Part shown: one piece after another, positions 1 to 64,000 of the stretch
Layout: every line of letters begins with the position of its first letter
Position numbering within the stretch: the first letter of the stretch is position 1
Virus record (IMG/VR): IMGVR_UViG_3300036944_001243
DNA length: 64,000 nt
Origin: a virus
Taxonomy: Duplodnaviria > Heunggongvirae > Uroviricota > Caudoviricetes
Reading direction: 5' to 3' (one strand)
Program-made: the position numbers and the translations under genes
Notes under the pieces: model-generated
What the model was told of the DNA's origin: nothing
Database searches by the model: none
Seen by the model: the letters and a program-made list of their open reading frames with translations, nothing else

Positions 1-10
1 TGCTGGATTT

Positions 11-457
11 TTGAAGAAAATGGGTGTGGTTTATTTCGACCCATACAAAAAGCCATTTGTCAATGCTCCAGATGAAGATGAGAACACTCATGAAAGAATG
101 TATCAATTGATGGACAGCGGCGAATTTGACGAAGTTGCTCATCACTTTAAAAAAGTTCGTTCTTTCGATTTGTCAATGGTAGACCGCAGTGATTTTATTA
201 TTTGTTTTTTAAATCCAAAAGTTCCAACATACGGAACTGTCGAAGAACTTTCTTGGGCAGTTCGAATGAAAAGACCAATTTTTGTGGTTGTTGAAGGCGG
301 AAAATCAAAAACGCCCCTATGGGTGATGGGAATGCTACCTCATAAATATATTTACGATTCTTTTGACGAAGTGAAAAAAGTCTTGACAAATATTGATTCT
401 GGTATTAAATCAATTGACTCCGAAAGATGGAGGCTATTCAAACATGAACTTCGATGA
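11..457 (+). CDS. nucleoside 2-deoxyribosyltransferase-like protein (Rossmann-like); probable true start ATG at 20
   Basis: ORF track 148 aa; VYFDPY...FLNPKVPTYGTVEELSWAVRMKRPIFVVVEG resembles deoxyribosyltransferase/DUF4406 fold; paralog at 43895. Confidence 0.45.
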   Translation: MKKMGVVYFDPYKKPFVNAPDEDENTHERMYQLMDSGEFDEVAHHFKKVRSFDLSMVDRSDFIICFLNPKVPTYGTVEELSWAVRMKRPIFVVVEGGKSKTPLWVMGMLPHKYIYDSFDEVKKVLTNIDSGIKSIDSERWRLFKHELR

Positions 458-1020
458 ACATTGTAACTTCAGATTCAAAAACTACACTGCTACTCAATAA
501 CGCTTGGCAACCGATCAATACGGTTACTGCTAGGGCAGCATTCACTCACCTTCTAAAAGGTCACGCGACTGCATTAGATAAAAATGGTGTATTGTTTCAC
601 TCTTTGAGTTCTTGGAACGAATTGGCAGAATTCTACGAAGATCAACCGATGCTTCGAAGTGCAAAGTCTGCATGGCCGATTCCAACAATTATTATTGTTA
701 CTAGCAAATTTTTCCGTAGACCAAAGAAAAGAAAGCTTAGTCTTTACGATCTAGCTAAAATTCATGGTTACATTTGCCAATACTGCCTTAACAAAACCGC
801 TTTGTCTGAATTGACAATCGATCACGTTAAGCCAAAAAGCAAAGGCGGCACAGATGATCACGAAAATCGTGTTCTTGCTTGTCGCTCCTGCAACACCAAG
901 AAGAGTTCGCATTCTCCTTGGTTCGATGTGAATGGAAACATTCCAAAAGCGCCATTGATTCCAGCTTTGATGCTCAATGCTCCAAAGATTCGGCAAGAAT
1001 GGGAAGGTTTTTTGCATTAA
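454..1020 (+). CDS. HNH homing endonuclease
   Basis: HVKPKSKGGTDDHENRVLACRSCNTKK HNH motif; start overlaps upstream stop (ATGA). Confidence 0.8.
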   Translation: MNIVTSDSKTTLLLNNAWQPINTVTARAAFTHLLKGHATALDKNGVLFHSLSSWNELAEFYEDQPMLRSAKSAWPIPTIIIVTSKFFRRPKKRKLSLYDLAKIHGYICQYCLNKTALSELTIDHVKPKSKGGTDDHENRVLACRSCNTKKSSHSPWFDVNGNIPKAPLIPALMLNAPKIRQEWEGFLH

Positions 1021-1177
1021 TTCTAAATAAAAATTGAAAAAAAGCGTTCAATTCTTAGAATAGAGTGTAAGAACTTTAAATGAGATATTTTAATCCATCA
1101 AAAACAATCGCAAACCTCTCAAATACTGAGTGGGATGTCGATTAATCGCGGGTAAAAAAGATTTTTTGTTCTCTTTG

Positions 1178-1206
1178 CCCAGCCCTCAAAAGCTGGGTCT
1201 TTTTTT
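1178..1206 (+). terminator. rho-independent terminator (CCCAGC-loop-GCTGGG + T7)
   Basis: 6-bp GC stem followed by TCTTTTTTT, downstream of HNH gene. Confidence 0.7.
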
Positions 1207-1233
1207 GACCAAAAAAGATTCTCAAAAAAGACG

Positions 1234-1261
1234 TTGACAAATTCAGAACGTCTGGTATAGT
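1234..1261 (+). promoter_or_regulatory. sigma70-like promoter TTGACA-N16-TATAGT upstream of tRNA array
   Basis: TTGACA at 1234-1239, TATAGT at 1256-1261, about 90 nt before first tRNA. Confidence 0.55.
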
Positions 1262-1353
1262 CAAAACATCAACGGCAGCGAGCGCCTGAAGCCGCTAAAG
1301 TCCGAGAGGGAGATTAGGGTGCAATAAACCTACTAAATACAAAAAATCTAAAT

Positions 1354-1425
1354 GCTCTCATCGTCTAATGGTCAGGACATCTGGTTTTCAACCAGCAGAT
1401 CGGAGTTCAATTCTCCGTGAGAGTA
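1354..1425 (+). tRNA. tRNA-Glu(TTC)
   Basis: hand-folded cloverleaf: acceptor GCTCTCA/TGAGAGT, anticodon loop TTTTCAA, T-arm CGGAG-TTCAATT-CTCCG; no encoded CCA. Confidence 0.75.
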
Positions 1426-1513
1426 GGTGCAGTAAATTACAAGACTTCCACGCAGTCTGCACTGGACAACTTTTTTAGTTGACAAACATTGTAATAAGTA
1501 ATAGATTTTAAAT

Positions 1514-1590
1514 CGTGGGTAGGACAAGATGGTTAGTCGAGAGTCTCATAAGCTCTATTCTGGGGGATTCAAGCGCCCCACCCGCAACCA
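1514..1590 (+). tRNA. tRNA-Met(CAT), C1-A72 mismatch (initiator-like), CCA encoded
   Basis: anticodon stem AGAGT/GCTCT loop CTCATAA; acceptor CGTGGGT/ACCCGCA with 1-72 C-A mismatch; CCA then AATTT. Confidence 0.6.
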
Positions 1591-1850
1591 ATTTTCAGTT
1601 ATTCGAAACAGAATCGGATATTAAAAATAAAAAGGCCCAAAGTCTGGAATTCCGAAAGAATTTGCAATGTGGTCGATACGCATTGACTGACAATTTCTAA
1701 CTACCTAAAAACCAGTTGGAAATATGCAAGAGCCTAGCTTGCACCGAAATAACTGACTAACATTTTTGAGTGCTGTTAGATAAGGGATACTTCTTCACTA
1801 TTAATGAAACCAAAAACCCCTTGTCGCCTGTTGCCTCAAATTCTTTTAAC

Positions 1851-1927
1851 TGGACGGCATGCAGTAGTGGTGCTGCGCGAGTCTCATAAGCTCGATTGTA
1901 TCGGTTCGACTCCGATCTGTCCTACCA
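1851..1927 (+). tRNA. tRNA-Met/Ile2(CAT)-like, irregular acceptor/D junction
   Basis: anticodon stem CGAGT/GCTCG loop CTCATAA, perfect T-arm ATCGG-TTCGACT-CCGAT, CCA encoded; acceptor pairs only with 1-72 mismatch and 3-nt 8-9 linker. Confidence 0.4.
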
Positions 1928-1936
1928 ATTTTGATT

Positions 1937-2225
1937 AGCAAAAAGGGTGTTTCAACAGCCATAATGCGCTAATCCTTCAGAATTTCGGTGATCTGAAGAG
2001 AAAGAAAACACCGTCCAATTTCAAAAATCATAGGGGAAACGCAGGTTCGAAGTCTGCTGGTAGGGAGATAATACCTTACTGTCGTTTAATACGGAAAGAC
2101 GCCCCTTATTTTAGCAAGCTTAACAGCGTATATCATCTACATCAGAATTTAAAAATGCGTTATAACGCCTCTTTTTAAAAGAGTCTTCTTTAATGAGAAA
2201 GGAATCTGATTTGCTAATATTTTAT
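1937..2225 (+). ncRNA. ORF-free structured region with T-arm-like hairpin (GCAGG-TTCGAAG-TCTGC) and long-range complementary segments; candidate ncRNA/decayed tRNA
   Basis: GATTAGC...GCTAATC and GGTGTTTC...GAAAACACC complementarity, CCAATTT motif without tRNA body. Confidence 0.25.
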
Positions 2226-2311
2226 GTGCGACTAAAGACAGCGGCTTCTGTCAGCAAGACTGTAAATCTTGTCCTTAACTGGGAGTGGATCGACACCACA
2301 GGCGCACACCA
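2226..2311 (+). tRNA. tRNA-Tyr(GTA)-like with long variable arm; irregular (A54 T-loop ATCGACA, 4-nt 8-9 linker)
   Basis: anticodon stem CAAGA/TCTTG loop CTGTAAA; acceptor GTGCGAC/GGCGCAC; CCA encoded. Confidence 0.45.
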
Positions 2312-2319
2312 ATTTCAAA

Positions 2320-2411
2320 GGAAGTATGGCAGAGCGGTCTATTGCACTATCTTGGAAAGATAGAGGTCGCCGAGTGGTGGCCCATAGGTTCAAATCCTAT
2401 TACTTCCGCCA
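2320..2411 (+). tRNA. tRNA-Ser(GGA), type II
   Basis: acceptor GGAAGTA/TACTTCC, anticodon stem CTATC/GATAG loop TTGGAAA, long variable arm, T-arm ATAGG-TTCAAAT-CCTAT, CCA. Confidence 0.75.
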
Positions 2412-2419
2412 GTTTTAAT

Positions 2420-2494
2420 GGGTCGTTCGTCCAACGGACAGGACTTCTGCCTTCTAAGCAGACTATAGAGGTTCGATTCCTCTACGACCTACCA
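2420..2494 (+). tRNA. tRNA-Arg(TCT)
   Basis: acceptor GGGTCGT/ACGACCT, anticodon loop CTTCTAA, T-arm AGAGG-TTCGATT-CCTCT, CCA+ATTT. Confidence 0.8.
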
Positions 2495-2511
2495 ATTTTT
2501 AATGTTTTTAT

Positions 2512-2602
2512 GGGTGTGTGGCAGAGTGGTTTATTGCAGCAATCTTGAAAATTGCAGAGCGTGATGAGCGTTCCGTGGGTTCAAATCCTACCGCACCCGC
2601 CA
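2512..2602 (+). tRNA. tRNA-Ser(TGA), type II
   Basis: acceptor GGGTGTG/CGCACCC, anticodon stem GCAAT/ATTGC loop CTTGAAA, long variable arm, T-arm GTGGG-TTCAAAT-CCTAC, CCA. Confidence 0.75.
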
Positions 2603-2610
2603 AATTTAAT

Positions 2611-2687
2611 CCCTGTCTGGTGTAAGTGGTCTGCACGATTCGCTGAAGACGAGTAGGATGCCTGATCGAAACGGGCGACAGGGGCCA
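2611..2687 (+). tRNA. tRNA-Phe(GAA); T-loop begins with A (ATCGAAA)
   Basis: acceptor CCCTGTC/GACAGGG, D-stem GTGT/GCAC, anticodon stem ATTCG/CGAGT loop CTGAAGA, CCA+ATTT. Confidence 0.7.
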
Positions 2688-2970
2688 ATTTTCAATCTAA
2701 TCTATGAACGATATGGGGCAAGACTATTCTCTTGTCTGTGAGCGATGGAGCAACGGACGCGCTTATTAGATTGATATTTTTTCTTTACATTCATCTGAAA
2801 AGAGCCTATAGTGAACGCAATAGTAAGTCACACGCTTCGGTAGACTATGATAGCGGGCAAATCACAGTTGATGAATGTCAAATCCTTGGATCGGCATATA
2901 TAGTAATGCTGCCACCGTGGAGGTGGAGGAAACTGATGCAAGCGCAGTGAAAAGGACCAATTTCTATAAC

Positions 2971-3054
2971 GGGTGTATAGGTAAGCGGACGAAACCACCT
3001 AGCTTTTAACTAGGTATCTCAACAACGTGGGTTCGAATCCCACTGCACCCACCA
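2971..3054 (+). tRNA. tRNA-Lys(TTT), extended variable region
   Basis: acceptor GGGTGTA/TGCACCC, anticodon stem CCTAG/CTAGG loop CTTTTAA, T-arm GTGGG-TTCGAAT-CCCAC, CCA. Confidence 0.65.
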
Positions 3055-3428
3055 TATTTTTCTACAAAATCATTGATAAAGTGTTTTTTGTGCATTGTTT
3101 TTTCAAATTCCACTTTTCGGTGGCAGCAAGCGCAAAGTAGTTGACACTTATCGAGTTCTGCTCTCATTTTTTCCCAACTCCTTGTGTGTGGATGAGAGAT
3201 TTGAAATTCCTTTGTTGAGGGATCTAAGTGATGAAAATCAAATTCCGCTGGTAATCCAGTATGGCCGCAGATTTCGCATTTTGCACCTTTATATTGGTGA
3301 GCTTTAAAATTCATTTCAATTCTCCTCCTATCTACAAAGTATTTGTTTTTGCACTTTAAGGAGCAGAAATCCTTTGGTCTTCCTTCTTTTGGAACTTCTT
3401 TTTCGCAACAATGATATTTACATTTCAT
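3006..3428 (-). CDS. HNH homing endonuclease (Cys-rich zinc-finger + HNH)
   Basis: DFHHLDPSTKEFQIS...CQLLCACCHRKVE; paralog of 7477..7896; 3' end overlaps tRNA-Lys on opposite strand. Confidence 0.75.
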   Translation of the reverse strand: MKCKYHCCEKEVPKEGRPKDFCSLKCKNKYFVDRRRIEMNFKAHQYKGAKCEICGHTGLPAEFDFHHLDPSTKEFQISHPHTRSWEKMRAELDKCQLLCACCHRKVEFEKTMHKKHFINDFVEKYGGCSGIRTHVVEIPS

Positions 3429-3483
3429 AGAATATATTACACAAAAAGTATAACAATAACTTGTTAATCTTTTAAATTTTTAT

Positions 3484-3560
3484 GCAACAAAAGCCACAGC
3501 GGACGGGCATCTGACTCTTACTCAGCTATCGTGTGGGTTCAACTCCCACTTGTTGCACCA
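3484..3560 (+). tRNA. tRNA-Lys(CTT)
   Basis: acceptor GCAACAA/TTGTTGC, anticodon loop CTCTTAC, T-arm GTGGG-TTCAACT-CCCAC, CCA+ATTT. Confidence 0.7.
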
Positions 3561-3578
3561 ATTTCAAACAATTTTAAT

Positions 3579-3654
3579 TCCCAAGTAGCACAGCGGTAGT
3601 TGCGACTGGCTGTTAACCAGTATGTCGGTGGTTCGATCCCACCCTTGGGAGCCA
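3579..3654 (+). tRNA. tRNA-Asn(GTT)
   Basis: acceptor TCCCAAG/CTTGGGA, anticodon stem ACTGG/CCAGT loop CTGTTAA, T-arm GGTGG-TTCGATC-CCACC, CCA+ATTT. Confidence 0.8.
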
Positions 3655-3661
3655 ATTTTAC

Positions 3662-3735
3662 GGTCCATAAGCATTGTGGCGATGCACCCTCCTTGTAAGT
3701 GGGAGATGACAGTTCGATTCTGTCATGGACCTCCA
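3662..3735 (+). tRNA. tRNA-Thr(TGT) (one U-U mismatch in anticodon stem)
   Basis: acceptor GGTCCAT/ATGGACC, D-stem GCAT/ATGC, anticodon loop CTTGTAA, T-arm GACAG-TTCGATT-CTGTC, CCA. Confidence 0.55.
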
Positions 3736-3740
3736 TGTTT

Positions 3741-3870
3741 TATAGTGGTGATATGCATTGGTTACTTCTATTTGGCAGACGAGACGCAGGTTCGAATCCT
3801 GTCTCCGCGTATTGCGGTGTAGCTTAGTGGATAAAGCGCGAAAATACCAAAGCAGCCTGTTCCCTGTAAT
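3741..3870 (+). pseudogene. tRNA pseudogene fragments: orphan T-arm+3' acceptor (3781-3810, no CCA) followed by orphan tRNA 5' half (GCGGTGTAGCTTAGTGGATAAAGCGCG, 3814-3840)
   Basis: GCAGG-TTCGAAT-CCTGT T-arm with no complementary 5' acceptor within 100 nt; downstream 5'-half-like sequence with no T-arm. Confidence 0.35.
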
Positions 3871-3873
3871 AAT

Positions 3874-3948
3874 TGGACTGTAGCTCAGAGGCAGAGCGCA
3901 CGCCCGATAAGCGTGAAGTCGAGATTTCGAAATTCTCCAGTCCAACCA
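3874..3948 (+). tRNA. tRNA-Ile(GAT) (C at position 33)
   Basis: acceptor TGGACTG/CAGTCCA, anticodon stem CACGC/GCGTG loop CCGATAA, CCA+ATTT. Confidence 0.65.
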
Positions 3949-4210
3949 ATTTTCTATTGACTTTGTTGTTTAAATGAGCATACTAAACGTATGGAACTAG
4001 CATCTGAAGAACAGATTCAAAAATATATCGATAAAGCTGATGAATTCCTTAATCAGCCTTGGCAAATAATGGTAAAATACGCCACTTCCAAACTCGCTAT
4101 CATAGAGTTTCTTGCATGGCAAGATGGTTTGACCATCTATGAATACCATAAGGAAAAATTTGACAGTCACCAAAACGCCTCTTAATATGCGAACCAGTTT
4201 GGTGCTTAAT

Positions 4211-4285
4211 AGGCGCGTAGCTGAGTGGTTGTAGCACCTCTTTGATAAAGTGGAGACGCAGGTTCAATTCCTGCCGTGCCTACCA
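4211..4285 (+). tRNA. tRNA-Ile(GAT)-like (second copy, U-U mismatch in anticodon stem)
   Basis: acceptor AGGCGCG/CGTGCCT, D-stem GCTG/TAGC, anticodon loop TTGATAA, T-arm GCAGG-TTCAATT-CCTGC, CCA+ATTT. Confidence 0.55.
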
Positions 4286-4342
4286 ATTTCATTGACATCC
4301 CACGCCTCTGACGCAAGCGTAATTTGGGATGTGTTTTTCAAA

Positions 4343-4417
4343 GCGTGTATCGTATAATGGTTATTACACAACGTTGCCAACGTTGATACGTCAGTTCGAT
4401 TCTGACTACATGCACCA
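4343..4417 (+). tRNA. tRNA-Gly(GCC)
   Basis: acceptor GCGTGTA/TACATGC, anticodon stem CAACG/CGTTG loop TTGCCAA, T-arm GTCAG-TTCGATT-CTGAC, CCA+ATTT. Confidence 0.8.
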
Positions 4418-4453
4418 ATTTCTCAAATCTTTTAATCAAGTGTATTACCTTAT

Positions 4454-5059
4454 ATGAGGAAATTTTATGATTGGGTTGAAATTCAACGCATGTATGATGA
4501 TGGATTATCTATGCGTGATATTAAATCAAAAATTGGTGTTAATATGGCATCTATGGTTAAAGCGGTTAGAAGAGGCGACCTCGTAACAAGGAGTTTATCT
4601 GATTCAATGAAATTGGTTGTCGCTCAAGGAAAAAATGATCCTGCCGCTATAATTCGTCAACCTAAACATCGTGAGGCGGCTCGTCAAAGGATGTTGGCTA
4701 GAATTAGCGAAAACCCTAATAACCATCCGAACAGAAAGCTCGCTGGTAATCGAAAAAACATGTCATTTCCAGAGAGATTAGTATTTGATTTATTTATTGA
4801 CAAAAAGATTAACTTTGAGCATAATAAGTATATTAAGCCTTTTTGGCCTGATTTTGTAATAGAGAACAAACTCATTATTGAAATTGATGGAGAAAGATGG
4901 CATGATAAAGAAAAAGATTTTCAAAAAGATATATTCTTTCGCTCTCTTGGTTATAGAGTCGTAAGAATTCCAGCTAAAGAGGTATTAAAAAATCCTTTAA
5001 TAGTATTAAATTTCATCGGGGATGAGGAAGACAGCGAATCCGCTACGTTTGGGACGTAG
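4454..5059 (+). CDS. HTH + DUF559/Vsr-like endonuclease domain protein (putative homing endonuclease)
   Basis: C-terminal ...LIIEIDGERWHDKEKDFQKDIFFRSLGYRVVRIPAKEV matches DUF559 restriction-endonuclease-like fold. Confidence 0.55.
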   Translation: MRKFYDWVEIQRMYDDGLSMRDIKSKIGVNMASMVKAVRRGDLVTRSLSDSMKLVVAQGKNDPAAIIRQPKHREAARQRMLARISENPNNHPNRKLAGNRKNMSFPERLVFDLFIDKKINFEHNKYIKPFWPDFVIENKLIIEIDGERWHDKEKDFQKDIFFRSLGYRVVRIPAKEVLKNPLIVLNFIGDEEDSESATFGT

Positions 5060-5070
5060 AGACACTCGGG

Positions 5071-5097
5071 GCAGCACCGAGATCCCTGACCATTTTT
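5071..5097 (+). terminator. hairpin CTCGG-GGCAGCA-CCGAG followed by T-run, possible terminator after 4454..5059
   Basis: 5-bp stem then ATCCCTGACCATTTTT. Confidence 0.35.
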
Positions 5098-5101
5098 ATA
5101 T

Positions 5102-5199
5102 CGTGCAGTTGCCTAGCTTGGTAAGGAGCCTGACTTGGAATCAGGTAGCGGGGACAAGAGCGTTTACCGTCGTGGGTTCGAATCCCACCTGTGCGACCA
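5102..5199 (+). tRNA. tRNA-Pro(TGG)-like, 98 nt with about 26-nt insertion between anticodon and T arms
   Basis: acceptor CGTGCAG/CTGTGCG (2 GU), anticodon stem CCTGA/TCAGG loop CTTGGAA, T-arm GTGGG-TTCGAAT-CCCAC, CCA+ATTT. Confidence 0.5.
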
Positions 5200-5329
5200 A
5201 TTTCAAAAAAATCAAAAAACAGGTTGACAAAAGATCCAATATCTGCATAATCAATCACATCGCCGCGACGAATCAAGAGTTCTCAAAAGCGATCTTAGAA
5301 AATCAAAGGTTTTCTTCGTAAAAAGTTCT

Positions 5330-6224
5330 TTTAAATAAATAAAAATTTGCCCGCTTGGGGGCATCATGGGATAATCTAGAAGTGATTCTAGGAAAGGGAT
5401 AAGGCTCCTACGCCGCCCGCTGTATAAAAGCAGTCCACCAAGCAAGCCGAGAGACGCGAACATACAAACATTTTAAAATATTTGTGTGGTTGAAGCCTAC
5501 GGATCGAGGAGAAACAAAACAGCGAGGTCAACGATGTAGCTGGCCCTGAAAGGGGAGTTTCAATAAGGTCTGAAAGCCTGAGTTTCAAAGGGTAGTCATA
5601 AGTCAGAGTAGAGATACAAAGGCGGAAAGACATGCTGAGAGGTTGTTTTCAGTTTTATATTGAGGATGGTCTTGAATGTGATGAAGAAGTAGCGATACTG
5701 ATTCTAGTTGGTGTGTTGTATTTCTGGTTCTGAGAGGAATTGGAAGCAGCGTGGTTGCGCACACTGACGTAGGTTTCCATTTATTTGCTGGTTCGAATCC
5801 AGCCTCCCCCGCCATCAGAGCATCTAGCTTATGCTTTGACGGGGGGAGTAGCCAAATGGTAAAGGCAGTTGTGTATAAAACAATATTATAAATACTAAAA
5901 GCAAAAGTCGTAACCCCGAAAGCTCAAAAGATGACTAATACCATAGCAGCAATGTAATATGGTGCGGACCCTGACCCAGCAAGGCACAGGGCGTTTAATC
6001 CAAGAAGAAGATTTTGCGGTAGGCATACCCCGAAACTTTGGAAAGGGTTGAGTAGAGTAAGCGGTAAATCGCGAATGCCAGCGATAAATAAAATGGCGTC
6101 ATTGACTGGATACTGTCGAGAGGCAGTGGATAAGTAAGCAAGTAGTGGCTTGGAATGTCGCTTAATAATCTTGCTAAAGGCTGGTCGCTAAAGTTTGTAA
6201 TCTCAGGACTTATTAATCTTCAAC
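5330..6224 (+). ncRNA. ORF-free structured region with circularly permuted tRNA-like module: candidate two-piece (permuted) tmRNA or other tRNA-like ncRNA
   Basis: T-arm GCTGG-TTCGAAT-CCAGC + 3' acceptor CTCCCCC + G + CCA at 5787-5814. A 26-nt spacer hairpin follows. The perfectly complementary 5' acceptor GGGGGAG sits at 5841-5847, followed by a D-like arm. AAATGG (5853-5858) is complementary to CCATTT (5777-5782) just 5' of the T-arm (P2-like). No canonical ...AA-stop tag frame found. Confidence 0.3.
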
Positions 6225-6296
6225 GCTTCGTTAGCTCAGTGGTAGAGCGGATTCTTTATAAGGGTCGGGTCGCTGGATCGTTCCCAGCACGAAGTA
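6225..6296 (+). tRNA. tRNA, anticodon TAT? (Ile-UAU-like), irregular T-loop ATCGTTC, no CCA
   Basis: acceptor GCTTCGT/ACGAAGT, D-arm GCTC-AGTGGTA-GAGC, anticodon stem GATTC/GGGTC loop TTTATAA. Confidence 0.45.
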
Positions 6297-6303
6297 TTTA
6301 AAT

Positions 6304-6378
6304 GGCTTGATCATATAATGGTTATTATGCACCCCTGGTATGGGTGATACTGGAGTTCGATTCTCCATCGAGCCTCCA
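6304..6378 (+). tRNA. tRNA-Thr(GGT)
   Basis: acceptor GGCTTGA/TCGAGCC, anticodon stem CACCC/GGGTG loop CTGGTAT, T-arm TGGAG-TTCGATT-CTCCA, CCA+ATTT. Confidence 0.8.
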
Positions 6379-6391
6379 ACAATTTTCAAAC

Positions 6392-6466
6392 GGGCAATTA
6401 GTAGAACGGACATAACGTTGCGCTACGGACGCGAAGAAAGAGGTTCAATTCCTCTATTGCCTACCA
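6392..6466 (+). tRNA. tRNA-Arg(ACG)
   Basis: acceptor GGGCAAT/ATTGCCT, anticodon stem TTGCG/CGCGA loop CTACGGA, T-arm AGAGG-TTCAATT-CCTCT, CCA. Confidence 0.7.
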
Positions 6467-6474
6467 GTTTTTAT

Positions 6475-6553
6475 GGAGCCATGGACAAATTGGTAAAGTC
6501 GCTACCCTGTCAAGGTAGATATGTTGCGGGTTCGATGCCCGTTGGTTCCGCCA
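6475..6553 (+). tRNA. tRNA-Asp(GTC)
   Basis: acceptor GGAGCCA/TGGTTCC, anticodon stem CTACC/GGTAG loop CTGTCAA, T-arm GCGGG-TTCGATG-CCCGT, CCA+ATTT. Confidence 0.75.
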
Positions 6554-6563
6554 ATTTTCTTAT

Positions 6564-6639
6564 GGATTAGTCATCTAATAGGCTAAGATCCTCCCGAGTG
6601 TGGAGGCAACGTGGGTTCAAGACCCCACCTAATCCACCA
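6564..6639 (+). tRNA. tRNA-like, anticodon undetermined (loop CGAGTGT, G33; possible AGT), 8-nt T-loop
   Basis: perfect acceptor GGATTAG/CTAATCC, CCA+ATTT; anticodon stem CCTCC/GGAGG; non-canonical loop. Confidence 0.45.
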
Positions 6640-6650
6640 ATTTATTTTAT

Positions 6651-6726
6651 GGGGCTATAGCATAATTGATAATGCATCTGCTTTGCAAGCAGCCGACTGT
6701 CGGTTTGAGTCCGACTAGCTCCACCA
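6651..6726 (+). tRNA. tRNA-Ala(TGC)
   Basis: acceptor GGGGCTA/TAGCTCC (G3-U70), D-stem GCAT/ATGC, anticodon loop TTTGCAA, T-arm GTCGG-TTTGAGT-CCGAC, CCA. Confidence 0.8.
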
Positions 6727-6924
6727 GTTTTGATGAAGATGCAGCTTGGTGCTGTTGGTGTGCTTACCTGCCACTCGAAAAGGTAAGAGTTAGCGTTCAA
6801 CGCTTCTTATCAAGCCCGCGCTTAACGATAGAGAAATGAACAAATACATACCATCCTCATGTTTGAAGGAAGGGTTTCAAGTTCAAAAGGAAAACGACTG
6901 CCTATCATAAAAGGGTCTAGGTGG

Positions 6925-6953
6925 TTCGAATCCACTCTTCATCATCATTCAAT
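6925..6953 (+). pseudogene. orphan tRNA 3' fragment (T-arm GGTGG-TTCGAAT-CCACT + acceptor CTTCATC, no CCA); complementary 5' acceptor GATGAAG lies 200 nt upstream at 6732
   Basis: possible intron-containing/split tRNA or decayed gene. Confidence 0.3.
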
Positions 6954-7029
6954 GGGGCGCACATACTACAGTGCTAACGTTGTAACTCAACGGCAGGCAA
7001 GCCGAAGTAGGTTTCGGGCCGCTCCACCA
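6954..7029 (+). tRNA. tRNA-like (76 nt, CCA encoded), irregular arms; anticodon uncertain (possible AAC)
   Basis: acceptor GGGGCGC/CCGCTCC (6/7), hairpin CGTT-GTAACTC-AACG, T-like hairpin CCGAA-GTAGGT-TTCGG, CCA+ATTT. Confidence 0.4.
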
Positions 7030-7119
7030 ATTTTCTGTAAAACAAAAGAGGTCAATAACCGCGCCTGATTATTGATTACGATGCGAGAGATCGGGCTTTA
7101 GGGGTTCTCACAGAATAAT

Positions 7120-7193
7120 GTTCCGTTCGTCTAATGGTAAGACTACTCCCTCCAAAAGAGAAAACGTGGGTTCGATTCCTACACGGTTCGCCA
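7120..7193 (+). tRNA. tRNA-Trp(CCA) with two U-U mismatches in acceptor
   Basis: D-arm GTC-TAATGGTAA-GAC, anticodon loop CTCCAAA, T-arm GTGGG-TTCGATT-CCTAC, CCA+ATTT. Confidence 0.5.
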
Positions 7194-7362
7194 ATTTTCC
7201 CTGCCTTTGAAAACAAAGACTTTTCAAAGTATTCTTTGGATATAAAGCTGGATCACAACCAGATGAGGCCAAGGACAGTCCGACACAAATTAAAGTATGG
7301 ATGGATTCGTGACCATCAGAAAATAGTCACTGTGGTTTTTCGGTAGTGGGGACAATTTTTAT

Positions 7363-7438
7363 CGCGTCGTGGGGAGAATGGCTATCTCACTGCCTGCAAA
7401 GCAGATTCATGCTGGTTCAAGTCCAGTCGGCGCGTCCA
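7363..7438 (+). tRNA. tRNA-Cys(GCA)
   Basis: acceptor CGCGTCG/CGGCGCG, D-stem GGGA/TCTC, anticodon loop CTGCAAA, T-arm GCTGG-TTCAAGT-CCAGT, CCA+ATTT. Confidence 0.75.
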
Positions 7439-7476
7439 ATTTCTATTACTCATGAAATTCGTGTAATAATGAGTAT

Positions 7477-7896
7477 ATGTCAAAAAAAGACTTAAAAGAA
7501 AAAAAATGTAAGAATTGTGGAGAGGTGAAATCTACTAAAGACTTTTATCCTCAAAAAGCTTATAATAATGGTGCAGTTTATGATACTTGGGATTGCTATT
7601 GCAAATCTTGCAGATTAGAAGCTTCAGCCGAGCGAAGAAGGATTTTAAAAAGAAAAGCTATAGAATATCTTGGTGGAAAATGCGCTGATTGTGGAGAATC
7701 AAGAGATATTCCATCTATTTATGATTTTCACCATTTAGATCCTAGCAAAAAAGATTTTTCAATTGGCAAACAAGCCAAAAAACTTGATTCTGTGAAGAAA
7801 GAACTCGACAAGTGTGTTCTTCTTTGTGCAAACTGTCACAGGATAAGACATTCTCAAAATCAAAAGGAGGTTGGCTTAGAAGCAGCCACGGATTGA
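7477..7896 (+). CDS. HNH homing endonuclease (zinc-finger + HNH)
   Basis: CKNCGEVKS...IYDFHHLDPSKKDFSIG...LDKCVLLCANCHRIRH. Confidence 0.8.
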   Translation: MSKKDLKEKKCKNCGEVKSTKDFYPQKAYNNGAVYDTWDCYCKSCRLEASAERRRILKRKAIEYLGGKCADCGESRDIPSIYDFHHLDPSKKDFSIGKQAKKLDSVKKELDKCVLLCANCHRIRHSQNQKEVGLEAATD

Positions 7897-8096
7897 GAAT
7901 CCTCACGATTTATCGTGACCTTTAAAGAGTAGGACGAAGCACCCAATCCGTGCGAAATGCCAAATAATGTCGGGCTGTAAGGTGGCATATATTGGTGATG
8001 TGCTGTGGGAAAAATGCGGATAGTGATAAGGCACCCCCGAAACGGTAAGGCATATTCTCCTTTTGGCGTAGTAGCACACTTTTGATTTATTTTAAC

Positions 8097-8169
8097 GGGG
8101 GATTGATGTAATGGTAGCATTTCTGATTTACATTCAGAACGCGGGGGTTCGAAGCCCTCATCCCCTACC
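8097..8169 (+). tRNA. tRNA-Val(TAC)
   Basis: acceptor GGGGGAT/ATCCCCT, anticodon stem TCTGA/TCAGA loop TTTACAT, T-arm GGGGG-TTCGAAG-CCCTC, CCA+ATTT. Confidence 0.7.
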
Positions 8170-8349
8170 AATTTTTAATTATGGCTAAGATCATTAATAG
8201 TTTTAAACAACAAAAAAAACGTCAGAAAAAAAATGGACATATAGAACCGTTTTTTAAAAGAAAAAAGTTTGAAAAGTATATCTCTAAGACAGTTTTTGAG
8301 GAACCATCATTAAAAGAATTTTTAAAAAAACCAAATTAACAATTTTCAT

Positions 8350-8426
8350 GCGAATGTAGCGCAACTGGCAGAGGCAATAGTTCGAGGGACTATATAGTGC
8401 GGGTTCGAATCCCGCCATTCGCACCA
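8350..8426 (+). tRNA. tRNA with anticodon GAG (Leu-type anticodon) but class-I body, C33
   Basis: perfect acceptor GCGAATG/CATTCGC, anticodon stem ATAGT/ACTAT loop TCGAGGG, T-arm GCGGG-TTCGAAT-CCCGC, CCA. Confidence 0.5.
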
Positions 8427-8429
8427 AAT

Positions 8430-8510
8430 GGCTCAGTTGACAAAACAGGTAAAGTCGCTTCGCTTAGAACGAAGAATATCTTGTGGGTTCGACTCCCACC
8501 TGAGCCACCA
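8430..8510 (+). tRNA. tRNA with Leu anticodon TAG, short (8 nt) variable region
   Basis: acceptor GGCTCAG/CTGAGCC, anticodon stem CTTCG/CGAAG loop CTTAGAA, T-arm GTGGG-TTCGACT-CCCAC, CCA+ATTT. Confidence 0.6.
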
Positions 8511-8525
8511 ATTTACAAAACAAAA

Positions 8526-8768
8526 ATGATAAACAAAGACACTCTAGTAACTGCTGTATGGTGCGGTCCATGTAAAACAATCAAATTTTTTCTTGCTTCA
8601 AAGCCAAAAGACATCGATTTTGTCGATGCCGATGAGGATCAAGATTTCTGCAAACAATGGGGAATCAGAGCAGTTCCTACTTTAATTACCGTTAAAAACG
8701 AAAAAATAGTCGGTAATGAAAAAATCATGGAACATCTTTTGAAACTTCCTGATTTTAAAAGCGAATAA
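8526..8768 (+). CDS. thioredoxin/glutaredoxin-like protein
   Basis: WCGPCK active-site motif, ...VPTLI; ORF track N-terminal extension (8397-8525) overlaps tRNA and is rejected. Confidence 0.65.
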   Translation: MINKDTLVTAVWCGPCKTIKFFLASKPKDIDFVDADEDQDFCKQWGIRAVPTLITVKNEKIVGNEKIMEHLLKLPDFKSE

Positions 8769-8786
8769 ACAATTTCTAGAATAAGG

Positions 8787-8870
8787 GTCAGCTTAGTGGC
8801 GTAATTGACCACAGGTGTTTAGATAGACAATGGAGGCGGTGAGGTTCGATTCCCAACAGGCTCTGGTGAG
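8787..8870 (+). pseudogene. degenerate tRNA-like sequence (GGGTCAG...TTCGATT T-loop, no acceptor closure, no CCA)
   Basis: D-arm-like CTTAGTGGCGTAA and T-loop GGTTCGATTCC present but stems do not close. Confidence 0.3.
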
Positions 8871-8926
8871 TATACAGCTTCTCGGAACGAACGTGAAATC
8901 CTAGACAGACCTAATTTTAATGCAAT

Positions 8927-9003
8927 GGCTCGCTGCGCTAATTGGCAATGCGGCAATACTCAAGATATTGTGTCTCTCAGTTCGAATCTGAGGCGAGCTA
9001 CCA
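8927..9003 (+). tRNA. tRNA with Leu anticodon CAA, class-I body (very short variable region)
   Basis: acceptor GGCTCGC/GCGAGCT, D-loop TAATTGGCAA, anticodon stem CAATA/TATTG loop CTCAAGA, T-arm CTCAG-TTCGAAT-CTGAG, CCA. Confidence 0.5.
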
Positions 9004-10332
9004 TTATCTACTGACTTCTTCCCAGTCCATAGAGCCATGGACAAGTTCATTGTTTGTGCTTGCCGCAACTGCGAGAGTTAATTCGTAAGCTTCGCCAGTC
9101 AAACCGTTTCTTTCTAGTTGGAATTTAAACAGAGCTTCTTTGAGAATATCTATGGTTGTAGATGATTGAGTATTAGAGGCGAAGTAACCAGATGCTAATA
9201 CTCTGCCTCCAGATACTCCAGTTCCATTTAACTTGTATTCTATGGACGAGTTAACTCCTGCATCAGTCCAAGTGCCGCCTGTTGTGGTTCCAGATGCAAT
9301 TATTTTCCAATTATAAACACCACTGCCGATTCCCATTAAGGATAAAGCTGTTAAAATAACAATAGCGTCGAGCCTAGTTGATTTTAATTTTATAGAAACC
9401 ACAGGATAAAATGTTCCAGCAGTTCCTAAAGCTTTTGGCGCAGTTATTGCGGTTCCTGCTGCCTGTTGAAGACCTCTGAGTTCATAGCCTCCCTCTGATA
9501 TTACTGTGCTGCATATTTGTTTTAGTTTGCTAGAACCAGAAGTTGCGGCGGTATTTGCTATTTCATATCTAAGTGGTAAAGATGCTGTGGTGATATAAGT
9601 TGAATCAATGATGTTGGCGTGATGGAACGTATGACATAAAATAAATCTGCCATTGATAACAAACCCCATTCTTACTGATCCAAGACCTAACCATTCTATG
9701 TCCATCCATAAAATCTGTGCTTTGGTTATATCTAAAGTAAATCCAGACGCACCAGTTCCATCTAATTTATCGCCGTTCCAAGCTGATTGAGGAACTCTTG
9801 TTTCTGTAACTGGAGTGCCATCAACTAATGAGCGCTCAACCAAATTCAATGTTGAATCTACAAGCTCCAAATACATTCCATTATCAGCACCAAAATAGCC
9901 GACTCTTTGAGTAAGGCCAGTTTTCTCTGGAGACATTACAAAAGTATTTAAGTTAAGTAAGCTTTTCCCTGGTTGATAAGCAAAAACTTTTGTTGTTTCT
10001 CTAGTAATGAATGAACCAGAAGCGTTGGTTACATTTAGTTCCATGAGCCCCTCATTTTGATTAAATGAGACACTGCCACTGACTCCACTCGCTGTTGACC
10101 AAAGATTGTTGTCAGCGTATCTATGACTAGAATCAAACAATGTTAGCGGGCTTGAAGTTCTCATTCTGCCAAAAGCGTCAAAAGATGTTGATCCTTCTGA
10201 ATTGGCAAAACTTAAATCGCTTTTTTCTATTGGTCTGTATGTGTCTTCAGTGCGGTCATATAAAAATGGAATTTGCCCAGCGGTGTGAGCTAATTGATTT
10301 AAATTCTGGAAATTATATTGTTGCGCTGACAT
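9004..10332 (-). CDS. Gly/Ser/Thr-rich large protein, putative virion structural/receptor-binding-like protein
   Basis: 442 aa, repeated NxSG/TGxxG motifs, compositional similarity to 16313..17836 and 61086..61907; function not recognisable from sequence. Confidence 0.3.
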   Translation of the reverse strand: MSAQQYNFQNLNQLAHTAGQIPFLYDRTEDTYRPIEKSDLSFANSEGSTSFDAFGRMRTSSPLTLFDSSHRYADNNLWSTASGVSGSVSFNQNEGLMELNVTNASGSFITRETTKVFAYQPGKSLLNLNTFVMSPEKTGLTQRVGYFGADNGMYLELVDSTLNLVERSLVDGTPVTETRVPQSAWNGDKLDGTGASGFTLDITKAQILWMDIEWLGLGSVRMGFVINGRFILCHTFHHANIIDSTYITTASLPLRYEIANTAATSGSSKLKQICSTVISEGGYELRGLQQAAGTAITAPKALGTAGTFYPVVSIKLKSTRLDAIVILTALSLMGIGSGVYNWKIIASGTTTGGTWTDAGVNSSIEYKLNGTGVSGGRVLASGYFASNTQSSTTIDILKEALFKFQLERNGLTGEAYELTLAVAASTNNELVHGSMDWEEVSR

Positions 10333-10477
10333 GGTGGAAATTAATCATTTTTAATAAAGACCCAGACTTTTCACAGAACTGCGATTTTTTATTATAAAAT
10401 ATGTTACACTTTTTTTTTGCGAAAATCAATATTTAGTCTTGACTCGCGACTAATTCCTGATAGAATAGGTTCACAAA

Positions 10478-10564
10478 GGCTCAATGGTGGAATTGCCAGA
10501 CACTGGAGACTTAAAATCTTTTGCTCGGAAGAGCGTGCGGGTTGGAGTCCCGCTTGAGCTACCA
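10478..10564 (+). tRNA. tRNA-Leu(TAA), type II
   Basis: acceptor GGCTCAA/TTGAGCT, anticodon stem GGAGA/TCTTT loop CTTAAAA, long variable arm TGCTCGGAAGAGCG, T-arm GCGGG-TTGGAGT-CCCGC, CCA+AATTT. Confidence 0.7.
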
Positions 10565-10567
10565 AAT

Positions 10568-11068
10568 TTAATGGCCCGTTACGCTAATTGGCAGTGCGGC
10601 TTCGCTTAAAACGAAGTGGTTCTCAGTTCGAATCTGAGGCGGGCTACTTTTTCTTCTTCTCCAAGTTGGAGTTTGTGCATGACAATTACAACATAAAAGT
10701 TTTAAATTAGATATTTCATTATTAGTCCTATCTCCATCTATATGTTCTATTTCCAATGGAATTAATTCTCCCATCCATTTTTGATTTTTACAATTTTCGC
10801 AACAATGACCTTTAAATTGTATTAAATGTTTTTTTAAATTTACAGCCCTAGAATAATTTTTCCAATCTTTAAGCTGTTGATCTTTATTCCATGCAGATCC
10901 AGTCCAATGAGAAGTGTCGATATTTAATCTCTGTAAATTTCTTTTAATATTTGCAAAATTTCCTCCTACGGATTTGAGGTTTAATTTCTTCAAAAGTTGA
11001 GAAATATTGTTGACATTTTTCGAATAATTAATAATATCTTCGTCTGTGTAGTTCCTGTATTTTTTCAT
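10568..11068 (-). CDS. HNH homing endonuclease
   Basis: EIEHIDGDRTNNEISNLKLLCCNCHAQT. Confidence 0.8.
   Translation of the reverse strand: MKKYRNYTDEDIINYSKNVNNISQLLKKLNLKSVGGNFANIKRNLQRLNIDTSHWTGSAWNKDQQLKDWKNYSRAVNLKKHLIQFKGHCCENCKNQKWMGELIPLEIEHIDGDRTNNEISNLKLLCCNCHAQTPTWRRRKSSPPQIRTENHFVLSEAALPISVTGH
10573..10646 (+). tRNA. tRNA with Leu anticodon TAA, class-I body, no CCA
   Basis: acceptor GGCCCGT/GCGGGCT (2 GU), anticodon stem CTTCG/CGAAG loop CTTAAAA, T-arm CTCAG-TTCGAAT-CTGAG; close paralog of 8927 tRNA. Confidence 0.45.
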
Positions 11069-11132
11069 ATATTAATTTACACAATTAGGAAGTCGCAGAG
11101 AAATTTTACTGCGCGATTACCAAACTTTCAAC

Positions 11133-11204
11133 TGGGGTGAAGCTTAACGGTCAAGCGAGCAACTCATAATTGTTAGAAAGCGGGTTCAACTCCCGTCGCC
11201 CCTA
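11133..11204 (+). tRNA. tRNA-Met(CAT) (elongator Met or Ile-lysidine type), no CCA
   Basis: D-stem GCTT/AAGC, anticodon stem AGCAA/TTGTT loop CTCATAA, T-arm GCGGG-TTCAACT-CCCGT. Confidence 0.55.
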
Positions 11205-11487
11205 TTTTTTTATGGAAATAAATATTACCCAATATACCAAAGCTTGCATTTCCACTGAGGAGCAAAAACGAATCACTTTAGATTATTTGTATCGTAACTT
11301 TGGATGGAGCAAAAACCATTTTATTGAAGATGAAAAAGTAATGGAAAACGTAGAATACGCGACTTCTCATCGCTGGACTGAAAAAGAATTTGTGCGTGAA
11401 GCACAAGAAGATGATTATTTTGTCGCGGGCTTGATCAAACTGATCAATAAATTGTCTTGATTTATCTCAAATGAGGGTTACTATTAT

Positions 11488-12138
11488 TTGATGAACTTTC
11501 CTTTTTTGAAAAAATGCGATAGTAACTTTCAAAAGTTTTTTGAATGGACTCTGGACTACCTCTACCATCATAAAAAAACAATAACAGTCGTCAATGCACG
11601 AAATGTCGATTTCGGTGATTCTAAATGTTCTGGTTGGTGCGACGGGCAAAACATTACCATAGCCAGCAAAAATCCTTTGTTTGCTCAGGTTTATTGCCAC
11701 GAATTTGCACACATGACTCAATATGTTGAGCAGAGCGATTTATGGAAAGACGAATATGATTTTTGGAAGCATCTTGAAGAAAATAAATTATGCCCCAAAA
11801 ACTGGTCGGATGTAATGCAGGTGATCGCTCTTGAGCGAGATTGCGAAAAGAGAGCTTTGGCCTTTTCCAAAAAATGGAATTTATTTGATTCCGAAAAATA
11901 CGCCCAGCAAGCTAATCTTTACTTGCATTATTATCAATACATTTTTCTGACGCAGAAATGGGTTGACACGACCTCCATTTACCATCCAATGCTTTTAGAA
12001 AAAATGCCCAAAACAATCAAGCCTCTTTCGTATTTTAATTCAATTGATATGGAATTGATGGCTTTGTTTGATGAGTGTCTGAACAAAAAGGGAAAATTTT
12101 ACAAAAAAGGCTTTACTTGGAACAAAATCCAATCATAA
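11488..12138 (+). CDS. hypothetical protein
   Basis: 216-aa ORF, no recognisable motif. Confidence 0.4.
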   Translation: MMNFPFLKKCDSNFQKFFEWTLDYLYHHKKTITVVNARNVDFGDSKCSGWCDGQNITIASKNPLFAQVYCHEFAHMTQYVEQSDLWKDEYDFWKHLEENKLCPKNWSDVMQVIALERDCEKRALAFSKKWNLFDSEKYAQQANLYLHYYQYIFLTQKWVDTTSIYHPMLLEKMPKTIKPLSYFNSIDMELMALFDECLNKKGKFYKKGFTWNKIQS

Positions 12139-12145
12139 TCAAAAC

Positions 12146-12658
12146 ATGAGCGTTTACGTTATGGCAGATCCCCACCTTGGGCATCGAAATATTTTTAAGT
12201 ATCGAAAGTTCATTTCTTCTACAGAAGACAATACTCGCCTGATCCAAGAAGACTGGAACAAACACATCAATAAAAATGATGTCGTGTATGTTCTTGGGGA
12301 TGCAGCTTTCGATTATCATTCTCTGGCGCTTTTTGGAAACCTGAAAGGCCGCAAGATTCTTGTGAAAGGCAACCATGATGATTTGGTTAGCAGTCACGAT
12401 CAAATGAATGTCTTTGAAGAAATTCATGGCATCATCAAATACAAAGGCATGTGGTTTAGTCACTGTCCGATTCATCCTGATGAATTGCGCAAGTGCAAAC
12501 TGAATGTTCACGGTCATGTCCACATGCACACAATCATGAAAGGCTGGGGACCATGGCGCAAAGAAGATCCTCGATATGTCAACGCTTGTGTTGATGTGGT
12601 TTATCCAAAATTCGGGACTTGTTTTTTAACACTTGATTACTTGAGGGGTTTGGTGTAA
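12146..12658 (+). CDS. calcineurin-like metallophosphoesterase
   Basis: MADPHLGH...VLGDAAFD...GNHD...HGHVHMH phosphoesterase motifs. Confidence 0.6.
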   Translation: MSVYVMADPHLGHRNIFKYRKFISSTEDNTRLIQEDWNKHINKNDVVYVLGDAAFDYHSLALFGNLKGRKILVKGNHDDLVSSHDQMNVFEEIHGIIKYKGMWFSHCPIHPDELRKCKLNVHGHVHMHTIMKGWGPWRKEDPRYVNACVDVVYPKFGTCFLTLDYLRGLV

Positions 12659-13258
12659 TATCTAATATGCCAATTCCATCTCCAAGAAATAAAGAAAAAA
12701 AGACTGATTTTGTGAGCCGTTGCGTTTCGCAGATCAGTAAAGAATACAAAGACAATAAGCAAGCCGTAGCAATTTGCTACAATCAATTTCAAGAAGCAAA
12801 AGCATCTGCTGAAGGTGTTGTTGATTTGGAAAATGATGAAATGCTTATTTTAAAAGATTTATAATGGGATCGCGTAGTTTCGATTTTACGAAGGATTCAT
12901 TGATTAGCATCGCAAGAGATGATGGTTGGCTCTTTAAAAAATCCATCAAAAAAAAACAAACGGCAAAAATAACATTGTCACCTTCCGTAAGTCTGCAAAA
13001 GTTGTCCGCAAGGCCACTCTCGCTACTGCGTAAGTATCACGCTCAGAAGAACGCTCGCTCTTTTTTGAGTATCAAATCGAGCAACAAAACAGTTTGTTGA
13101 TTCTGCAAAAATCAACTGGTGGAGGACAAAGTAGGAACTACCAAGAACCGAATGTCCCTCAGATGACTAACTGTAAATAGTCAAAAATATAAGCATGTTT
13201 GAAGATCAATGAGAATAAGTAGAAGACACGGGGGGCGGCTCCCCGTCGATTCCACCAA

Positions 13259-13375
13259 TTTTGGGCATGACAAGGTGTAGATGAGAGTTCGAATCTCTCA
13301 CGGTCCACTCGACGGGCCGAATGGTAGTGGCGCGACGGCGCTCTTTGGGTTCGAATCCCAACATGTCCACTAATT
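13259..13375 (+). ncRNA. candidate Y-RNA-like ncRNA with tRNA-like modules, upstream of Ro60-like gene
   Basis: GGGCCGAATGGTAGTGG (13314-13330) closely matches conserved Y RNA 5' Ro-binding strand GGUCCGA(A/U)GGUAGUG; two T-arm-like hairpins GAGAG-TTCGAAT-CTCTC and TTGGG-TTCGAAT-CCCAA; CCACTA downstream complementary to TGGTAGTGG. Confidence 0.35.
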
Positions 13376-13389
13376 TTCCAAAAAACCGA

Positions 13390-13418
13390 TTGACTTTCGC
13401 CAGAAGATCGGCATAATA
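13390..13418 (+). promoter_or_regulatory. sigma70-like promoter TTGACT-N17-ATAATA
   Basis: consensus spacing; shares AAAACC(G)ATTGACTTTCG context with promoter at 19440. Confidence 0.55.
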
Positions 13419-13419
13419 G

Positions 13420-13870
13420 ATACAGATTTGAGTGCTGAATGAAACTGTTACTTCACTGCAATTCGAAAAAACACAGTTTCAAATTATTGCCTCAAAACTT
13501 TTTGTATCATTCCAGCTTTTGCAATGAGGACATGAGTAGATGACGTTTCAAGGACGCATCCTAGCCCCCTTCGAAAATGAGTGACCTGATCAAAGGTTGG
13601 AATGATATAAAAATACTTTTCAGTGGCGATTTAAAACGGCTACTTCTTTATATTGAACATAAAAGGTCTTGGTTCGAATCCAAGTGCGGCTTTGCAAGTC
13701 GTATGGTGTAATGGCAGCATTCAAACTATCCGTTTTAGCTTATTCCCTGAAATCTCTTCCTCTTAGGTGGCGAAGGTTACAGTTACTTCATAATCCCACG
13801 GGCTGATCGGTTCGATTCCGACTTGTTGTGTAATGGTAGCACTCCTGTTCAAAAAGCCTGTAATCGATTA
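13420..13870 (+). ncRNA. cluster of tRNA-like fragments (T-arm-like hairpins at 13667-13684, 13806-13822; D-arm-like GGTGTAATGGCAGC, GTAATGGTAGC) without complete cloverleafs
   Basis: no ORF; fragments in 3'-half then 5'-half order; between promoter 13390 and Ro60-like gene. Confidence 0.3.
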
Positions 13871-13893
13871 TTCCCCTATTTTTTTTATTTAAA

Positions 13894-15348
13894 ATGAAAC
13901 CTTACGGCTTAAAAGCTCGAAAACGTTTTCTTTGGGAAGACGTTGAAATCTCTAAAGGTAGAGAACGCTCTTCTGCTAATTCAAAAATCAGAAAAGAAGT
14001 TCTTGACTTTGACGAAAACGTAGATATAATCAGCGACATGAAAACAAATGTAAAAAATACTCCGAAGCCTGTTCGAACCCACGAAGGCGCGGTAGCGAAG
14101 CGCATCACTCCAATCCAAGAACTTCGACGTTCTGTTATGGCTTGCATGCTTTGGGAAAACTCCTTCTATGAATCTGGCAAGACAATTGCTGATCGTATCA
14201 AAGAACTTGTTTCCAAGGTTTCTGGAAAGGATGCGATGCACATCGCGATTGAGGCTCGCGAAAGCATGAAGTTGCGACACACCCCTCTTTATATTGCCCG
14301 CCTCATGGCCAAGAATCCAAAGCAGCGTGAATACGTTGCAGATACTTTGGTGCGAATCATCCAGCGAGCAGATGAACTTTCTGAGTTCTTATCTATCTAC
14401 TGGAAGGGCGGTAAGACTCCTATTGCAAACCAAGTGAAGAAAGGTCTTGCTACCGCATTCACAAAGTTTAATGAATATGATCTTTCAAAGTATAATCGTG
14501 ATGGTGCAGTCACACTGAAGGATGTTCTTTTTATGGTTCACGCTCGTCCTACTAGCGAAAACCAAGAAAAGCTCTGGAAGCGACTGATCAATGACGAACT
14601 CAAGACTCCTGATACTTGGGAAGTTGAACTCTCAGCTTCTAAGGACAAGAAGGCTTCTTGGACTCGCCTTTTGGAAGAAAATAAGCTTGGCGCACTCGCG
14701 CTTCTTCGAAACATTCGAAACATGGAAGAAGCAAAGGTTCCTGAAAAGTTGATTCGATCTGCTCTTCTTAACATGAAGACCGAACGAGTTCTTCCTTTCC
14801 GCTTCATTTCTGCTGCGCGTCATGCTCCTAAGTATGAAAACGAACTGGAATCCTCCATGCTCAAGTGCATGGAAAATAGCGAAAAGCTTTCTGGTAAGAC
14901 TATTATTCTTGTTGATATTTCTGTTTCAATGCACAGCAAAGTTTCTGGCAAGAGTGATATTTCTCGCTTGGATGCTGCTTGCGGTGTCGCAATGCTTCTG
15001 CGAGAAATCTGTGATACTGTTGAAGTCCACAGCTTTTCTTACAAGACCAAGCTCGTTCCTTCTCGTCGCGGCTTCGCCTTGGCAGAAGCAATCAGCAAGT
15101 CTCAGATGCATCAGGGAACTTACCTTGGAGAATCCGTCAAGGAAATGAACCTGAAGTCTGCTGATCGTTTGATTGTCATCACTGATGAACAGTCTGCGGA
15201 TCGGGTTCCTAATCCAGCTTTTGACAAAGCTTACATGATCAATATCGCGTCTTACAGGAACGGTGTTGGTTATGACAAGTGGACTCATATCGATGGTTGG
15301 AGTGAATCGGTAGTTAATTACATTATTTCTCTTGAAAAAGAGTTCTAA
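13894..15348 (+). CDS. TROVE + von Willebrand A domain protein, Ro60/Rsr-like RNA-binding protein
   Basis: 484 aa; central ...MLWENSFYESGKT... TROVE-like; C-terminal vWA with MIDAS DxSxS (TIILVDISVSMHS) as in Ro60 (DVSGSM). Confidence 0.55.
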   Translation: MKPYGLKARKRFLWEDVEISKGRERSSANSKIRKEVLDFDENVDIISDMKTNVKNTPKPVRTHEGAVAKRITPIQELRRSVMACMLWENSFYESGKTIADRIKELVSKVSGKDAMHIAIEARESMKLRHTPLYIARLMAKNPKQREYVADTLVRIIQRADELSEFLSIYWKGGKTPIANQVKKGLATAFTKFNEYDLSKYNRDGAVTLKDVLFMVHARPTSENQEKLWKRLINDELKTPDTWEVELSASKDKKASWTRLLEENKLGALALLRNIRNMEEAKVPEKLIRSALLNMKTERVLPFRFISAARHAPKYENELESSMLKCMENSEKLSGKTIILVDISVSMHSKVSGKSDISRLDAACGVAMLLREICDTVEVHSFSYKTKLVPSRRGFALAEAISKSQMHQGTYLGESVKEMNLKSADRLIVITDEQSADRVPNPAFDKAYMINIASYRNGVGYDKWTHIDGWSESVVNYIISLEKEF

Positions 15349-15391
15349 ATAGTGTATAATAAAAGCAGAGAGGTGAAAGCCCTCTCAAATT

Positions 15392-15466
15392 GCGGGTATC
15401 GTATAGTGGTTATTATGGGACTCTTCCAAAGTTCAGAGGTCAGTTCGATCCTGACTATCCGCACCA
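15392..15466 (+). tRNA. tRNA-Gly(TCC)
   Basis: acceptor GCGGGTA/TATCCGC, anticodon stem GGACT/AGTTC loop CTTCCAA, T-arm GTCAG-TTCGATC-CTGAC, CCA. Confidence 0.75.
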
Positions 15467-15963
15467 TTTTTTTTCATATTTGAATTTCTCCCAGCAAATG
15501 TGGAAGTCTGTGAATGACAATTCGGGCATAAAAAACATAGATTTTCAAATCTATTATCATTGTTGATTCCATTTTTATGCTCTAGTTGAAGAGTAAGAGG
15601 CTTTTTATTCCAAATCGGGAGTTGTCCACATTCGTAGCATTTATTCTCCCATCCCATTTCTATCAAATATTTTTTTAATTGTTTGTTGCTTGAGTAAGTC
15701 GAATCTTTGCAAAATAACAAATTATTATTAAATTTATTGATTGATTTGAGATTTTTCATACGCAAATCATAGCCTCTTTTTTTAACAGGATTTAAATCTA
15801 TTTGATCTCTTTCACATCTTTTCTTTAAAGTTCTATGATTTCCATTGTATGCATTAAGATTTAATTTTTGTAAAATTTCAACAATTGAATTAGATGAGTT
15901 GATTATTTCTAATAATTGTGTATAATCTATTGTCCATATAATACTTGTTTTTGTTCTTGGCAT
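15433..15963 (-). CDS. HNH homing endonuclease
   Basis: LEHKNGINNDNRFENLCFLCPNCH; 3' end overlaps tRNA-Gly on opposite strand. Confidence 0.75.
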   Translation of the reverse strand: MPRTKTSIIWTIDYTQLLEIINSSNSIVEILQKLNLNAYNGNHRTLKKRCERDQIDLNPVKKRGYDLRMKNLKSINKFNNNLLFCKDSTYSSNKQLKKYLIEMGWENKCYECGQLPIWNKKPLTLQLEHKNGINNDNRFENLCFLCPNCHSQTSTFAGRNSNMKKNGADSQDRTDL

Positions 15964-16013
15964 ATTAGTTATTACACCTTATATGACAAAATGAGAATAT
16001 AGTATAAATAAAT

Positions 16014-16087
16014 TGGTCCATGTTGTAGTGGGAGCAAAAATGACTTTGAATCATCGAGTGGGGGTTCGATTCCCTCTGGACCTGCCA
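16014..16087 (+). tRNA. tRNA-Gln(TTG)
   Basis: anticodon stem ATGA/TCAT loop CTTTGAA, T-arm GGGGG-TTCGATT-CCCTC, CCA+ATTT. Confidence 0.7.
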
Positions 16088-16095
16088 ATTTTTAT

Positions 16096-16169
16096 GGGAC
16101 GGTGTTGTAGTGGGAGCATCCGAAATTGTGAATTTCGCGGGAACGGATCATAACCGTTACGTCCCTCCA
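16096..16169 (+). tRNA. tRNA-His(GTG), A54 T-loop ATCATAA
   Basis: acceptor GGGACGG/ACGTCCC, anticodon stem CGAAA/TTTCG loop TTGTGAA, CCA+TTTTT. Confidence 0.65.
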
Positions 16170-16176
16170 TTTTTAA

Positions 16177-16271
16177 GGAAGGTTGTCAGAGCGGTCTAAC
16201 GTATCTCTTTGCTAAAGAGAAGATGTCGTGAATAACGGGGTCCAAGGGTTCGAATCCCTTACCTTCCTCCA
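16177..16271 (+). tRNA. tRNA-Ser(GCT), type II
   Basis: acceptor GGAAGGT/ACCTTCC, anticodon stem TCTCT/AGAGA loop TTGCTAA, long variable arm, T-arm AAGGG-TTCGAAT-CCCTT, CCA. Confidence 0.8.
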
Positions 16272-16312
16272 TATTTTTTGTATTTAAAATAGGTTTTTGT
16301 GTAATATGAAGT

Positions 16313-17836
16313 ATGGGTCCAAGACAGCTTCAATCACAAATACACTCTGATTACTCTTCTGTGTCAGATACGTGGATAGCATACCGAACAGGGGTTTCGG
16401 GTTTGTATGCCGCCGCTTCAAAAAAAGACGATTACTCTGACCATTTGATTAGAGAGTTTAATCGCAAAATTAAGAATTTAAATCAACCAACTGGATTATT
16501 CATTGCTCCTTTTGATGCAGGATACAGATTCATTGGCACCCAGATTTTCCCGCCTGTTGGTATTGATACCATCAGCGGTTTTGCGTTTCCAAATGAAACA
16601 CTTTCTTCTCCTTCTGGAGTTTCTTATTCTTGGACAGTCGATTCCGTATCAAGAGGAACAGGATCGACATTCATTCCTACAGTCTATGATATTGGCAAGA
16701 CAGTCACTTGCGTAGTAGATAATGTTTCTTATTCTGCCTCCGTTTGGCACCCAAATCAAATCTCTGCGGTTAAAGCATTTTGGTGGGCTGGAGCGACTAG
16801 CGGAGTTTACAAATCAGGGACTTCTAATGCTGCTGTAGATGGAGAAATTGTAGGTTTATTTAGTGGATTAATAAATTCTGAAACTGCCACTGCAATTGGC
16901 GCTGCTTCTTTATATAAAACAGGCTTATTAAGCAGCCCTTGTATTCAAATGCCAGATTCTGCGTTTTTCAACGTTGATCCTCCACCAGAAGATATTGCTT
17001 TAAATCAAAAATACTTTAATGTGTTTATGGGGGCTAGAGCAACTGGTGCTGTGGGCGGAAGTCATTATTTGTTTTCCACAAGCGATACCTCAGAAAATAT
17101 TTTATCATTTGGTCCTTTATTAAGCAGCACTGGTAATTATTTCATTACAGCATCAACTGCAACTGGCGCTGATTATACATATACAGGCAGAGCATCTAAT
17201 ACTGGCTATTCTGTTTATAATGCAGCAGCAGCTTATAACGACGGATTAGTTAGTTTAAGAGTAAATGGCTCTGGCATTGCGACAGGTTCTCTTGGCGGCA
17301 CTGGCATATCTTCTAGCACCAACAATGTAATGTATCTAAACAGAAGCATTGGAACCCCAACATCCGCTGTTTCTAATCCATGTGATTTGACCGCAGTTAT
17401 TTTGACTGCTGGTAATGCTCAAATATCTTCTCAAGATTCAAACAGAATTGAAAGATTTATTGGTTTGCTGGGAGGAATCAATATTCCTCTTAGCACAGGA
17501 GGAAAGTCAGTTAATTTGAGATTTTACATGGGAACTTCAGGATCAGTTTCTGTTACAGTAGGAGGCATCACAAAAAATATGTCTGGTAACACTGGCACCA
17601 TGACTTTCACCGCAGCAGAGATTGCAAGCCTGAATTTATCTGGAAACTTAAATGTAAGCGGTTCTATTACTGCAAGTCCAGATATTGACACGATTGAGAT
17701 CCTTGCAGAAGATACTTCTAAAGTTAATAATCTGTCGTATACTGCTGGATCTTCAACAAATTTCAGCTTTACAATTGTCTATGATGAAGTTGTTGATAAT
17801 GACACTTTAGATTTTCAAGTTTCCCTCAATACTTAG
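16313..17836 (+). CDS. Gly/Ser/Thr-rich large protein, putative tail fiber/structural protein
   Basis: 507 aa, low-complexity G/S/T/N-rich beta-rich composition typical of fibers. Confidence 0.3.
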   Translation: MGPRQLQSQIHSDYSSVSDTWIAYRTGVSGLYAAASKKDDYSDHLIREFNRKIKNLNQPTGLFIAPFDAGYRFIGTQIFPPVGIDTISGFAFPNETLSSPSGVSYSWTVDSVSRGTGSTFIPTVYDIGKTVTCVVDNVSYSASVWHPNQISAVKAFWWAGATSGVYKSGTSNAAVDGEIVGLFSGLINSETATAIGAASLYKTGLLSSPCIQMPDSAFFNVDPPPEDIALNQKYFNVFMGARATGAVGGSHYLFSTSDTSENILSFGPLLSSTGNYFITASTATGADYTYTGRASNTGYSVYNAAAAYNDGLVSLRVNGSGIATGSLGGTGISSSTNNVMYLNRSIGTPTSAVSNPCDLTAVILTAGNAQISSQDSNRIERFIGLLGGINIPLSTGGKSVNLRFYMGTSGSVSVTVGGITKNMSGNTGTMTFTAAEIASLNLSGNLNVSGSITASPDIDTIEILAEDTSKVNNLSYTAGSSTNFSFTIVYDEVVDNDTLDFQVSLNT

Positions 17837-17885
17837 TATTTAAAATAGTAATTATGTTTTAGGCTCAAAAAGTGTAAAGATAATC

Positions 17886-18368
17886 ATGAAGTTGTCTGAG
17901 AAGCTTGTAAGTTTAGCCAAAAAAGAAATTGGTGTCGAAGAGGTAAATGGTTCTAATTGTGGGCCAAGAGTTGATGAGTATAAAGCTGCAACATGGTTGA
18001 ATCCAAAAAAGGGTTGGCCTTGGTGCGCGGCTTTTATTTGCTGGTTGTTTAGAGAAGGAATGAAAGGCAGCAAGTATTCTTTTAAAAGACCAAAAACAGC
18101 AGGAGCTTGGGACTTTGAAAACTGGTGTTTGGAGCAGGATAACTCCGTCATTCTAAAGAAGCCTCACAACGGAGACATCAAAGCTGGAGATATTATAATC
18201 TTTACTTTTTCGCATATTGGCATAGCCACTGGACCTGTTGATTCTTCTGGATTAGTTCCAACTATTGAAGGAAATACCGATGGCCAAGGCAGTCGCGAAG
18301 GTGGCGCTGTTTTAGCAAAAAAAAGAAAAGTTTCTCAAATAAGAAGTGTCATAAGAGTGACTGTATAG
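17886..18368 (+). CDS. CHAP-domain peptidoglycan peptidase (lysis enzyme)
   Basis: catalytic Cys context GWPWCAAFICW and His context FSHIGIATG. Confidence 0.6.
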   Translation: MKLSEKLVSLAKKEIGVEEVNGSNCGPRVDEYKAATWLNPKKGWPWCAAFICWLFREGMKGSKYSFKRPKTAGAWDFENWCLEQDNSVILKKPHNGDIKAGDIIIFTFSHIGIATGPVDSSGLVPTIEGNTDGQGSREGGAVLAKKRKVSQIRSVIRVTV

Positions 18369-18381
18369 TGTAAACAAAAAC

Positions 18382-18699
18382 ATGGAAACAGAAAAGTCTC
18401 TTTTCAAAGAATTTATTGAAGGCGGATGGGTAATTCCTTTGATTGGAGCAGCCGCAATGTCGGCTAGATTGTTATCTTCGGAAGCGAAGATGACTGTCAA
18501 AGAACAACTGAAGAAAATACTCAGTGCTGCTATTTTAGCGGGAATTGCGTGGTTTGTATTAGAACAGATAGAAATACCTAGTTTGTATAAAGCAATTACT
18601 TATGGGGTAATTGGTGTAATCAGTCCAGAGATAATCAATGGTATTGTTAAGCTTGGTAAAAAATTTCAATCCTCACCAGAAAAATTTTTAAAAAAATGA
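18382..18699 (+). CDS. small membrane protein, holin-like
   Basis: two predicted TM helices (VIPLIGAAAMSARLL; AILAGIAWFVLEQI) directly after CHAP gene. Confidence 0.4.
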   Translation: METEKSLFKEFIEGGWVIPLIGAAAMSARLLSSEAKMTVKEQLKKILSAAILAGIAWFVLEQIEIPSLYKAITYGVIGVISPEIINGIVKLGKKFQSSPEKFLKK

Positions 18700-18956
18700 A
18701 GCGCCAAACATTAATAATCTTTTTAGCGGTAATTATAATGGCTTTTTTATTTAGAGGAGCTTTCTTAATCAGCCAAATAGAAGGTATTGATGCCGCTTTA
18801 AAATCTAACAGAAACTTTTCAAAAGAAAATGCCGAACTATTTTGTCAGCAAATCGAGCATTTCAAATACTTTTTATACTCTTTTTCTGCTTTGATTATTT
18901 CAATTATCGCGCAGCTTCATCCGTTCAAAAAAAATAAAAATGTAAAAACCGTTTGA
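18696..18956 (+). CDS. small membrane protein (holin/spanin-like)
   Basis: TM segments LIIFLAVIIMAFLF and ALIISIIAQL; translationally coupled (ATGA). Confidence 0.35.
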   Translation: MKRQTLIIFLAVIIMAFLFRGAFLISQIEGIDAALKSNRNFSKENAELFCQQIEHFKYFLYSFSALIISIIAQLHPFKKNKNVKTV

Positions 18957-18957
18957 T

Positions 18958-19158
18958 TTGAGTGTAAATATAGGTATGAACGCTATTTTTCAACTTCTAC
19001 AAGCAACTCCTTGGTTTTCTGTTGTAACTGCTACCGTTACTCTTGCTTCTGCTATCGCAGCGGTAACTCCAACTCCAAAAGCTGGCAGCGCCTTGGCAAA
19101 GGTATACAAGGTTGTTGATTTTCTTGCTATTAATGTCGGCAACGCCAAGCAAAAATAA
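18958..19158 (+). CDS. small membrane protein
   Basis: hydrophobic FSVVTATVTLASAIAAVTPT. Confidence 0.3.
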   Translation: MSVNIGMNAIFQLLQATPWFSVVTATVTLASAIAAVTPTPKAGSALAKVYKVVDFLAINVGNAKQK

Positions 19159-19439
19159 ACCTTGACACATAAACAAAACTAATTATACTGGGTCGCGATG
19201 AATAAAACCATTTCGACCCAGTTTTTTTTGCAGCAAGAATTCGGATCAGGAGAAAAAATGATCATTGCAACCAGCAAAGTGAAAAAGAATATTCTTGATC
19301 TTTATGCGATCAAGTGCGAGCAGCAGCCCAATTCAAAATACTTCGTCTTGCGCGAAGAAACTTTGACCGAGGTGATCGCTGAATCTGAAGACGTTCGCCA
19401 GTCTCTTCTGCCTCTTGAGTGAATTTCGAGAAAAAACCA

Positions 19440-19467
19440 TTGACTTTCGAGCAAAGCTGGCTACATT
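19440..19467 (+). promoter_or_regulatory. sigma70-like promoter TTGACT-N16-TACATT
   Basis: AAAACCATTGACTTTCG context shared with 13390 promoter; 8 nt upstream of ORF 19476. Confidence 0.5.
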
Positions 19468-19475
19468 GAAGGCAT

Positions 19476-21407
19476 ATGAAGACCGCAGTAGTTTCCTCTC
19501 CTCTTATCGCTTCCGAAAATCTTGAAGGTTCCGTCATGGGCATGGACTCTTCTGGAATGAATCAAGCGACTTATTTCTTGCGCGACAAGATTTATTCCAA
19601 CAAGGTTCTTGCTGTTGTGCGAGAATACATCTGTAACGCTGTTGACGAACACAATAAGCATGGCATCAAAAAGCCTGTGCAAGTTGGATTTCGCCGCGAA
19701 GGTGGTGAAAATCTTTTCTTTGTTCGCGATTTTGCTCATGGTCTTAATGAGCATGACGTTCGCAACGTTTTTGGTATGTATTTCCGCAGCACCAAGTCTC
19801 AAAGCAATGCGCTGATTGGTGGCTTTGGAATCGGCTCGAAAGCGGGTCACTGTTACAACGATACATTTTTCGTCAGTTCGTTTTTCCAAAATGCCAAGAC
19901 CACATATACCTGTATGCTTGGTGGAGATTCTGGTGTGCCTGTTGGTCATATTTATGAAATTGGCAAGTCAGATACTCAAGAATCTGGATTGGAAATCTCC
20001 ATTCCAATCAAGGGCGGCGATGTGTCACTTTTCAGAAATGAAATTCAATTTTTTGTAGCATTTTCCCCAGCAGATATTGAGTTCCATGATTTTGATGCTC
20101 TAACCTTCGTCAAAGACAAGGACATCATTTCTAAAAATGTCGATGGATTTAATGTTCGACTTATTCCATGGGCAAATGTATGTGCTGGTTCTGCTAAACT
20201 TGATACTTATAATAGACGTAATAGTGTCATTGTGCAGATGGGTGGCGTTTCTTATGGTTCAATGAGCATCTCAGATCGTTCATTCTCCATTAAAAGTCAT
20301 CACATTCTTGTCGTGGATGTTCCTGTCGGCAGCATGTCGATCCCAATCAGCCGCGAATCTTTCGAAGATACGCCAAGCAACAATAAAATCTATGCTAAAA
20401 TCAATAGCATTATTAATGATCTGGCCGAAAAAGATTTGGCGCAATTCAAGACCAAAACCCCTCAAGAACTGCTGGATGATTGCTTGAATTTCCCACTTAG
20501 CAAAAGCGTTGAGTATTGCGGCGATATTTTCACAGCCTCCAAGTCAAAACTTTATGCTGATTTTTGGCCATTCATTAGCAAGGTTGAGCAATCAAACTTT
20601 GGCGTAGCCGCAGAAAAGAAAAACGGCAAGTATGTCATCATCACGATTCCTAACAATTTTGCCGAAAAATACTGGCGTAGCAAGCTGATTGATTTCAGCA
20701 AGAGCGTTGGTCGCAATTATTACTTCGTGTCTGAGTATTTGACATCTACAGCGTCCAAGGTTAATTGGTCTGATCATTTTGAATTTGTTTTTGCAAAGAA
20801 ACTCGATTATCCCAAAACGAAGCGTGATACCAAGAGGTATTCTATTTATTCCAATTATGGAAACATCGGAAGTTTCAATCCTCTTGAATTGCACAATCGA
20901 GCCCGCAATGGACTCACTGGCGCACAAGATGAAAAAGAAGCCAAAAAGCAAGTTCTGGAATCTCTAAAGAAGGCTGATAGCCTCAATGCCTTGGCAACTT
21001 ACACGATTGCGAACCGAAATAATACGAATAAAAATGCCAATTCAATCGGCTACTACACATCTTCTGACAAGTTTCTAGAAATGATGGTGAAGGACATCGG
21101 TTGGCTTGAATATAATTCTCAGGAATACCGTGATTATCATTCTGCGATTCTCAAAAAGCAGAAAGAAAAGCAGGAAACACAAAATGCAATCGTCAATTCT
21201 CGACGCAAGTGGTTGGAGTTTCATCCTCGCACATCGCGACTGCTTGAAGCTGATCCTAAAAATGCGCTACGCATCGTAAGATTCTGGCAAAAAATCAGAA
21301 ACGAATCGTCGTTCAGATCCAAGATGGTGAAGACTTTTGAGAGTGCTGGATATAGTTGCCCAGTGTATACTCGATCTGAATTTCGCTCGATCTTGAAGAT
21401 GAAATAA
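19476..21407 (+). CDS. large GHKL-type (histidine kinase/Hsp90/MORC-like) ATPase domain protein
   Basis: N-box EYICNAVDEH, G1 RDFAHGLN, G2 GGFGIGSKAG in N-terminal 130 aa; 643 aa. Confidence 0.45.
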   Translation: MKTAVVSSPLIASENLEGSVMGMDSSGMNQATYFLRDKIYSNKVLAVVREYICNAVDEHNKHGIKKPVQVGFRREGGENLFFVRDFAHGLNEHDVRNVFGMYFRSTKSQSNALIGGFGIGSKAGHCYNDTFFVSSFFQNAKTTYTCMLGGDSGVPVGHIYEIGKSDTQESGLEISIPIKGGDVSLFRNEIQFFVAFSPADIEFHDFDALTFVKDKDIISKNVDGFNVRLIPWANVCAGSAKLDTYNRRNSVIVQMGGVSYGSMSISDRSFSIKSHHILVVDVPVGSMSIPISRESFEDTPSNNKIYAKINSIINDLAEKDLAQFKTKTPQELLDDCLNFPLSKSVEYCGDIFTASKSKLYADFWPFISKVEQSNFGVAAEKKNGKYVIITIPNNFAEKYWRSKLIDFSKSVGRNYYFVSEYLTSTASKVNWSDHFEFVFAKKLDYPKTKRDTKRYSIYSNYGNIGSFNPLELHNRARNGLTGAQDEKEAKKQVLESLKKADSLNALATYTIANRNNTNKNANSIGYYTSSDKFLEMMVKDIGWLEYNSQEYRDYHSAILKKQKEKQETQNAIVNSRRKWLEFHPRTSRLLEADPKNALRIVRFWQKIRNESSFRSKMVKTFESAGYSCPVYTRSEFRSILKMK

Positions 21408-21446
21408 TCCTTGACAAATCAACAAAAAAACGTAAAATAAGTAGCA

Positions 21447-22433
21447 ATGAAATACATTATCAACAACAACGGAATCGTGTTCTTTCACCAAAACAAGCCT
21501 GTGAAGGTTGAAAAGAACTCCCCTCAATATTCACGAATCATTCGTGCATTTGATCTTGATCCTGATGATCAGGAATCTGCCATCAATGACATTCTTAATG
21601 AAAAGAGTGGACTCTTTGAACGCGATGGTTTTGTCGTGACTGAAACCGAAGTCATTTATAACGGAGAGCCTATTCCAGATGTTCTGGCCAATAAGATTCG
21701 CTCGATTGTGGCTGAATGTCTTCCTGTTTCTCTTTTCGGAAAGTTCTGGGAAAATCTTCAACAGAATCCTTCTGCATCTTCTGTCAGGGAGCTTTATGAG
21801 TTCCTTGCCTACAAGGAGCTTCCAATCACAGAGGATGGCTGTTTCCTCGCTTATAAGGGCCTTCAGAGCGATTACTGGTCGATCTCTGGCAACACCAAGA
21901 CCAAGGTGGTCAAAGGCACCTCAGATAGCGCTGGACGCATTCTGAATAGCGTTGGCGAGGAAATCGAAGTTCGCCGCTTTGATGTTGACGACAACCGTAA
22001 TCAGCACTGCTCATTCGGTCTGCACGTCGGTTCTCTCGACTACGCTCGCGATTTCTCTCAAGGAAAGCTTGTCGTTGTTAAGGTTAATCCAAAGGATGTC
22101 GTTAGTGTTCCTACTGACTACTCCTGTCAGAAGTGCCGTGTCTCTGCCTACAAGGTTGTGGATGATTTCGAAAAGGAAATCACTGCATCTGTGACTGATG
22201 AAAATGCGGTCGAAATCCAGTCAGAAGACACAAAAGAATATGATCGATTCCTTAACCGTATCGTGTCTTACCTTGACTCCAAGATTGCCAAAGGATTTGA
22301 AGCGGTTTCTGTTCGCTCTATTCAGAATGCATTCTCTCCAGATTATCCATCCCGAGTTCGCGTGCTTGCTGCACTGAATGACCTTGATTATGTCTGGGTC
22401 GAAACTGACGAAGGATTTTCTGTTCTTCTTTGA
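21447..22433 (+). CDS. hypothetical protein
   Basis: 328-aa ORF; followed by strong terminator. Confidence 0.4.
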   Translation: MKYIINNNGIVFFHQNKPVKVEKNSPQYSRIIRAFDLDPDDQESAINDILNEKSGLFERDGFVVTETEVIYNGEPIPDVLANKIRSIVAECLPVSLFGKFWENLQQNPSASSVRELYEFLAYKELPITEDGCFLAYKGLQSDYWSISGNTKTKVVKGTSDSAGRILNSVGEEIEVRRFDVDDNRNQHCSFGLHVGSLDYARDFSQGKLVVVKVNPKDVVSVPTDYSCQKCRVSAYKVVDDFEKEITASVTDENAVEIQSEDTKEYDRFLNRIVSYLDSKIAKGFEAVSVRSIQNAFSPDYPSRVRVLAALNDLDYVWVETDEGFSVLL

Positions 22434-22448
22434 TTGTTGTTGATTGTG

Positions 22449-22480
22449 GGGGAGGAGGAAACTCCTCCCCCTTTTTCATT
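22449..22480 (+). terminator. rho-independent terminator GGGGGAGGAG-GAAA-CTCCTCCCCC + T5
   Basis: 10-bp GC stem, tetraloop, TTTTTCATTTT. Confidence 0.8.
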
Positions 22481-22938
22481 TTAAAAACAAAAAAATATGG
22501 CATCAAGAAACTCAATCACTGGAGACGAAATCAAGTCAAAAATCTTATCATCTCAAGGTCGCCAAAATCATGATCGTATTTTCGCCAAGAAGTCAGCGCA
22601 CGAATGGCTGAAAGACGAAGCTGTGACAATGATGGACCCTGATGGTTGGCGCTATAATGACGGCGTAACACTGGATACCCCCATCTCTTATAAAGAATTT
22701 CAAAAACGATTGGTTCATTGCACCGTTTCAGGACTGATCAAATCATGACCAATAGACAAAAATACATTCTTGATTGTGACGATGATGGTCACTGGTATTA
22801 TTTCCCCGTGGAAAATAAAGAAGACTTTGAGAAATGGATTGACATTCAGTATGGTCAAGAGTATGATGAGCCTATTCCTGATTGGCTTAATCAAATTGAT
22901 GGTCCCAGCACACTAACCTTCGAAAATCCCCAAGAAAC

Positions 22939-23427
22939 ATGAGTAAATTTTGTTGTATTAACTGCTTTGATTTTGTCGAGCAGTGTGGGCATACCGAGCT
23001 TGAAAACGTATATCCTATTCCAGAGGTAAAGATTGAAGATGCTCGCCCGCCGAAGATTTATTACACTTATGCTTCAAAAGAGCAACTGCTTGAAGTCGGG
23101 GCAAAAGAAGAAACCATTTTCGAAGATATTTCTGAACTGTCTCGACTCTGCGATTACAAAGACGTTGAAAAGCTGAATCAGGTGGAACTGACACCTGATC
23201 AATGCCACAAATTAATTCCACAAGGTAGCTACTGTTACACCCGAGTCGATGGCAGAATAAAAGCATGCCCTTTCTGGAATAAGATTGTGGATTTCCCACA
23301 ACAGGACAATGGCTACTGCCACTACATGAAAAAAGGAGACTGGCAGGGTAAAGGCATTGGTTTACTATGGGATCAATGCAAAAAGTGCGGTGTGAATGAA
23401 TATCAACAAGATTACGAAGAATTTTAA
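22939..23427 (+). CDS. Cys-rich hypothetical protein (metal-binding?)
   Basis: multiple CxxC / CH pairs. Confidence 0.35.
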   Translation: MSKFCCINCFDFVEQCGHTELENVYPIPEVKIEDARPPKIYYTYASKEQLLEVGAKEETIFEDISELSRLCDYKDVEKLNQVELTPDQCHKLIPQGSYCYTRVDGRIKACPFWNKIVDFPQQDNGYCHYMKKGDWQGKGIGLLWDQCKKCGVNEYQQDYEEF

Positions 23428-23429
23428 AT

Positions 23430-24080
23430 ATGAAAAAAACAACATACGGTATTATCATTGATACAGAACAATACGCTGGAAATTTTGAACGTGAACTTTG
23501 CGCATTTCTTACGGGAAGAGTCGGAGATTGTGGCGTCGGAGACGAATATGAAGATGAAAATCCTTTGTTTGAAAATGTAATCGACGTTCCTGATGAGGAT
23601 GGTTGCAGACGACCATGTTCAATTTACCCCACAAAAGGATGGTTTAATCATGGCTGGGGTGGGAATTTTAAAGAAGGTCAAGAACAGGAGGCACTTGAGG
23701 ATTATAGAAAACAGGTTTCAGAATATTACAATCATGGAATCGAGGATTTAAAGACAATCGAAAAAGACCTTAAAGCAGGTAAAACCGTTGGAAACTGGAC
23801 GCTTGAAGATGTTGCGAGAGATCGAAAACATAAAGAATCGGAAATTGAAAAAGCCGAAAAGCTCGAAACTGTTAATAAATATCGAGCATCTTTAAGCGTG
23901 GTAATATACATGGATTCACCACCAACACAAGAGCAAATTGATTATATCAAAAACAAAATTGGCGGATTTCGAGAAGCTTTCTTAAAAGAACATACTTACA
24001 GAGATAATTTCGAGTTTACCGTTACTGGTATACGAACGATGAAATCTTCAACAAACGAGGAAACTTTTGACGTAGCATGA
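23430..24080 (+). CDS. hypothetical protein
   Basis: 216-aa ORF. Confidence 0.35.
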   Translation: MKKTTYGIIIDTEQYAGNFERELCAFLTGRVGDCGVGDEYEDENPLFENVIDVPDEDGCRRPCSIYPTKGWFNHGWGGNFKEGQEQEALEDYRKQVSEYYNHGIEDLKTIEKDLKAGKTVGNWTLEDVARDRKHKESEIEKAEKLETVNKYRASLSVVIYMDSPPTQEQIDYIKNKIGGFREAFLKEHTYRDNFEFTVTGIRTMKSSTNEETFDVA

Positions 24081-24502
24081 GAGAACGCAAATTCAAATTC
24101 TGGTGCAAAGGCACATCTGAGAACGCTAATTTCAATAAAAAAGGCTGGTGGTCTTACCCTAATTTTTTGCTTAATAAATATTATGCACACTTGGATATTT
24201 TCGAATCACCTGATTTTATAGCTTGTCAATATACTGGCTTGAAAGACAAAGACGGAAAAGAAATCTATGAAGGTGATATTGTAGAATGGGGGATGTCACT
24301 CGATCAGAATAAAGCATTTCCTAGATTAAGATATGTCGAATTCTGTGAACGGCAATTGATTTATAAAGTCGTTGAAGTTGGTGATTTACCCTCAAGCTTA
24401 GATTACTTATATGAAGCAGCCCCAATGTCTACAAGATGGTGTAGAGTCGTTGGCAGCATTCATGAAACCCCTGAACTAATTGAACAATGGGTAGAGAATT
24501 AA
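24077..24502 (+). CDS. YopX-family protein (paralog 1)
   Basis: QYTGLKDKDGKEIYEGDIV motif characteristic of YopX; overlapping start/stop with neighbours. Confidence 0.6.
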   Translation: MRERKFKFWCKGTSENANFNKKGWWSYPNFLLNKYYAHLDIFESPDFIACQYTGLKDKDGKEIYEGDIVEWGMSLDQNKAFPRLRYVEFCERQLIYKVVEVGDLPSSLDYLYEAAPMSTRWCRVVGSIHETPELIEQWVEN

Positions 24503-24954
24503 AATTTCGCGTTTGGGACAATTTGAAAAAAGAATGGGTCTCAAACAAACACATCTGGAGAATGCGAACAGATGTGCATGGCATCGGAGAAATTCTTCCA
24601 AATACATTTTACTGGAAGCAACATCCAGATGGATTGACTTACCAGCAATATACTGGTCTAAAAGATAAAGACGGCAAAGAAATCTATGAAGGTGATATTG
24701 TTCGATTCAACGAACCTGTGAAATTGTCAGATGGACTTTTTCTTTCGACTTTGTATGTTTTTGAATTTTACAATGGCTCTTTCTTAAGACCATACATTTA
24801 CCAATCTCTCAACGGTAGCAAGTTCATAAACCTCGGGGAAAACAAACTGAAGCCAACAGGAAGAGCGAAATTGGAGGATAATCCACATTTCGACTTGACT
24901 AAAGCAGAGATTGTTGGTAATATCTTCGAAACACCTTTTGAAATAGACTTATGA
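24487..24954 (+). CDS. YopX-family protein (paralog 2)
   Basis: QYTGLKDKDGKEIYEGDIV. Confidence 0.6.
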   Translation: MGRELKFRVWDNLKKEWVSNKHIWRMRTDVHGIGEILPNTFYWKQHPDGLTYQQYTGLKDKDGKEIYEGDIVRFNEPVKLSDGLFLSTLYVFEFYNGSFLRPYIYQSLNGSKFINLGENKLKPTGRAKLEDNPHFDLTKAEIVGNIFETPFEIDL

Positions 24955-25358
24955 GAGAAATTAAATTTAGAATTTGGGATAATGAATTAAAATGGTGGTG
25001 GTGTGAGGATTCACAATATCTTCAAATGGATGGTAAGAAAATTCATCCAGCGCCATGGTCTACATTGTCAGCAGATTTGCCTAATGATAGTATTGTAGTT
25101 CAACAATACACTGGCTTGAAGGACGTAAACGGCGTGGAAATTTATGAAGGTGATATTATCGTGTTTCCATTGTTCGAAAATGATAATACTGTGTCATATA
25201 ATTATTTTCAAGTGATATGGGATAATTTTTATTCTGCTTGGTCTTTTGCAAAAAAAGACGGGAAGCCACTTACACATACAGGTTGGAGAATTTATTATAG
25301 CGATACAACTGAAGTCATCGGAAACCTGTTTGAAAACCCTGAACTACTAGAACAATGA
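24951..25358 (+). CDS. YopX-family protein (paralog 3)
   Basis: QYTGLKDVNGVEIYEGDII. Confidence 0.6.
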   Translation: MREIKFRIWDNELKWWWCEDSQYLQMDGKKIHPAPWSTLSADLPNDSIVVQQYTGLKDVNGVEIYEGDIIVFPLFENDNTVSYNYFQVIWDNFYSAWSFAKKDGKPLTHTGWRIYYSDTTEVIGNLFENPELLEQ

Positions 25359-25524
25359 GAACCATCATAAACTATCTGATTCTTGTTGCATGGTTTGTCG
25401 CGACATTCGTTGAAATTTCCGCATCATTAATCATCAACAAATTCACAAAATCCTAAATAACTAAAGCAATGAGTTATAACCTATTCCTCGATGATTAATT
25501 TGCGTTTTACGTGTAAATATATGC

Positions 25525-26295
25525 ATGCAAAAAGGTTTAAATATCAGTGGAATTTATCAAATTAAAAATAAAACGAACGGTAAATCATATATTGGAAGTT
25601 CGATAAATATTAGACTTAGATGGAAAGATCATAGAAGGAAGCTTCGCAAGGGGATTCATCATAGCAAACATTTGCAATCATCATTTGATAAATATGGTTT
25701 GGATTCATTTGAGTTTTTAATAATAGAAAAAGTTGATGATTTAAATAATTTATTAAAATCCGAACAAAAATGGATTGATTTTTATCAATCATATGATAGA
25801 TTATACGGATATAATTCTCGTAAATTCGCCAGCAGCAATTGGATGCTTTCTGTTTCTGATGAAACAAGAGAAAAATTAAAAAAATCTCATTTAGGGAAAA
25901 AAAGATCAAAAGAATGTCACAAAAAAATATTAGCCAGCATATCAAAAAAAGTTTATCAATTAGATAAAGAAACTTTAGAAAAAATTAATGAATTTTCGTC
26001 GTGTAAAGAAGGTGAAGAAAAAACAGGAATCGCGAGGCAGTTAATATCAATGGCATGTAGAGGAATTACAAAATCCGCAAAAGGTTATTGTTGGACATAT
26101 GATATTGATAATTTTAAAAAACCAGAAAAATATAATATCCTTCCAAAAGTTACCAGATTTATAATAGATCAAGATACTGGAAATGAATGGAAAACTATAA
26201 AAGAAGCAGCTGAATACTTAAATTTAACCAAAAATCAAATATACAGCTTAATTAAATGGAAAAAATTGATATATGAATATAGAAAAAACTACTAA
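25525..26295 (+). CDS. GIY-YIG homing endonuclease
   Basis: GIYQIKNKTNGKSYIGSSINIRLRWKDHRRKL GIY-YIG motif; AT-rich gene. Confidence 0.8.
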   Translation: MQKGLNISGIYQIKNKTNGKSYIGSSINIRLRWKDHRRKLRKGIHHSKHLQSSFDKYGLDSFEFLIIEKVDDLNNLLKSEQKWIDFYQSYDRLYGYNSRKFASSNWMLSVSDETREKLKKSHLGKKRSKECHKKILASISKKVYQLDKETLEKINEFSSCKEGEEKTGIARQLISMACRGITKSAKGYCWTYDIDNFKKPEKYNILPKVTRFIIDQDTGNEWKTIKEAAEYLNLTKNQIYSLIKWKKLIYEYRKNY

Positions 26296-26764
26296 AAATT
26301 TTAAATGTTGTTTCTTAGATGACATTCGATTTCCAAAAGACGCTTGGATTTATCCAAGAAGAGATGACAAAAAACAAATCATCTCGGGCCAATCACTTGA
26401 AAAAATCTCAGGCATTCCCAACGGTAATTGGGATATTGTTCGAACTTATGATCAATTTGTTGATTATATTGAGAAGAATGGCATTCCTGATGCGATCAGT
26501 TTTGATCACGATTTATCTGATGAAATGATTCGATATTACCATGTAGTAACAAGCAAAAGTGGTATAATTGATTACGATGATATGAATACCAAAAGTGGCA
26601 AACATTGCGCTAAATATTTGATTGACAAGTGGAACGAGTCTGGTAGGATCAAAACTCCAACCTGCTACGTCCACAGCGCAAACCAATGGGGAGCGAAAAA
26701 CATCAAAGAAGTCTTAAAGCAACTTTGGTTTGACGGAGAAGAAACACAATAAAACTACATTACT

Positions 26765-27304
26765 ATGATAAACAAAATCTTTTGGGACATTGACGAAACG
26801 CTGATCCATACACTTCTGCGCGATCCAAAACAGGATCATGTGCAGTTTTCTCTTGGTGATGGCTTCACATACCACACCATCATTCGCGCATGCAGTCATG
26901 CGCTGATTCGTTTCAGTCGTGAACTGGTTGGCAAGGAAAACGTGCATATTCTCACTACAGCGACCAGAGACTACGCTGAAAATGTCAATGCTCTAGCAGG
27001 TTGGGATTTTGATCCAAAGGACATCTTTGCGCGTGAAGATCAAGAGGCAGCGAGAGTTTGGGTGTCTACAGCGTATGGCGGCAGATACGGCATAACTACT
27101 CCACATGAATACGCCGATCCAAATAATGTTTTGATTGATAATCTTCCCCCGCGCCAAAATCAAGGAAAGGTGCAATTCATTGGTATTGATGATAACTACG
27201 AGACAAATTATCTCAAAATTCAAGATTACTATGGCGTCAATTTTCCCGAAGACACGTTTGAGGAGGATGTCAGAGAATTCCTGATCAAAAGACATAAAAG
27301 CTAA
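26765..27304 (+). CDS. HAD-superfamily (FCP1/NIF-like) phosphatase-like protein
   Basis: DxDxT motif FWDIDETLIH. Confidence 0.4.
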   Translation: MINKIFWDIDETLIHTLLRDPKQDHVQFSLGDGFTYHTIIRACSHALIRFSRELVGKENVHILTTATRDYAENVNALAGWDFDPKDIFAREDQEAARVWVSTAYGGRYGITTPHEYADPNNVLIDNLPPRQNQGKVQFIGIDDNYETNYLKIQDYYGVNFPEDTFEEDVREFLIKRHKS

Positions 27305-27518
27305 TAATTAATCAATTATGAAATTTTCTATTGAATCATACGCTGGTCGGCACAAAAGAATAAATGAATGGCACAAATTCTTTTGCTTATGGCCTCGGAT
27401 TGTAGAGACTGAAGATCCTCTGCGCGATTCTTTTGTATGGCTAACTACAATTGAAAGAAAATTCGATATTACAAATTATAACTGGACTTATCGTCTGATT
27501 AAAAAAGGTTAACATAAT

Positions 27519-27971
27519 ATGAAAAAACTAATGATGTTATTGATGATGATGATGATGATGGCTAATGCCTCAGAGATTGGCGTGGCGTCTCATTATTCAA
27601 CCAAAACAGGCACAAGGACAGCAAGCGGCGAACGTCTTGTTGATTCCAAACTCACAGCCGCACATAAAACTTTAAAGTTTGGAACTTTGGTCAAAGTCAC
27701 CAATTTAAAAAACAATAAAACAACTGTGGTCAAAATCACAGATCGCGGACCTTATATCAAAGGAAGAGTTTTGGATGTTTCTCAAGCTGCGGCAAAACAA
27801 TTAGGCTTTCATTCTCAGGGGGTAACAAAAGTTAAGATCGAAACTATTCGCCCCGAACCTGCAAAAAAGACATGCGCGAAGCAGCAATCTGCTGTTAATT
27901 GGCTAGTTGAATGTCCGCACAAGATCGCAGAGTATGTATCCTCAAAATTTAAACAAACATGGACACCCTAG
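27519..27971 (+). CDS. RlpA-like double-psi beta-barrel protein (lytic transglycosylase-like), secreted
   Basis: signal peptide + GVASHYSTKTGTRTASGERL...VVKITDRGPY. Confidence 0.6.
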   Translation: MKKLMMLLMMMMMMANASEIGVASHYSTKTGTRTASGERLVDSKLTAAHKTLKFGTLVKVTNLKNNKTTVVKITDRGPYIKGRVLDVSQAAAKQLGFHSQGVTKVKIETIRPEPAKKTCAKQQSAVNWLVECPHKIAEYVSSKFKQTWTP

Positions 27972-28951
27972 CAAAGCAACATCAGACTTTATTGGCAGAA
28001 AATCAAGCGCTAAAAGACGAAAACATTCTTCTCAAGCAAAAAATCGAAGCTTTGGAAAAACAAAAAGCTTTACAAAATCTTGAAGATGCGCTAAAAGAAC
28101 AGCAGGATAAGAAAAAGGGTCAAGTTTGGCCCTACAGCGATCCTCAAAAATGTGGCGGTTATCATCTATGTCCAAATTGCGGCTCATGGGTCATGAATGG
28201 AATGCGTTGCAGATGTTTTTATTTTTATAAAGATCAAGTCGCAAGACCCACGTATCCTCAAATCTACTGTTCTAACAAGTCCCAATGAAAAAAAAGAAAC
28301 AATACACTGGAGAAGTTCCTTTCGATTATTTCGGAGAGCTAGTTGATCGTGAATATAATTTTCATAGGTCTATTCAATTGACGCCTGATAATTTTGTCAA
28401 TGGACTGCTGCGCTTGAATCATTACGATCATACGCAATGTCGTTGGGTATTGAAAGATGTCACGAATCCTCCTGCGGATTTTGAAATCACTTATCTAGAT
28501 CCTTCCGATCCTCTCTATAAAACAAAAGGCGTAGTTGCTACAATTCCAACGACTCTAAGAATCCCCAATTATGAATTTGATGATAAGTTAGAATACCAGA
28601 CTTGCAATCGCGGCAGTTATTCTGTTGGGTTCTCATTCAAAAGCGTCAATACAAACAAAATTTATCCGATGTTTATGAAAGACTTTGATGAGATCGTTTC
28701 AAAAATGAACTGCGGCATTTTAGAGGGCAGGTTTACGTTTTGTAAACGGGGTCCGTCTTATGCTATTGTAATGATTTAAAATTGAAAAACATAAAAAGAA
28801 TTTGGAGAATTTGGGCAAAGGCGATGGGTCCAAAAGTAACTGATCATGATGGAGAAGCAGACATTGCGGCAATCATACGAACTGTGTTCTGGTTGATCAA
28901 CCTCATTACCTGCTTCTTCATTATCGCTAACACAATAAGACACTGGTAAAC

Positions 28952-29362
28952 ATGAATACGAAACAAGTAATTGCCATCCGTAAGGATCTTAAAATGAGGA
29001 CGGGTAAAGCTTGCGCACAAGCTAGTCACGCCAGCATGGCATTCCTCACAAAAGGAATGTATTGGGCATCTGTGAATGATGGGTTTGAATTTTCCACGGA
29101 GACAATTTACGATTGGCGAGAAGTAGAAGAAATAAATCACTGGCTTAACCATTCATTTCGTAAAATTTGTGTCTATGTGAACAGCGAAGAAGAACTTCGT
29201 GAATTACATCAGAAGGCACTTGACAATGGTTTGATCTCTCATATGATTGAGGACAACGGAGCAACCGAATTCAATGGGGTTAAGACCCTAACCGCTCTCG
29301 CAATTGGACCTCATATTGAGAGTAAGTTTGAAGGGATTACTGACCATCTTCCATTACTATGA
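28952..29362 (+). CDS. peptidyl-tRNA hydrolase PTH2-family-like protein
   Basis: KQVIAIRKDLKMRTGKACAQASHASMAF resembles Pth2 active-site region. Confidence 0.45.
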   Translation: MNTKQVIAIRKDLKMRTGKACAQASHASMAFLTKGMYWASVNDGFEFSTETIYDWREVEEINHWLNHSFRKICVYVNSEEELRELHQKALDNGLISHMIEDNGATEFNGVKTLTALAIGPHIESKFEGITDHLPLL

Positions 29363-30759
29363 AATATTCATTAGAACAAAAAATGGCGGGACAAGACCTA
29401 CACGGGCTATCATGCCGAGTTCCTAAACCTACAACTGAGCAAGAACGATGTTCACATTCTAAAATGGAAGAATTTGATCATGGATTTGAAAACTGGATGA
29501 CAGGTGAATGGGTGAGCGACATTCAAAGAGTTGAGGTTGACACCTATGAAGATATTAAAGGAACAAATAATTTTCGCTGCACTCAATGCGGCTATACTAG
29601 AAGATACTAATTCCCGTGAAGGGATCACTGATAAACTACCATTACTATGAACGAGGAAGAACAAAGCAAAGAAATTATCAAAGCTATCGATGATGCTCTT
29701 CTTGGTAAAAAGTCCGAAAGAATTCGCATCGAGATTCCTAAAAAGTTCAAAGTCACTTTTAGTGTTGCTCATCGTGACACTTGGGCGAATGAAGATATTG
29801 TAGAAGTTCTTTCAGAATTGATCCAACTACTGAAAGCTCCAGTTGAAGAAGACCCTGAAATTTTTTAAGCATGAAAACCCCACGTAAAATAACTGCTCCA
29901 CCAAAAGACGCTCGAAAAGAACTCTATTTCGAGATCGAGAATGATTGTGTTCGTGACTGGCATGATGGTGAAAAATATGGCTCTTGGGAAAGAAAATATG
30001 ATTCTTCTCTAAAAAAGATCTCACGTAATAAAGATTTACTTAGCAAGTGGAATTTCGAAGCTCATCGGGTTAATGATGAAGTTTACGATGCGCAGAACCT
30101 CTATGCTGTTGTTGTTACTTACAATAGCGGAAATACATTTGGAACTTCTGTAGGCAATCTGGCACTTGCTTTTGTCACCGAAAATGCAGATGAAGCGATT
30201 GAAGCAAAAGATGCAATTCTTGAGCAAGAACAGTATGAATATGAAAGCAAGTATTCTTTCAGAGAAAAGACTGGAAAGAAACCTAAGTGGGACGAATCTT
30301 TTAGAGATCATCCAAAAAGCACAGGACGTTCACCTTGGAATGGTTATTTCGAACGAGTAACATCTGTGGATATTGCATTCTTACCAGTAATGTGATAATT
30401 TATGATACGATTAATTAAATTTTTATTCACAGGCTCTTGGCATGAACACAAGTGGGAGACTATTAAAGTGCGAACTGTCGAAAGCGATTGTGGTGCTAGA
30501 TGGTTCGTCTATGAATGTAAATGCGAAACCTGCGGCAAAATAAAAGGATTCAAACCATGATCGACTTCCTCACACACTCATACACAATAACAATGCCACT
30601 ATGGGGCTGGGCGCTGTCAGCATTGGCGGTTTCAGCGGCATTGATTGTCGGGACTTTTTTGTTTGTTTTGGTAAAATTTATTTCGGGATTCAGGTTTTAA
30701 TGATTTAAAATTTTTCTCTGATTTTTTTTCTTGCACTGCCGAAAATCTTGTGGTAGAAT

Positions 30760-31248
30760 GTGTCCACGATGAAAGTCAAACGCAACTCACTTCACGCTAG
30801 GTTCTACAAGTTCATGTATTGCACCAATACATTGCCTCCGAATCTTTGCCCTTATTTCTGGAAACTGGTGCTGGCGATTGTTACGCTTCCGATTACTGTT
30901 TTTTCTTTTCCTTTTACAAATAATCGTAGCTTTGGGGACCGATTTGGTAATTTCTTTGCTATTGTTTTTTGTGAACTTTTCACCGCTGCTGTTGGTTTAT
31001 TGGTATCATCGTTGTTTGGATGGGTTGATCCAAACGGACCAGTCAATCTCAAAAATCTCGGCATTGCTAATGTAGTTGGTCTTTCTGTTTTTGCGATTGT
31101 TGCGGTAGTGGGTTATATCGGACATCTGATTTCTTCCAAGAAAGAAAATAGCAAATCTATTGTAAAGGAAAAGAAACCAAGTATCATCATCGAATACATC
31201 AAGGCTAAAAAGAACAAGCATTGCCCGATGATTGAATGGGAAGACTGA
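30760..31248 (+). CDS. membrane protein
   Basis: multiple hydrophobic helices. Confidence 0.35.
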   Translation: MSTMKVKRNSLHARFYKFMYCTNTLPPNLCPYFWKLVLAIVTLPITVFSFPFTNNRSFGDRFGNFFAIVFCELFTAAVGLLVSSLFGWVDPNGPVNLKNLGIANVVGLSVFAIVAVVGYIGHLISSKKENSKSIVKEKKPSIIIEYIKAKKNKHCPMIEWED

Positions 31249-31391
31249 AGCGCTACTCTAAAATACGAACATCATGAACATTATTCAAGTCGTATTTGCC
31301 ATCCTATTGCTAGCTATAGTGATATACAATATTCGCGACTCCATTATTTGATAATTCTTACAAAAACATCTCACAATAAAAAGACAAAAAA

Positions 31392-32624
31392 ATGAAAAAC
31401 ACGCTGAAACTAATCGTAATCGCGCTCATTTGGTTCCTTGGATCGATGCTATTTGGCATCTACGGTGGAACTGGAGCTTCAACAGTCGTCAATAACCAAT
31501 TGGCCGTTGACACTGTAAATGGTGGAAATGCAGAATTTATTCTACAGCATTCCTCGGGATTTTTTGCTCGTAACTTGCAAACTATCTGGACTCTAATCGC
31601 ATCTTTGGCAATCTTCTATGTTCTGCGCGGAATGTTCTCTCGCAAGAATGTGTTACCACTTGTTGCATTGGCAGTTTTTCCATTCCTTAACTCATGTAAG
31701 CCTTATCAAAAGCCTGTTTATAAGGAAATCAGCAACAATGAAACAGCGTTTGTGATTCCTCTTGAGGGTGACGTTGGAGGTCAAGCTAAGTTTGGCTCAA
31801 AAGAACAGTTGGAAAAGCATAAGGTCGCAACTAAACGTATTGAAATTCCTACTCGTTGGAACCAAACTGGTCGTCATGCAGAAAACGGCGAATACATTCC
31901 AACTGTTACGGTCATTGTCGTAGATCGCAGTCCAATTACTCGAAATTGGGAAGCAGCCAACAAGGGCAAAGACAACGCCATTTGGGTAGAATCTTCTGAC
32001 AGTGTTGGATTTTCAATGGGTTTTAATTGCACCGCATTCATCAAAGAGGAAGATACCGCAACATTCTTGTATTGGTATAGCTCTGGCGGTCTTTCGGGTG
32101 TAATGGACACTGAAATTCGTGGTCGTATTCAGCAAGTTGCGGCAGAAGAAAGCGCTAAATTCCCATTGGATGAACTGCGCGACAAGAAAAATGAAATTGC
32201 TTCATCTGTTCGTGGCGATATTATCCCATTCTTCGCTGAACGAGGTATTACCATCACAACTGTTGGAATGTTCGGTGGTATGACTTACGAAAATCCTGAG
32301 ATTCAGAAGTCAATCGACGGTGTTTTTGTCGCACAGCAGCAAAAGAATGTTGCTCTTGCAAAATACGAAGCGCAGAAGAAAGAAAACGAACGTGTGGTTC
32401 TTGAAGCTGAAGGTGTCGCCAAGCAGCGCCAAATTCAAGCCGAAGCAGAAGCCAAGGCAATCACTTCTCTGACTCAGGCTGTGGCTCAAGGCGGCGAAAA
32501 TTACCTGCAACTCAAGTCTCTTGAAGTTCAAGGAAAGCAAATCGAAAAGTGGGACGGTAAACTTCCAACTGTCACAAGTGGCGCAATGCCTCTCCTTGAC
32601 ACTACAAAGTTCATCGGCAAGTAA
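31392..32624 (+). CDS. SPFH/band-7 (prohibitin/flotillin-like) membrane protein
   Basis: N-terminal TM, C-terminal coiled coil ...AEGVAKQRQIQAEAEAKAI... Confidence 0.6.
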   Translation: MKNTLKLIVIALIWFLGSMLFGIYGGTGASTVVNNQLAVDTVNGGNAEFILQHSSGFFARNLQTIWTLIASLAIFYVLRGMFSRKNVLPLVALAVFPFLNSCKPYQKPVYKEISNNETAFVIPLEGDVGGQAKFGSKEQLEKHKVATKRIEIPTRWNQTGRHAENGEYIPTVTVIVVDRSPITRNWEAANKGKDNAIWVESSDSVGFSMGFNCTAFIKEEDTATFLYWYSSGGLSGVMDTEIRGRIQQVAAEESAKFPLDELRDKKNEIASSVRGDIIPFFAERGITITTVGMFGGMTYENPEIQKSIDGVFVAQQQKNVALAKYEAQKKENERVVLEAEGVAKQRQIQAEAEAKAITSLTQAVAQGGENYLQLKSLEVQGKQIEKWDGKLPTVTSGAMPLLDTTKFIGK

Positions 32625-33011
32625 GAATCGGATTGACAAAACATGGATCGGGTGGTATAATTCTGCCCGATCCAAATTTTTTATAAACATGCAACGCTAT
32701 CGACTCACAAAAACAAATTCAGTTCCTGAACCACGGGTAGCAACCGCTGAAACCGTCGAAGAGTATCGCGAAAAGATCTTTTCAAAATACTCTCTTTCCC
32801 CACCTGTTGATTATTACGTAGAAGGTTCCCCCATCACTGCGCCAAAAGTTGGCGAATCTTTTGTGATGGCCCGAGATAATCGCAATGGAGTTCGTGTTGG
32901 AGGCATCATGACCACTACGACAGTCACTTCAATCGAGGATTTTGAGGACTTTTTGGTCTTCACTACGCGCAATAGCGTTTACAAACTTGAATTGACACAC
33001 TAATTTTTAAA

Positions 33012-33722
33012 ATGAGAAAAAATACAAATAACTCAATTTACCCAGCAATAATTAAAGACGCTATTTTAATCATTGGAGATATTCATGGAGCATTTAATCG
33101 TTTAAAAGATCTTGTCTGGAAACAGCAAATTGAAAACTGTTGTTTAATTTGCGTCGGAGACTTGGGCATTGGCTTTAAACATCCAAATACAGAGCAGCAA
33201 AATTTTAAAGATTTAAATGATTTTTTCGCCAAAAGATCTATTGTATTTTTGAGTATTGCTGGCAATCACGATGATCCTTCATATTTTAATGGTTCAGTTA
33301 ATTTGAATAATTTCAAATTATTGCCAGATTATACTCGTATTCTTATCAACGGCGAAGAGTTCCTGTTTGTTGGTGGCGCGGTGTCTATCGACCGTCAGTA
33401 TCGAGTTGTTGGTCACTCTTATTGGGAAGATGAACTCTTTGTTCTAAAGCCCGAACTCGCAGGAAAATGCGATGTTCTTGTAACTCACTCTGCGCCTTAT
33501 TGGGTTGGGCCATTCGACAAAGAAGGTCTTGCTGCTTGGTGCGAAAAAGATCCTACTCTTTGGGACCAATGCTACAAAGAAAGAATGAATCACGACGAAT
33601 TGATCAAACTTTGCCAGCCTCGAAAGTCATACCATGGTCATTTTCATAGCAGTCATTGGGTTGATTTCAGAGATTGCAGTGCTACAATTTTGAGTATCGA
33701 AGAAATTAAAGAACACCGATAA
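33012..33722 (+). CDS. calcineurin-like metallophosphoesterase
   Basis: IIGDIHG...GDLG...GNHD motifs. Confidence 0.6.
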   Translation: MRKNTNNSIYPAIIKDAILIIGDIHGAFNRLKDLVWKQQIENCCLICVGDLGIGFKHPNTEQQNFKDLNDFFAKRSIVFLSIAGNHDDPSYFNGSVNLNNFKLLPDYTRILINGEEFLFVGGAVSIDRQYRVVGHSYWEDELFVLKPELAGKCDVLVTHSAPYWVGPFDKEGLAAWCEKDPTLWDQCYKERMNHDELIKLCQPRKSYHGHFHSSHWVDFRDCSATILSIEEIKEHR

Positions 33723-34532
33723 ATGATCAAACAAGTTCCATTTGATGTTTATCTAGCAGCAACAAAAGCTGATGAGAATGGCGAGCCTCTCGATGCGCAA
33801 TTTGTCGAAACAATCATGATTTATGTTTACGATAATGGACAGCATCAGTTTCTTACCACAGAAGCTCACATAGAAATTGATGCTTGTAAAATCAAAGCTC
33901 TTTATAAAAGAGGAACTAAAGAAGATCTTGACACAATCAAAAATCTAATCGAATATAAACTCCAAAGAATATGAATGCATCAATGCGCATCTACGATAAA
34001 GAAAACGACCGTCTTTACAAAAAAGTTGGCAAGAAATACGTGCCTTGCAATGATCCTTATGCTTTAGATGGTCTGCGAGAAGGATGGTGGCTTGTCAAGG
34101 TTGGCGAAGGCTTTAAGAGCATGCGTGCGTGCGTATATCCTGCCAAGGCAGAGCTTCAAGCAGCCATCAAAGACAAGGAAGACAAGATCGTTGACATCAT
34201 TCGCGAATGCACCAATGCACGCCCAAAAGAAGGCGTTCCACTGAGCGATCAAGCCATCAAAGATTGGCAGTGGTTCATTGATAAACATGGAAAAGAATTC
34301 AATACTCTTTATTATCCATCGTTTGCAGAAGCCGCCGAAAAGATTGTAAAAGCTCTAACTGAAAAATGAAAAGTGAATACGAGAAACTAATCTCTCATTT
34401 GGACGAAATACTTCGCTTGTTTTCTCAAGAATTGAAACAAGCTTCTTTTAAAAACAAAAATAAATGGATGGTCAAAATCGACAGCGCTCTTGATGACCGT
34501 CTGCGTTTAATGAAAATCAAAGATTCTTTTTA

Positions 34533-35198
34533 ATGAAAAACACTGTAGAATTACTAGGTTATTATGGAAGCGATAAAATTATCGCTTGTTCAGCTTGGAC
34601 CAGCACCTCGCGCAATCTAAGCGAAGAAAAAAAAGAGCGTATTCCCAAATTGATTAATATGCTCTGGAGCGAAGGACACCACACTCCGTTCGAAAAAGGA
34701 ATGGTGCATTTCATTGTCGATACTGAAATCGCTAGTCATATTCACCTCCTAAAACATAGACTCTCAAGCATGAACGCTGAGAGCGCCCGATACAAGGAAC
34801 TCAAGGAAGATAAGTTTTTTATCCCTGAAGACTGGAAGGGCATTCAGGCCAATACAAAAGCATTGGTTATTGAAGATGGGGAAGAACATGATTGGTATGA
34901 TATATTGGAACAATACACTAAGATTGGAAATGCTCTTTATCATGATGCTTTGAAAGATCTTACAGAAGCACTTGGCCGTAAACGTGCCAAAGAAAGCGCC
35001 CGATTCTTCAAGACTTATAATTCCCAAATTCAGGGTGATGTAATGTTTAACATGCGTTCGTTTGCCAATTTCTTGAAGCTCAGAAATAGCGAACACGCTC
35101 AAAAAGAAATCCGAGAAATCGCGGCTGAAATGCTTGACTTGGTAAAGAATATCGAAGGTAATCCTTTCGAACATACAATCAAAGCTTGGGGTTATTGA
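34533..35198 (+). CDS. thyX: FAD-dependent thymidylate synthase ThyX
   Basis: ThyX signature RHR...S present as KHRLSSMNAES. Confidence 0.7.
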   Translation: MKNTVELLGYYGSDKIIACSAWTSTSRNLSEEKKERIPKLINMLWSEGHHTPFEKGMVHFIVDTEIASHIHLLKHRLSSMNAESARYKELKEDKFFIPEDWKGIQANTKALVIEDGEEHDWYDILEQYTKIGNALYHDALKDLTEALGRKRAKESARFFKTYNSQIQGDVMFNMRSFANFLKLRNSEHAQKEIREIAAEMLDLVKNIEGNPFEHTIKAWGY

Positions 35199-35424
35199 AT
35201 CATGAATAAGTTAGAAGCAATTCGTTTGCTGCAATTAAATGGTATTGAAGTTTCTCATGAGTCTGAGATTCTCTATCCTAAACGAGATCAATTCGATGAT
35301 GAAGTCCATGAGGCGATTGAGTTTCTGATGGAAGAATGGGATTTTGGTTTTAAATACATTTAAAAATGATGCGGCGATGGATTTTCCTGTTGACAAGCGC
35401 TAAAATTGCCACTATGGTTGACGC

Positions 35425-36333
35425 ATGAACATCGGCCTCGTCTGCATCAGCGAAATCCTCAAAGAGCAAAACAAGCAAAACGCTTTTCAAACGATGACTC
35501 GCTCTCGTTTCAATGCGCTGCCGCGCACTGACGCGATTGCTCAGTTGTCGAGTCGAATTCGTCACAACGCTTCTCTTTGCGTCAAGATCATCCAGCACTG
35601 TGCTTCGATTGGCATCAAGCATTACCGCATTTCCAGCAGCTTGTTTCCACTCATTACAGACGAAACATTAGGCTTGTGTTATTCTGATTTGCCTGATTGG
35701 CAAAGTATTCAACAGATTCTTCTTCAGGCTGGCGATACTGCTCGACGCCTTGGCATCACGTTGTCTTCTCACCCTGATCAGTTCAATGTTCTGCCATCGC
35801 TCAATCAAGATACTGTTCGCCGCACGATTAGAGAACTAAATCATCAGGCATTTGTTCTTGATTTGTTTGGTTGCCCGCAAGATTATTCTGCGCCAATGTG
35901 TTTGCATCTTAATCTATCGTTTGATAGCAACAAAGAAAGTATCCTACAATACATGTCTCGTTTCAGCAGAGCTTTTAATAGTTGCGATTCTGGTGTTCGT
36001 CAACGTTTGGTTCTAGAAAACGAAGACAAAGGTTTCTGGAATTGCGAGAACCTCTACAAATACTTCAAACCTTTTCCACTTGTTTTCGACAATCTCCACG
36101 ATCAGTGCAATCGTTCGTCGGTCTGTCATTTTAATCTTTTTAAAAGCACATGGGGCAATTTCACGCCAGTAATGCACTGGAGCGAAGGCACTGCCGACAA
36201 GCCTCGCAGCCATGCAGATTTCGCATCTCACTTGCCGCTAATCGTGCAAAACAATTTGGACTGTGTGTGGGAATTCGAACTCAAGGGTAAAGACCATGCA
36301 ATCGTCAAAGTTCTGAAAAATCAATACGTTTGA
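35425..36333 (+). CDS. uvdE: UV damage endonuclease UvdE-like
   Basis: HYRISSSLFPL matches UvdE YRFSSSIVPLATH region. Confidence 0.6.
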   Translation: MNIGLVCISEILKEQNKQNAFQTMTRSRFNALPRTDAIAQLSSRIRHNASLCVKIIQHCASIGIKHYRISSSLFPLITDETLGLCYSDLPDWQSIQQILLQAGDTARRLGITLSSHPDQFNVLPSLNQDTVRRTIRELNHQAFVLDLFGCPQDYSAPMCLHLNLSFDSNKESILQYMSRFSRAFNSCDSGVRQRLVLENEDKGFWNCENLYKYFKPFPLVFDNLHDQCNRSSVCHFNLFKSTWGNFTPVMHWSEGTADKPRSHADFASHLPLIVQNNLDCVWEFELKGKDHAIVKVLKNQYV

Positions 36334-37596
36334 TCTTGACAAAATCCTCAATTCAAAATAAGCTACGAACATGAATATCAATTCAACTCCTATTAATGCT
36401 GAAGAGCAAGAAAAAGCTGCCAAAAAACCAATTGAATTCTTTACTTACGTAGATACTTATAGCGGATTGGGTCTTGACATCGGTAAAAAACCCTCCCTTC
36501 AAGCAAAACATTTTAAAAATGCGCGTCTTATAGCAAAAGGACTTCACGATGAATACGATGTGATTGCAGTATGGGACGAGGAAGTTGTTTTTATCTATCT
36601 CGGATATTGGAATGATGGAATTATCGAATAAATATGACATTGCCAACCGTTCGCCTTGTGTGTCTTAGTAAAAATCCAAATTGGGTTTTTGATAAAGACC
36701 TTCCTTATGAAGATAGAATGCGTGATTATCATGTCAGGCATGAAACCGAAGCAGAAATTTTGACACTACATCTTCAAAAAAATAAAATGCGAATTCGTTA
36801 TCGCGATGCTTGCGGCAAAGTGCAAACTCAGGATATTGATGCATCCAGTTTTTTCCAAAAATACGAAATTGCCCAAAAATATTAACGGGTCCAAAGTTCA
36901 AATTTAAACTAATAAAAAAATGGAAGATATTTTCGGCAGAAAACTAGCTATTGGAGACGTTGTTGCTTGTCGCAGATCAGGCAGCAGAAGCATGATCATC
37001 GGAGAAATCACTTCATTCGGTAAAAAGCAAGTAACGGTCAGCTGCAAACACAGGAATACTGTGGATAAAGTCTACCACTATCCAAGCGACGTTTGCAAAG
37101 CAGAAGGCTCAGTGGCAAAAGAGAAGATTAAAACCCTAATTGAAAAATATCAGGGCAAAATCGAAGAATTTAAAACCAGTAAATATTGGACAGACGGCGA
37201 ATACATCCGCGCCGAAGCACGCCGCGACCTGCTGCAAGACGAAATCATTCCTGATCTTGGATGGATCTAAAAAATTCTTGACTAAAACAACAACATAGTA
37301 GAAACTACGAACATGACCAACATCCTCAAAAACTACATTCGTGACCAGCGCAACAATCCAGTCGGAGTCGTCGTGGTTGTCAAAGAAAACGGAAATTATC
37401 GTTTCGGTTATTCTCTTTGTGCGCCACAGGATCGCTTCGATAAGGAAACTGGCACCAAGATCGCAATCTATCGCGCTCAGGCCAAGGAACTTGGCATCGA
37501 CCAAGCTCTCGCGCCACTGGTTCCAGATCGCCGCGAAGTCGTGCTGAATGGCTATCTGAACCTCGAAAAGCGTGCCTCTAAGTATTTTAAGAACTG

Positions 37597-38109
37597 ATGA
37601 AACAAATCGACGGAGACATCTTCTTGGGAGAATGGAATGGCATGGTTCACTGTGCCAATCTGTATCATACCATGGGCGGCGGTATCGCACGAATCATTCA
37701 TCGCGATTATCCAGAAGCATACGAGGCAGACCGAAAAACTCAGCGTTCTGACATTTCTAAATTAGGACATTTCTCTTACGCAAAAATTGTTCGGAGTGCT
37801 GTTTCATTAACTTCTAAATGCCGTATTTTTGAGATTTTTAATCTGTATGGTCAGTTGGGAATGGGTAGCGATGGTAATTCAATGAATCGAAATGCTCGAT
37901 ACGATGCGATTCATGATGGTGTATGGAGAATTTGTGAGTTTCTGCTTGCATTGTATCCAAATGAGAAATACACTCTGGCATTCCCTTACAAGATGGCGAG
38001 TGATTTGGCTGGCGGCGATTTTAAAATTGTATCCGCAATTCTAGAAAGCGTAGAATCTCATTTTCCAAGTATTGAGTTCCATATCTATAAATTAAATAAT
38101 TCGAAATGA
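37597..38109 (+). CDS. macro-domain (ADP-ribose binding/processing) protein
   Basis: GDIFLGEWNGMVHCANLYHTMGGGIARII macro-domain core. Confidence 0.55.
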   Translation: MKQIDGDIFLGEWNGMVHCANLYHTMGGGIARIIHRDYPEAYEADRKTQRSDISKLGHFSYAKIVRSAVSLTSKCRIFEIFNLYGQLGMGSDGNSMNRNARYDAIHDGVWRICEFLLALYPNEKYTLAFPYKMASDLAGGDFKIVSAILESVESHFPSIEFHIYKLNNSK

Positions 38110-38910
38110 ATAACCTTTATAGACACTTCCTTTTTGAAGTGCTAATCCAGCATTCGAAGCATAAAGACCATTTTCTCTGCAAAATTTAGCTAAATTTTTA
38201 ATTATGACTATCTCTCCCGATGGAAAAGTAACTTCATAATTTTTAGCTCTTCTTTCATTTGCTTTTTGATTTTGAGAAAAAGTTTCGCTCATTTTTCGAC
38301 CTTTAAGTTTTTTGCTTATTTTAATTTTAGATTCTTCTGAATGTTTATGACCAAAAAACGGATTTCCTTGTCCTTGAAATTTTTCAGAACACACTTCCGC
38401 TGCTCGTTTTAATACATGCTGTGGTAATGATTTACCATACCAAAAATTATTCTGGCCTGTTCTTTTAGAAGCTGCATTAGAGATTTTCTGTTTTGTTTCT
38501 GGCGAATGAGTTTTCCCTAATGTATTACCAGCCGTATGACAGCAATTGTATTTATATTTTAATTTATCCATCCAAAATTGCTCTCTTGTAATTAAAGTTT
38601 CTAATGAGGTTTTTTCTAACAAAGAAAACTTAAATGCTTTTTCACCGTATTTATTCCAAGCTCTTTGTAAAAAGACGCAATGATGAATATTTTTTCGCAA
38701 AGATAATTTATGTTGTCTAAATCTGTTAAAAATATTAACAGATGATCCCACATAAACACATTTCGAAATACGATTAAAAATTAAATAAATTCCAGTCACA
38801 CCATATCTTACACTAAACAGGTGGATTATGGAAAATAGTATTTGACTTTGATCTGAATTTCTGCCATTCTCCAAAGTGTCGAAAGTCACTTTCCCAACAT
38901 TGAATTCCAC
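38092..38910 (-). CDS. GIY-YIG homing endonuclease
   Basis: GIYLIFNRISKCVYVGSSVNIFNRFRQHK. Confidence 0.75.
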   Translation of the reverse strand: MEFNVGKVTFDTLENGRNSDQSQILFSIIHLFSVRYGVTGIYLIFNRISKCVYVGSSVNIFNRFRQHKLSLRKNIHHCVFLQRAWNKYGEKAFKFSLLEKTSLETLITREQFWMDKLKYKYNCCHTAGNTLGKTHSPETKQKISNAASKRTGQNNFWYGKSLPQHVLKRAAEVCSEKFQGQGNPFFGHKHSEESKIKISKKLKGRKMSETFSQNQKANERRAKNYEVTFPSGEIVIIKNLAKFCRENGLYASNAGLALQKGSVYKGYSFRII

Positions 38911-40003
38911 ATTTACAAACTAAAGTAAGCTTATGAAGCTCATTAGCAAGCATCGCGATTATTACGATCACATGGTTTCTAAATACGGCTTTGATGAAAG
39001 TCGTGTGTATGATCGCCGTGGAAAAATCGTGCATGATCCCTTTGCTTACTGGAATCAGTATTTGATTTCTATTTGTGGTATTTACTACCCAATCGTTGCT
39101 CATCATAAAACACAAAAACTATTTTTTGAACCCGACGAGCAGCTTAAATATTGGGAGAATGATTTCATTCGTCGTTATCGCGGCAAGAAGTCGCCGCTGA
39201 ATGAGAAATTTCGACAGCCCGTTTTGATGGACGCATCTGATATTGATGGTAAGGTTTCTTATTCGATTCCTCTATTGGCCAATTTCAAGTTTGCTTCTAT
39301 CATCGAGCCTGATGAAATGTATCAGAATATCTACAATTTTTTGGGCTGGCTAAAGGATAATCCCGAGCCGCCAAACACACAAACAAACAAAGACAAAATC
39401 GTTACTCACGGTTTTGACACGAAACGTTCTTTCAGACCACAAATTAAAGATTAAAAAACAATGGACCTATACGAATCAAATTGTTTGGTTGTTGATTGGG
39501 ATATTCTTCGTAAAGTCTTTGGCGAAAAATATTGGAACGACCATGAAAACATCATCTGTGTTCCGACAAACAGAATTACAGAAGAAGAGTTTGACAAACT
39601 TTTAGATTTTGATCTTGAAAAGATCGCCATCAAAGAAGAACAATTTCTAATCGCAGAATTATGAAAATCAATCTGCCGAATCCAGTGATCTTGGAATGTA
39701 TGGAGCTTTCTCCTAAGTTTCGAGAGTATGCACTTGGTTTAATATCGTCTCAAGACGGCAAACAGCAAATCGAAAATGTTTTTCTCCCTCTGCTGCGTTC
39801 TGGCCAAAAAATCGAAGCGATCAAAGCCCTGCGCACATATTCAAGGAATGATGAAAATCGTTTATTTACAATTAAAAATGCTTTTCCCGTCGAATTTGCT
39901 GTTTACGAAACAAATTGTGGCAGTATAATGACCCTTGCTTCTGCCCAAAAAATTGTTGAACTTTACGCTTGATCAAATTCAGAAGATCCGCTAGCCTCTA
40001 ACT

Positions 40004-40951
40004 ATGAAACAACACCTGCATGTCCGCTGGATGCCCAAGACTGACAAGACTTTTGTTCTGAACTTAGATAATGAATTCAGCCCATTCAAGAACAGCGAAA
40101 ATCTTTTCTTTCTCAAGCTGAAGCGTCTTACCTTCTACGGTGGCGAACCGCATCTTCAAATTGATGTCGATGCCATTGGCGAAGAAAATGTCTCTGGTGA
40201 TTTGATCATCACTCAGCGATACAATACAATTCAGGACTTCATGGATATTATCTTGGCTGTGGACGCTGCCCGCCGAATTGGCTTCAAGAGTATTCAACTG
40301 ATTCTTCCTTACTTTCCTGCGGCTCGACAAGACCGTGTTTGCAACAAGGGAGAACCACTGACAGTCAAGGTTTTTGCTGACATGATTAATTCTTGTGGCT
40401 TTGATCGTGTGTTTATTCTAGCTCCGCATAGCGAAGTGACTCCTGCACTACTCAATAACGTGGTTGTTTTGGATGAACTGGAATTTGTTGAAGCTGCAAT
40501 GCCAATCGCATGCCCTAGCCATTCCGATTCTACGATCAACGTGGTTTGTCCTGATGCTGGTGCTGGAAAGCGCGTTGGTAAAATCGCACAGTATCTCGCT
40601 ACCAAATACCCACAGAATACAATCAATCTGATTCGTTGTGAAAAGGTCCGTGATGTTCGTGATGGTAGCTTGAAAGAGTTCCATGTCCAAGCGGATGATC
40701 TTGGAGGCTATCCAACAATTATTTTCGATGATATTGTTTCTCTTGGTGGAACATTCATTGGTTTGGGCGAAGTTTTAAAGCAAAAAAATTGCGGCAAGCT
40801 GATGCTGTTCACTTCTCACGCAGACTGCATCGAAGGTCTGGAAAAGATGAAAAACTATTTCGACCATGTGTTTGTCACCAATTCGCGAAAAAATTGGAGC
40901 AACTATGGATCGATGCTCGACAAAATCACTACATTCGAAATCAAACTGTAA
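40004..40951 (+). CDS. ribose-phosphate pyrophosphokinase (Prs)-family protein; possibly ADP-ribose pyrophosphokinase (Adps) of an NAD-reconstitution pathway
   Basis: PRPP-synthetase motif PYFPAARQDR; adjacent to NAMPT-like gene. Confidence 0.6.
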   Translation: MKQHLHVRWMPKTDKTFVLNLDNEFSPFKNSENLFFLKLKRLTFYGGEPHLQIDVDAIGEENVSGDLIITQRYNTIQDFMDIILAVDAARRIGFKSIQLILPYFPAARQDRVCNKGEPLTVKVFADMINSCGFDRVFILAPHSEVTPALLNNVVVLDELEFVEAAMPIACPSHSDSTINVVCPDAGAGKRVGKIAQYLATKYPQNTINLIRCEKVRDVRDGSLKEFHVQADDLGGYPTIIFDDIVSLGGTFIGLGEVLKQKNCGKLMLFTSHADCIEGLEKMKNYFDHVFVTNSRKNWSNYGSMLDKITTFEIKL

Positions 40952-41593
40952 AACAAAATGGAATACTACTACGTTGCATGCGAAGCTTGTGATGAACAAA
41001 AGGTCAATCCCGAGTTCAAACATTACTTCCGCCTTTACAAGACTGTCGGAACTACTGCGGTTCTTGTTGAGCAGGGCCTAGCCATCAAAATCAATGATTG
41101 GGAACAAAGGTTTGGCGCGGTTTTTAAAAACGAGAATCCGTATCCTGAGCTTGACTGATTTTTCCTAAAAAAGTCTTGCATTACAAGCTGATCTGGGCAT
41201 AATGGTTCCAGATCAGCTTTCTGCTAACCTTAAAACACAAAAAATGAAATCTAAAACCCCAAAATGGAAACAAAACGTCATCCGCAAAATCAGGCGACAA
41301 CTGAGAGACAGTGGTTGGTATGGATGGTGCTGTTATTTTTCTGATCAACAAGCTAAATGGGTCTTTCACTTTGGTTTTAAATATTAAAAAATATGCACAA
41401 GTTCGTAGAATTTCTTATTGATACTTGGGTTTTGTTTTTGATCAGCCTTGCGATCTTTGGCATTGGTATTTTGTCTTCGACCGTGGGTTACATTGCCGTT
41501 TCCGTCTGGAGCGAAATTTTTCACTGAAAACCCTTGACTCAAAAACCAATCCAGCTATACTGTTCTCAGGCAGAGAAAGCCTACTAAAATATC

Positions 41594-43234
41594 ATGAACA
41601 CACTTGCTCCACTACTTATCGACGGTTACAAAGTTGACCATCGCCGCCAGTATCCCGCTAATAGCGAACTGGTCTTCTCTAATCTTACTGCTCGCGGCAC
41701 TCGCGTTAAGCGTGTCAATAAGGTGATCAGTTTCGGTCTTCAATACTTCATGAAGAAGTATCTGCTCGACGCATGGGAACGCACTTTCTTTTCTCGTCCT
41801 CTGGATGAAGTTACCAAGAAGTATGGTCGCCGCCTTCTGAATTATCTTGGCGTCAATAACATTGGCGATCAGCATATTCGTGACCTGCACGCTCTTGGCT
41901 ATCTGCCTCTTGAAATTTGGGCGCTTCCTGAAGGTAGCAATGTGAACCTGCGTGTTCCAATGTTTGTGGTCTTCAATACTGATGCTCGTTTCTTCTGGCT
42001 GACTAACGCTATTGAGACTATTCTGTCTTGTTCCACTTGGGGCTGTAGCACTAGCGCAACCACCGCTCTTATCTATCGTAAGATTTTCAATGAGTGGGCT
42101 GAAAAGACTAATCCTGAAATGATTGGATTTGTTCCATTCCAAGGACATGATTTCTCGTTCCGTGGTATGATGGGTCTTGAAGCTGCTACCATGAGTGGTG
42201 CTGCTCACCTTCTTAGCTTCGTCGGCACCGATACTCTTCCTGCGATTGATTTCCTTGAGGAGTATTACAATGCAGATAGCGACAAGGAAATGGTTGGCGT
42301 TTCAGTCGCGGCTACGGAACACAGCGTTATGTCTTTGGGTGGTATGAAGGATGAAGTTGAAACCTTCCGTCGTCTCATTGAAGACATTTACCCTGATAAC
42401 ATTGTTTCGATTGTCTCTGATACTTGGGACTTCTGGAATGTTGTCAATCCTGATGGTGGTATCTGCGCTCGTCTCAAGAGCAAGATCATGGCTCGCAATG
42501 GTAAGGTTGTGATTCGTCCTGACTCTGGTGATCCAGTTAAGATTGTGACTGGCTATACATTTAAAGAAGTTGAGAATATTTCTTGGCCACCAACATTTAC
42601 TGATGAATGCGAACGACTTATTTGTAAAGGTGAGGTGTATGAGTATGATGTAAAGCAATCCAATGAACGCCAAGGTCCAGTTTGGGTGCCATCCAAGACT
42701 ACGATTCTTGAAGTCAAAGGTATGATTCAGTGTCTTTGGGAAATCTTCGGTGGCACCATTACCAGCACAGGTTACAAGCAACTTGATAGTCATATCGGTG
42801 CAATCTACGGTGATTCTATCACTATCGGTCGTGCTGAAGAAATTTGCGAACGTCTCGCTGCTAAGGGATTTGCTTCGACCAACCTTGTGTATGGTATCGG
42901 AAGCTTCACCTATCAGGGTGCTATCACTATGGATGCCATCGTTACCCGTGACACTCACGGTTTCGCTGTCAAGAGCACCTATGGAGAAGTTACCGTTGAT
43001 GGCAAGACAAAGGGTGTTGAAATCTTCAAAGACCCTAAGACTGATGACGGACTCAAGAAGAGCGCCAAGGGTCTGATTGCTGTCTACGAAAAGGATGGTG
43101 AGTTTGTCATGAAGGATCAAGCTACTTGGGAAGAAGTTAAGAATTGCGCCTTTGAACAGGTGTTCAAGGATGGCGTGATTACCAAGGAACAGACCCTGAG
43201 TGGTATTCGCGAACTGGTCGCCAAGAACTTCTAA
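41594..43234 (+). CDS. nicotinamide phosphoribosyltransferase (NAMPT/NadV)-family protein; possibly Namat
   Basis: 546 aa, N-terminal LLIDGYKVDHRRQYP and overall length typical of NAMPT family. Confidence 0.65.
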   Translation: MNTLAPLLIDGYKVDHRRQYPANSELVFSNLTARGTRVKRVNKVISFGLQYFMKKYLLDAWERTFFSRPLDEVTKKYGRRLLNYLGVNNIGDQHIRDLHALGYLPLEIWALPEGSNVNLRVPMFVVFNTDARFFWLTNAIETILSCSTWGCSTSATTALIYRKIFNEWAEKTNPEMIGFVPFQGHDFSFRGMMGLEAATMSGAAHLLSFVGTDTLPAIDFLEEYYNADSDKEMVGVSVAATEHSVMSLGGMKDEVETFRRLIEDIYPDNIVSIVSDTWDFWNVVNPDGGICARLKSKIMARNGKVVIRPDSGDPVKIVTGYTFKEVENISWPPTFTDECERLICKGEVYEYDVKQSNERQGPVWVPSKTTILEVKGMIQCLWEIFGGTITSTGYKQLDSHIGAIYGDSITIGRAEEICERLAAKGFASTNLVYGIGSFTYQGAITMDAIVTRDTHGFAVKSTYGEVTVDGKTKGVEIFKDPKTDDGLKKSAKGLIAVYEKDGEFVMKDQATWEEVKNCAFEQVFKDGVITKEQTLSGIRELVAKNF

Positions 43235-43894
43235 TATGCAAAAATTCACAGTCATATGGGAATATGTGCATCCCGCAGTAAATACGTGCATTCAAACTCA
43301 AAAAACATTTGTTCTTGCAAAAACATTAGAATCTGCTAAAACTGTAGCAACTCCTCCAAGCGTAGTTCGCTTTGTTTATGAAGGACATTTGAAGCCTGTG
43401 TTTGATTGTTACAATGACGATACTGTAATCACAATCCCATAAGCTATTCAAGGTCGTCCTCTCGGACCTATACGAGAGATTACATTTCAGCCTCTGCAAT
43501 GAGGGCATCATAGCTCGCAACGAGTGCGATGAGCGACCTGATCAGGGGTTGAAATGTAGTAACTCTTAACACAATGCTTATGGAAGAAACAATTACAATC
43601 ACACGAAAAGAATATAACCAACTTCTGGAGGATTCTAATAAGCTCCGTTGTTTGGAGAATAACGGAGTAGATAATTGGACATGGTATGGTGAAGCTATGA
43701 AAGAGTTTTACGCAGAACAAGAAGAATAATCAATCAATGAACTGGACAATCAAAAACATCGGCTATCGCTGCCGCTACTATTGGAAAGCAGCATGGAATT
43801 TCTTAGGTTTTTGCCCCAAATGCTGGACCTCTGTAAACTACACAGCTTCAGGCCGAGCAATTTGTCCAAAATGCGGTAAATAAAACCAATTAAA

Positions 43895-44401
43895 ATGAAA
43901 CCAATCGAAATCAAAGCACCAAATCCATTGAGCTACGATGGACCCCTAAAAACAAAAGTATTTCTTGCTGGCAGCATCGAAATGGGCGCGGCTAAAAAGT
44001 GGCAAGAGGACATTGTGGACAAGTTGGGCCTACATGTGCTGGCTTACAATGAGGTTTCGGAATCTCTTGAGCCTGACGTTGTTTTCCTGAATCCTCGCCG
44101 CGAAGACTGGGACAGCACTTGGGACCAAGAATCAGATCAGTTCAACGAACAAGTCTTGTGGGAGTTGAATATGCTCTATCGGGCCGATGTTATTGTCGTG
44201 TATTTTGATCCCAACACTAAATCGCCCATCTCACTGCTAGAACTGGGTCTATTTGCAAGCAGCAAAAAACTAATTGTTTGTTGCCCCGATGGATTCTGGC
44301 GCAAAGGAAACGTGCGAATTGTTTGTGAGCTTTATAATATCCCACTTTTCAACGATTACGATCAGTGGGTGGCAACAATCCAAGAAAAACTCGAAAAATG
44401 A
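43895..44401 (+). CDS. nucleoside 2-deoxyribosyltransferase-like protein (paralog of first ORF)
   Basis: KVFLAGSIEMG...VYFDPNTKSPISLLELGLFASSKKLIVCCPDGFWRKGN. Confidence 0.45.
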   Translation: MKPIEIKAPNPLSYDGPLKTKVFLAGSIEMGAAKKWQEDIVDKLGLHVLAYNEVSESLEPDVVFLNPRREDWDSTWDQESDQFNEQVLWELNMLYRADVIVVYFDPNTKSPISLLELGLFASSKKLIVCCPDGFWRKGNVRIVCELYNIPLFNDYDQWVATIQEKLEK

Positions 44402-47114
44402 TCGTCAAAAGCATTTCAATCGAAGAACTGAAAAAAGACTACTCCACACGCAATGGCTTTGTTTTCTTTGCCGTTGCTGATTGTGACAGCAAAACGTGCG
44501 AAGAAGCCGCAATTGGCATTAAAAAAAGGGATTTTACCACCGAAATGCCAGAATTTGTCGGCCAGATAAACGCAAGAGCATTTGCTTTCGTTTATGCTGA
44601 AGGGGTTTCATTTGATTGCCCGAATTTCCTTGACTTTTGCAGTCATTGGAGTATGATGACTGGAGCTTTCCGAGTGGACGCTCTCGCCGCTTGGCTAAAA
44701 GAACAATCATAAACAATATTACAAATGAAAAATAAAAGCCTGATTGACCTCAAACTCGCTAAGAAACTATACGATGAATTTGCCAAGGTTTGGAATCCTG
44801 ATGAGCAATTGAGCCTCACAGTAAATGTCCTTGGACATGATGTTGAATACATTTTTGATCTGTATCATCCTTTTAATGCTGATGGTGATTGGTCTTGTGG
44901 TAATTTTATTTATTTGGAATTCTCCGAATACAAAGCTTCAAAAGAAGCTAATAAATTTTTCGATAGTTTGTTCGACTATTCATTTGATATTGCAGGTGGC
45001 GGAGCGGTTCATACCGCTCAACTGAAACTCGAAAAGAATTTAAAGGGCTTGTATAAAGCCGAAGAAAAAATCAATAAGCACCTCCAAGACATTAAAATTT
45101 CTCAAAAGGCATTTTGTGCGTGTTTCAAAACCCTTTCGAAAAACACTCTACTTCCTTGGGTTACTGTTAGTGCTGCTCTTAGTAATTTGAGTGCTGCTCC
45201 GAAGCCAATCGAAGTGAAGCTTAATGGTTCATACACTGCTGAGATTGTTCCTAATAACACGACCATTCAAGTCGGATGCCTGAGTATTCCTATTGCCAAA
45301 ATTCGTGAAGTTCTCGCAACTTACGATAAAATCTCAAACAATTAATGAACGCGCTAATTAATATCCTCGCTTGGGTTTCGTTTCTCGTCACGGGTTTTTA
45401 TTTTTCAATCGTGCTTTTTACGATTGGTCTTTGCATGGCTAGTAAAGTAAAGGTGACGATCCGAATCAGACCGATTTTTCTTTTTACTTTGGCTCTTTTT
45501 GTATGGCCAATCGTGTATTTTTTCTCAATTTAAAATCAAAAATTCCTGAAAAAAAAGTTTGACAAAACCCCAAACATTATCTAAAGTAACAACATGAAAA
45601 CGACTGCATCAAAAAAGAACGACCTGCTGAATCCAACTCCAGCACAAATCAAGTATCGCAACCGTAAGTGGGCCGAGGCTCTTCTTGCGAATAAGAAGAA
45701 AAAGCGCAACAAAATGTATGGCAATGGCGGACGTTGTTGTTTGGCTGTGGCACAAGATGTTGCTTGTGAACTTGGAATTGGTAATTACAGGGGCCATGAT
45801 GAGCATCAGCCTCATTGTAATGTTGGCTTGTTCTTCGGATGGGATCGTGAAACTAATCCTTCTCTTGATGTCGCTACGAAAGACAAGCAATGGCGAAAGC
45901 TTGACGCTGTTAGTTTGAACGACGGTATTAGTCTTAGCGATAACAAGAAGCATCAGTTCCACGGACTTAGCCATGCACAAATCGCAGAGTGTGTTTTGAA
46001 CACTTACGTTCATCCTAAGAACAAGAAGCAAACGTTTAAGTTCTAAATTATAACAAAAAAAAAATAACAAAAATATGAATATCGGAGATAAGGTAGTATG
46101 TAATAAGGCGGCAGGTTCAACTTTCCTTCGCACTTGGAAGAAATATGAATTGGTTAGCGAGAATCAACATGGTAATTGGCAAGTTAAGGAAGTTGATACT
46201 GGTTTGCTTTCTACGCATTGGTATAAGGCTGATCGTTTTGAAGTGATCGAAACCGCCAAGAAGCCTGCTGTTGCCAAGCATATCGGAACTATGAACAGCA
46301 CACCAACCAAATTGAATTTGGAAGCTCGATACAAGACTCGATCAGGTCTTTTGGTTAAGCTTTACACCAATGAAGGTGCGGACCCAAAGAGTCCTGTTGT
46401 CGGATCTTATCGTAGGGAAACTGGAGATTGGGTTAATTGCGCATGGCAGGCAGACGGAAAGTATCCATTTGGCAATACATTTGATCTTGTCGAACTGCCC
46501 TACAGCATTGAAATTCCAATCGAAGACAAAGGAAAAGCAATTGTCTATAATGATGGTTCTGTTTATTTGGAACAGTGCGGGAGTCAAGTCACTCTCAACG
46601 AACAAAACCTTCGTGACATTTACGCCGCTCTTTTGCGTATAGTTTGATATTGAATCTGCAATCCTGAGCATGACGTTAAAGGGCTCGCTTTTTTAACATT
46701 TTAAAATCAAAAACATGAAATTTATCACAGCAATTCTCGCCGCCTCCTGCCTCCTTCTTTCTAGCTGCACTGATGCAGAACGCGCCAAGATAGGCGGGTT
46801 TGGCGACAGGTTCAAGGTTGAAATGTATTCTGGTGGAGTTAAGGTGCGCGAGTGGACTTCCTCTGGCAAGGTGCATTCAGAAGCTCAGTCTGATGGTTAC
46901 TACTTCAATGATCAGCAAACTGGTTCATTGGTAGAGGTCAGCGGAGATGTTGTTATCACTCCTCTTGACTGAGGTAATCAGCATGTTGCTAAAGCTTACA
47001 ATCACTGTTGTCATCATTGCGCTCGTTGCGCTCTTCATTTGGGCTAGTGATGACTTCGATGACCAAGACATACCGTAAAAACTAGGTAGAGCCCCGAAGA
47101 AAAGAAAAAAAATC

Positions 47115-47663
47115 ATGCAAGAAGAATGGCGCGATATTGTGGGATATGAGGGATTGTATCAGGTTTCTAATTTGGGGCAAATAAGGAATAGTAAAAAAGG
47201 GAAATTTTTAACTCTTTACGTAAGCGAGGGAAACGCAAATCACAAAGCTTACCGAACGACATTAAGTAATAAAAAAGCTCGAAAGTTTTTTGTTCACCGA
47301 TTAGTGGCGCAAGCATTTATTCTGAATCCTGATAATAAACCAGAGGTCGATCATATTGATCGAGACTCTTTGAATAATCATGTTTCTAATTTGCGGTGGG
47401 TCACTCCAAACGAGAACCAAATCAATACAGAAAAATTCAAAACAAAAGATTTTTCATCTACGTATAAGGGCGTTTCAAGGAGTAGAAATAAGTGGAGAGC
47501 CGTATTAGCATCAGCCACTTTTAAACACCTCGGGACTTATAATTGTCATCATGCCGCAGCCCGAAAATACAATCATCGTGTTTTAGAAGTCTTTGGCGAA
47601 TATGCCTACCTAAATAATGTAGCAAACTGTGATTGTGAGGAATGTAATGCCCTAAAAGCATGA
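47115..47663 (+). CDS. HNH homing endonuclease (NUMOD4 + HNH_3 type)
   Basis: WRDIVGYEGLYQVSNLGQIR (NUMOD4) and VDHIDRDSLNNHVSNLRWVTPNEN. Confidence 0.75.
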   Translation: MQEEWRDIVGYEGLYQVSNLGQIRNSKKGKFLTLYVSEGNANHKAYRTTLSNKKARKFFVHRLVAQAFILNPDNKPEVDHIDRDSLNNHVSNLRWVTPNENQINTEKFKTKDFSSTYKGVSRSRNKWRAVLASATFKHLGTYNCHHAAARKYNHRVLEVFGEYAYLNNVANCDCEECNALKA

Positions 47664-49046
47664 TTACAAACGATGTTCAAAGTGTTTGGGGCCTTGATTG
47701 TTTATTTATGATTTATAAATCACGTTTGGGATAAACAAACAAACGATTTGTGCGACATTCTGACGCAGTTGTTTGCGAACCTGCGACAACTTGACACAGT
47801 GGAATAAAAGAGGCTTTTCTAGAGGGAAAAAAGAGGATGAAAAAAGAGCTTTTTTAGAGGGTTTTAATTGCGAAATTGATCGTTTCAAATACGCAGAAAT
47901 CCTTGATTTATCAAGGTTTCTACGACCCCCTACACACCCCCCACATCATAAGTAATATACATAGAAACAAACAAAGGAAAACATGTTGGTGAGGATGTTG
48001 ATGAAGAGAGTGGTGGATGGGGAGTGATTTACCGAGCTTCAATCTCCCAAAACAAATTCTTCTGTTAGAAACCCACATTTTCCGCTTGCAAAAAAACCCT
48101 ACATCCCTTATACTGCAAGGAAATGAAGAGATTCACACTCAACACACTGGCGTTTTTTTTCGGGATCGTGATGGCTCCTGTCGTCGCCACAATCTGCGCA
48201 ATCATTACATTTTTTAAGGTGTTTGCGGTGTTCTGGGGCGACTGTTTCGCAGCCGTAGAAGACGTAATGGCAAACAAAACCGAACCAAATACACAACAAA
48301 CAGTTTGGGATCGTCATATTGAGCGCCAATCACAAAAAAATAAAAACACAAATAGCGGTGATTAAATCGACCGCTTCAACAGATTCAAACTTGATTATCT
48401 AATCGTTTATTGTTGGTTTTTCTGATCTCAATCTTATAGTCGTCGGCTTTGCCTATTCCCAAGGATGATGATGTGCGGGTTTTCCCTTGATCAAATTACG
48501 AACGATAACGTGCTAAATAACATGTTATATATGGCGTAGATTATTGTGGCGCAACCCACTCACACTATATATTACACAATCGCGAATGATTTTCCAGTAA
48601 ATAAATAAAAATATGAACCAAATTACAAAAGAAAACGAGCCAAATAACTACGAGCCGAAGCCAACGCTCTCCAATCTACAGCAGCGCAACCTACAAAAAC
48701 AATATGCGCGGCTAATGAACCTCATTCCTACAGGCAAGCACAAGAATCAGCGCGGCCAGAAGGGTGCCTTCGGCAAGAGCAAATTCCTTAATCGCAAATA
48801 AACAAAAGGCAAATAAGCCGCCGCCAAATATGAATCAAAGAGAGCGAAATAAACAGGCAGACCTTGAACTACTGCGTCAATTTGTCGCACTCATACCAAA
48901 GGTTCTTTTTATTGGTTTTGTGGTGGTTTTGGTTGTTTTGGAGATCATTAGTATTTTTAAATCGTTTTAAGGGTTTTTTAGTCTGCTGATTTTTTAGTCA
49001 AAAAAAAGTTGACGCGCATCGGAAGAGCAGGTAACGTGTTCCCAAC

Positions 49047-49307
49047 ATGAGCAACGAACCAACCGCCAAGCGCCGAGGCCGACCAGCAGGTAGCAACAGT
49101 TTTGTGAAAGTCAAGATCACTGATCTGATCAGTCTGATTGGAAACAATGGTGTTGTGCCTGTCAGCAAGGTGTGGCTGCGTGAAATGGGTGTGGCTGTGG
49201 CAGAAGTCGCGCCGATCCAGATTGCCGCTGCCGTCGAGCCTGTAGCCGAAGAAGAAAAAATCTCCTTTAGCTTCACGACATTCGATGATGAAAATGATGA
49301 AGAATGA
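49047..49307 (+). CDS. small AT-hook-like DNA-binding protein
   Basis: KRRGRPAGS AT-hook motif, acidic C-terminus. Confidence 0.3.
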   Translation: MSNEPTAKRRGRPAGSNSFVKVKITDLISLIGNNGVVPVSKVWLREMGVAVAEVAPIQIAAAVEPVAEEEKISFSFTTFDDENDEE

Positions 49308-49366
49308 TGTTGACACCCTGCATTCTCTGATTCATTCTCTCTCCAGCAACCAAACCAACTGACCTT

Positions 49367-50266
49367 ATGTTCACAGACCTCATCGGACAACCTCAGATCA
49401 AAAGTTCTCTTGCCTTCTACGTGGAAGGTGCAAAGCGTGGTGGCGCAGTGCCGCCGCTTCTTTTCACTGGTGCGCGTGGACTGGGCAAGACCGAGTTCGC
49501 CCGCAAGATGGCCAAGGCACTCAAGAAACCTTTGCTTGAACTCAACTGCTCGACCATCAAGAACAACACGCAATTCTTTGAACAGATTTTCGTGCCTGTT
49601 GTGATGAACAACGAAGTGACGATTCTTTTCGATGAGTGCCACGCGCTGCCCAAGGAACTGCAAAATGCATTTCTTACGGTCTTCAACGTGGAGAAAGCCA
49701 GCCGCAAGAGTTTCGAGTGGCAGGGTTCTTCGATGGAGTTCGACTTTACCAAGCAAACTTATTTGTTTGCTACGACTGAGCCTGACAAGATTTTCACCCC
49801 ACTCAAAGATCGTTTCGAAGAAATTGATTTTCGTCCTTACAAGGATACTGAGCTTGGTGAGATTCTGAACAAGCGTATTGATTGGGTGGAGTTTACAGAC
49901 GATATTCTTCCTGTCATTACCGAAACGCTGCGCGGCAATGCTCGCTCTGCTGTCAAGCGGTCCAAACAAATTGAATTGTTCTGTGAGACGAAGAACAGCA
50001 TCAGGTTCGGCGCAAGCGAATGGAAGGAAATGTGTGATACGCTCGGCATCAAGCCAAATGGTCTGACCAATTCAGAAGTGCAGGTTTTGCACATCCTCAA
50101 GGAACGTGGTGCATGCACGCTGGCTATGCTCAGTGCCGCAACTGGATTGTCAAGGACCGCTCTGCAACGTGATGTCGAAATGCATCTTCTGCGCAAAGGT
50201 TACATGCGAATCAATGGACTGCGCGAAATTACTGGTGCAGGTCACAACGCTCTCTCCAAGGTCTGA
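49367..50266 (+). CDS. AAA+ ATPase, RuvB-like (Holliday-junction helicase-like) with C-terminal winged helix
   Basis: Walker A GARGLGKTEFARKMA; sensor region ETLRGNARSAVKRS; 299 aa. Confidence 0.5.
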   Translation: MFTDLIGQPQIKSSLAFYVEGAKRGGAVPPLLFTGARGLGKTEFARKMAKALKKPLLELNCSTIKNNTQFFEQIFVPVVMNNEVTILFDECHALPKELQNAFLTVFNVEKASRKSFEWQGSSMEFDFTKQTYLFATTEPDKIFTPLKDRFEEIDFRPYKDTELGEILNKRIDWVEFTDDILPVITETLRGNARSAVKRSKQIELFCETKNSIRFGASEWKEMCDTLGIKPNGLTNSEVQVLHILKERGACTLAMLSAATGLSRTALQRDVEMHLLRKGYMRINGLREITGAGHNALSKV

Positions 50267-50273
50267 GAAAAAA

Positions 50274-50304
50274 CGGGTGGGGGGAGCGATTCCCCCCACC
50301 TTTT
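50274..50304 (+). terminator. rho-independent terminator GGTGGGGGG-loop-CCCCCCACC + T-run
   Basis: 9-bp G/C stem then TTTTC. Confidence 0.75.
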
Positions 50305-51614
50305 CTATTGACACTCACCATCCAACAGATTAATCTCGCCCCGACATGAAACCTCTCAACTACATCATCAGCAACTACGGTCTTGGCATTGCAATCGGCA
50401 TCACTGGCGACAAGCAACTTGCCGAGCAGGACGCAATCCTTGCAGAAAACATCTATGGATCAAACCACTCAGACGATCTGTTTGCTAGTCTTGTTTACAT
50501 GGCTAGCGTGCGACAATTCCAAAAGTTCCTCACGCTGAAAGAATACTTCTTGATTTGGGACGAACACTGGGGTAAGAACAAAGTCGCTGGTCGCCGCGAT
50601 CCCGCGCTGATTCTCCAGTTCACTCGCCGCGCCATCAAGCGTGCGCGTCTTATCATGGAAAGCAATGTTTCTTTTGAAAATTTCATGAGCGGGATCTCTG
50701 CTCGTAACAACACATACGAAATTGGTGGTTATCAAGACGAAGCCGCCGAAGCCTAATAAAACAAAATGATTACTCTCATCAAGTGGAGCAACGGCAGCAT
50801 CAATAAATTCCACAAGGGCGATCCAAATATCAAGGACTTTGTGCAGTGGAAGAAACAAAAGAATCCTGAATTGCGCATTGTGCTTCGTTATAATGCAAAA
50901 CCCGAAAACCTTTAATACTAAATAACATGAAAATCGGAGATAAAGTAAAAAGAATCAAAGAACACCAAGGTAGTTGGTGGTCAGGCTACTGCGCTAAAAA
51001 GGGATATTCTCCTGATCAAATCTTTACAATCAAAAATACTAAGACTAATAACTTATCATTTTTCCTTGAAGAAATGGAATATTCTTTGGGTTTTGATGCT
51101 GATAGGTTTGAACTTGCTCAACTTACTCCTGAACAAGAGTATGAAGAAGCCAAGAAACTAATTGGTAAGACTATTCTGGTTAAGGGAACTACTATCAAGT
51201 ATAAAGTAAGCAACGTTATCATTCGTAGAGATAACGACGAAGCTGGAATTTCTGGTTCGTGTATTTCTTTCCTCGAAAAGCATGGTTATGTTGTAGCGAT
51301 TAAGGGTGATGGTCTTAGTCGTCCATTTCCTGACGTTGTTGAATGTGGCAAAGAGATTAACGTCAAGCTCAACGATAAGCACGATGCTATCGTCACTAAG
51401 GACGGTATCAAGGTTGGATGCCAAACATTCTCCCATGATATTGTATACAAACTCAAGAACGCAATCGAAGAAATCAACAAGTAAATAACAAAAAAGGCAG
51501 GTTCTATCCCTGCCAAATAACAAAACGCCAAATAATAAAAGGACAAATAGCAAACGCCTAAATAGTTAATAATAGGGTATAGGGATAGGAGGGGGAGGGG
51601 GCCTATCTCATCTG

Positions 51615-51695
51615 TTGTAAGTCTTTGATTTTCAAGGAGTTATGGAGGCGGGGCCGCCCTGCGTTTGTAACTCTTTGATTTTCAAGCACTTACAG
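51615..51695. repeat. triple-hairpin cassette copy 1 (IR GTAAGTC..GAGTTAT / GC hairpin / IR GTAACTC..CACTTAC), degenerate
   Basis: member of 9-copy family. Confidence 0.6.
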
Positions 51696-51935
51696 AAGAT
51701 CCCAATTTTCCCAATCCTCATCGTCCATCAGAACGTCCTCTGGATCACCCGCCCCGATCATTCGGTCGATGTAGTCACCGATTTGTTCTTTTTTGTTTGA
51801 CTTGGCACGCGCACGCGCATCGAAATGCGTTCGATTGCGTCGGCAGTAATCACACGATCCATGGTTGCGACAAGTCCAGTCGAAGCGTCGGCTGTCAAAC
51901 TTTTTCGGGTAATCTTTTTTCTTTGAGCGGCTCAT
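51690..51935 (-). CDS. small basic Cys-rich (zinc-finger-like) protein
   Basis: CRNHGSCDYCRRNR; start taken at internal ATG after upstream gene stop. Confidence 0.35.
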   Translation of the reverse strand: MSRSKKKDYPKKFDSRRFDWTCRNHGSCDYCRRNRTHFDARARAKSNKKEQIGDYIDRMIGAGDPEDVLMDDEDWENWDLL

Positions 51936-51937
51936 GA

Positions 51938-52276
51938 TCAAAAGGGGCAATCGTTTTCGTCTGTTTCGTAATGTTGCGCGATAGCTCCAGCCCAAGTTTT
52001 TGTTTTTGGCGATTTGAGGCGGGCCTGATTCTCCAGCCACTCTTCATGGGTGCTGTCGTCCTCTGGGTGCTGCTGCTCTGGCCCGTTGTAGTATGGGTTG
52101 CGCTCCCAAGTGTCCCAACTGGAAAGAATCCATTGGCTGTTTAGGTTTTCCATGCCGAAGATCTGGCGTTGCTCTTCGATTGCTTCGCGGATGATGTGTT
52201 GGCGGGCGTCCATTTTATTGAGGGTTGATTGCGTAGACCATGCGGCCTTTGATAAACACTCTGTCGGCGGTGTCAA
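51938..52276 (-). CDS. hypothetical protein
   Basis: 112-aa ORF in minus-strand cluster. Confidence 0.35.
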   Translation of the reverse strand: MTPPTECLSKAAWSTQSTLNKMDARQHIIREAIEEQRQIFGMENLNSQWILSSWDTWERNPYYNGPEQQHPEDDSTHEEWLENQARLKSPKTKTWAGAIAQHYETDENDCPF

Positions 52277-52627
52277 CGTATTTTTCGCCGTTGTAGAATT
52301 TTTCCAGCTTGTAGGGATTGTAGGTGATCAGATCGAACCACTGGCCTTGTGTTGTTTGGTCCTCTGACACCGTGCCGCAGATGTAGGCATGCACGTTTTT
52401 TCTTTTGTTTTTAATTACACGCTGGCGTCCACGTTCGGACACTTTGAAAGTGACATCGATCAAAGAAATCTCTTGACAGTGGCGCACAACTTTCCACACG
52501 CCGTTGACCTTGGCTTGAACGGAAAGGAGTTTCTTTTGAAGGTTGAAGTAGACACGGACTTTCATGGCAGGGAAAAGCTACTTTGTTTCGATGGTTCTGT
52601 CAATGTTTTTTTGTGTATTTTTTTTTC

Positions 52628-52710
52628 TTTGTAAGTCGCTGGTTTTCAAGGACTTACGACGGCGCAGCGGCCCCGCCTTCGTAACTCGTTGATAGTCAAC
52701 AAGTTACAGG
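52628..52710. repeat. triple-hairpin cassette copy 2
   Basis: GTAAGTC-N13-GACTTAC, GC-rich hairpin, GTAACTC-N13-AAGTTAC. Confidence 0.6.
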
Positions 52711-52966
52711 GGCGATTTATTCTGCTAAAACCTGCTCAATTTGCTTGACAACCTCGCCCAGTTCGCTAGCCCCGAAGGGCAGAGCCTCCCCCACAACTCC
52801 ATGAGATATGGGAAAGGCCCGCAATGACATAACTTTAGAGTTGTCGTGTTCGGCAAGGACGAGGAAGTCGCCTTCCTCGGTCGCCAGTAGTGTTCGGAAA
52901 AGATTCATCTGCGACAAGCTAACATAAGCAGCATAAAAAGCAAGCACAAAGTAATTTTAGGGTCCA

Positions 52967-53689
52967 TCAGATTGCACCCCCATTCTCGGGCTCAAGCACG
53001 AAGCCTGTCAAATCTTTTTTGGCGCGGCCCTTTTCCACAAGGCCGACAACTTTTCCCTTGCCATCGAGAAAGCGGGCATCGGTTTCGTCACCGTTCACAA
53101 CATCAGCACCAAAGGCGCGGGCGGGGAGACTCTTTCTGAAAACCACTGCGACATTTCCACCAGAGCGCAAGACACTTTCCACAAGCTCGTTTGGCGTGTT
53201 CTCTTTACGGGAGAAAGTCAAATGGTAATTTGCGGGTAGTTCGCCAGCGAGGAAAGCCGACATGCGCCCGATGGTCGCGGTGTAGTCGTAAAACTGGACA
53301 CTTGGAAACATCTCGAAAATGTTCTTGCCATCATGGCGGATTTTCTCCCATGGGAGATCACTTGTGAGATTCAAGCGGAAAGCCGCTTGCATGCCATTTT
53401 TTTGTGCTTTTTTAACGGCTGCAACAATCTCCTTGACAAGCTGGGCCATAAAGGCCGACTTGTCGGAAAAGAACAAGCGAGTCTTTGCGATTCGCGCATT
53501 TTGAACCGTCGAGTAAACGCCCATTCCTGCGGTGTTGAGACATGCCGCCGCGCATCCTGCGGACGCATCCTTGCAAGTGTTAAAGCCCGACAAGGTGGAC
53601 GGAGCGAGATGGATTCCGAAAGTGGAAAAGCCAAGTTTTTCGCCCTTGCGGATTTTGGTGTTGGAAGTGGTGAGAAGTTTCACGGCCAC
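52967..53689 (-). CDS. hypothetical protein, possibly Gp37/Gp68-family (DUF5131)-like
   Basis: 240 aa; N-terminal ...GFSTFGIHLAPS...CKDASAGCAAAC; weak recollection only. Confidence 0.3.
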   Translation of the reverse strand: MAVKLLTTSNTKIRKGEKLGFSTFGIHLAPSTLSGFNTCKDASAGCAAACLNTAGMGVYSTVQNARIAKTRLFFSDKSAFMAQLVKEIVAAVKKAQKNGMQAAFRLNLTSDLPWEKIRHDGKNIFEMFPSVQFYDYTATIGRMSAFLAGELPANYHLTFSRKENTPNELVESVLRSGGNVAVVFRKSLPARAFGADVVNGDETDARFLDGKGKVVGLVEKGRAKKDLTGFVLEPENGGAI

Positions 53690-53796
53690 AAGATAGCAAG
53701 CGAGCCAGCCCTTGCAAGTCTTTTCTTGCGCATTTTCCGAAAAAAAGTTTCTCGAAAAAAACTTGACAAGAAAAAAAAAGAAAAAAAACTTGACAG

Positions 53797-53876
53797 CGTA
53801 ACTCGTTGATTTTCAAGGACTTACAACGGCGCGGGGGCCGCGCCCGCATAACTCTTTGATTTTCAGTGAGTTACAC
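53797..53876. repeat. triple-hairpin cassette copy 3
   Basis: GTAACTC-N12-GACTTAC, GGCGCGGGGGCCGCGCC, ATAACTC-N12-GAGTTAC; preceded by tandem AAAACTTGACA repeats. Confidence 0.7.
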
Positions 53877-53942
53877 AGCGAATTTTTTTGCTTGACAACG
53901 CCAGAATCCCGCCCCGCTTTCGCGGGGCAGGATCGTAGGTGT

Positions 53943-54737
53943 TCAGCCGACCACGACCACAGGGTCCAGATCGTCAGTGCCAGCATCGGCAGGGTCGATG
54001 TCAACAACAATCTGCGGACGATGGCCCGCCATGCGGTCGAACACGCTCTGCGCTGTCATCGTGCGGAATGGCAGCTTGGACAAGTCGCCGCCCTTGAGGT
54101 TTTCCGTGATCGAGTTGTAGAGTGTCCAGAGCGTGCCGCCCTTGAACTCGTCGTGTCGAGGGTTGCGGAACTCCTGCACGGCGGAATAGATGTCGCGGGC
54201 AGGGAATGCCTTGGCGTCCACAAGATCAATCAGCAAATCCGCCGCACGGTCACGGCTGATTTCGGTTTCCTTGTAAAGCTCGATCCGCTTGCCCATGTCG
54301 TTCCAATGAGAAACAACGCGGGCCACAGCATCCGACAGCACGCGGGGAAGATCCGACATGATGTTGGTAGTATGGCGGCGAGCCAACTTAATGTCAGAAG
54401 AGAAGCAAAGATTCTCGCAAACCAACATTCGGTTGCCCACGCAGATCGAAGCAGCGAAACTCTTGTCGTGCGCGTTGCGCAGGCCAAGGACGATTTCGCG
54501 ATCCGCGCCCGTAATGTCAAGGCCCTTGAGGGCGAAGCCGCCGAAGTAACGCTGGCCACCACGGGCGAGGGAATGCTCTTCAAGACCGACCTCAAGACCA
54601 GCGCGGCCAATGGCTTCGCGAGTCATTTCGACAAGGCCGAAGTGAGGGATCGGGGTGAAGGAATCGGTGCGTTCTGGAGTCTGAACACCCATGAGTTGTT
54701 CAGCGTTCACTTTGTTCTTTGCAATGATGAGGGCCAT
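53943..54737 (-). CDS. hypothetical protein (264 aa)
   Basis: globular composition; flanked by repeat cassettes; overlapping plus ORF 53856..54923 judged shadow. Confidence 0.4.
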   Translation of the reverse strand: MALIIAKNKVNAEQLMGVQTPERTDSFTPIPHFGLVEMTREAIGRAGLEVGLEEHSLARGGQRYFGGFALKGLDITGADREIVLGLRNAHDKSFAASICVGNRMLVCENLCFSSDIKLARRHTTNIMSDLPRVLSDAVARVVSHWNDMGKRIELYKETEISRDRAADLLIDLVDAKAFPARDIYSAVQEFRNPRHDEFKGGTLWTLYNSITENLKGGDLSKLPFRTMTAQSVFDRMAGHRPQIVVDIDPADAGTDDLDPVVVVG

Positions 54738-54882
54738 GATGTTGTGGGATTGGGAGTTGGAGTTGGAGCGCCGTCAGTGGCGACGGGGAAAAGATACCAA
54801 AGATTCGGGGCGAGTCAACACGTTTTTGATTGTTTCCGTGCTTTTATGTCAGAAAAAAGATTGCGCATATTTTGCTTTCCTC

Positions 54883-54901
54883 TTGACAACAACCTGTCAA
54901 G
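54883..54901. promoter_or_regulatory. palindromic CTTGACA-N5-TGTCAAG element (TTGACA on both strands)
   Basis: perfect 7-bp inverted repeat 15 nt upstream of cassette 4. Confidence 0.45.
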
Positions 54902-54917
54902 AACTTTTTTTCACCAT

Positions 54918-54997
54918 ACGTAACTCGTTCATTATCAACGAGTTACAACGGCGCGGGGGCCGCGCCTGCGTAAGTCCTTGATAGTCAGTCACTTACG
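54918..54997. repeat. triple-hairpin cassette copy 4
   Basis: canonical GGCGCGGGGGCCGCGCC core with flanking inverted repeats. Confidence 0.7.
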
Positions 54998-55069
54998 AGG
55001 CTGGTTTTTATTGATTTTTTTTCTTGACAAACGAAGAGCCCCGCCCCCTTTCGGGGGCGAGGCCGAGGA

Positions 55070-55498
55070 TCAGTGGGCAACCTCCTTGACGAGCTTACCG
55101 CAGCGGAAGGTCACGACCGCATCCTTGTGAGCAGATGCCCAAGTTTCGGTATTGCGGTTGACGAAGGGGACGTATCCAGAGGCGCGGACGGTATCAACGC
55201 CGCCCTTCAGGAGCCGCTGATATTTGTCCTTGCCATTGATGACGCGGGTGGTTCCGTCCTTCTTGACAAAGGTGATGGAAAAGAACTTTCCCTTGGTTTC
55301 TGCGATCAGGTTGTCGAGTTCGGTTTGCATGGTCGGGGTCATTGGTTTGGTTTCTGCTTGTTTGTTTTTGTCTAGTTTGGAAAGGCGGTATTCGGTGATG
55401 AGCGTGTGGATTGCCAAGCCGATCACGCCGAGAGTGATGGCGATGATCGAGCCGAAGAAGAAGAAGGCGAAGATGTTGGCGACTGTGGATTCTTGCAT
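55070..55498 (-). CDS. membrane-anchored hypothetical protein
   Basis: N-terminal TM helix IFAFFFFGSIIAITLGVIGLAI. Confidence 0.4.
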   Translation of the reverse strand: MQESTVANIFAFFFFGSIIAITLGVIGLAIHTLITEYRLSKLDKNKQAETKPMTPTMQTELDNLIAETKGKFFSITFVKKDGTTRVINGKDKYQRLLKGGVDTVRASGYVPFVNRNTETWASAHKDAVVTFRCGKLVKEVAH

Positions 55499-55841
55499 TT
55501 GGTTTGGTTGGTTGGTGTTGCGGTTACGGGTGAGAGCTTAGGCGGCTTTGCGATTGTTGGCAAGGACTTTTTTCATCTTTTTCAGAATGTCCGACGCTTC
55601 CTTGCGGTCCAGAAGTGCCGAAGCGGTTTCGGTGCCGATGTAAAACGAAAAAATGCTTTTGCATGCTTTACGGTTCGGTCCTTTGATGTTCAACAGCGAA
55701 GTTTTCGCGATGTAGTAGGCGTTGCCGTTCTTGGTGCGGGAGATCTCGTTCACGGGGAAAGATTACCAACGGCGGGCGGGCATTGCAAGAACTCTTTTGC
55801 ATTTTCTGCGAAAAAAAAGACTGCGCATTTTTTGCTTTGTG

Positions 55842-55861
55842 CTTGACAGGCTCATGTCAAG
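55842..55861. promoter_or_regulatory. palindromic CTTGACA-N6-TGTCAAG element
   Basis: same architecture upstream of cassette 5; preceded by conserved GCGCATTTTTTGCTTTGTG. Confidence 0.45.
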
Positions 55862-55876
55862 AACTTTTTTCATGCT

Positions 55877-55958
55877 GTGTAAGTCGTTGATTATTAACGA
55901 GTTACGACGACGCGGGGGCCGCGCCCGTGTAAGTCCTTGGTTTTCAATGGGTTAGGCA
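55877..55958. repeat. triple-hairpin cassette copy 5
   Basis: as above. Confidence 0.7.
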
Positions 55959-55999
55959 AGGGGGCCACCACAACCCCCTTGCCATTTTCACCCACCATG

Positions 56000-56500
56000 T
56001 CAACCAGAAACTTTTAGAAAATCAATGAAATCTTCCGCCAGATAGCAGATGATTTGCTCAAGGAAAAAATACTCGCCTTCTGTCGCGAAACAGCTTGAGT
56101 TTTGGATTGCCTCCCAAGGGAAGACTTTCTTTCGATTGGCAAGGTTTTCTTCGTCGTTTTCCTCTTCGGCAAGTAGTGCGAGGCAAAGAGTTTCGGCGTC
56201 CCATTCTTGAGGCCAGTTAGACAAGAAATGACTGGCGGCTTTTAGATACGCTTTCGCATGGATAGGATTACGCAGATCAAGACCATTACTAAAATCTTCA
56301 TTCACTTTGATGATTGCGGGAGGTTCGGGCAGTTGCTTTTTTGTTTCAACATATGCATCGGCGGCTTTGGCCATGCGTGTCAATTCGATGAGAGCTTCTC
56401 CCCTTACAGAAGCATTTTTATTTTGACAAGCCGAAAGAAGCAAGTCGAGAACGTCTTCCCATTTGGGGGTCATGTCAATGATGTTTTGTGCGGCAGGCAT
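56000..56500 (-). CDS. hypothetical protein (166 aa)
   Basis: ORF track. Confidence 0.4.
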   Translation of the reverse strand: MPAAQNIIDMTPKWEDVLDLLLSACQNKNASVRGEALIELTRMAKAADAYVETKKQLPEPPAIIKVNEDFSNGLDLRNPIHAKAYLKAASHFLSNWPQEWDAETLCLALLAEEENDEENLANRKKVFPWEAIQNSSCFATEGEYFFLEQIICYLAEDFIDFLKVSG

Positions 56501-56822
56501 TTTTTTTGGTTTGTTTCTTTTTGTCGGTGTGACGGATGGCGGGGGGAGCGAAGCGAAGTCTAGGCTTTGCGGCGGGGATTGTCAAGGTGATTTTCATGTT
56601 AATGTTCTTTTTGGGACCATTCCTTTGGAATCCAAGCTTGGCGCAATTCTTTTCTGATTGCTCTTTTCAAAGCATCCATGTCGTAAGCATTTGTTCTATG
56701 ACCGATGCCGCTAGTCATGATGATTTCCTCCAGCGAATTATTCACACGCTTTTCGAAATTCATTTTGTTTTTTAGTTCCATGGCAGCGAGAGTATGGGTG
56801 ATGGATAGATGGCTGTCAACAA

Positions 56823-57230
56823 TTAAACAGGAATTCTCAGGCGTGCGGGGATTTGGAGGATTGCGCACCACTTGCGCCAGTTCTTGCCGTGAAGGCTTCG
56901 ACGGCTGGCGACAACATACGTGCCGCGCTCTTGGAAGTCAAGCAAATGCGCCAACTCATGCAAGAAAACCTCGCGAAACAATCCGAAAGATCCAAGAACC
57001 TTTTCCGACAGTTCGATCATGGAATCTTCGGCGTATGCCAAGCCAAGAAAACGATTTGGTTTCATCCATTGCACGCGCACGGATGACATGCCCCACTGCT
57101 TGAGTGTGAGGCGGATGTATTGTTCGACTTCTTGCGTGGTCAACGACATGCCCGAATTTAATTTATTTGCGGCCAGTGTCAAATTATTTGTCGCCAATTT
57201 CGAGAAAAACTTTTCCGTAGTATGGCGCAT
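56823..57230 (-). CDS. SprT-like/zinc metallopeptidase-like protein
   Basis: HExxH motif VFLHELAHLLD. Confidence 0.45.
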   Translation of the reverse strand: MRHTTEKFFSKLATNNLTLAANKLNSGMSLTTQEVEQYIRLTLKQWGMSSVRVQWMKPNRFLGLAYAEDSMIELSEKVLGSFGLFREVFLHELAHLLDFQERGTYVVASRRSLHGKNWRKWCAILQIPARLRIPV

Positions 57231-57458
57231 CAGGCTTTACAAATTCATTGCCGCGAAGATCAACGACATTCAGATCGTCAAGCGTCAAATCTTTCCATTC
57301 TGTTCCATAGTCACGATCATGAGAAAGGCACTGGACAACCGCTTCTTGCGGCACTTTTTGCAGGGCTTCGATGAGTTGGGCAACGGTGACTGTCATGCGC
57401 AAAGAATAGCAGAAGAGGGCGGCGGCACAAGAGTTTTTTTGATTATTTTGTGCTTGAC

Positions 57459-57540
57459 ACGTAAGTCGCTGATTATCAAGGACTTACGCGGGCGCGGGGG
57501 CCGCGCCGTTGTAACTCGTTGGTTTTCAGAGAGTTATGGA
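57459..57540. repeat. triple-hairpin cassette copy 6
   Basis: as above. Confidence 0.7.
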
Positions 57541-58189
57541 GGGAGGCTTTCGCCTCCCTCCTTTCACCCACCATGTCAACCCAAAACTTCAATTTTGAGC
57601 CAGAAAAATTCTTTGACACCCATCTCATCCAAGAAACGTTGCTCTTGAATGCAGAGCGAAAAGCTACTGTTCTTGAAAAAGACATAACGGCCATCCAGCT
57701 TGATTTTTTTCCAGTTTTTTTCCTTTGGATTTTTCGAGGCGAAGGAAATTTTTACTTCGGAAAGCGAGTTTTCTAGGGGAATGTCAAGAACCTTTGAAAC
57801 AAACTTATTACAGACAGCAAGATCAGACTCGCTTTGATTGGAGCAGAAGAAGCTAGAGATGCGCTTGAGATTCAGGGTGAGGCGTGTTTTGGTTGGTTTC
57901 ATGGCGGCGAGAGTTTGGAGTTTTGCGGCGGATTAGTCAAGAAAAAATTGGCGCTTATATTGTGCCTCATCGACTTGCTTGGCAAGCCAAGTGCGCTGCT
58001 GGAAAATGCGTGGGCCGAAAACAGGCTGGCGGCGGCGGATGAAGAGGGAGACGACGAAGTTCAGGAATTTCATGGGCGCAGTATGGGCTTTTTAGAGGGT
58101 TTGTCAACAGAAAAAAACAGCAAACAGCAAATGGCAAAATAGTAAATAGCAAATCAACAAATGATATATAATGACATATCATTGGCAAG

Positions 58190-58300
58190 AGACTGATTTT
58201 CAATGGGTTGCACCGATCCTCTGTAAGTCATTGGTTTTCAACGAGTTACGCGGGCGCGGCCCCCCTCCCTCTGTAACTCCTTGATTTTCAACGAGTTACG
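58190..58300. repeat. triple-hairpin cassette copy 7 (GC core half-deleted, extra partial arm upstream)
   Basis: GTAAGTC..GAGTTAC, CGGGCGCGGCCCC, GTAACTC..GAGTTAC. Confidence 0.6.
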
Positions 58301-58868
58301 CCGACATCTTGCCCAGCCCCTGCCATAACTTAACTTCATAACCTCTACGGATAACTAACCCGCGCAGTGTCTTACCATTAGCTTTACAATAGAGCGGCAA
58401 CAACTTAACCACACTATCATAGTTTCCACTGTTAAGTCTATTGGGGCCGCTAATCAAAGACTTGAGACAACCCTCGTTTGTGTTATGGGTAAAGCTAACA
58501 AGGGCGGCAAGTTGGTATTCTGTCAGCTTAACCTTAACATGCCGCAAAACCAATTTTTTTGTTTCAGTCAGTTCTTGCATAAGAACTGTTTCTGCTTTAG
58601 ATAGCGACATGCTTTGCGATGCATACTTACCAGTATGACCATAACCGACAGTTAAGACACCAGCAGGACAGCGATAAGGTTGCGCCTTATATGACTCAAA
58701 AGACTTAATTTTCTCTGTCATACCAACAAACCATTCCACATTATGCTTAGGCTTAACCAGCATAGGATAGTTTTTAAGATTTTTGACTACGGAGAATGTT
58801 GGCACTGTCTGGATAGACAGCGCGGCAACAATACCTGCGATAGTGGCGGCGAGCATGAGACTTTTCAT
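58296..58868 (-). CDS. SAR endolysin, GH24 T4-lysozyme-like
   Basis: N-terminal Gly/Ala-rich signal-anchor MKSLMLAATIAGIVAALSI; catalytic region FESYKAQPYRCPAGVLTVGYGHT. Confidence 0.7.
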   Translation of the reverse strand: MKSLMLAATIAGIVAALSIQTVPTFSVVKNLKNYPMLVKPKHNVEWFVGMTEKIKSFESYKAQPYRCPAGVLTVGYGHTGKYASQSMSLSKAETVLMQELTETKKLVLRHVKVKLTEYQLAALVSFTHNTNEGCLKSLISGPNRLNSGNYDSVVKLLPLYCKANGKTLRGLVIRRGYEVKLWQGLGKMSA

Positions 58869-59642
58869 TTATCGGTTTTTTGCGATGAAGAACAGGACAG
58901 CGATAAGGATAATGAACATTGTTTTATTTAAGTTTTTTTTCAATGAAAAGACCTGTGTAGACAGCCTGATCTTTGTTTTTGTTTTTGTATGGATAATTTT
59001 CCATAAAATTTTCAAAGGCTTCGATTGCGGCCTCATCAGTGGCTTCGGCCAGACGAGCCCTGAAAAAAGTGTGCATCAACAGCACGCCGTCATTCGTGGG
59101 AATGTCGTAATTTACTTGAACAAGGAACATGGGATTGGGTGGTGGTGGTTAACGGGGAAAGAATGACACGGGGATCGAACCCGCGCAAGGTTTTTTTATG
59201 GGAGGAAGTCCAGTTCCTCGATTTCGACGATTGCCTCGCCGCCGTCATCGAAGGAAATCTGCGCTTCGTTTCCTTCGAAACCTTCGACGACGACGACTTG
59301 ATTCTTGTAAACTGCGAATGCGATCATGGATTGGGTGGTGGGTGAAGTGTCGGTTGACGGGGAAAGAGTAACTCGGGCGAACGGATTAGGCAACTTCTTT
59401 TTCGTCTTTTTTGCAGAATTCTTCGGTCCATTCGGCAACTTCATTGGCGAGGGCTTCAAAGCGGCCAGTTGCTGCGATTAGTTCGGTGATCCAAGCTGGG
59501 GTTTCGGTGACGTTCTCCATGCGCAAAGAATACAGCGGCGACCGATTAAACGCAAGATCTTTTCACTATTTTCCGCAGAAAAAAAAGCTGCGCATTTTTT
59601 GCTTTGTGCTTGACAAGCCGCAATTCAATCATGACATATCAT

Positions 59643-59722
59643 TTGTAACTCACTGATTTTCAACGACTTGCGCGGGCGTGGGAGCGGCTTCGCCGTAACT
59701 CATTGAGAATCAACGACTTATG
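59643..59722. repeat. triple-hairpin cassette copy 8 (degenerate GC core)
   Basis: as above. Confidence 0.6.
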
Positions 59723-60427
59723 GTTTTTGCTTTTTGCAAAGATTTTTCTTGACATGGTTGGCTGGCCCCCACCACAAGGGCCAGCCTTTCCCACCATGCC
59801 ATCACACCGCAAGGTCAATGCCTGCGATGTGGAGATTGCGAAACTTGGACTCGCCGCCGTCGTCAATGTCAAGAGCTTTGACGGTGACAAAACGCTTGCC
59901 GTCCTTGGAGAAGCCGACATGATCGACCGCTTCAATCTTCAAGACGCGCACGCCATCCTTTTTGATGCTGGATTTTTCAGCGAGGTAGCGGACGGTTTTT
60001 CCAACGAGGGCGGAAGCGATTTCGACAGCGGATGCGGAGTAGTTGAGGAACATTGGATTCGTTTGGTTGACGGGGAAAGAGTAGCACGGGGATTGAACCC
60101 GCGCAAGAGGTTTTTCGATTATTTGTTCAGCTTGACTTCGGTGATGAAGTAATCTTGACCTTCAACGAAGTATGGCCAAGCGCCTTTCATTTCCTTTGCT
60201 GCTGCTTCGATGGCCCAGCGGATGCCGCGAGCGGCAACCTCCAGAGAAAACCCCTTTTCGTTCTCAGCCTTGAACTCGATGCGGACGGTGAAGTTGGACA
60301 TGCGCAAAGAATACGGCAGGGACCGACGAAACACAAGATCTTTTTTGCTGTTTTCTGGAAAAGATTTTCTGCACTTTTTTTCTTTTTTTATTTGACATAT
60401 CTCTATGACATATCATTTGTAAGTCGT

Positions 60428-60508
60428 TCATTTTCAATGACTTACGCGGGCGCGGGGGCCGCGCCTTCATAACTCGTTGATGTTCAACGACTTACAGAGG
60501 AGGTTTAG
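60428..60508. repeat. triple-hairpin cassette copy 9
   Basis: canonical core. Confidence 0.7.
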
Positions 60509-61085
60509 CATATCTTCGGAGTTATGCCAAAGACATGCCATGACATATCAGACAGCCGCACCATTGGGCAGTGTGTCGAGGTAATGGGAAACGCGCTCAT
60601 TGTATGCCTTCACCTTCTCTTGCCAAGCCTCTTCGCTGATTGGCTCGATGCTGGCGATACGCTCGGGCGTTGGCACGAACTTAACCCAGCCTTGCAAGGC
60701 TTCGAACTTGACGCGCTCGCCTTCGTATCCAAGGAAGGTTCCGATGTTGGTGCGAGTGCCGATTGCGAGGGTGGAGAGGTTGTCCATGGGGAAAGAGTAA
60801 TGCAGGGGTAGAAGAAAAGCAAGATCTTTTTGCCTGTTTTCGATGAAAAAGTGACCCCTCCCCCCATTTCTCAAAAAAAATCTTGACATTGGTGCGTGAG
60901 AAAGCGAGGGGGGACACTTTCCTCAGTCTCCAACTCCCATTATAACACTTCCAACACCCGCTGGGGGCCAAGCCCCCTCCCCCCCATTATCCGAGACGTT
61001 TGCGGTCCTCTAAGAAATCACTCAAAAACCATCCCAAAAAAAATCCCAACCCACTTTTCTACAAAACCTTGTGTAAATAAAAAAA

Positions 61086-61907
61086 ATGCCAGTCATCTCA
61101 TACAACAATACCCCAATCATCGCTTCTTCTCCTTTTGGAACATTCTACTATGCGGCAGCAACCAATGTGAGCATCAGCGTTCAAAACAGATTGGAAGCTT
61201 CTCGCGTCCTAGCGCCCAACCAAAACAACAATTTTCGTATTGGCGGCGAATTGAGCAGCAAGATCAGTGTAACGTTCGCGGCAAGTAATAAATCAAAAGG
61301 GTCAGACTCTTGGAACTTTGCATCTGGAGTATTGCGCGATCTTACAGGGCAATCAGGCACAAACATAATCATTGGCGGCAACACTTTTAGCGGTTGTTAC
61401 TTGGACGGTGCATCACTTGACATTGCGCCATTTGCACCAGTGATGGTGTCCGCAGATTTTACTTGTTTAAATCCCCCAACAGGATCTTTATTCAGCGGAT
61501 CAGGATTGGGCTTTAGCGACGACTTGACTGATAGCATTGCTTATGGTTTTTATACTGTAGTCACAAACGGCACAGAGTTTTCAGATTCAAACCGCGAAAG
61601 CATTTCATACAAAATCAATTGCGACCGCAGTTACACAACCAGTATTGGCCGCACTTCTCCCAACAACACATTTTTAAATGGTGTGGAAAAAGAATTAACA
61701 ATCAGATGCCACAATATTGCCAGATACATCAACTACAGTGGATACGGCGGCATTATTAATATCGACCCCAAAAATGTTAGCGGTCAATCCATCATGAGCG
61801 GCGGCTTTGGTATGTCTGCGAATTGTAAATTAGTGTCGCAAAACATTTCTGCTCAAGAGGGCGACGTTTTAATGGCGGATATTTCATTGCGTGAAGTCGT
61901 TCTATAA
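61086..61907 (+). CDS. Gly/Ser/Thr-rich hypothetical (structural-like) protein
   Basis: 273 aa, composition like 9004..10332 and 16313..17836. Confidence 0.3.
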   Translation: MPVISYNNTPIIASSPFGTFYYAAATNVSISVQNRLEASRVLAPNQNNNFRIGGELSSKISVTFAASNKSKGSDSWNFASGVLRDLTGQSGTNIIIGGNTFSGCYLDGASLDIAPFAPVMVSADFTCLNPPTGSLFSGSGLGFSDDLTDSIAYGFYTVVTNGTEFSDSNRESISYKINCDRSYTTSIGRTSPNNTFLNGVEKELTIRCHNIARYINYSGYGGIINIDPKNVSGQSIMSGGFGMSANCKLVSQNISAQEGDVLMADISLREVVL

Positions 61908-61930
61908 TTTTTCGGTGTAAATAATTATGA

Positions 61931-62659
61931 ATGGCTAAAAAAAAGCTCGACAAGTCGGGTTCTTTTGAGTTACATCCTCAACTAGAACATAAAATCAGAA
62001 CTAAAGCAAAAAAGTTCAGATTCTCAACGAAACAAGTTCATTTCTTGGACATGCTTCTCGACCCCAACAATTCTATAATTTTTGTTTCTGGTCCAGCAGG
62101 CACATCCAAAACATACATGTCTCTTTATGCGGCGATCCAGTTGATGGCGGCAGATCAAGACAAAGATCTATTGTATGTCCGAAGTATTATCGAAAGTGCC
62201 GAAAAAGGATTGGGCAGTTTACCAGGTGATATTGCCGAAAAATTCGATCCATTCTTGATGCCTCTCTACGATAAGCTGGAAGAAATTGTTCAGCCCCAAG
62301 ATGTTGTGTGGTTAAAGGCCGAAGGCAAAGTTGGAGCGTTGCCAGTTAACTTTTTGCGTGGTGCAAACTGGGTAAATAAGATTGTGGTGGCAGATGAGTG
62401 CCAAAATTTTACATTTAAAGAAATAACCACACTAATTACCCGCGTGGGCGAGGGCTCAAAACTTATTATCTGCGGCGACTTTATGCAGAGCGACATTGGC
62501 AACAAAAGCGGCTTCAAGCCAATCTTTAATTTGTTTAATGATCAAGAAAGTAAAGACAACGGCGTGCAAACATTCTCGTTTACTCATGACGATATTGTGC
62601 GCAGCGGTATTCTGAAGTTTTTGATTACTAAATTAGAAAATTATCAAGCCAACGTGTAA
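61931..62659 (+). CDS. phoH: PhoH-like ATPase
   Basis: Walker A VSGPAGTSKTYMSL and PhoH-type IICGDFMQSD. Confidence 0.75.
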   Translation: MAKKKLDKSGSFELHPQLEHKIRTKAKKFRFSTKQVHFLDMLLDPNNSIIFVSGPAGTSKTYMSLYAAIQLMAADQDKDLLYVRSIIESAEKGLGSLPGDIAEKFDPFLMPLYDKLEEIVQPQDVVWLKAEGKVGALPVNFLRGANWVNKIVVADECQNFTFKEITTLITRVGEGSKLIICGDFMQSDIGNKSGFKPIFNLFNDQESKDNGVQTFSFTHDDIVRSGILKFLITKLENYQANV

Positions 62660-62781
62660 ATACATATAGACAAGGCTTCACAACGCACGCAGCGAAATGC
62701 AAATTTCTCATCGGTGATAGCCTTGTCTCTTCGTGTTTAAAAATAACTTGAAAAAAACAATAAAAATAGCATCATAATTAT

Positions 62782-63144
62782 ATGAATGCTACTTTCTGCT
62801 CTAATTGTGGAGCTAAACATACTTATACTTATGCGAAGCCTAAGTTTTGTTCAAGTTGTGGATTTAATTTGGGGCCTGAGTTAAAACAAGCGGTCGCGAA
62901 ATCCCAACCTAATATCGAAGATGAATATGAGGACGAAGATGATGAAGACGGTGAGTTTTCTAATTCTTCCCATGTCCCAACAATCCGTAAGCTAGAAGTT
63001 GAGGTTGAAAAATACGCCGAATCCACTTCTTTCACATTGGGTTCTATATTTGGACAAGCCGATCAGCTTCCAGCGCAACCAAGACGCCGCACATCACAGT
63101 CTTTGGGTGATTTTGTAAATGATAAACCTCGCCGTGGAGAATAA
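62782..63144 (+). CDS. zinc-ribbon protein with acidic tail
   Basis: CSNCGAKH...CSSCGF; DEYEDEDDEDGE. Confidence 0.35.
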   Translation: MNATFCSNCGAKHTYTYAKPKFCSSCGFNLGPELKQAVAKSQPNIEDEYEDEDDEDGEFSNSSHVPTIRKLEVEVEKYAESTSFTLGSIFGQADQLPAQPRRRTSQSLGDFVNDKPRRGE

Positions 63145-63820
63145 GCCTAAAACATACGAAGAATGCTATGAAACAATTGATTCAGTAATTAGGAAGTTCC
63201 AGAAAAAATGGCAACTCAAAGCAATTAACTGGTTTGATTTTGAAGATGTGTCGCAACACGTTAAGCTGCACATATTTAATAAGTGGCAATTGTGGGATCA
63301 AACTAGACCTCTTGAGCCTTGGGTTGCGCGTGTAACATCTCATCAGATAAGAAACATTATACGCAACAATTATACTAATTACGTTAAGCCATGTATGCAG
63401 TGTAAGTTTAATATGGGCGATAACATCTGCGCCTTTACAAGAAGCGGCACACAAAACACCACATGCGATCAATATGCTAAGTGGAGCAAACAAAAGAAGT
63501 CGGGTTATGGTATCAAATTGCCACTCCCTATGGAAAACCACTCTAAAGAAATAGATTCATACGAAGACTCATCAATCAATTTCAGTGATTCAATTAAAAG
63601 ACTCAACCAACTATTAAAAGAATCCTTATCTGATGCACACTATACGGTTTATACCATGTTGTTTTTTGAAGAGCGAACAGAAGAGGAAGTCGCGAAATTC
63701 ATGGGCTATAAAACAAACGAAAAAAATCGAGCCGCAGGATACAAGCAAATAAAAAATCTTAAAAAAATGCTTAAACTGAAGGCCCAAAAAATAATCAGCG
63801 AAAACGATATTTTATTATGA
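63119..63820 (+). CDS. putative sigma-factor-like (sigma-70 regions 2 and 4-like) transcription regulator
   Basis: C-terminal HTH ...YTVYTMLFFEERTEEEVAKFMGYKTNEKNRAAGYKQIKNLKKMLK; N-terminal region-2-like; weak. Confidence 0.35.
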   Translation: MINLAVENKPKTYEECYETIDSVIRKFQKKWQLKAINWFDFEDVSQHVKLHIFNKWQLWDQTRPLEPWVARVTSHQIRNIIRNNYTNYVKPCMQCKFNMGDNICAFTRSGTQNTTCDQYAKWSKQKKSGYGIKLPLPMENHSKEIDSYEDSSINFSDSIKRLNQLLKESLSDAHYTVYTMLFFEERTEEEVAKFMGYKTNEKNRAAGYKQIKNLKKMLKLKAQKIISENDILL

Positions 63821-64000
63821 ATTTGAATGACGAACAAAAAGAGGCTGTCGCAAAAGCATATGCCAAAACAACGGATTTAAATGAAATAACCCGCGAGGTT
63901 TTCAATAATCCTCAAATTGATGGTCGCAGTAAAGAAGGTCGCCTTGTGCGATCTTATCTTATTGAAAAAGGTTTTAAATTCAAGACCGCTCGCCGCACCA
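63819..64000 (+). CDS. hypothetical protein (3' partial at window edge)
   Basis: ATG overlapping upstream stop; ORF runs off window. Confidence 0.3.

Follow-up and report, generated by a model that had tools for sequence, protein, structure and literature searches.

A 64,000-nucleotide (64-kb) window, the whole stretch of DNA analysed here, comes from a large uncultured T4-like phage and probably carries a NARP1-type module for NAD+ reconstitution. Support for the NARP1 reading comes from an Adps-like and a Namat-like protein that belong to the Adps-type and Namat-type clades, a macro-domain ORF homologous to Adpp, and a search of the window that found no NMNAT. The two-enzyme pathway that rebuilds NAD+ is already known; here a putative helper phosphatase gene lies near it. 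The Namat-like enzyme is a sequence variant that is absent from the six reference enzymes compared. All three ORFs named in the original prediction were recovered on the plus strand (Table 1), and the presence, arrangement and conservation of these genes were observed directly. The two enzyme genes, described there as adjacent and co-oriented, do share an orientation; they are near-adjacent and do not abut, since a 66-aa ORF and a 436-nt gap intervene.

Table 1. Features in and around the putative NAD+ module.
Feature	Position	Strand	Basis or remark
Macro-domain protein, 170 aa, Poa1p/TARG1 class, candidate ADPR-1''-phosphate phosphatase (Adpp-like)	37597..38109	+	PHROG, profile vs PDB, AlphaFold2, hhalign
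GIY-YIG/NUMOD3 homing endonuclease	38092..38910	-	Pfam GIY-YIG, NUMOD3
Three small ORFs, 173/67/103 aa	38933-39454, 39461-39664, 39661-39972	+	Between macro and Adps-like genes; PHROG 4243
Sigma-70-like promoter match TTTACG-16-TATAAT	39902..39929	+	10/12 positions, consensus match only; 75 nt upstream of Adps-like start codon
Adps-like Prs-fold enzyme, 315 aa	40004..40951	+	TIGR01251, NJ tree, catalytic residues
66-aa ORF	40958..41158	+	Immediately downstream of Adps-like gene
Terminator-like hairpin	41497-41513		Consensus match only
Sigma-70-like promoter match TTGACT-16-TATACT	41534..41561	+	Consensus match only; 33 nt upstream of Namat-like start codon
Namat-like NAMPT-fold enzyme, 546 aa	41594..43234	+	PDB matches, NJ splits, catalytic residues
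T7 gp5.9 RecBCD inhibitor homologue, 51 aa	43574..43729	+	Pfam PF25708, 71.8 bits, E 4e-20
Nucleoside 2-deoxyribosyltransferase-like protein, 168 aa	43895..44401	+	Pfam PF15891, 119 bits

The Adps-like and Namat-like enzymes

The Adps-like ORF contains the Prs signature reported earlier, LILPYFPAARQDRVCN, and matches Pribosyltran_N in Pfam (48 bits). On TIGR01251 it scored 115.2 bits against a cut-off of 113, compared with 96-106 for verified Adps enzymes and 423 for E. coli Prs; its scores on curated Prs models equal those of verified Adps and are about one quarter of that of E. coli Prs. Neighbour-joining (NJ) analysis included the experimentally studied Adps enzymes of SpβL1, FADO, ICP1 and Gary, and in 500 of 500 bootstraps the window clade and these four were split from 14 bacterial Prs and Prs-like proteins. 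By profile and phylogeny, the protein is separate from housekeeping Prs and groups with studied Adps.

The structure of ICP1 Adps defines the ADPR-binding and donor-site residues (PMC13586617), and a search for these in the Adps-like protein showed that they are largely present. K214, R108, H142, D184, D242 and D243 correspond to ICP1 K185, R87, H121, D161, D212 and D213; K214 aligns with the essential lysine (SpβL1 K162, ICP1 K185, Gary K192), and the remaining five are the acceptor residues. The catalytic hairpin, EKVRDVRDGSL, has the Adps-type lengthening by one residue (K-x-R-D-V-x-x-G-x-L), and the PP loop, DDIVSLGGTF, reads S-L-G-G-T-F, like the S-F-G-G-T-F of SpβL1 and unlike the D-T-G-G-T-L of Prs; judged by sequence, both elements are of the Adps type. 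The protein lacks the C-terminal alpha11-alpha12 regulatory module of Prs. Phe92, which contacts adenine in ICP1 Adps, is replaced by Cys113, and by Glu in SpβL1 and FADO.

The second enzyme is a full-length member of the NAMPT/NadV family, as had been proposed, matching both NAMPT_N and NAPRTase and scoring 520 bits on PRK09198 (cut-off 405). Its identity is 50-53% to verified Namats (45-47% by BLASTP) versus 28-33% to KVP40 Nampt and Ralstonia NadV. SpβL1 Namat with nicotinamide or NAD+ (9w5x/9w5w) came first in both sequence and fold comparison: it gave 501 bits among PDB sequences, against 385 for H. ducreyi NadV and ∼190 for Xcc and human Nampt, and 9w5x was the top Foldseek match of the predicted model (TM 0.82/0.92). 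In NJ trees the protein stood apart from the KVP40, Ralstonia, Arthrobacter and Rhodococcus enzymes in 100% of bootstraps and was sister to ICP1 Namat in 99%; KVP40 Nampt and Ralstonia NadV fell outside its cluster. However, H. ducreyi NadV, crystallised with NMN, falls within or beside the Namat branch, and membership of this branch alone is therefore no proof of ADPR-PP use.

Both enzymes conserve their catalytic residues and the majority of their specificity residues. In the Namat-like protein the former are D10, Y12, F187, R190, D213, H243, R308 and D310. The SCL loop is of the long Namat type, with R37 at the position of SpβL1 R40, and three of the four adenine-clamp residues are kept (R37, F438 and D453), the fourth, SpβL1 Y396, being I449. 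The SCH motif (PMC12774641) starts with G-S-F-T-Y-Q and ends with T-R-D but departs from the strict form of the published Namat signature, GSXΦXΦXΦTRD. Seven residues, GAITMDA (aa 442-448), are inserted in the clamp helix after motif position 6, and the position-7 aromatic, which provides the second stacking ring (SpβL1 Y396), is Ile. This insertion was modelled at low confidence (pLDDT ∼50). A second insertion of ∼50 aa (aa 322-371), which follows RPDSGDPVKIVTGY, is ordered, and Ackermannviridae such as SKML-39 also have an insertion at this site.

The macro-domain gene and its surroundings

The macro-domain gene, reported earlier upstream of the pair, encodes a real Poa1p-type macro domain and lies 1.9 kb upstream. 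Pfam Macro alone was sub-threshold (14.6 bits, E 0.033); the ORF matched PHROG 335 'phosphatase' (E 3e-31), and a profile built from 57 homologues matched the macro domains of BT1257, DarG, TARG1 and Poa1p in the PDB (E 1e-16 to 1e-10). An AlphaFold2 model (pLDDT 93) had Poa1p 6lfq as its top Foldseek match (TM 0.70); predicted folds are available for the macro-domain and the Namat-like proteins. Adpp proteins are macro-domain ADPR-1''-phosphate phosphatases attached to NARP1 (bioRxiv 10.64898/2026.01.28.702374). Comparison with the biochemically verified Adpp of Vibrio phage Gary by hhalign gave a probability of 99.9% (E 3e-31), and His18 aligned with Gary His24, the residue mutated in the Adpp study. 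All three proteins are members of clades that contain NARP1-associated proteins.

The macro gene is five genes upstream of the Adps-like gene. The homing endonuclease gene is a selfish element inserted downstream of the macro gene, before the next ORF, and lies outside the pathway; a collinear relative, L108, lacks it at this position, and there the macro gene directly adjoins the homologue of ORF 38933-39454. The three small ORFs had no Pfam match, and L108 keeps all of them in the same order (48-63% identity), the 103-aa ORF being found in L007 as well. The 66-aa ORF had no Pfam or PHROG match and is 77% identical to the ORF at the same position in L007. Sigma-70-like sites numbered 27 in the region versus 18 expected; the promoter-like and terminator-like sites before the Namat-like gene give a hint that the two enzymes may lack a single transcription unit. 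Downstream, the deoxyribosyltransferase-like protein has the uncharacterised 4mcj as its sole PDB relative, and its gene is genetically linked to the module: in L007, L008 and L108 it follows the Namat-like gene at a distance of 1-4 genes. The gp5.9 homologue is a neighbouring anti-defence gene with a mechanism unrelated to the NAD+ module.

The Adps-like gene is upstream of the Namat-like gene, 0-8 genes apart, in the window and in each of the five related metagenomic contigs with both genes, a distance within the operational limit of ≤10 genes used by Osterman et al. (bioRxiv 10.1101/2024.02.11.579819). For 16 homologue pairs of the two proteins, the longest contigs were equal in size, and the association is above chance. 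The macro gene and the Adps-like gene are immediate neighbours in L008, and in L107 they are two genes apart. The macro gene is inherited independently of the Adps-Namat block and persists in L109, which lacks that block.

Proposed route to NAD+ and alternative readings

Homology predicts each enzymatic step, the substrate preferences and the anti-defence phenotype. Host defences with NADase activity (SIR2, TIR or SEFIR effectors, as in Thoeris, DSR1/2, SIR2-HerA and similar systems) would split NAD+ into ADP-ribose and nicotinamide. The Prs-fold enzyme, a predicted ADP-ribose pyrophosphokinase, would then use ATP to pyrophosphorylate the 1''-OH of ADP-ribose (ADPR + ATP -> ADPR-PP + AMP), and the NAMPT-fold enzyme, a predicted nicotinamide ADP-ribose transferase, would swap the pyrophosphate for nicotinamide to give NAD+ directly (ADPR-PP + nicotinamide -> NAD+ + PPi). 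NMN would not be an intermediate, and NMNAT would be dispensable. The macro protein most likely broadens the input by dephosphorylating to ADP-ribose the ADPR-1''-phosphate that RES-type (aRES) NADases produce, in the manner of NARP1-AP. Alternatively, and this is a possibility of real though lesser weight, the macro gene is outside the module, a gene of the conserved backbone beside ThyX and UvdE with another role such as removal of ADP-ribose from a modified protein or nucleic acid, or clearance of ADPR-1''-phosphate after RNA repair. L109 has UvdE, macro gene and ORF115 homologue as direct neighbours and lacks the entire stretch that runs from ORF 38933 through the deoxyribosyltransferase-like gene, and L007 and L009 carry the pair with no macro gene within 10 kb. 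Furthermore, the macro family occurs in 2,089 phage records versus 1,262 with Adps homologues, the de-ADP-ribosylases TARG1 and DarG are among its structural relatives, and the window gene lies beyond the two-gene neighbourhood that defines NARP1-AP. A place in the module is nevertheless favoured by full-length homology to verified Adpp with the mutated His conserved, and by the position of the gene, which in four of the five relatives with a macro gene, the window counted (window, L008, L107 and L108), abuts the Adps-like gene or is 0-5 genes from it; 15% of NARP1 operons carry an Adpp-like gene.

The original prediction had preferred Adps plus Namat to classical salvage by Prs and NadV, and this preference is supported here; neither of the two results it had named as contrary, clustering with housekeeping Prs and canonical NadV or an NMNAT gene nearby (looked for in the window), appeared. 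It is improbable that the Prs-like protein supplies PRPP, the NAMPT-like protein makes NMN, and host NadR/NadD or an unseen phage NMNAT completes NAD+, which would amount to NARP2-like logic plus PRPP supply. Both proteins do clear generic Prs and NadV thresholds, Namat enzymes retain PRPP-dependent NMN synthesis in vitro (PMC12774641; bioRxiv 10.1101/2024.02.11.579819), the related H. ducreyi NadV forms NMN, and the clamp here lacks its second stacking aromatic. Yet the Prs-like protein is as distant from housekeeping Prs as verified Adps is and has a remodelled PP loop and hairpin with no Prs regulatory C-terminus, and SpβL1 Adps forms no PRPP (bioRxiv 10.1101/2024.02.11.579819). The NAMPT-like protein is closer in identity to Namats than to KVP40 Nampt or Ralstonia NadV, and it keeps Ser437, Phe438 and Arg37, unlike H. 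ducreyi NadV (GAQTYQRN). As stated earlier, no NMNAT/NatV partner was seen: CTP_transf_like, NUDIX, PnuC and NadR domains were not found in the 64-kb window, part of a genome no smaller than 140 kb, by precomputed Pfam and our own Pfam scans of ORFs of at least ∼105 aa outside already annotated stretches. An Nmnat is encoded by 94% of phages with a KVP40-type Nampt, and the two pathways were not found together in any phage. Likewise improbable is a third reading, in which the chemistry is that of NARP1 and the clamp insertion, the loss of Tyr and the added subdomain suit a different or broader ADP-ribose-derived donor, or guard against host interference. The 7-residue insertion occurs in 116 of 119 motif-bearing relatives, with G442, A443, A448 and I449 nearly invariant in an alignment of 59, which indicates selection. 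None of the six other Namat-type proteins compared (SpβL1, FADO, ICP1, B. thuringiensis plasmid p3, SKML-39 and KKP_3916) has it, and it sits exactly where SpβL1 Namat contacts adenine. However, the partner enzyme retains the Adps acceptor residues, so that ADPR-PP is still the obvious intermediate; a single Y396 substitution in SpβL1 Namat lowers activity only ∼1.3- to 1.7-fold (PMC12774641); at the equivalent position Met is already present in SKML-39, where an Adps gene abuts; and the canonical motif occurs in three close relatives within the clade.

Comparison with known systems

H. ducreyi NadV (plasmid pNAD1; PDB 9ke8/9keo) shares the long SCL loop and the same or a neighbouring NAMPT branch with the Namat-like protein, to which it is 45% identical (57% to SpβL1 Namat). 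In contrast to the window enzyme, it has no Adps partner on pNAD1, and its SCH motif, GAQTYQRNTRD, lacks Ser and Phe at positions 2-3 and has Arg at position 7; its NMN-bound structure marks the limit of inference from clade membership. NARP2 (KVP40 Nampt NadV with the bifunctional Nmnat NatV) likewise employs a phage NAMPT-family enzyme for NAD+ restoration, and both KVP40 and the window phage are large T4-like phages with a tRNA island. However, the window enzyme is 31% identical to KVP40 NadV, has a long SCL loop and an SCH start of GSF where KVP40 has GGG, and is accompanied by a Prs-fold partner, with no Nmnat found in the window.

NARP1 (Adps plus Namat) is known from Bacillus phage SpβL1, FADO, E. 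coli phage Bas63 and Vibrio phage ICP1 (NrsAB) (bioRxiv 10.1101/2024.02.11.579819; PMC12774641; PMC13586617). As in those phages, the Prs-fold gene precedes the NAMPT-fold gene and shares its strand; the product of the former has the Adps catalytic Lys, and that of the latter the Namat catalytic core, the SCL-loop Arg and the SCH Phe. The window differs in the low BLASTP identity to verified enzymes (26-32% for the Adps-like and 45-47% for the Namat-like protein), an N-terminal extension of ∼25-35 aa on the Adps-like protein, the two Namat-like insertions with loss of the Tyr396 equivalent, and a small ORF plus a 436-nt spacer between the two genes in place of a tight operon.

NARP1-AP is the Adps-Adpp-Namat system of Vibrio phage Gary (bioRxiv 10.64898/2026.01.28.702374). 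There adps and namat flank the macro gene, whereas in the window a homing endonuclease and three small ORFs separate it from the Adps-like gene, and its presence among relatives is independent of the pair. As in Gary, a Poa1p-type macro protein homologous to Adpp is encoded near the pair, and given this ORF, the module is better called NARP1-AP-like.

Gene content and surroundings of the module

The three ORFs on which the original prediction was built were all recovered, at the positions listed in the table below. The 315-aa product of the Prs-like gene carries the signature PYFPAARQDR that had been reported for it and matches Pribosyltran_N, and the 546-aa product of the NAMPT/NadV-family gene matches NAMPT_N, NAPRTase and PRK09198 (520 bits). 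The two enzyme genes had been described as adjacent and co-oriented; they do lie on the same strand, but a 66-aa ORF and a 436-nt spacer intervene, and the spacer carries promoter-like and terminator-like sequence matches. The upstream ORF had correctly been called a macro-domain gene, as judged by its family profile, its structural model and its homology to the Adpp of Vibrio phage Gary. It is separated from the Prs-like gene by a GIY-YIG/NUMOD3 homing endonuclease gene and three small ORFs. Pfam searches of the 64-kb window showed no NMNAT or Nudix (CTP_transf_like, NUDIX), PnuC or NadR domain, and the predicted absence of an NMNAT partner from the window therefore held.

The source phage is large and uncultured, and the window encodes rIIA/rIIB-like proteins, three YopX proteins, PhoH, a lysozyme and many homing endonucleases. 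A megablast search with positions 37000-45000 against 50,697 phage records returned zero matches, so that an annotated close relative could not be used. JGI and Logan metagenome assemblies contain a NAMPT-like protein identical to that of the window; the longest contig that encodes it measures 140,550 bp.

The window contains a tRNA island of ∼15 kb, with HNH and DUF559 endonuclease genes scattered among the tRNA genes, and homing-endonuclease-type genes (GIY-YIG, HNH, DUF559) are unusually dense in the window. GC content rises to 0.50-0.53 between 52000 and 56000, compared to ∼0.40 elsewhere. A database look-up for the ORF at 53856-54923 yielded no entry. A homologue of the T7 gp5.9 RecBCD inhibitor lies 340 nt 3′ of the NAMPT-like gene, and this stretch therefore looks like a small anti-defence island. 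The nucleoside 2-deoxyribosyltransferase-like gene that follows is kept one to four genes 3′ of the NAMPT-like gene in three related metagenomic contigs (L007, L008 and L108). Because of this genetic linkage, its product may conceivably act in the metabolism of NAD or ADPR.

Coordinates of features in the window and in the sequences compared with it
Sequence	Feature	Position	Strand	Remarks
Window	Deoxyribosyltransferase superfamily member	11-457	+	second, weaker member; at window start
Window	Homing-endonuclease-type gene	454-1020	+
Window	tRNA island	1353-16271		31 tRNA genes, most amino acids covered
Window	Homing-endonuclease-type gene	3006-3428	-
Window	Homing-endonuclease-type gene	4454-5059	+
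Window	tmRNA	12866-13257		Rfam RF00023, 61 bits; in tRNA island
Window	TROVE (Ro60-like) domain ORF	13894-15348	+	484 aa; within tRNA island
Window	Homing-endonuclease-type gene	25525-26295	+
Window	Macro gene	37597-38109	+	170 aa
Window	Homing-endonuclease-type gene	38092-38910	-	GIY-YIG/NUMOD3
Window	Adps-like (Prs-like) gene	40004-40951	+
Window	Namat-like (NAMPT-like) gene	41594-43234	+
Window	T7 gp5.9 RecBCD inhibitor homologue	43574-43729	+	51 aa; 340 nt 3′ of Namat-like gene; Pfam PF25708, 71.8 bits
Window	Nucleoside 2-deoxyribosyltransferase-like gene	43895-44401	+	PF15891, 119 bits; sole PDB relative the uncharacterised 4mcj
Window	ORF115	44365-44712
Window	Homing-endonuclease-type gene	47115-47663	+
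Window	Higher-GC segment	52000-56000		GP88-family and mycobacteriophage L5 gp82-like ORFs, minus strand
L007 (related contig, 199,986 bp)	Namat-like gene	10001-11905		634 aa
L107 (related contig)	NADAR-domain gene	3576-4154		PF08719; 3 kb upstream of macro gene
L109 (related contig)	Macro gene, ORF115 homologue	7001-7790		directly joined to each other and to UvdE
H. ducreyi pNAD1	Prototype NadV gene	3828-5315
Arthrobacter pLDW-10	Ribokinase, Prs-like and Nampt-like genes	1-6961		several genes between

Assignment of the two enzymes

Pairwise BLASTP of the Prs-like protein gave 137 bits with ICP1 Adps, 93 with SpβL1 Adps, 83 with E. coli Prs and 70-81 with FADO Adps. As this failed to separate Adps from Prs, we turned to the scores of curated models, motif mapping and a tree. 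With PRK01259, the window protein scored 92 bits, far below the cut-off of 297, compared to 64-80 for the SpβL1, FADO and ICP1 Adps and 533 for E. coli Prs. The broad TIGR01251 was the only curated Prs model that it passed, and by just 2 bits (115 bits, against 96-106 for the three Adps and 423 for E. coli Prs). The protein thus scores like the verified Adps enzymes. For the tree (neighbour joining only, 284 columns), we assembled 30 sequences: the window protein and 11 relatives from metagenomes, four studied Adps and, as a modest sample of Prs, 14 Prs or Prs-like proteins representing seven bacterial classes. The Gary Adps sequence was taken from the supplement of 10.64898/2026.01.28.702374. 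E. coli Prs as a lone query gave only gammaproteobacterial Prs of at least 80% identity, and the diverse Prs were drawn from chromosomes and megaplasmids mis-filed in a plasmid collection. The window clade grouped with the SpβL1, FADO, ICP1 and Gary Adps, apart from all 14 Prs and Prs-like proteins, in 500 of 500 bootstraps.

Structures of ICP1 Adps define the catalytic Lys185, the residues R87, H121, D161, D212 and D213, the lid residue F221 and the adenine contacts F18 and F92 (PMC13586617). Residue mapping placed K214 of the window protein at the catalytic lysine (K162 in SpβL1, K192 in Gary), on a β-hairpin, EKVRDVRDGSL, with the Adps-specific extra residue and the pattern K-x-R-D-V-x-x-G-x-L. 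The acceptor residues are all matched as well (R108, H142, D184, D242 and D243), and F251 and F44 correspond to F221 and F18. The position of F92 is occupied by Cys113; it is not diagnostic, since SpβL1 and FADO have Glu there. The PP loop, VSLGGTF, is close to the SpβL1/FADO type (SSFGGTF) and unlike those of ICP1 (CDGAASF) and Prs (IDTGGTL). The protein ends ∼20 residues past VFVTNS and lacks a segment of ∼25 residues present in E. coli Prs, such that the C-terminal α11-α12 module, through which Prs forms filaments and is allosterically regulated, is missing here as in all four Adps. Taken together, the model scores, the tree, the mapped residues and the missing C-terminus agree that, by sequence, the Prs-like protein is of the Adps type.

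The best PDB sequence matches of the NAMPT-like protein were 9w5x and 9w5w (SpβL1 Namat with nicotinamide or NAD+; 501 bits), followed by H. ducreyi NadV (385 bits) and the Xcc and human Nampt (∼190 bits). Its AlphaFold2 model (pLDDT 84) also gave 9w5x as the top fold match (TM 0.82/0.92). Identity was 50-53% to Namats and 28-33% to Nampt/NadV proteins. In a neighbour-joining tree, the window clade grouped with the SpβL1, FADO and ICP1 Namats and a B. thuringiensis plasmid pair; all 300 bootstraps placed this branch apart from KVP40 Nampt, Ralstonia NadV and two actinobacterial homologues, and in 99% the window clade was sister to ICP1 Namat. Residues D13, Y15, F189, R192, D215, the catalytic His, R306 and D308 of SpβL1 Namat correspond to D10, Y12, F187, R190, D213, H243, R308 and D310, and the Nampt-like catalytic residues are invariant or nearly so across 59 relatives. 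The clade placements and most of the residue comparisons support, for both enzymes, the preference of the original prediction for an Adps-Namat pair.

Selectivity for ADPR-PP is attributed to a clamp of two elements, a loop (SCL) that exceeds its Nampt counterpart in length and bears a stacking Arg, Lys or Tyr, and a helix (SCH) with the motif GSXΦXΦXΦTRD and aromatics at positions 3 and 7 (PMC12774641). The SCL of the window protein, TARGTR-VKRV, equals that of SpβL1 (TPRTSR-VEDI) in length, is 3-4 residues longer than those of KVP40 and Ralstonia, and has R37 aligned with the stacking residue R40 of SpβL1. The SCH reads GSFTYQ-GAITMDA-IVTRD, compared to GSFTYQ-YN-TRD. Positions 1-6 and TRD fit the motif, with F438 (SpβL1 F392, position 3), T451, R452 and D453 kept; an insertion of seven residues follows position 6, and Ile449 takes position 7, which is Tyr396 in SpβL1. 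The protein is of the Namat type with a non-canonical clamp, and because the strict motif is absent we class the module as a NARP1 variant.

Of 119 relatives that bear the motif, 116 carry the seven-residue insertion, with four positions nearly invariant; six other Namat-type proteins that we checked lack it, and the canonical motif occurs in three members of the clade. AlphaFold2 modelled the inserted loop at low confidence. We argue that Namat-like activity is kept despite the altered motif, because single substitutions of Y396 in SpβL1 Namat cost less than two-fold activity (PMC12774641), because the Namat-type protein of SKML-39, whose gene abuts an Adps gene, has Met at the Tyr396 position, and because of the three canonical clade members. 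A second insertion of ∼50 aa (residues 322-371) forms a confidently modelled small β/α subdomain and is hypervariable in length within the clade (25-100 aa). We rejected it as a novelty, since an insertion also occurs at this site in Ackermannviridae. The Namat-like protein of L007 has ∼89 extra residues after aa 249, adjoining the catalytic His region, which could be an intein-like or domain insertion.

The macro protein and the behaviour of the cassette

Pfam and phmmer searches with the macro ORF gave nothing significant, the Pfam Macro match lying below threshold, and a homologue profile and a structure model were therefore required. A profile of 57 homologues matched BT1257, DarG, TARG1 and Poa1p in the PDB, and the model (pLDDT 93) gave Poa1p (6lfq) as the top Foldseek match. 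Using hhalign, the protein aligned over its full length with the biochemically verified Gary Adpp (99.9% probability, E 3e-31), and its His18 aligned with the catalytic His24 mutated in 10.64898/2026.01.28.702374. The motifs H-x-A-N, TMG-x-GIA, YPEAYEAD, NLYGQ and LAGGD are common to this protein and many NARP1-associated macro proteins (Table S1 of the same work). In L007, a 176-aa ORF located 5′ of the Adps-like gene was considered as a possible macro domain of divergent sequence, but hhalign gave a probability of 2.6% and it was rejected. The NADAR domain encoded in L107 is linked to NAD and ADP-ribose; the window has no such gene.

We compared six related contigs, five of which bear the Adps-Namat pair. 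In all five, the two genes share a strand, with the Adps-like gene 5′ and 0-8 genes between them, and the limit of Osterman et al., a Namat homologue at most ten genes from Adps, encompasses these contigs and the window. The two-gene distance applied to Adpp encompasses the macro genes of L008 and L107; that of the window, with the homing endonuclease counted, lies outside it.

Arrangement of the module genes in the window and in six related metagenomic contigs
Sequence	Genes between Adps-like and Namat-like genes	Macro gene
Window	1-2 small ORFs	5 genes upstream of Adps-like gene
L009	0	none found
L108	1	5 genes upstream of Adps-like gene
L107	2	2 genes upstream of Adps-like gene
L008	4	overlaps Adps-like gene by a few bases
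L007	8	none found
L109	Adps/Namat block absent	present

From ThyX through ORF115, L108 and the window are collinear except for the homing endonuclease, which L108 does not have, indicating that the endonuclease is a secondary insertion that split the macro gene from the block. L109 lacks the whole block at 38933-44401, comprising the three small ORFs and the Adps, Namat, gp5.9-like and deoxyribosyltransferase-like genes, and retains the macro gene. The Adps-Namat block thus acts like a cassette from which the neighbouring macro gene is separable. Such a distribution fits an accessory role, in keeping with the 15% of NARP1 operons reported to contain a macro gene, and is also quite compatible with an independent function; we consider involvement of the macro protein in the module reasonably probable. 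Independent gain and loss of the two among close relatives is relevant to the status of the phosphatase in NARP1, as an integral or opportunistic partner.

Proposed route, alternatives and significance

NARP1-type NAD+ reconstitution is the most likely function of the module, and we hold it with considerable confidence. Our analysis shows which genes are present and how they are linked, the clades into which the proteins fall, the conservation of their residues and the folds predicted for the macro and Namat-like proteins; the catalytic steps are all assigned by homology. The Adps-like enzyme would convert ADPR and ATP to ADPR-PP, from which, with nicotinamide, the Namat-like enzyme would form NAD+, and SIR2, TIR and SEFIR NADase defences would be countered. 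The Adpp-like macro protein would probably supply input from ADPR-1′′-phosphate made by RES-type NADases.

The alternative is a classical salvage pathway of Prs and NadV, and H. ducreyi NadV limits what the clade placements can tell. This protein lies in or beside the Namat branch, is 57% identical to SpβL1 Namat, was crystallised with NMN and has no Adps partner on pNAD1; clade membership alone is consequently no proof of ADPR-PP use. Its SCH motif, GAQTYQRN, has lost the Ser, Phe and Tyr, and the case for ADPR-PP use by the window protein rests on the clamp residues that it keeps and on its Adps partner. We regard classical salvage as improbable. The classical arrangement, used here as a contrast, is seen in Arthrobacter pLDW-10, whose Prs-like and Nampt-like enzymes belong to neither the Adps nor the Namat clade. 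The small element on which the prototype NadV gene resides also carries phage genes for capsid and replication; together with the branch position and the lost clamp aromatics, this suggests that H. ducreyi NadV derived from a phage Namat. PDB 9ke8, considered as a phage Nampt, proved to be this H. ducreyi enzyme and was set aside.

The departures from the canonical clamp raise a different question. A functionally distinct NARP1 subtype, in which the rebuilt adenine clamp takes different or broader pyrophosphorylated ADP-ribose derivatives or evades a host counter-measure against Namat, rests on the conserved seven-residue insertion replacing the stacking Tyr and on the ordered, hypervariable subdomain at the side of the pocket. 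Derivatives arising from NADP+ cleavage or from non-canonical NADases would be examples of such donors. We think such a subtype unlikely, and a variant of altered specificity improbable. On the NARP1-type reading that we prefer, the published Namat signature is not universal, and the conserved insertion at an adenine-contacting position offers a natural test of the selectivity clamp.

Among the other known pathways, NARP2, the KVP40-type Nampt with a phage Nmnat, was rejected on the 31% identity to KVP40 NadV, the placement in another clade and the absence of an Nmnat domain from the window. NARP3 consists of a PnuC-like transporter and a NadR-like kinase/adenylyltransferase (PMC13464706); both NARP3 and RyDEP (RyR-domain) were dismissed as accessories, as the Pfam results for the window contained no PnuC, NadR or RyR domain. 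Default annotation would mislabel the Adps-like protein as a ribose-phosphate pyrophosphokinase, the Namat-like protein as a nicotinate phosphoribosyltransferase and the macro protein as hypothetical. NARP1 is a recently discovered phage route against many NAD+-destroying bacterial defences, and is extended here to an uncultured T4-like lineage that is abundant in metagenomes, where clustering at 90% identity gives more than 100 protein clusters and contigs reach ∼200 kb, and that has no close cultured representative (best phage protein match 50% identical). NARP1 itself being already established, the remodelled clamp in this abundant uncultured lineage and the cassette-like distribution of the module are useful leads.

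Follow-up and report, generated by a model that had tools for sequence, protein, structure and literature searches.

Cassettes of a GC stem-loop between two palindromes separate gene units in the early region of a T4-like phage

The repeats reported here resemble the PeSL (promoter-early stem-loop) elements of T4-type phages, for which homologous recombination has been proposed (PMC4122927). The locus described here lies in a 64,000-nucleotide stretch of viral DNA (the window) that comes from a T4-like phage, uncultivated and related to the cyanomyoviruses: it carries the T4-like markers rIIA/rIIB, clamp loader, PhoH and NAMPT, and a virion protein with 62-70% identity to Synechococcus myoviruses. 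Its repeats contain a central GC-rich stem-loop of the same kind as the PeSL elements, set between two palindromes.

A repeat of about 92 nt occurs nine times between 51614 and 60507, at spacings of 762-1582 bp. Its 77-bp cassette consists of a GC hairpin between two 27-bp palindromes, whose starts are exactly 50 bp apart in all nine copies (Table 1). The nine cassettes of the original prediction are real: GTAASTC-N13-GASTTAC, allowing two mismatches, occurs 18 times in the window against 0.36 expected, and all 18 matches lie inside the cassettes, within 51.6-60.5 kb. A covariance model, the check then proposed, recovers those nine sites and no others in 64 kb at E values up to 10. Some details change. 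The perfect hairpin GGCGCGG-NNN-CCGCGCC ascribed to every cassette is exact in four of the nine; a fifth copy carries a single mismatch, and the remaining cores are degenerate. The inverted repeat was drawn too short; its full form is a palindrome of 27-29 bp, C-GTAASTCNYTGA-NNN-TCARNGASTTAC-G. Relatives also have regular cassettes with three or four palindromes at 34-bp spacing.

The cassettes fall in the early-gene hyperplastic region of the T4-like phage, a cluster of small minus-strand genes that include DUF932, L5 gp88-like, L5 gp82-like, SprT-like and lysozyme genes, and divide it into about 10 units of 1-4 genes each. They do not fill every intergenic gap, as had been thought; about 9 of 21 gaps hold one and about 12 of the 21 gene junctions do without. 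Across the family, a median of 26 nt separates the upstream stop codon from the cassette and 93 nt the cassette from the next start codon, and in 21 of 122 cases the upstream gene's stop is the TAA of the cassette's own GTAA. In the window two genes overlap the upstream palindrome with their stop codons: the gene at 51690-51935 ends on the TAA within its GTAA (cassette 1), and the lysozyme gene at 58296-58868 has its TAA inside that of cassette 7. Genes 3' of cassettes have their own predicted sigma-70-type promoters immediately before the start codon.

Table 1. Coordinates of the cassettes and neighbouring motifs in the window
Feature	Position	Strand	Details
Cassette 1	51617-51693	-	palindromes 51617-51643 and 51667-51693; GC core 51644-51666, GGGCGGCCCCGCC type; last of the cluster
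Cassette 2	52631-52707	-	palindromes 52631-52657 and 52681-52707; core 52658-52680, degenerate GC
Cassette 3	53798-53874	-	palindromes 53798-53824 and 53848-53874; perfect core hairpin GGCGCGG-GGG-CCGCGCC 53828-53844
Cassette 4	54920-54996	-	palindromes 54920-54946 and 54970-54996; core hairpin 54950-54966, perfect
Cassette 5	55879-55955	-	palindromes 55879-55905 and 55929-55955 (3 mismatches to the pattern in the second); core hairpin 55909-55925, one mismatch
Cassette 6	57461-57537	-	palindromes 57461-57487 and 57511-57537; core hairpin 57491-57507, perfect
Cassette 7	58223-58299	-	palindromes 58223-58249 and 58273-58299; core degenerate
Cassette 8	59645-59721	-	palindromes 59645-59671 and 59695-59721; core degenerate
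Cassette 9	60419-60495	-	palindromes 60419-60445 and 60469-60495; core hairpin 60449-60465, perfect; first in the direction of transcription
Degenerate third palindrome	58185-58211	-	GCAAGAGACTGATTTTCAATGGGTTGC on the plus strand; adjoins cassette 7
CTTGACA-N6-TGTCAAG, 20-bp palindrome	54882-54901	.	just 3' (coding direction) of cassette 4; -35-like box faces the cassette
CTTGACA-N6-TGTCAAG, 20-bp palindrome	55842-55861	.	just 3' (coding direction) of cassette 5
ATGATATGTCAT motif	58171-58182	-	after the degenerate third palindrome at cassette 7
ATGATATGTCAT motif	59631-59642	-	2 nt 3' of cassette 8
ATGATATGTCAT motif	60405-60416	-	2 nt 3' of cassette 9

Comparative tests on 66-254 cassette copies show no covariation in the palindromes, where 84.8% of cells are paired, a level also attained in 238 of 500 shuffles, against 84.7% after shuffling. 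Their sense-strand mismatches (132 G·U, 165 A·C) have no G·U bias, and comparing the motif matrix with its reverse complement gives correlations of r=0.965 and 0.954, the mark of two-fold symmetry. These three properties favour a DNA-level protein-binding symmetry, and the flanking palindromes are kept as sequence rather than as structure. The original prediction had leaned the same way, but its argument, a systematic G/G or C/C mismatch at the centre of each inverted repeat, fails. The position concerned (5/23) is strictly G or C in both halves, is complementary in 9 of the 18 window palindromes, and pairs across the family in 54-58% of cases against a chance expectation of 49-52%; it is free, rather than systematically mismatched.

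The centre behaves otherwise. In the central helix 61.0% of cells are paired, a level that none of 500 shuffles reached (50.3±1.9), with a covariation score of 0.291 against 0.171; spacers of 13-33 nt that are very unlike in sequence still pair. By these comparisons the GC centre is the sole part of the cassette under selection for base pairing, and a covarying helix implies that some step involves single-stranded nucleic acid. The cassette also has a polarity that symmetric DNA binding alone is insufficient to explain: of 122 copies, 77 have a core loop of CCC or CCG when read on the coding strand, and seven of the nine window cassettes get their higher covariance-model score from that strand. 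Could the hairpin, extruded on the template strand, be a promoter read by a phage single-subunit RNA polymerase, as in N4? Five window copies do have a 7-bp stem (mismatched in one) with a 3-nt GGG loop on the template strand, loop polarity is conserved, and the downstream palindrome always begins 11 nt from the loop centre. However, the phage is T4-like, a sigma-70-type promoter is predicted at each unit's start codon, hairpin sequence, loop and spacer length vary, a fixed-register helix is paired in only the 61% of cells given above, and the longest open reading frames, 643 aa in the window and 1261 aa among 123 related loci, fall short of vRNAP size. This earlier proposal is highly improbable.

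A reading at the RNA level, in which three hairpins or one long one serve as a factor-independent terminator, an mRNA 3'-end stabiliser or a processing site comparable to the RNase III sites that separate T7 early genes, draws on the position of the cassettes right behind stop codons, on folding far better than shuffled sequence (z -4.1 to -9.2), on the covarying central helix, on the A-run upstream and T-run downstream of the cassette in many relatives, as in bidirectional terminators, and on one phage tRNA gene that ends exactly at a cassette (locus L028). Yet neither covariation nor an excess of sense-strand G·U over A·C is seen in the palindromes, which make up 54 of the 77 nt and are least conserved in the loop triplet. 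The predicted folds switch among alternative structures, the nine window cassettes lack a following T-tract and are never called terminator-like when the coding strand is read, and cassettes of three or four palindromes at 34-bp spacing fit terminators poorly. Rfam holds no family matching the cassette, and single palindromes in bacteria mostly lack a T-run. As an account of the whole cassette this is unlikely; processing or termination, an option raised from the start, could apply to the central GC helix only, the one part that covaries.

The flanks carry further signals. CTTGACA/TGTCAAG boxes had been noticed near the cassettes and are indeed in excess (35 against 10.6 expected in the window, 21 of them within the cluster), and the ATGATATGTCAT motif matches exactly after cassettes 7-9. 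In the family, cassette-facing TTGACA boxes are enriched to either side: of 119 cassettes, 54 have an exact TGTCAA 20-49 nt downstream and 38 have TTGACA 1-40 nt upstream; the commonest arrangement, on either side, is TTGACA-N16-TA(T/A)RRR-N10-cassette. Such inward sigma-70-like promoters, on one or both sides, could make the cassette a small RNA gene, yielding a sense and/or antisense RNA of about 90 nt that ends at the T-run, and the A-rich and T-rich flanks would supply a U-tail to each RNA. Against this, the -10-like hexamers mostly miss the conserved final T (TATGGG, TATAGA), many boxes lie 1-2 or 21 nt from the cassette and leave no room for a -10, the arrangement is weak or absent within the window, the palindromes lack RNA-type covariation, and two fully complementary RNAs have no obvious use. 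We regard small RNA genes as distinctly improbable.

The palindrome pattern matches more than 120 loci in IMG/VR, where 293 pairs of adjacent palindromes 50 bp apart reduce to 254 distinct cassettes. Every cassette lies upstream of phoH in all 61 phoH-containing loci, and 41 of 50 loci sampled by PhoH similarity alone have cassettes there. Single palindromes are present in bacterial genomes, rarely outside Fibrobacter; in L162 and L138 one lies between a tRNA end and an integrase, and in L161 one adjoins the iterons of a Rep3 replicon, places where architectural sites would be expected. The cassette does not behave as a known MITE or terminator family: besides the Rfam result, no target-site duplication was found at cassettes, and E. 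coli genomes and PLSDB plasmids give zero matches to the cassette site.

Cassettes are also breakpoints for the gain, loss and swapping of gene units. Comparison with the closest relative (about 80% identity) reveals three unit-level indels or replacements, each with a cassette at the breakpoint; the cassette 6 unit is missing from the relative, and cassette 8 corresponds to two separate cassettes there that flank a 780-bp unit which the window lacks. GC cores at least 80% identical make up 18.7% of within-locus pairs against 1.7% between loci, a pattern of homogenisation within genomes, and between sister phages the cassette type is replaced throughout the array. All this would suit recombination or mobile sites (a lox-, dif- or pdif-like recombinase core, integron-like cassettes, or the ends of miniature transposable elements) with the units of about 1 kb as cargo. 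In size the site would suit a recombinase dimer, palindromes adjoin tyrosine integrases in L162 and L132, and the arm (A/G)TAACTC appears similar to ATAACTT, with which loxP and rox arms begin. However, the non-conserved centre is 3 bp, whereas tyrosine recombinases need a 6-8-bp crossover, and the odd length does not suit serine recombinases. Searches of the window and the conserved neighbourhood turned up no recombinase or transposase, the target-site duplication is absent, and sister phages differ over entire intergenic regions, beyond the cassettes. A 77-bp repeat suffices for homologous recombination in a T4-like phage, the mechanism put forward for PeSLs (PMC4122927). Dedicated recombination sites are improbable.

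What protein might read the palindromes? The half-site YAA-N4-TTGAT / ATCAA-N4-TTR matches the IHF consensus, which makes a DNA-bending reader of the IHF/HU type possible. The full WATCARNNNNTTR consensus is present in 317 of 484 palindromes, including 12 of the 18 in the window, where both strands together hold only 22 matches; the likeness counts as one family-level coincidence, with an estimated chance of about 1e-3. No natural IHF site is as specific as the palindrome; this, together with the site's absence from E. coli and PLSDB and its rarity in bacteria outside Fibrobacter, argues against a general nucleoid protein. No HU/IHF homologue was found in the window or among 167 loci, and about 60 scanned window ORFs hold no recognisable DNA-binding regulator domain except homing endonucleases and a weak sigma region-2 match. 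As candidate binders, the conserved neighbours (a 273-aa protein, PhoH, a Zn-ribbon protein and a sigma-like protein) were set aside, as none co-varies with cassette type. Sister phages have the same genes (70-80% amino-acid identity) with a different motif at the same intergenic positions, TCTAACAG-ATTTTTAT-[GC core]-ATAAAAAT-CTGTTAGA or CTAACAG arrays, which argues for a lineage-specific reader. The 50 bp between paired sites is about 4.76 helical turns and would place them on different faces of the DNA.

Our tentative reading, held at a little less than even confidence, is that the cassette is a PeSL-like boundary module between early transcription units, made of a GC stem-loop and two double-stranded sites for a dimeric protein. 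Each palindrome would bind a dimer of one sequence-specific protein. Loaded with it directly after one unit's stop codon, and about 70-120 bp before the next promoter, the cassette would stop or insulate transcription, both read-through from upstream and that from the inward-facing TTGACA boxes; to judge only from position, a role in insulation or termination is likely. The cassettes would then give the phage one handle on all its early units simultaneously, and probably supply the homology for gene shuffling among them.

The nine copies called in the original prediction are borne out by repeat finding, which returns one family of about 92 nt between 51614 and 60507 with copies 762-1582 bp apart. 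A scan of the 64-kb window for GTAASTC-N13-GASTTAC, allowing up to 2 mismatches, gives 18 matches against 0.36 expected; all 18 lie inside the nine cassettes, two in each, and start exactly 50 bp apart in 9/9. A covariance model built from relatives and window copies, run on the window, finds nine cassette sites and no other up to E=10. The predicted inverted repeat is present but is longer than described, forming a 27-29 bp palindrome, C-GTAASTCNYTGA-NNN-TCARNGASTTAC-G, whose 29-bp duplex version is CGTAACTCGTTGATAATCAACGAGTTACG. The hairpin between the palindromes, given as GGCGCGG-NNN-CCGCGCC, is exact in four copies but carries one mismatch in a fifth and is degenerate in the remaining four.

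Are the palindromes hairpins or sites on duplex DNA? Covariation was measured in alignment A1, whose 66 cassettes come from about 40 phages and were oriented by synteny, against 500 partner shuffles. Standard pairs fill 84.8% of cells in the palindrome helices versus 84.7% after shuffling, and 238/500 shuffles do at least as well. At position 5/23 both halves only ever have G or C, and pairing there is at the chance rate; the central position said to be systematically non-complementary is in fact complementary in 9 of the 18 window palindromes. Positions 8/20 and 9/19 vary with no compensation, and among coding-strand mismatches G·U (132) is not commoner than A·C (165). The palindrome matrices correlate with their own reverse complements at r=0.965 and 0.954, degenerate positions included, and the three central bases are the least conserved part of a 27-bp motif with six invariant positions. 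Lack of covariation, two-fold symmetry, no excess of G·U and a variable centre together point to a two-fold symmetric protein on double-stranded DNA, not to a hairpin. The two palindromes are sequence-constrained, symmetric DNA motifs.

The GC core is a base-paired element. Its helix is paired in 61.0% of cells against 50.3±1.9 in shuffles (0/500 reach the observed value), its covariation score is 0.291 versus 0.171, it outdoes all slid registers, and central spacers differing widely in length and sequence still pair, with a G-rich 5' arm and a C-rich 3' arm. Cores at least 80% identical make up 18.7% of within-genome pairs and 1.7% of pairs between genomes. A reading of the cassette as an RNA element can draw on this core. 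Folds of single copies alternate between three hairpins and one long hairpin. Treating the upstream and downstream palindromes (IR1 and IR2) as one long hairpin adds nothing beyond the contribution of the central helix, and no cassette matches Rfam at E<=1. A structured RNA family or RNase III-type hairpin is rejected on the Rfam result and on the chance-level pairing of the palindromes, and an RNA element is unlikely.

The window carries the genes of a T4-like phage (rIIA, rIIB, clamp loader, PhoH, NAMPT, PRPP synthetase, thymidylate synthase, homing endonucleases and a sigma-like protein), with a virion protein 62-70% identical to those of Synechococcus myoviruses. The cassette cluster lies between the replication (clamp-loader) module and a conserved block encoding a 273-aa protein, PhoH, a Zn-ribbon protein and the sigma-like protein. 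Its GC content is 46-53% (52000-60000) versus about 40% in the remaining window, and its products include DUF932, L5 gp88-like, L5 gp82-like, SprT-like and WYL_2-like proteins and a lysozyme. Contrary to what had been proposed, not every gap has a cassette; the cluster comprises about 21 minus-strand genes, which the cassettes part into about 10 units, each of 1-4 genes. Sigma-70-like promoters precede the cluster genes, with the -10 only 6-7 nt from the ATG and no Shine-Dalgarno; early mRNAs would accordingly be leaderless or nearly so, and the host may have an unusual style of translation. The -10-like hexamers are TATTCT and TACTCT in the window (minus-strand starts such as 57396, 59519 and 60300) and TATACT or TATAAT in relatives.

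Across 122 oriented cassettes, the cassette begins a median of 26 nt past the upstream stop codon, and in 21/122 that stop is the TAA within the palindrome's own GTAA, two window genes being among them. The next start codon follows at a median of 93 nt (range about 20 to >300), with no fixed or helically phased spacing. Polarity is weak: A-rich sequence flanks the cassette upstream and T-rich sequence downstream, of the two palindromes the downstream one is the better conserved, and the core loop reads CCC or CCG on the coding strand in 77/122. Both flanks are enriched in TTGACA boxes aimed at the cassette; their commonest distance from its edge is 32 nt, and a poor -10-like hexamer then follows. 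That the cassettes are small RNA genes, served by such boxes, is very improbable.

The short motifs predicted to accompany the cassettes are real, TGTCAAG/CTTGACA and ATGATATGTCAT both being found beside them. The former occurs 35 times in the window against 10.6 expected, a three-fold enrichment, with 21/35 in the cluster; occurrences concentrate at 52.4-61.4 kb, mainly on the coding strand. The 12-mer ATGATATGTCAT lies 2 nt past cassettes 8 and 9 (numbering runs against transcription, so that cassette 9 comes first) and also past a third, degenerate palindrome next to cassette 7. Repeats of a related sequence, GATATGTCA, are present upstream of cassette 9 and also in loci L012 and L114 (L-numbers denote loci compared with the window). 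A tRNA T-arm-like hairpin, GCGCGGGTTCAATCCCCGTGC, is found on the minus strand at 60084-60104 and 59166-59186 (repeat family D2), within the spacer of two promoter-like regions; a scanner also called it terminator-like.

Coordinates of individual features in the window
Feature	Coordinates	Location	Remark
CTTGACA-N6-TGTCAAG	54882-54901		20-bp palindrome
CTTGACA-N6-TGTCAAG	55842-55861		20-bp palindrome
ATGATATGTCAT	58171-58182		exact 12-mer, near-palindrome
ATGATATGTCAT	59631-59642		exact 12-mer, near-palindrome
ATGATATGTCAT	60405-60416		exact 12-mer, near-palindrome
TAA stop inside GTAA	58296-58298		lysozyme gene
TAA stop inside GTAA	51690-51692		gene 51690-51935
Free-standing homing-endonuclease ORFs	47115-47663 and 25525-26295	plus-strand part	HNH_3 + NUMOD4; GIY-YIG/HNH-type PHROG
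484-aa ORF	13894-15348		matches PHROG 850, annotated RNA-binding protein

Several familiar identities are rejected because each fails a tested defining feature: N4 promoters, intrinsic terminators, lox/dif-type sites and Rfam RNAs. As intrinsic terminators, 0/9 window cassettes are called on the minus strand; the hairpin runs into C-GTAA with no U-tract, and in those relatives that have T-rich flanks these lie outside the cassette as a whole. A sigma-70 promoter within the palindrome is likewise discarded, there being no -10 at the correct spacing. The cassette does resemble the hairpin promoters of the N4 virion RNA polymerase, among the options of the original prediction, in its short GC stem and 3-nt purine loop on the template strand. 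A stem of 5-7 bp with a 3-nt loop and a central purine on the template is present in 5/9 window copies, and loop, stem and spacer length vary across the family. Unlike N4, the hairpin is variable and host-type promoters are present; nor is a giant RNA polymerase gene found in the window, where the largest ORF has 643 aa, or in 123 related loci, where it has 1261 aa. An N4-type promoter is extremely improbable.

A palindrome pattern scan of IMG/VR finds the motif in more than 120 stretches, a lower bound. The loci examined contain 1010 palindromes, with 293 adjacent pairs at 50 bp, and yield 254 distinct two-palindrome cassettes; variants carry three or four palindromes set 34 bp apart, with GC spacers of 13-33 nt. 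In all 61 loci with a PhoH homologue (61/61), every cassette lies upstream of phoH, matching the window. When loci were chosen by PhoH similarity only, with at least 2.5 kb of upstream sequence (n=50), cassettes are upstream in 41/50 and downstream in none. Among cultured phages (INPHARED, 50,697 genomes), there is no match to the cluster by megablast, to one cassette by blastn, or to the 273-aa and sigma-like neighbour proteins by tblastn. Literature searches with the half-site sequences return only primers and satellite probes, and the general literature leads to the papers on promoter-early stem-loop (PeSL) cassettes alone. The cassette is a real, strongly non-random feature that defines a large, apparently undescribed family.

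The closest relative, contig IMGVR_UViG_3300005758_000102 (about 80% identity; L012, L100 and L121 are loci of this one contig), has an array collinear with that of the window save three unit-level changes, each with cassettes at the breakpoints. An extra unit of about 1.1 kb, ending at cassette 7, is present in the window. In the relative, two cassettes enclose a 780-bp unit and both match window cassette 8, one by its left flank and the other by its right. The window gene 60119-60301 is replaced there by 973 bp with an extra cassette. The cassette marks both unit ends and recombination breakpoints. The L5 gp82-like gene (52215-52565) and a neighbouring small gene (51938-52213) are in swapped order in L121, with no cassette between them.

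Could the cassettes themselves be recombination or mobile sites? Their place at breakpoints would suit such a role, and of the features of a lox/dif/att core site, inverted arms of 11-13 bp around a crossover region of 6-8 bp, the palindrome has the arms, but its variable centre is 3 bp, and no recombinase is found in the scanned ORFs. Direct repeats of 3 and 5-8 nt flank the cassettes as often as expected from shuffling, with a small excess of 4-nt repeats (23 vs 13.9), giving no clear target-site duplication. A role as recombination or mobile sites is quite unlikely.

Five loci with a close PhoH have no palindromes and keep the same genes (DUF932 73-80% identical, gp88-like 70-73%). They carry other cassettes on the same plan, at about 1-kb spacing. 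L204, L246 and L228 have the form TCTAACAG-ATTTTTAT-[GC-rich core]-ATAAAAAT-CTGTTAGA; L189 has CTAACAG arrays phased at 10-11 bp plus a GC hairpin, and CTAACAG arrays recur in L196. CTAACAG repeats also stand beside palindrome cassettes in L042, L057, L098 and L123 and are not enriched in the window. Between L205 (palindrome type) and L204 (ATTTTTAT type), flanking genes are 79-97% identical and the cassette type differs at each orthologous gap. Contigs IMGVR_UViG_3300042465_006864 (133.8 kb) and IMGVR_UViG_3300044675_006259 are of the palindrome type, IMGVR_UViG_3300008448_000890 and IMGVR_UViG_3300044642_000449 of the TCTAACAG/ATTTTTAT type, and IMGVR_UViG_3300012667_000971 of the CTAACAG-array type. 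Cassette type is genome-specific, each genome holding a single homogeneous type, which implies either a genome-wide reader (the putative protein that would bind the cassettes) or concerted replacement.

The closest known kind of element is the PeSL cassette of T4-type phages, in which a repeat includes a sigma-70-like -35/-10, a Shine-Dalgarno and a start codon at fixed spacing, together with a transcription-terminating stem-loop, and pairs of cassettes give rise to mini-circles (Arbiol et al. 2010, PMC2839356; Comeau et al. 2014, PMC4122927). Both elements share a niche, a stem-loop and a role in modular shuffling. Each is a short repeated intergenic module between small ORFs in the hyperplastic early-gene region of a T4-like genome, here the small minus-strand ORFs between the clamp-loader and phoH modules. 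Each has a stem-loop of G-run, loop and C-run upstream of a sigma-70-like promoter, and each clusters at indels and replacements between close relatives, here at the three differences just described. Unlike in PeSLs, the promoter lies at variable distance from the present cassette and there is no Shine-Dalgarno. The conserved part of a PeSL is the promoter and Shine-Dalgarno at fixed distance, with no conserved flanking palindromes, whereas here it is a pair of 27-bp palindromes 50 bp apart; and PeSL conservation is within one phage pair, whereas the present motif is conserved across hundreds of divergent phages. We group the cassette with the PeSL kind; what is undescribed is the paired, deeply conserved palindromes and their lineage-specific alternatives.

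Other comparisons are looser. In Escherichia coli BIME-1/RIP elements, REP hairpins surround an IHF site, and the Correia elements of Neisseria are inverted repeats with an IHF site. The cassettes share with both an extragenic position at 3' ends of transcription units and GC-rich palindromic hairpins with IHF-consensus sites. The layout of BIME-1 is inverted here, IHF-like sites flanking the hairpin, and REP stems covary whereas the present palindromes do not. An element of REP/BIME or Correia type, a kind with mobile-element hallmarks, is rejected, since the cassettes have no clear target-site duplication, form a single 9-kb cluster with no dispersed copies and are absent from E. coli. Mycobacteriophage L5 stoperators (GGTGGMTGTCAAG) are 13-bp, asymmetric, single sites of the lysogeny repressor and end in TGTCAAG, which the cluster motif recalls; the conserved inverted repeats of phiC31 are repressor sites dispersed in the phage genome. 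Both offer functional analogies, many copies of one motif in early-region gaps placing many units under one protein, and the likeness to L5 extends to gp82 and gp88 homologues and TGTCAAG enrichment in the cluster. Unlike stoperators, the present sites are symmetric and 27 bp long and come in pairs, each enclosing a GC hairpin, and the phage is T4-like and of lytic type. None of the CIRCE, NtcA, FNR, Fis, SlmA, parS, dif and Ter sites is known to fit the palindrome.

What kind of protein might read these sites? The consensus of the DNABII protein IHF, WATCAANNNNTTR, is complete in 317/484 palindromes (65%), among them 12/18 in the window, where the consensus has 22 matches overall. Each palindrome half has TCAA-N4-TTA in register, the length of the site, 27-29 bp, is close to that of an IHF footprint, and the G/C-only position 5/23 fits minor-groove or shape readout. 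The agreement of the half-site, YAA-N4-TTGAT / ATCAA-N4-TTR, with the IHF consensus suggests an IHF-like protein that bends DNA and reads the minor groove. The suggestion is weak because the palindrome is rare in bacteria and more specific than natural IHF sites, which are asymmetric and far more degenerate (its invariant GTAA, TC and GA positions fall outside the consensus), and because no HU/IHF gene is found nearby, in the window or in 167 loci.

Pfam and PHROG scans of about 60 window ORFs find no DNA-binding regulator, and PDB sequence searches with the DUF932, sigma-like and WYL_2-like proteins return nothing useful. The 273-aa protein, PhoH, the Zn-ribbon protein and the sigma-like protein are rejected as readers, none co-varying with cassette type. 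The sole large difference between L204 and L205 is a terminase intein plus a scaffold-like ORF; in L204 the terminase large subunit (13461-16532) contains a LAGLIDADG intein of about 1.2 kb, which L246 shares and L205 lacks. Array gene families missing from the cassette-less loci, which are fragmentary, are small proteins of unknown function.

Beyond phages, 44 stretches among 185,579 species genomes contain the strict pattern, against an estimated expectation of about 0.1. Fibrobacter accounts for 25/44, at two conserved intergenic loci; other matches are in Bacteroidota, Akkermansia, Pirellulaceae, Gemmatimonadota, Brucellaceae and Pantoea, and a few of the 44 are mis-binned phage contigs with several cassettes. 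E. coli genomes and PLSDB plasmids contain no copy of the palindrome. A shared neighbour gene at the bacterial single sites is rejected, the neighbours being M23 peptidase, integrase, Rep3, dynamin-like, HD-domain, ABC ATPase and radical-SAM genes, and sensitive phmmer searches find no protein common to these neighbours and the phage arrays. The positions of some single sites are those expected of architectural sites: in L162 and L138 the palindrome separates a tRNA end from an integrase, and in L161 it adjoins the iterons of a Rep3 replicon. At one Fibrobacter locus (L125, L131, L133, L135, L148 and 11 more), the palindrome is about 170-260 bp upstream of a conserved 136-aa ORF (MKFVFLCDANYLKGD...), with promoter-like TGACAA-N17-19-TAnnTTTG motifs in between, an M23 peptidase gene after the locus and a giant ORF before it; at the second, it lies between 125-aa and 1302-aa ORFs. 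In GC-rich, non-T4-like L075, L050, L112 and L146, a single palindrome heads a small operon with WYL_2-like and DUF932 genes. The same pair follows window cassettes 5 and 4, which suggests an older association between palindrome and gene pair.

We tentatively favor, at a little less than an even chance, a boundary element of early transcription units whose palindromes are DNA sites. Each palindrome would be bound by one dimeric protein, and the protein-loaded cassette together with its GC stem-loop would confine transcription to each unit. Adjacency to stop codons, inward-facing promoter-like boxes and variants with more than two palindromes are more in keeping with a roadblock or insulator than with an activator site, which is rejected on the free spacing between cassette and start codon. 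A larger proposal, speculative and improbable as a whole though still a serious candidate, is a clade-wide "punctuation" system. Its phage-encoded dimeric reader would bind the paired palindromes, 50 bp apart around the GC hairpin, at every early unit end and would switch, insulate or terminate all early units together. Reader and site would co-evolve as swappable sets (the GTAASTC...GASTTAC, TCTAACAG/ATTTTTAT and CTAACAG-array types of sister phages with the same genes), and homologous readers in Fibrobacter, integrative elements and plasmids would use single sites.

To our knowledge, environmental T4-like phages lack the MotA/AsiA system of T4, and how their early genes are started, stopped and insulated is largely obscure. 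A 27-bp motif conserved at a fixed 50-bp pairing over hundreds of divergent uncultivated phages is among the strongest non-coding signals imaginable; its conservation points to a specific protein-DNA interaction, accessible by a simple oligonucleotide bait, and the alternative types in sister phages are a natural experiment for finding the reader by comparative genomics. The cassettes delimit accessory gene units, probably for host takeover or anti-defence, and mark their exchange points, so viromes could be annotated and mined for such genes with the cassettes as landmarks. If true, the "punctuation" system would be a new class of phage gene-regulatory architecture and a new family of DNA-binding specificity.
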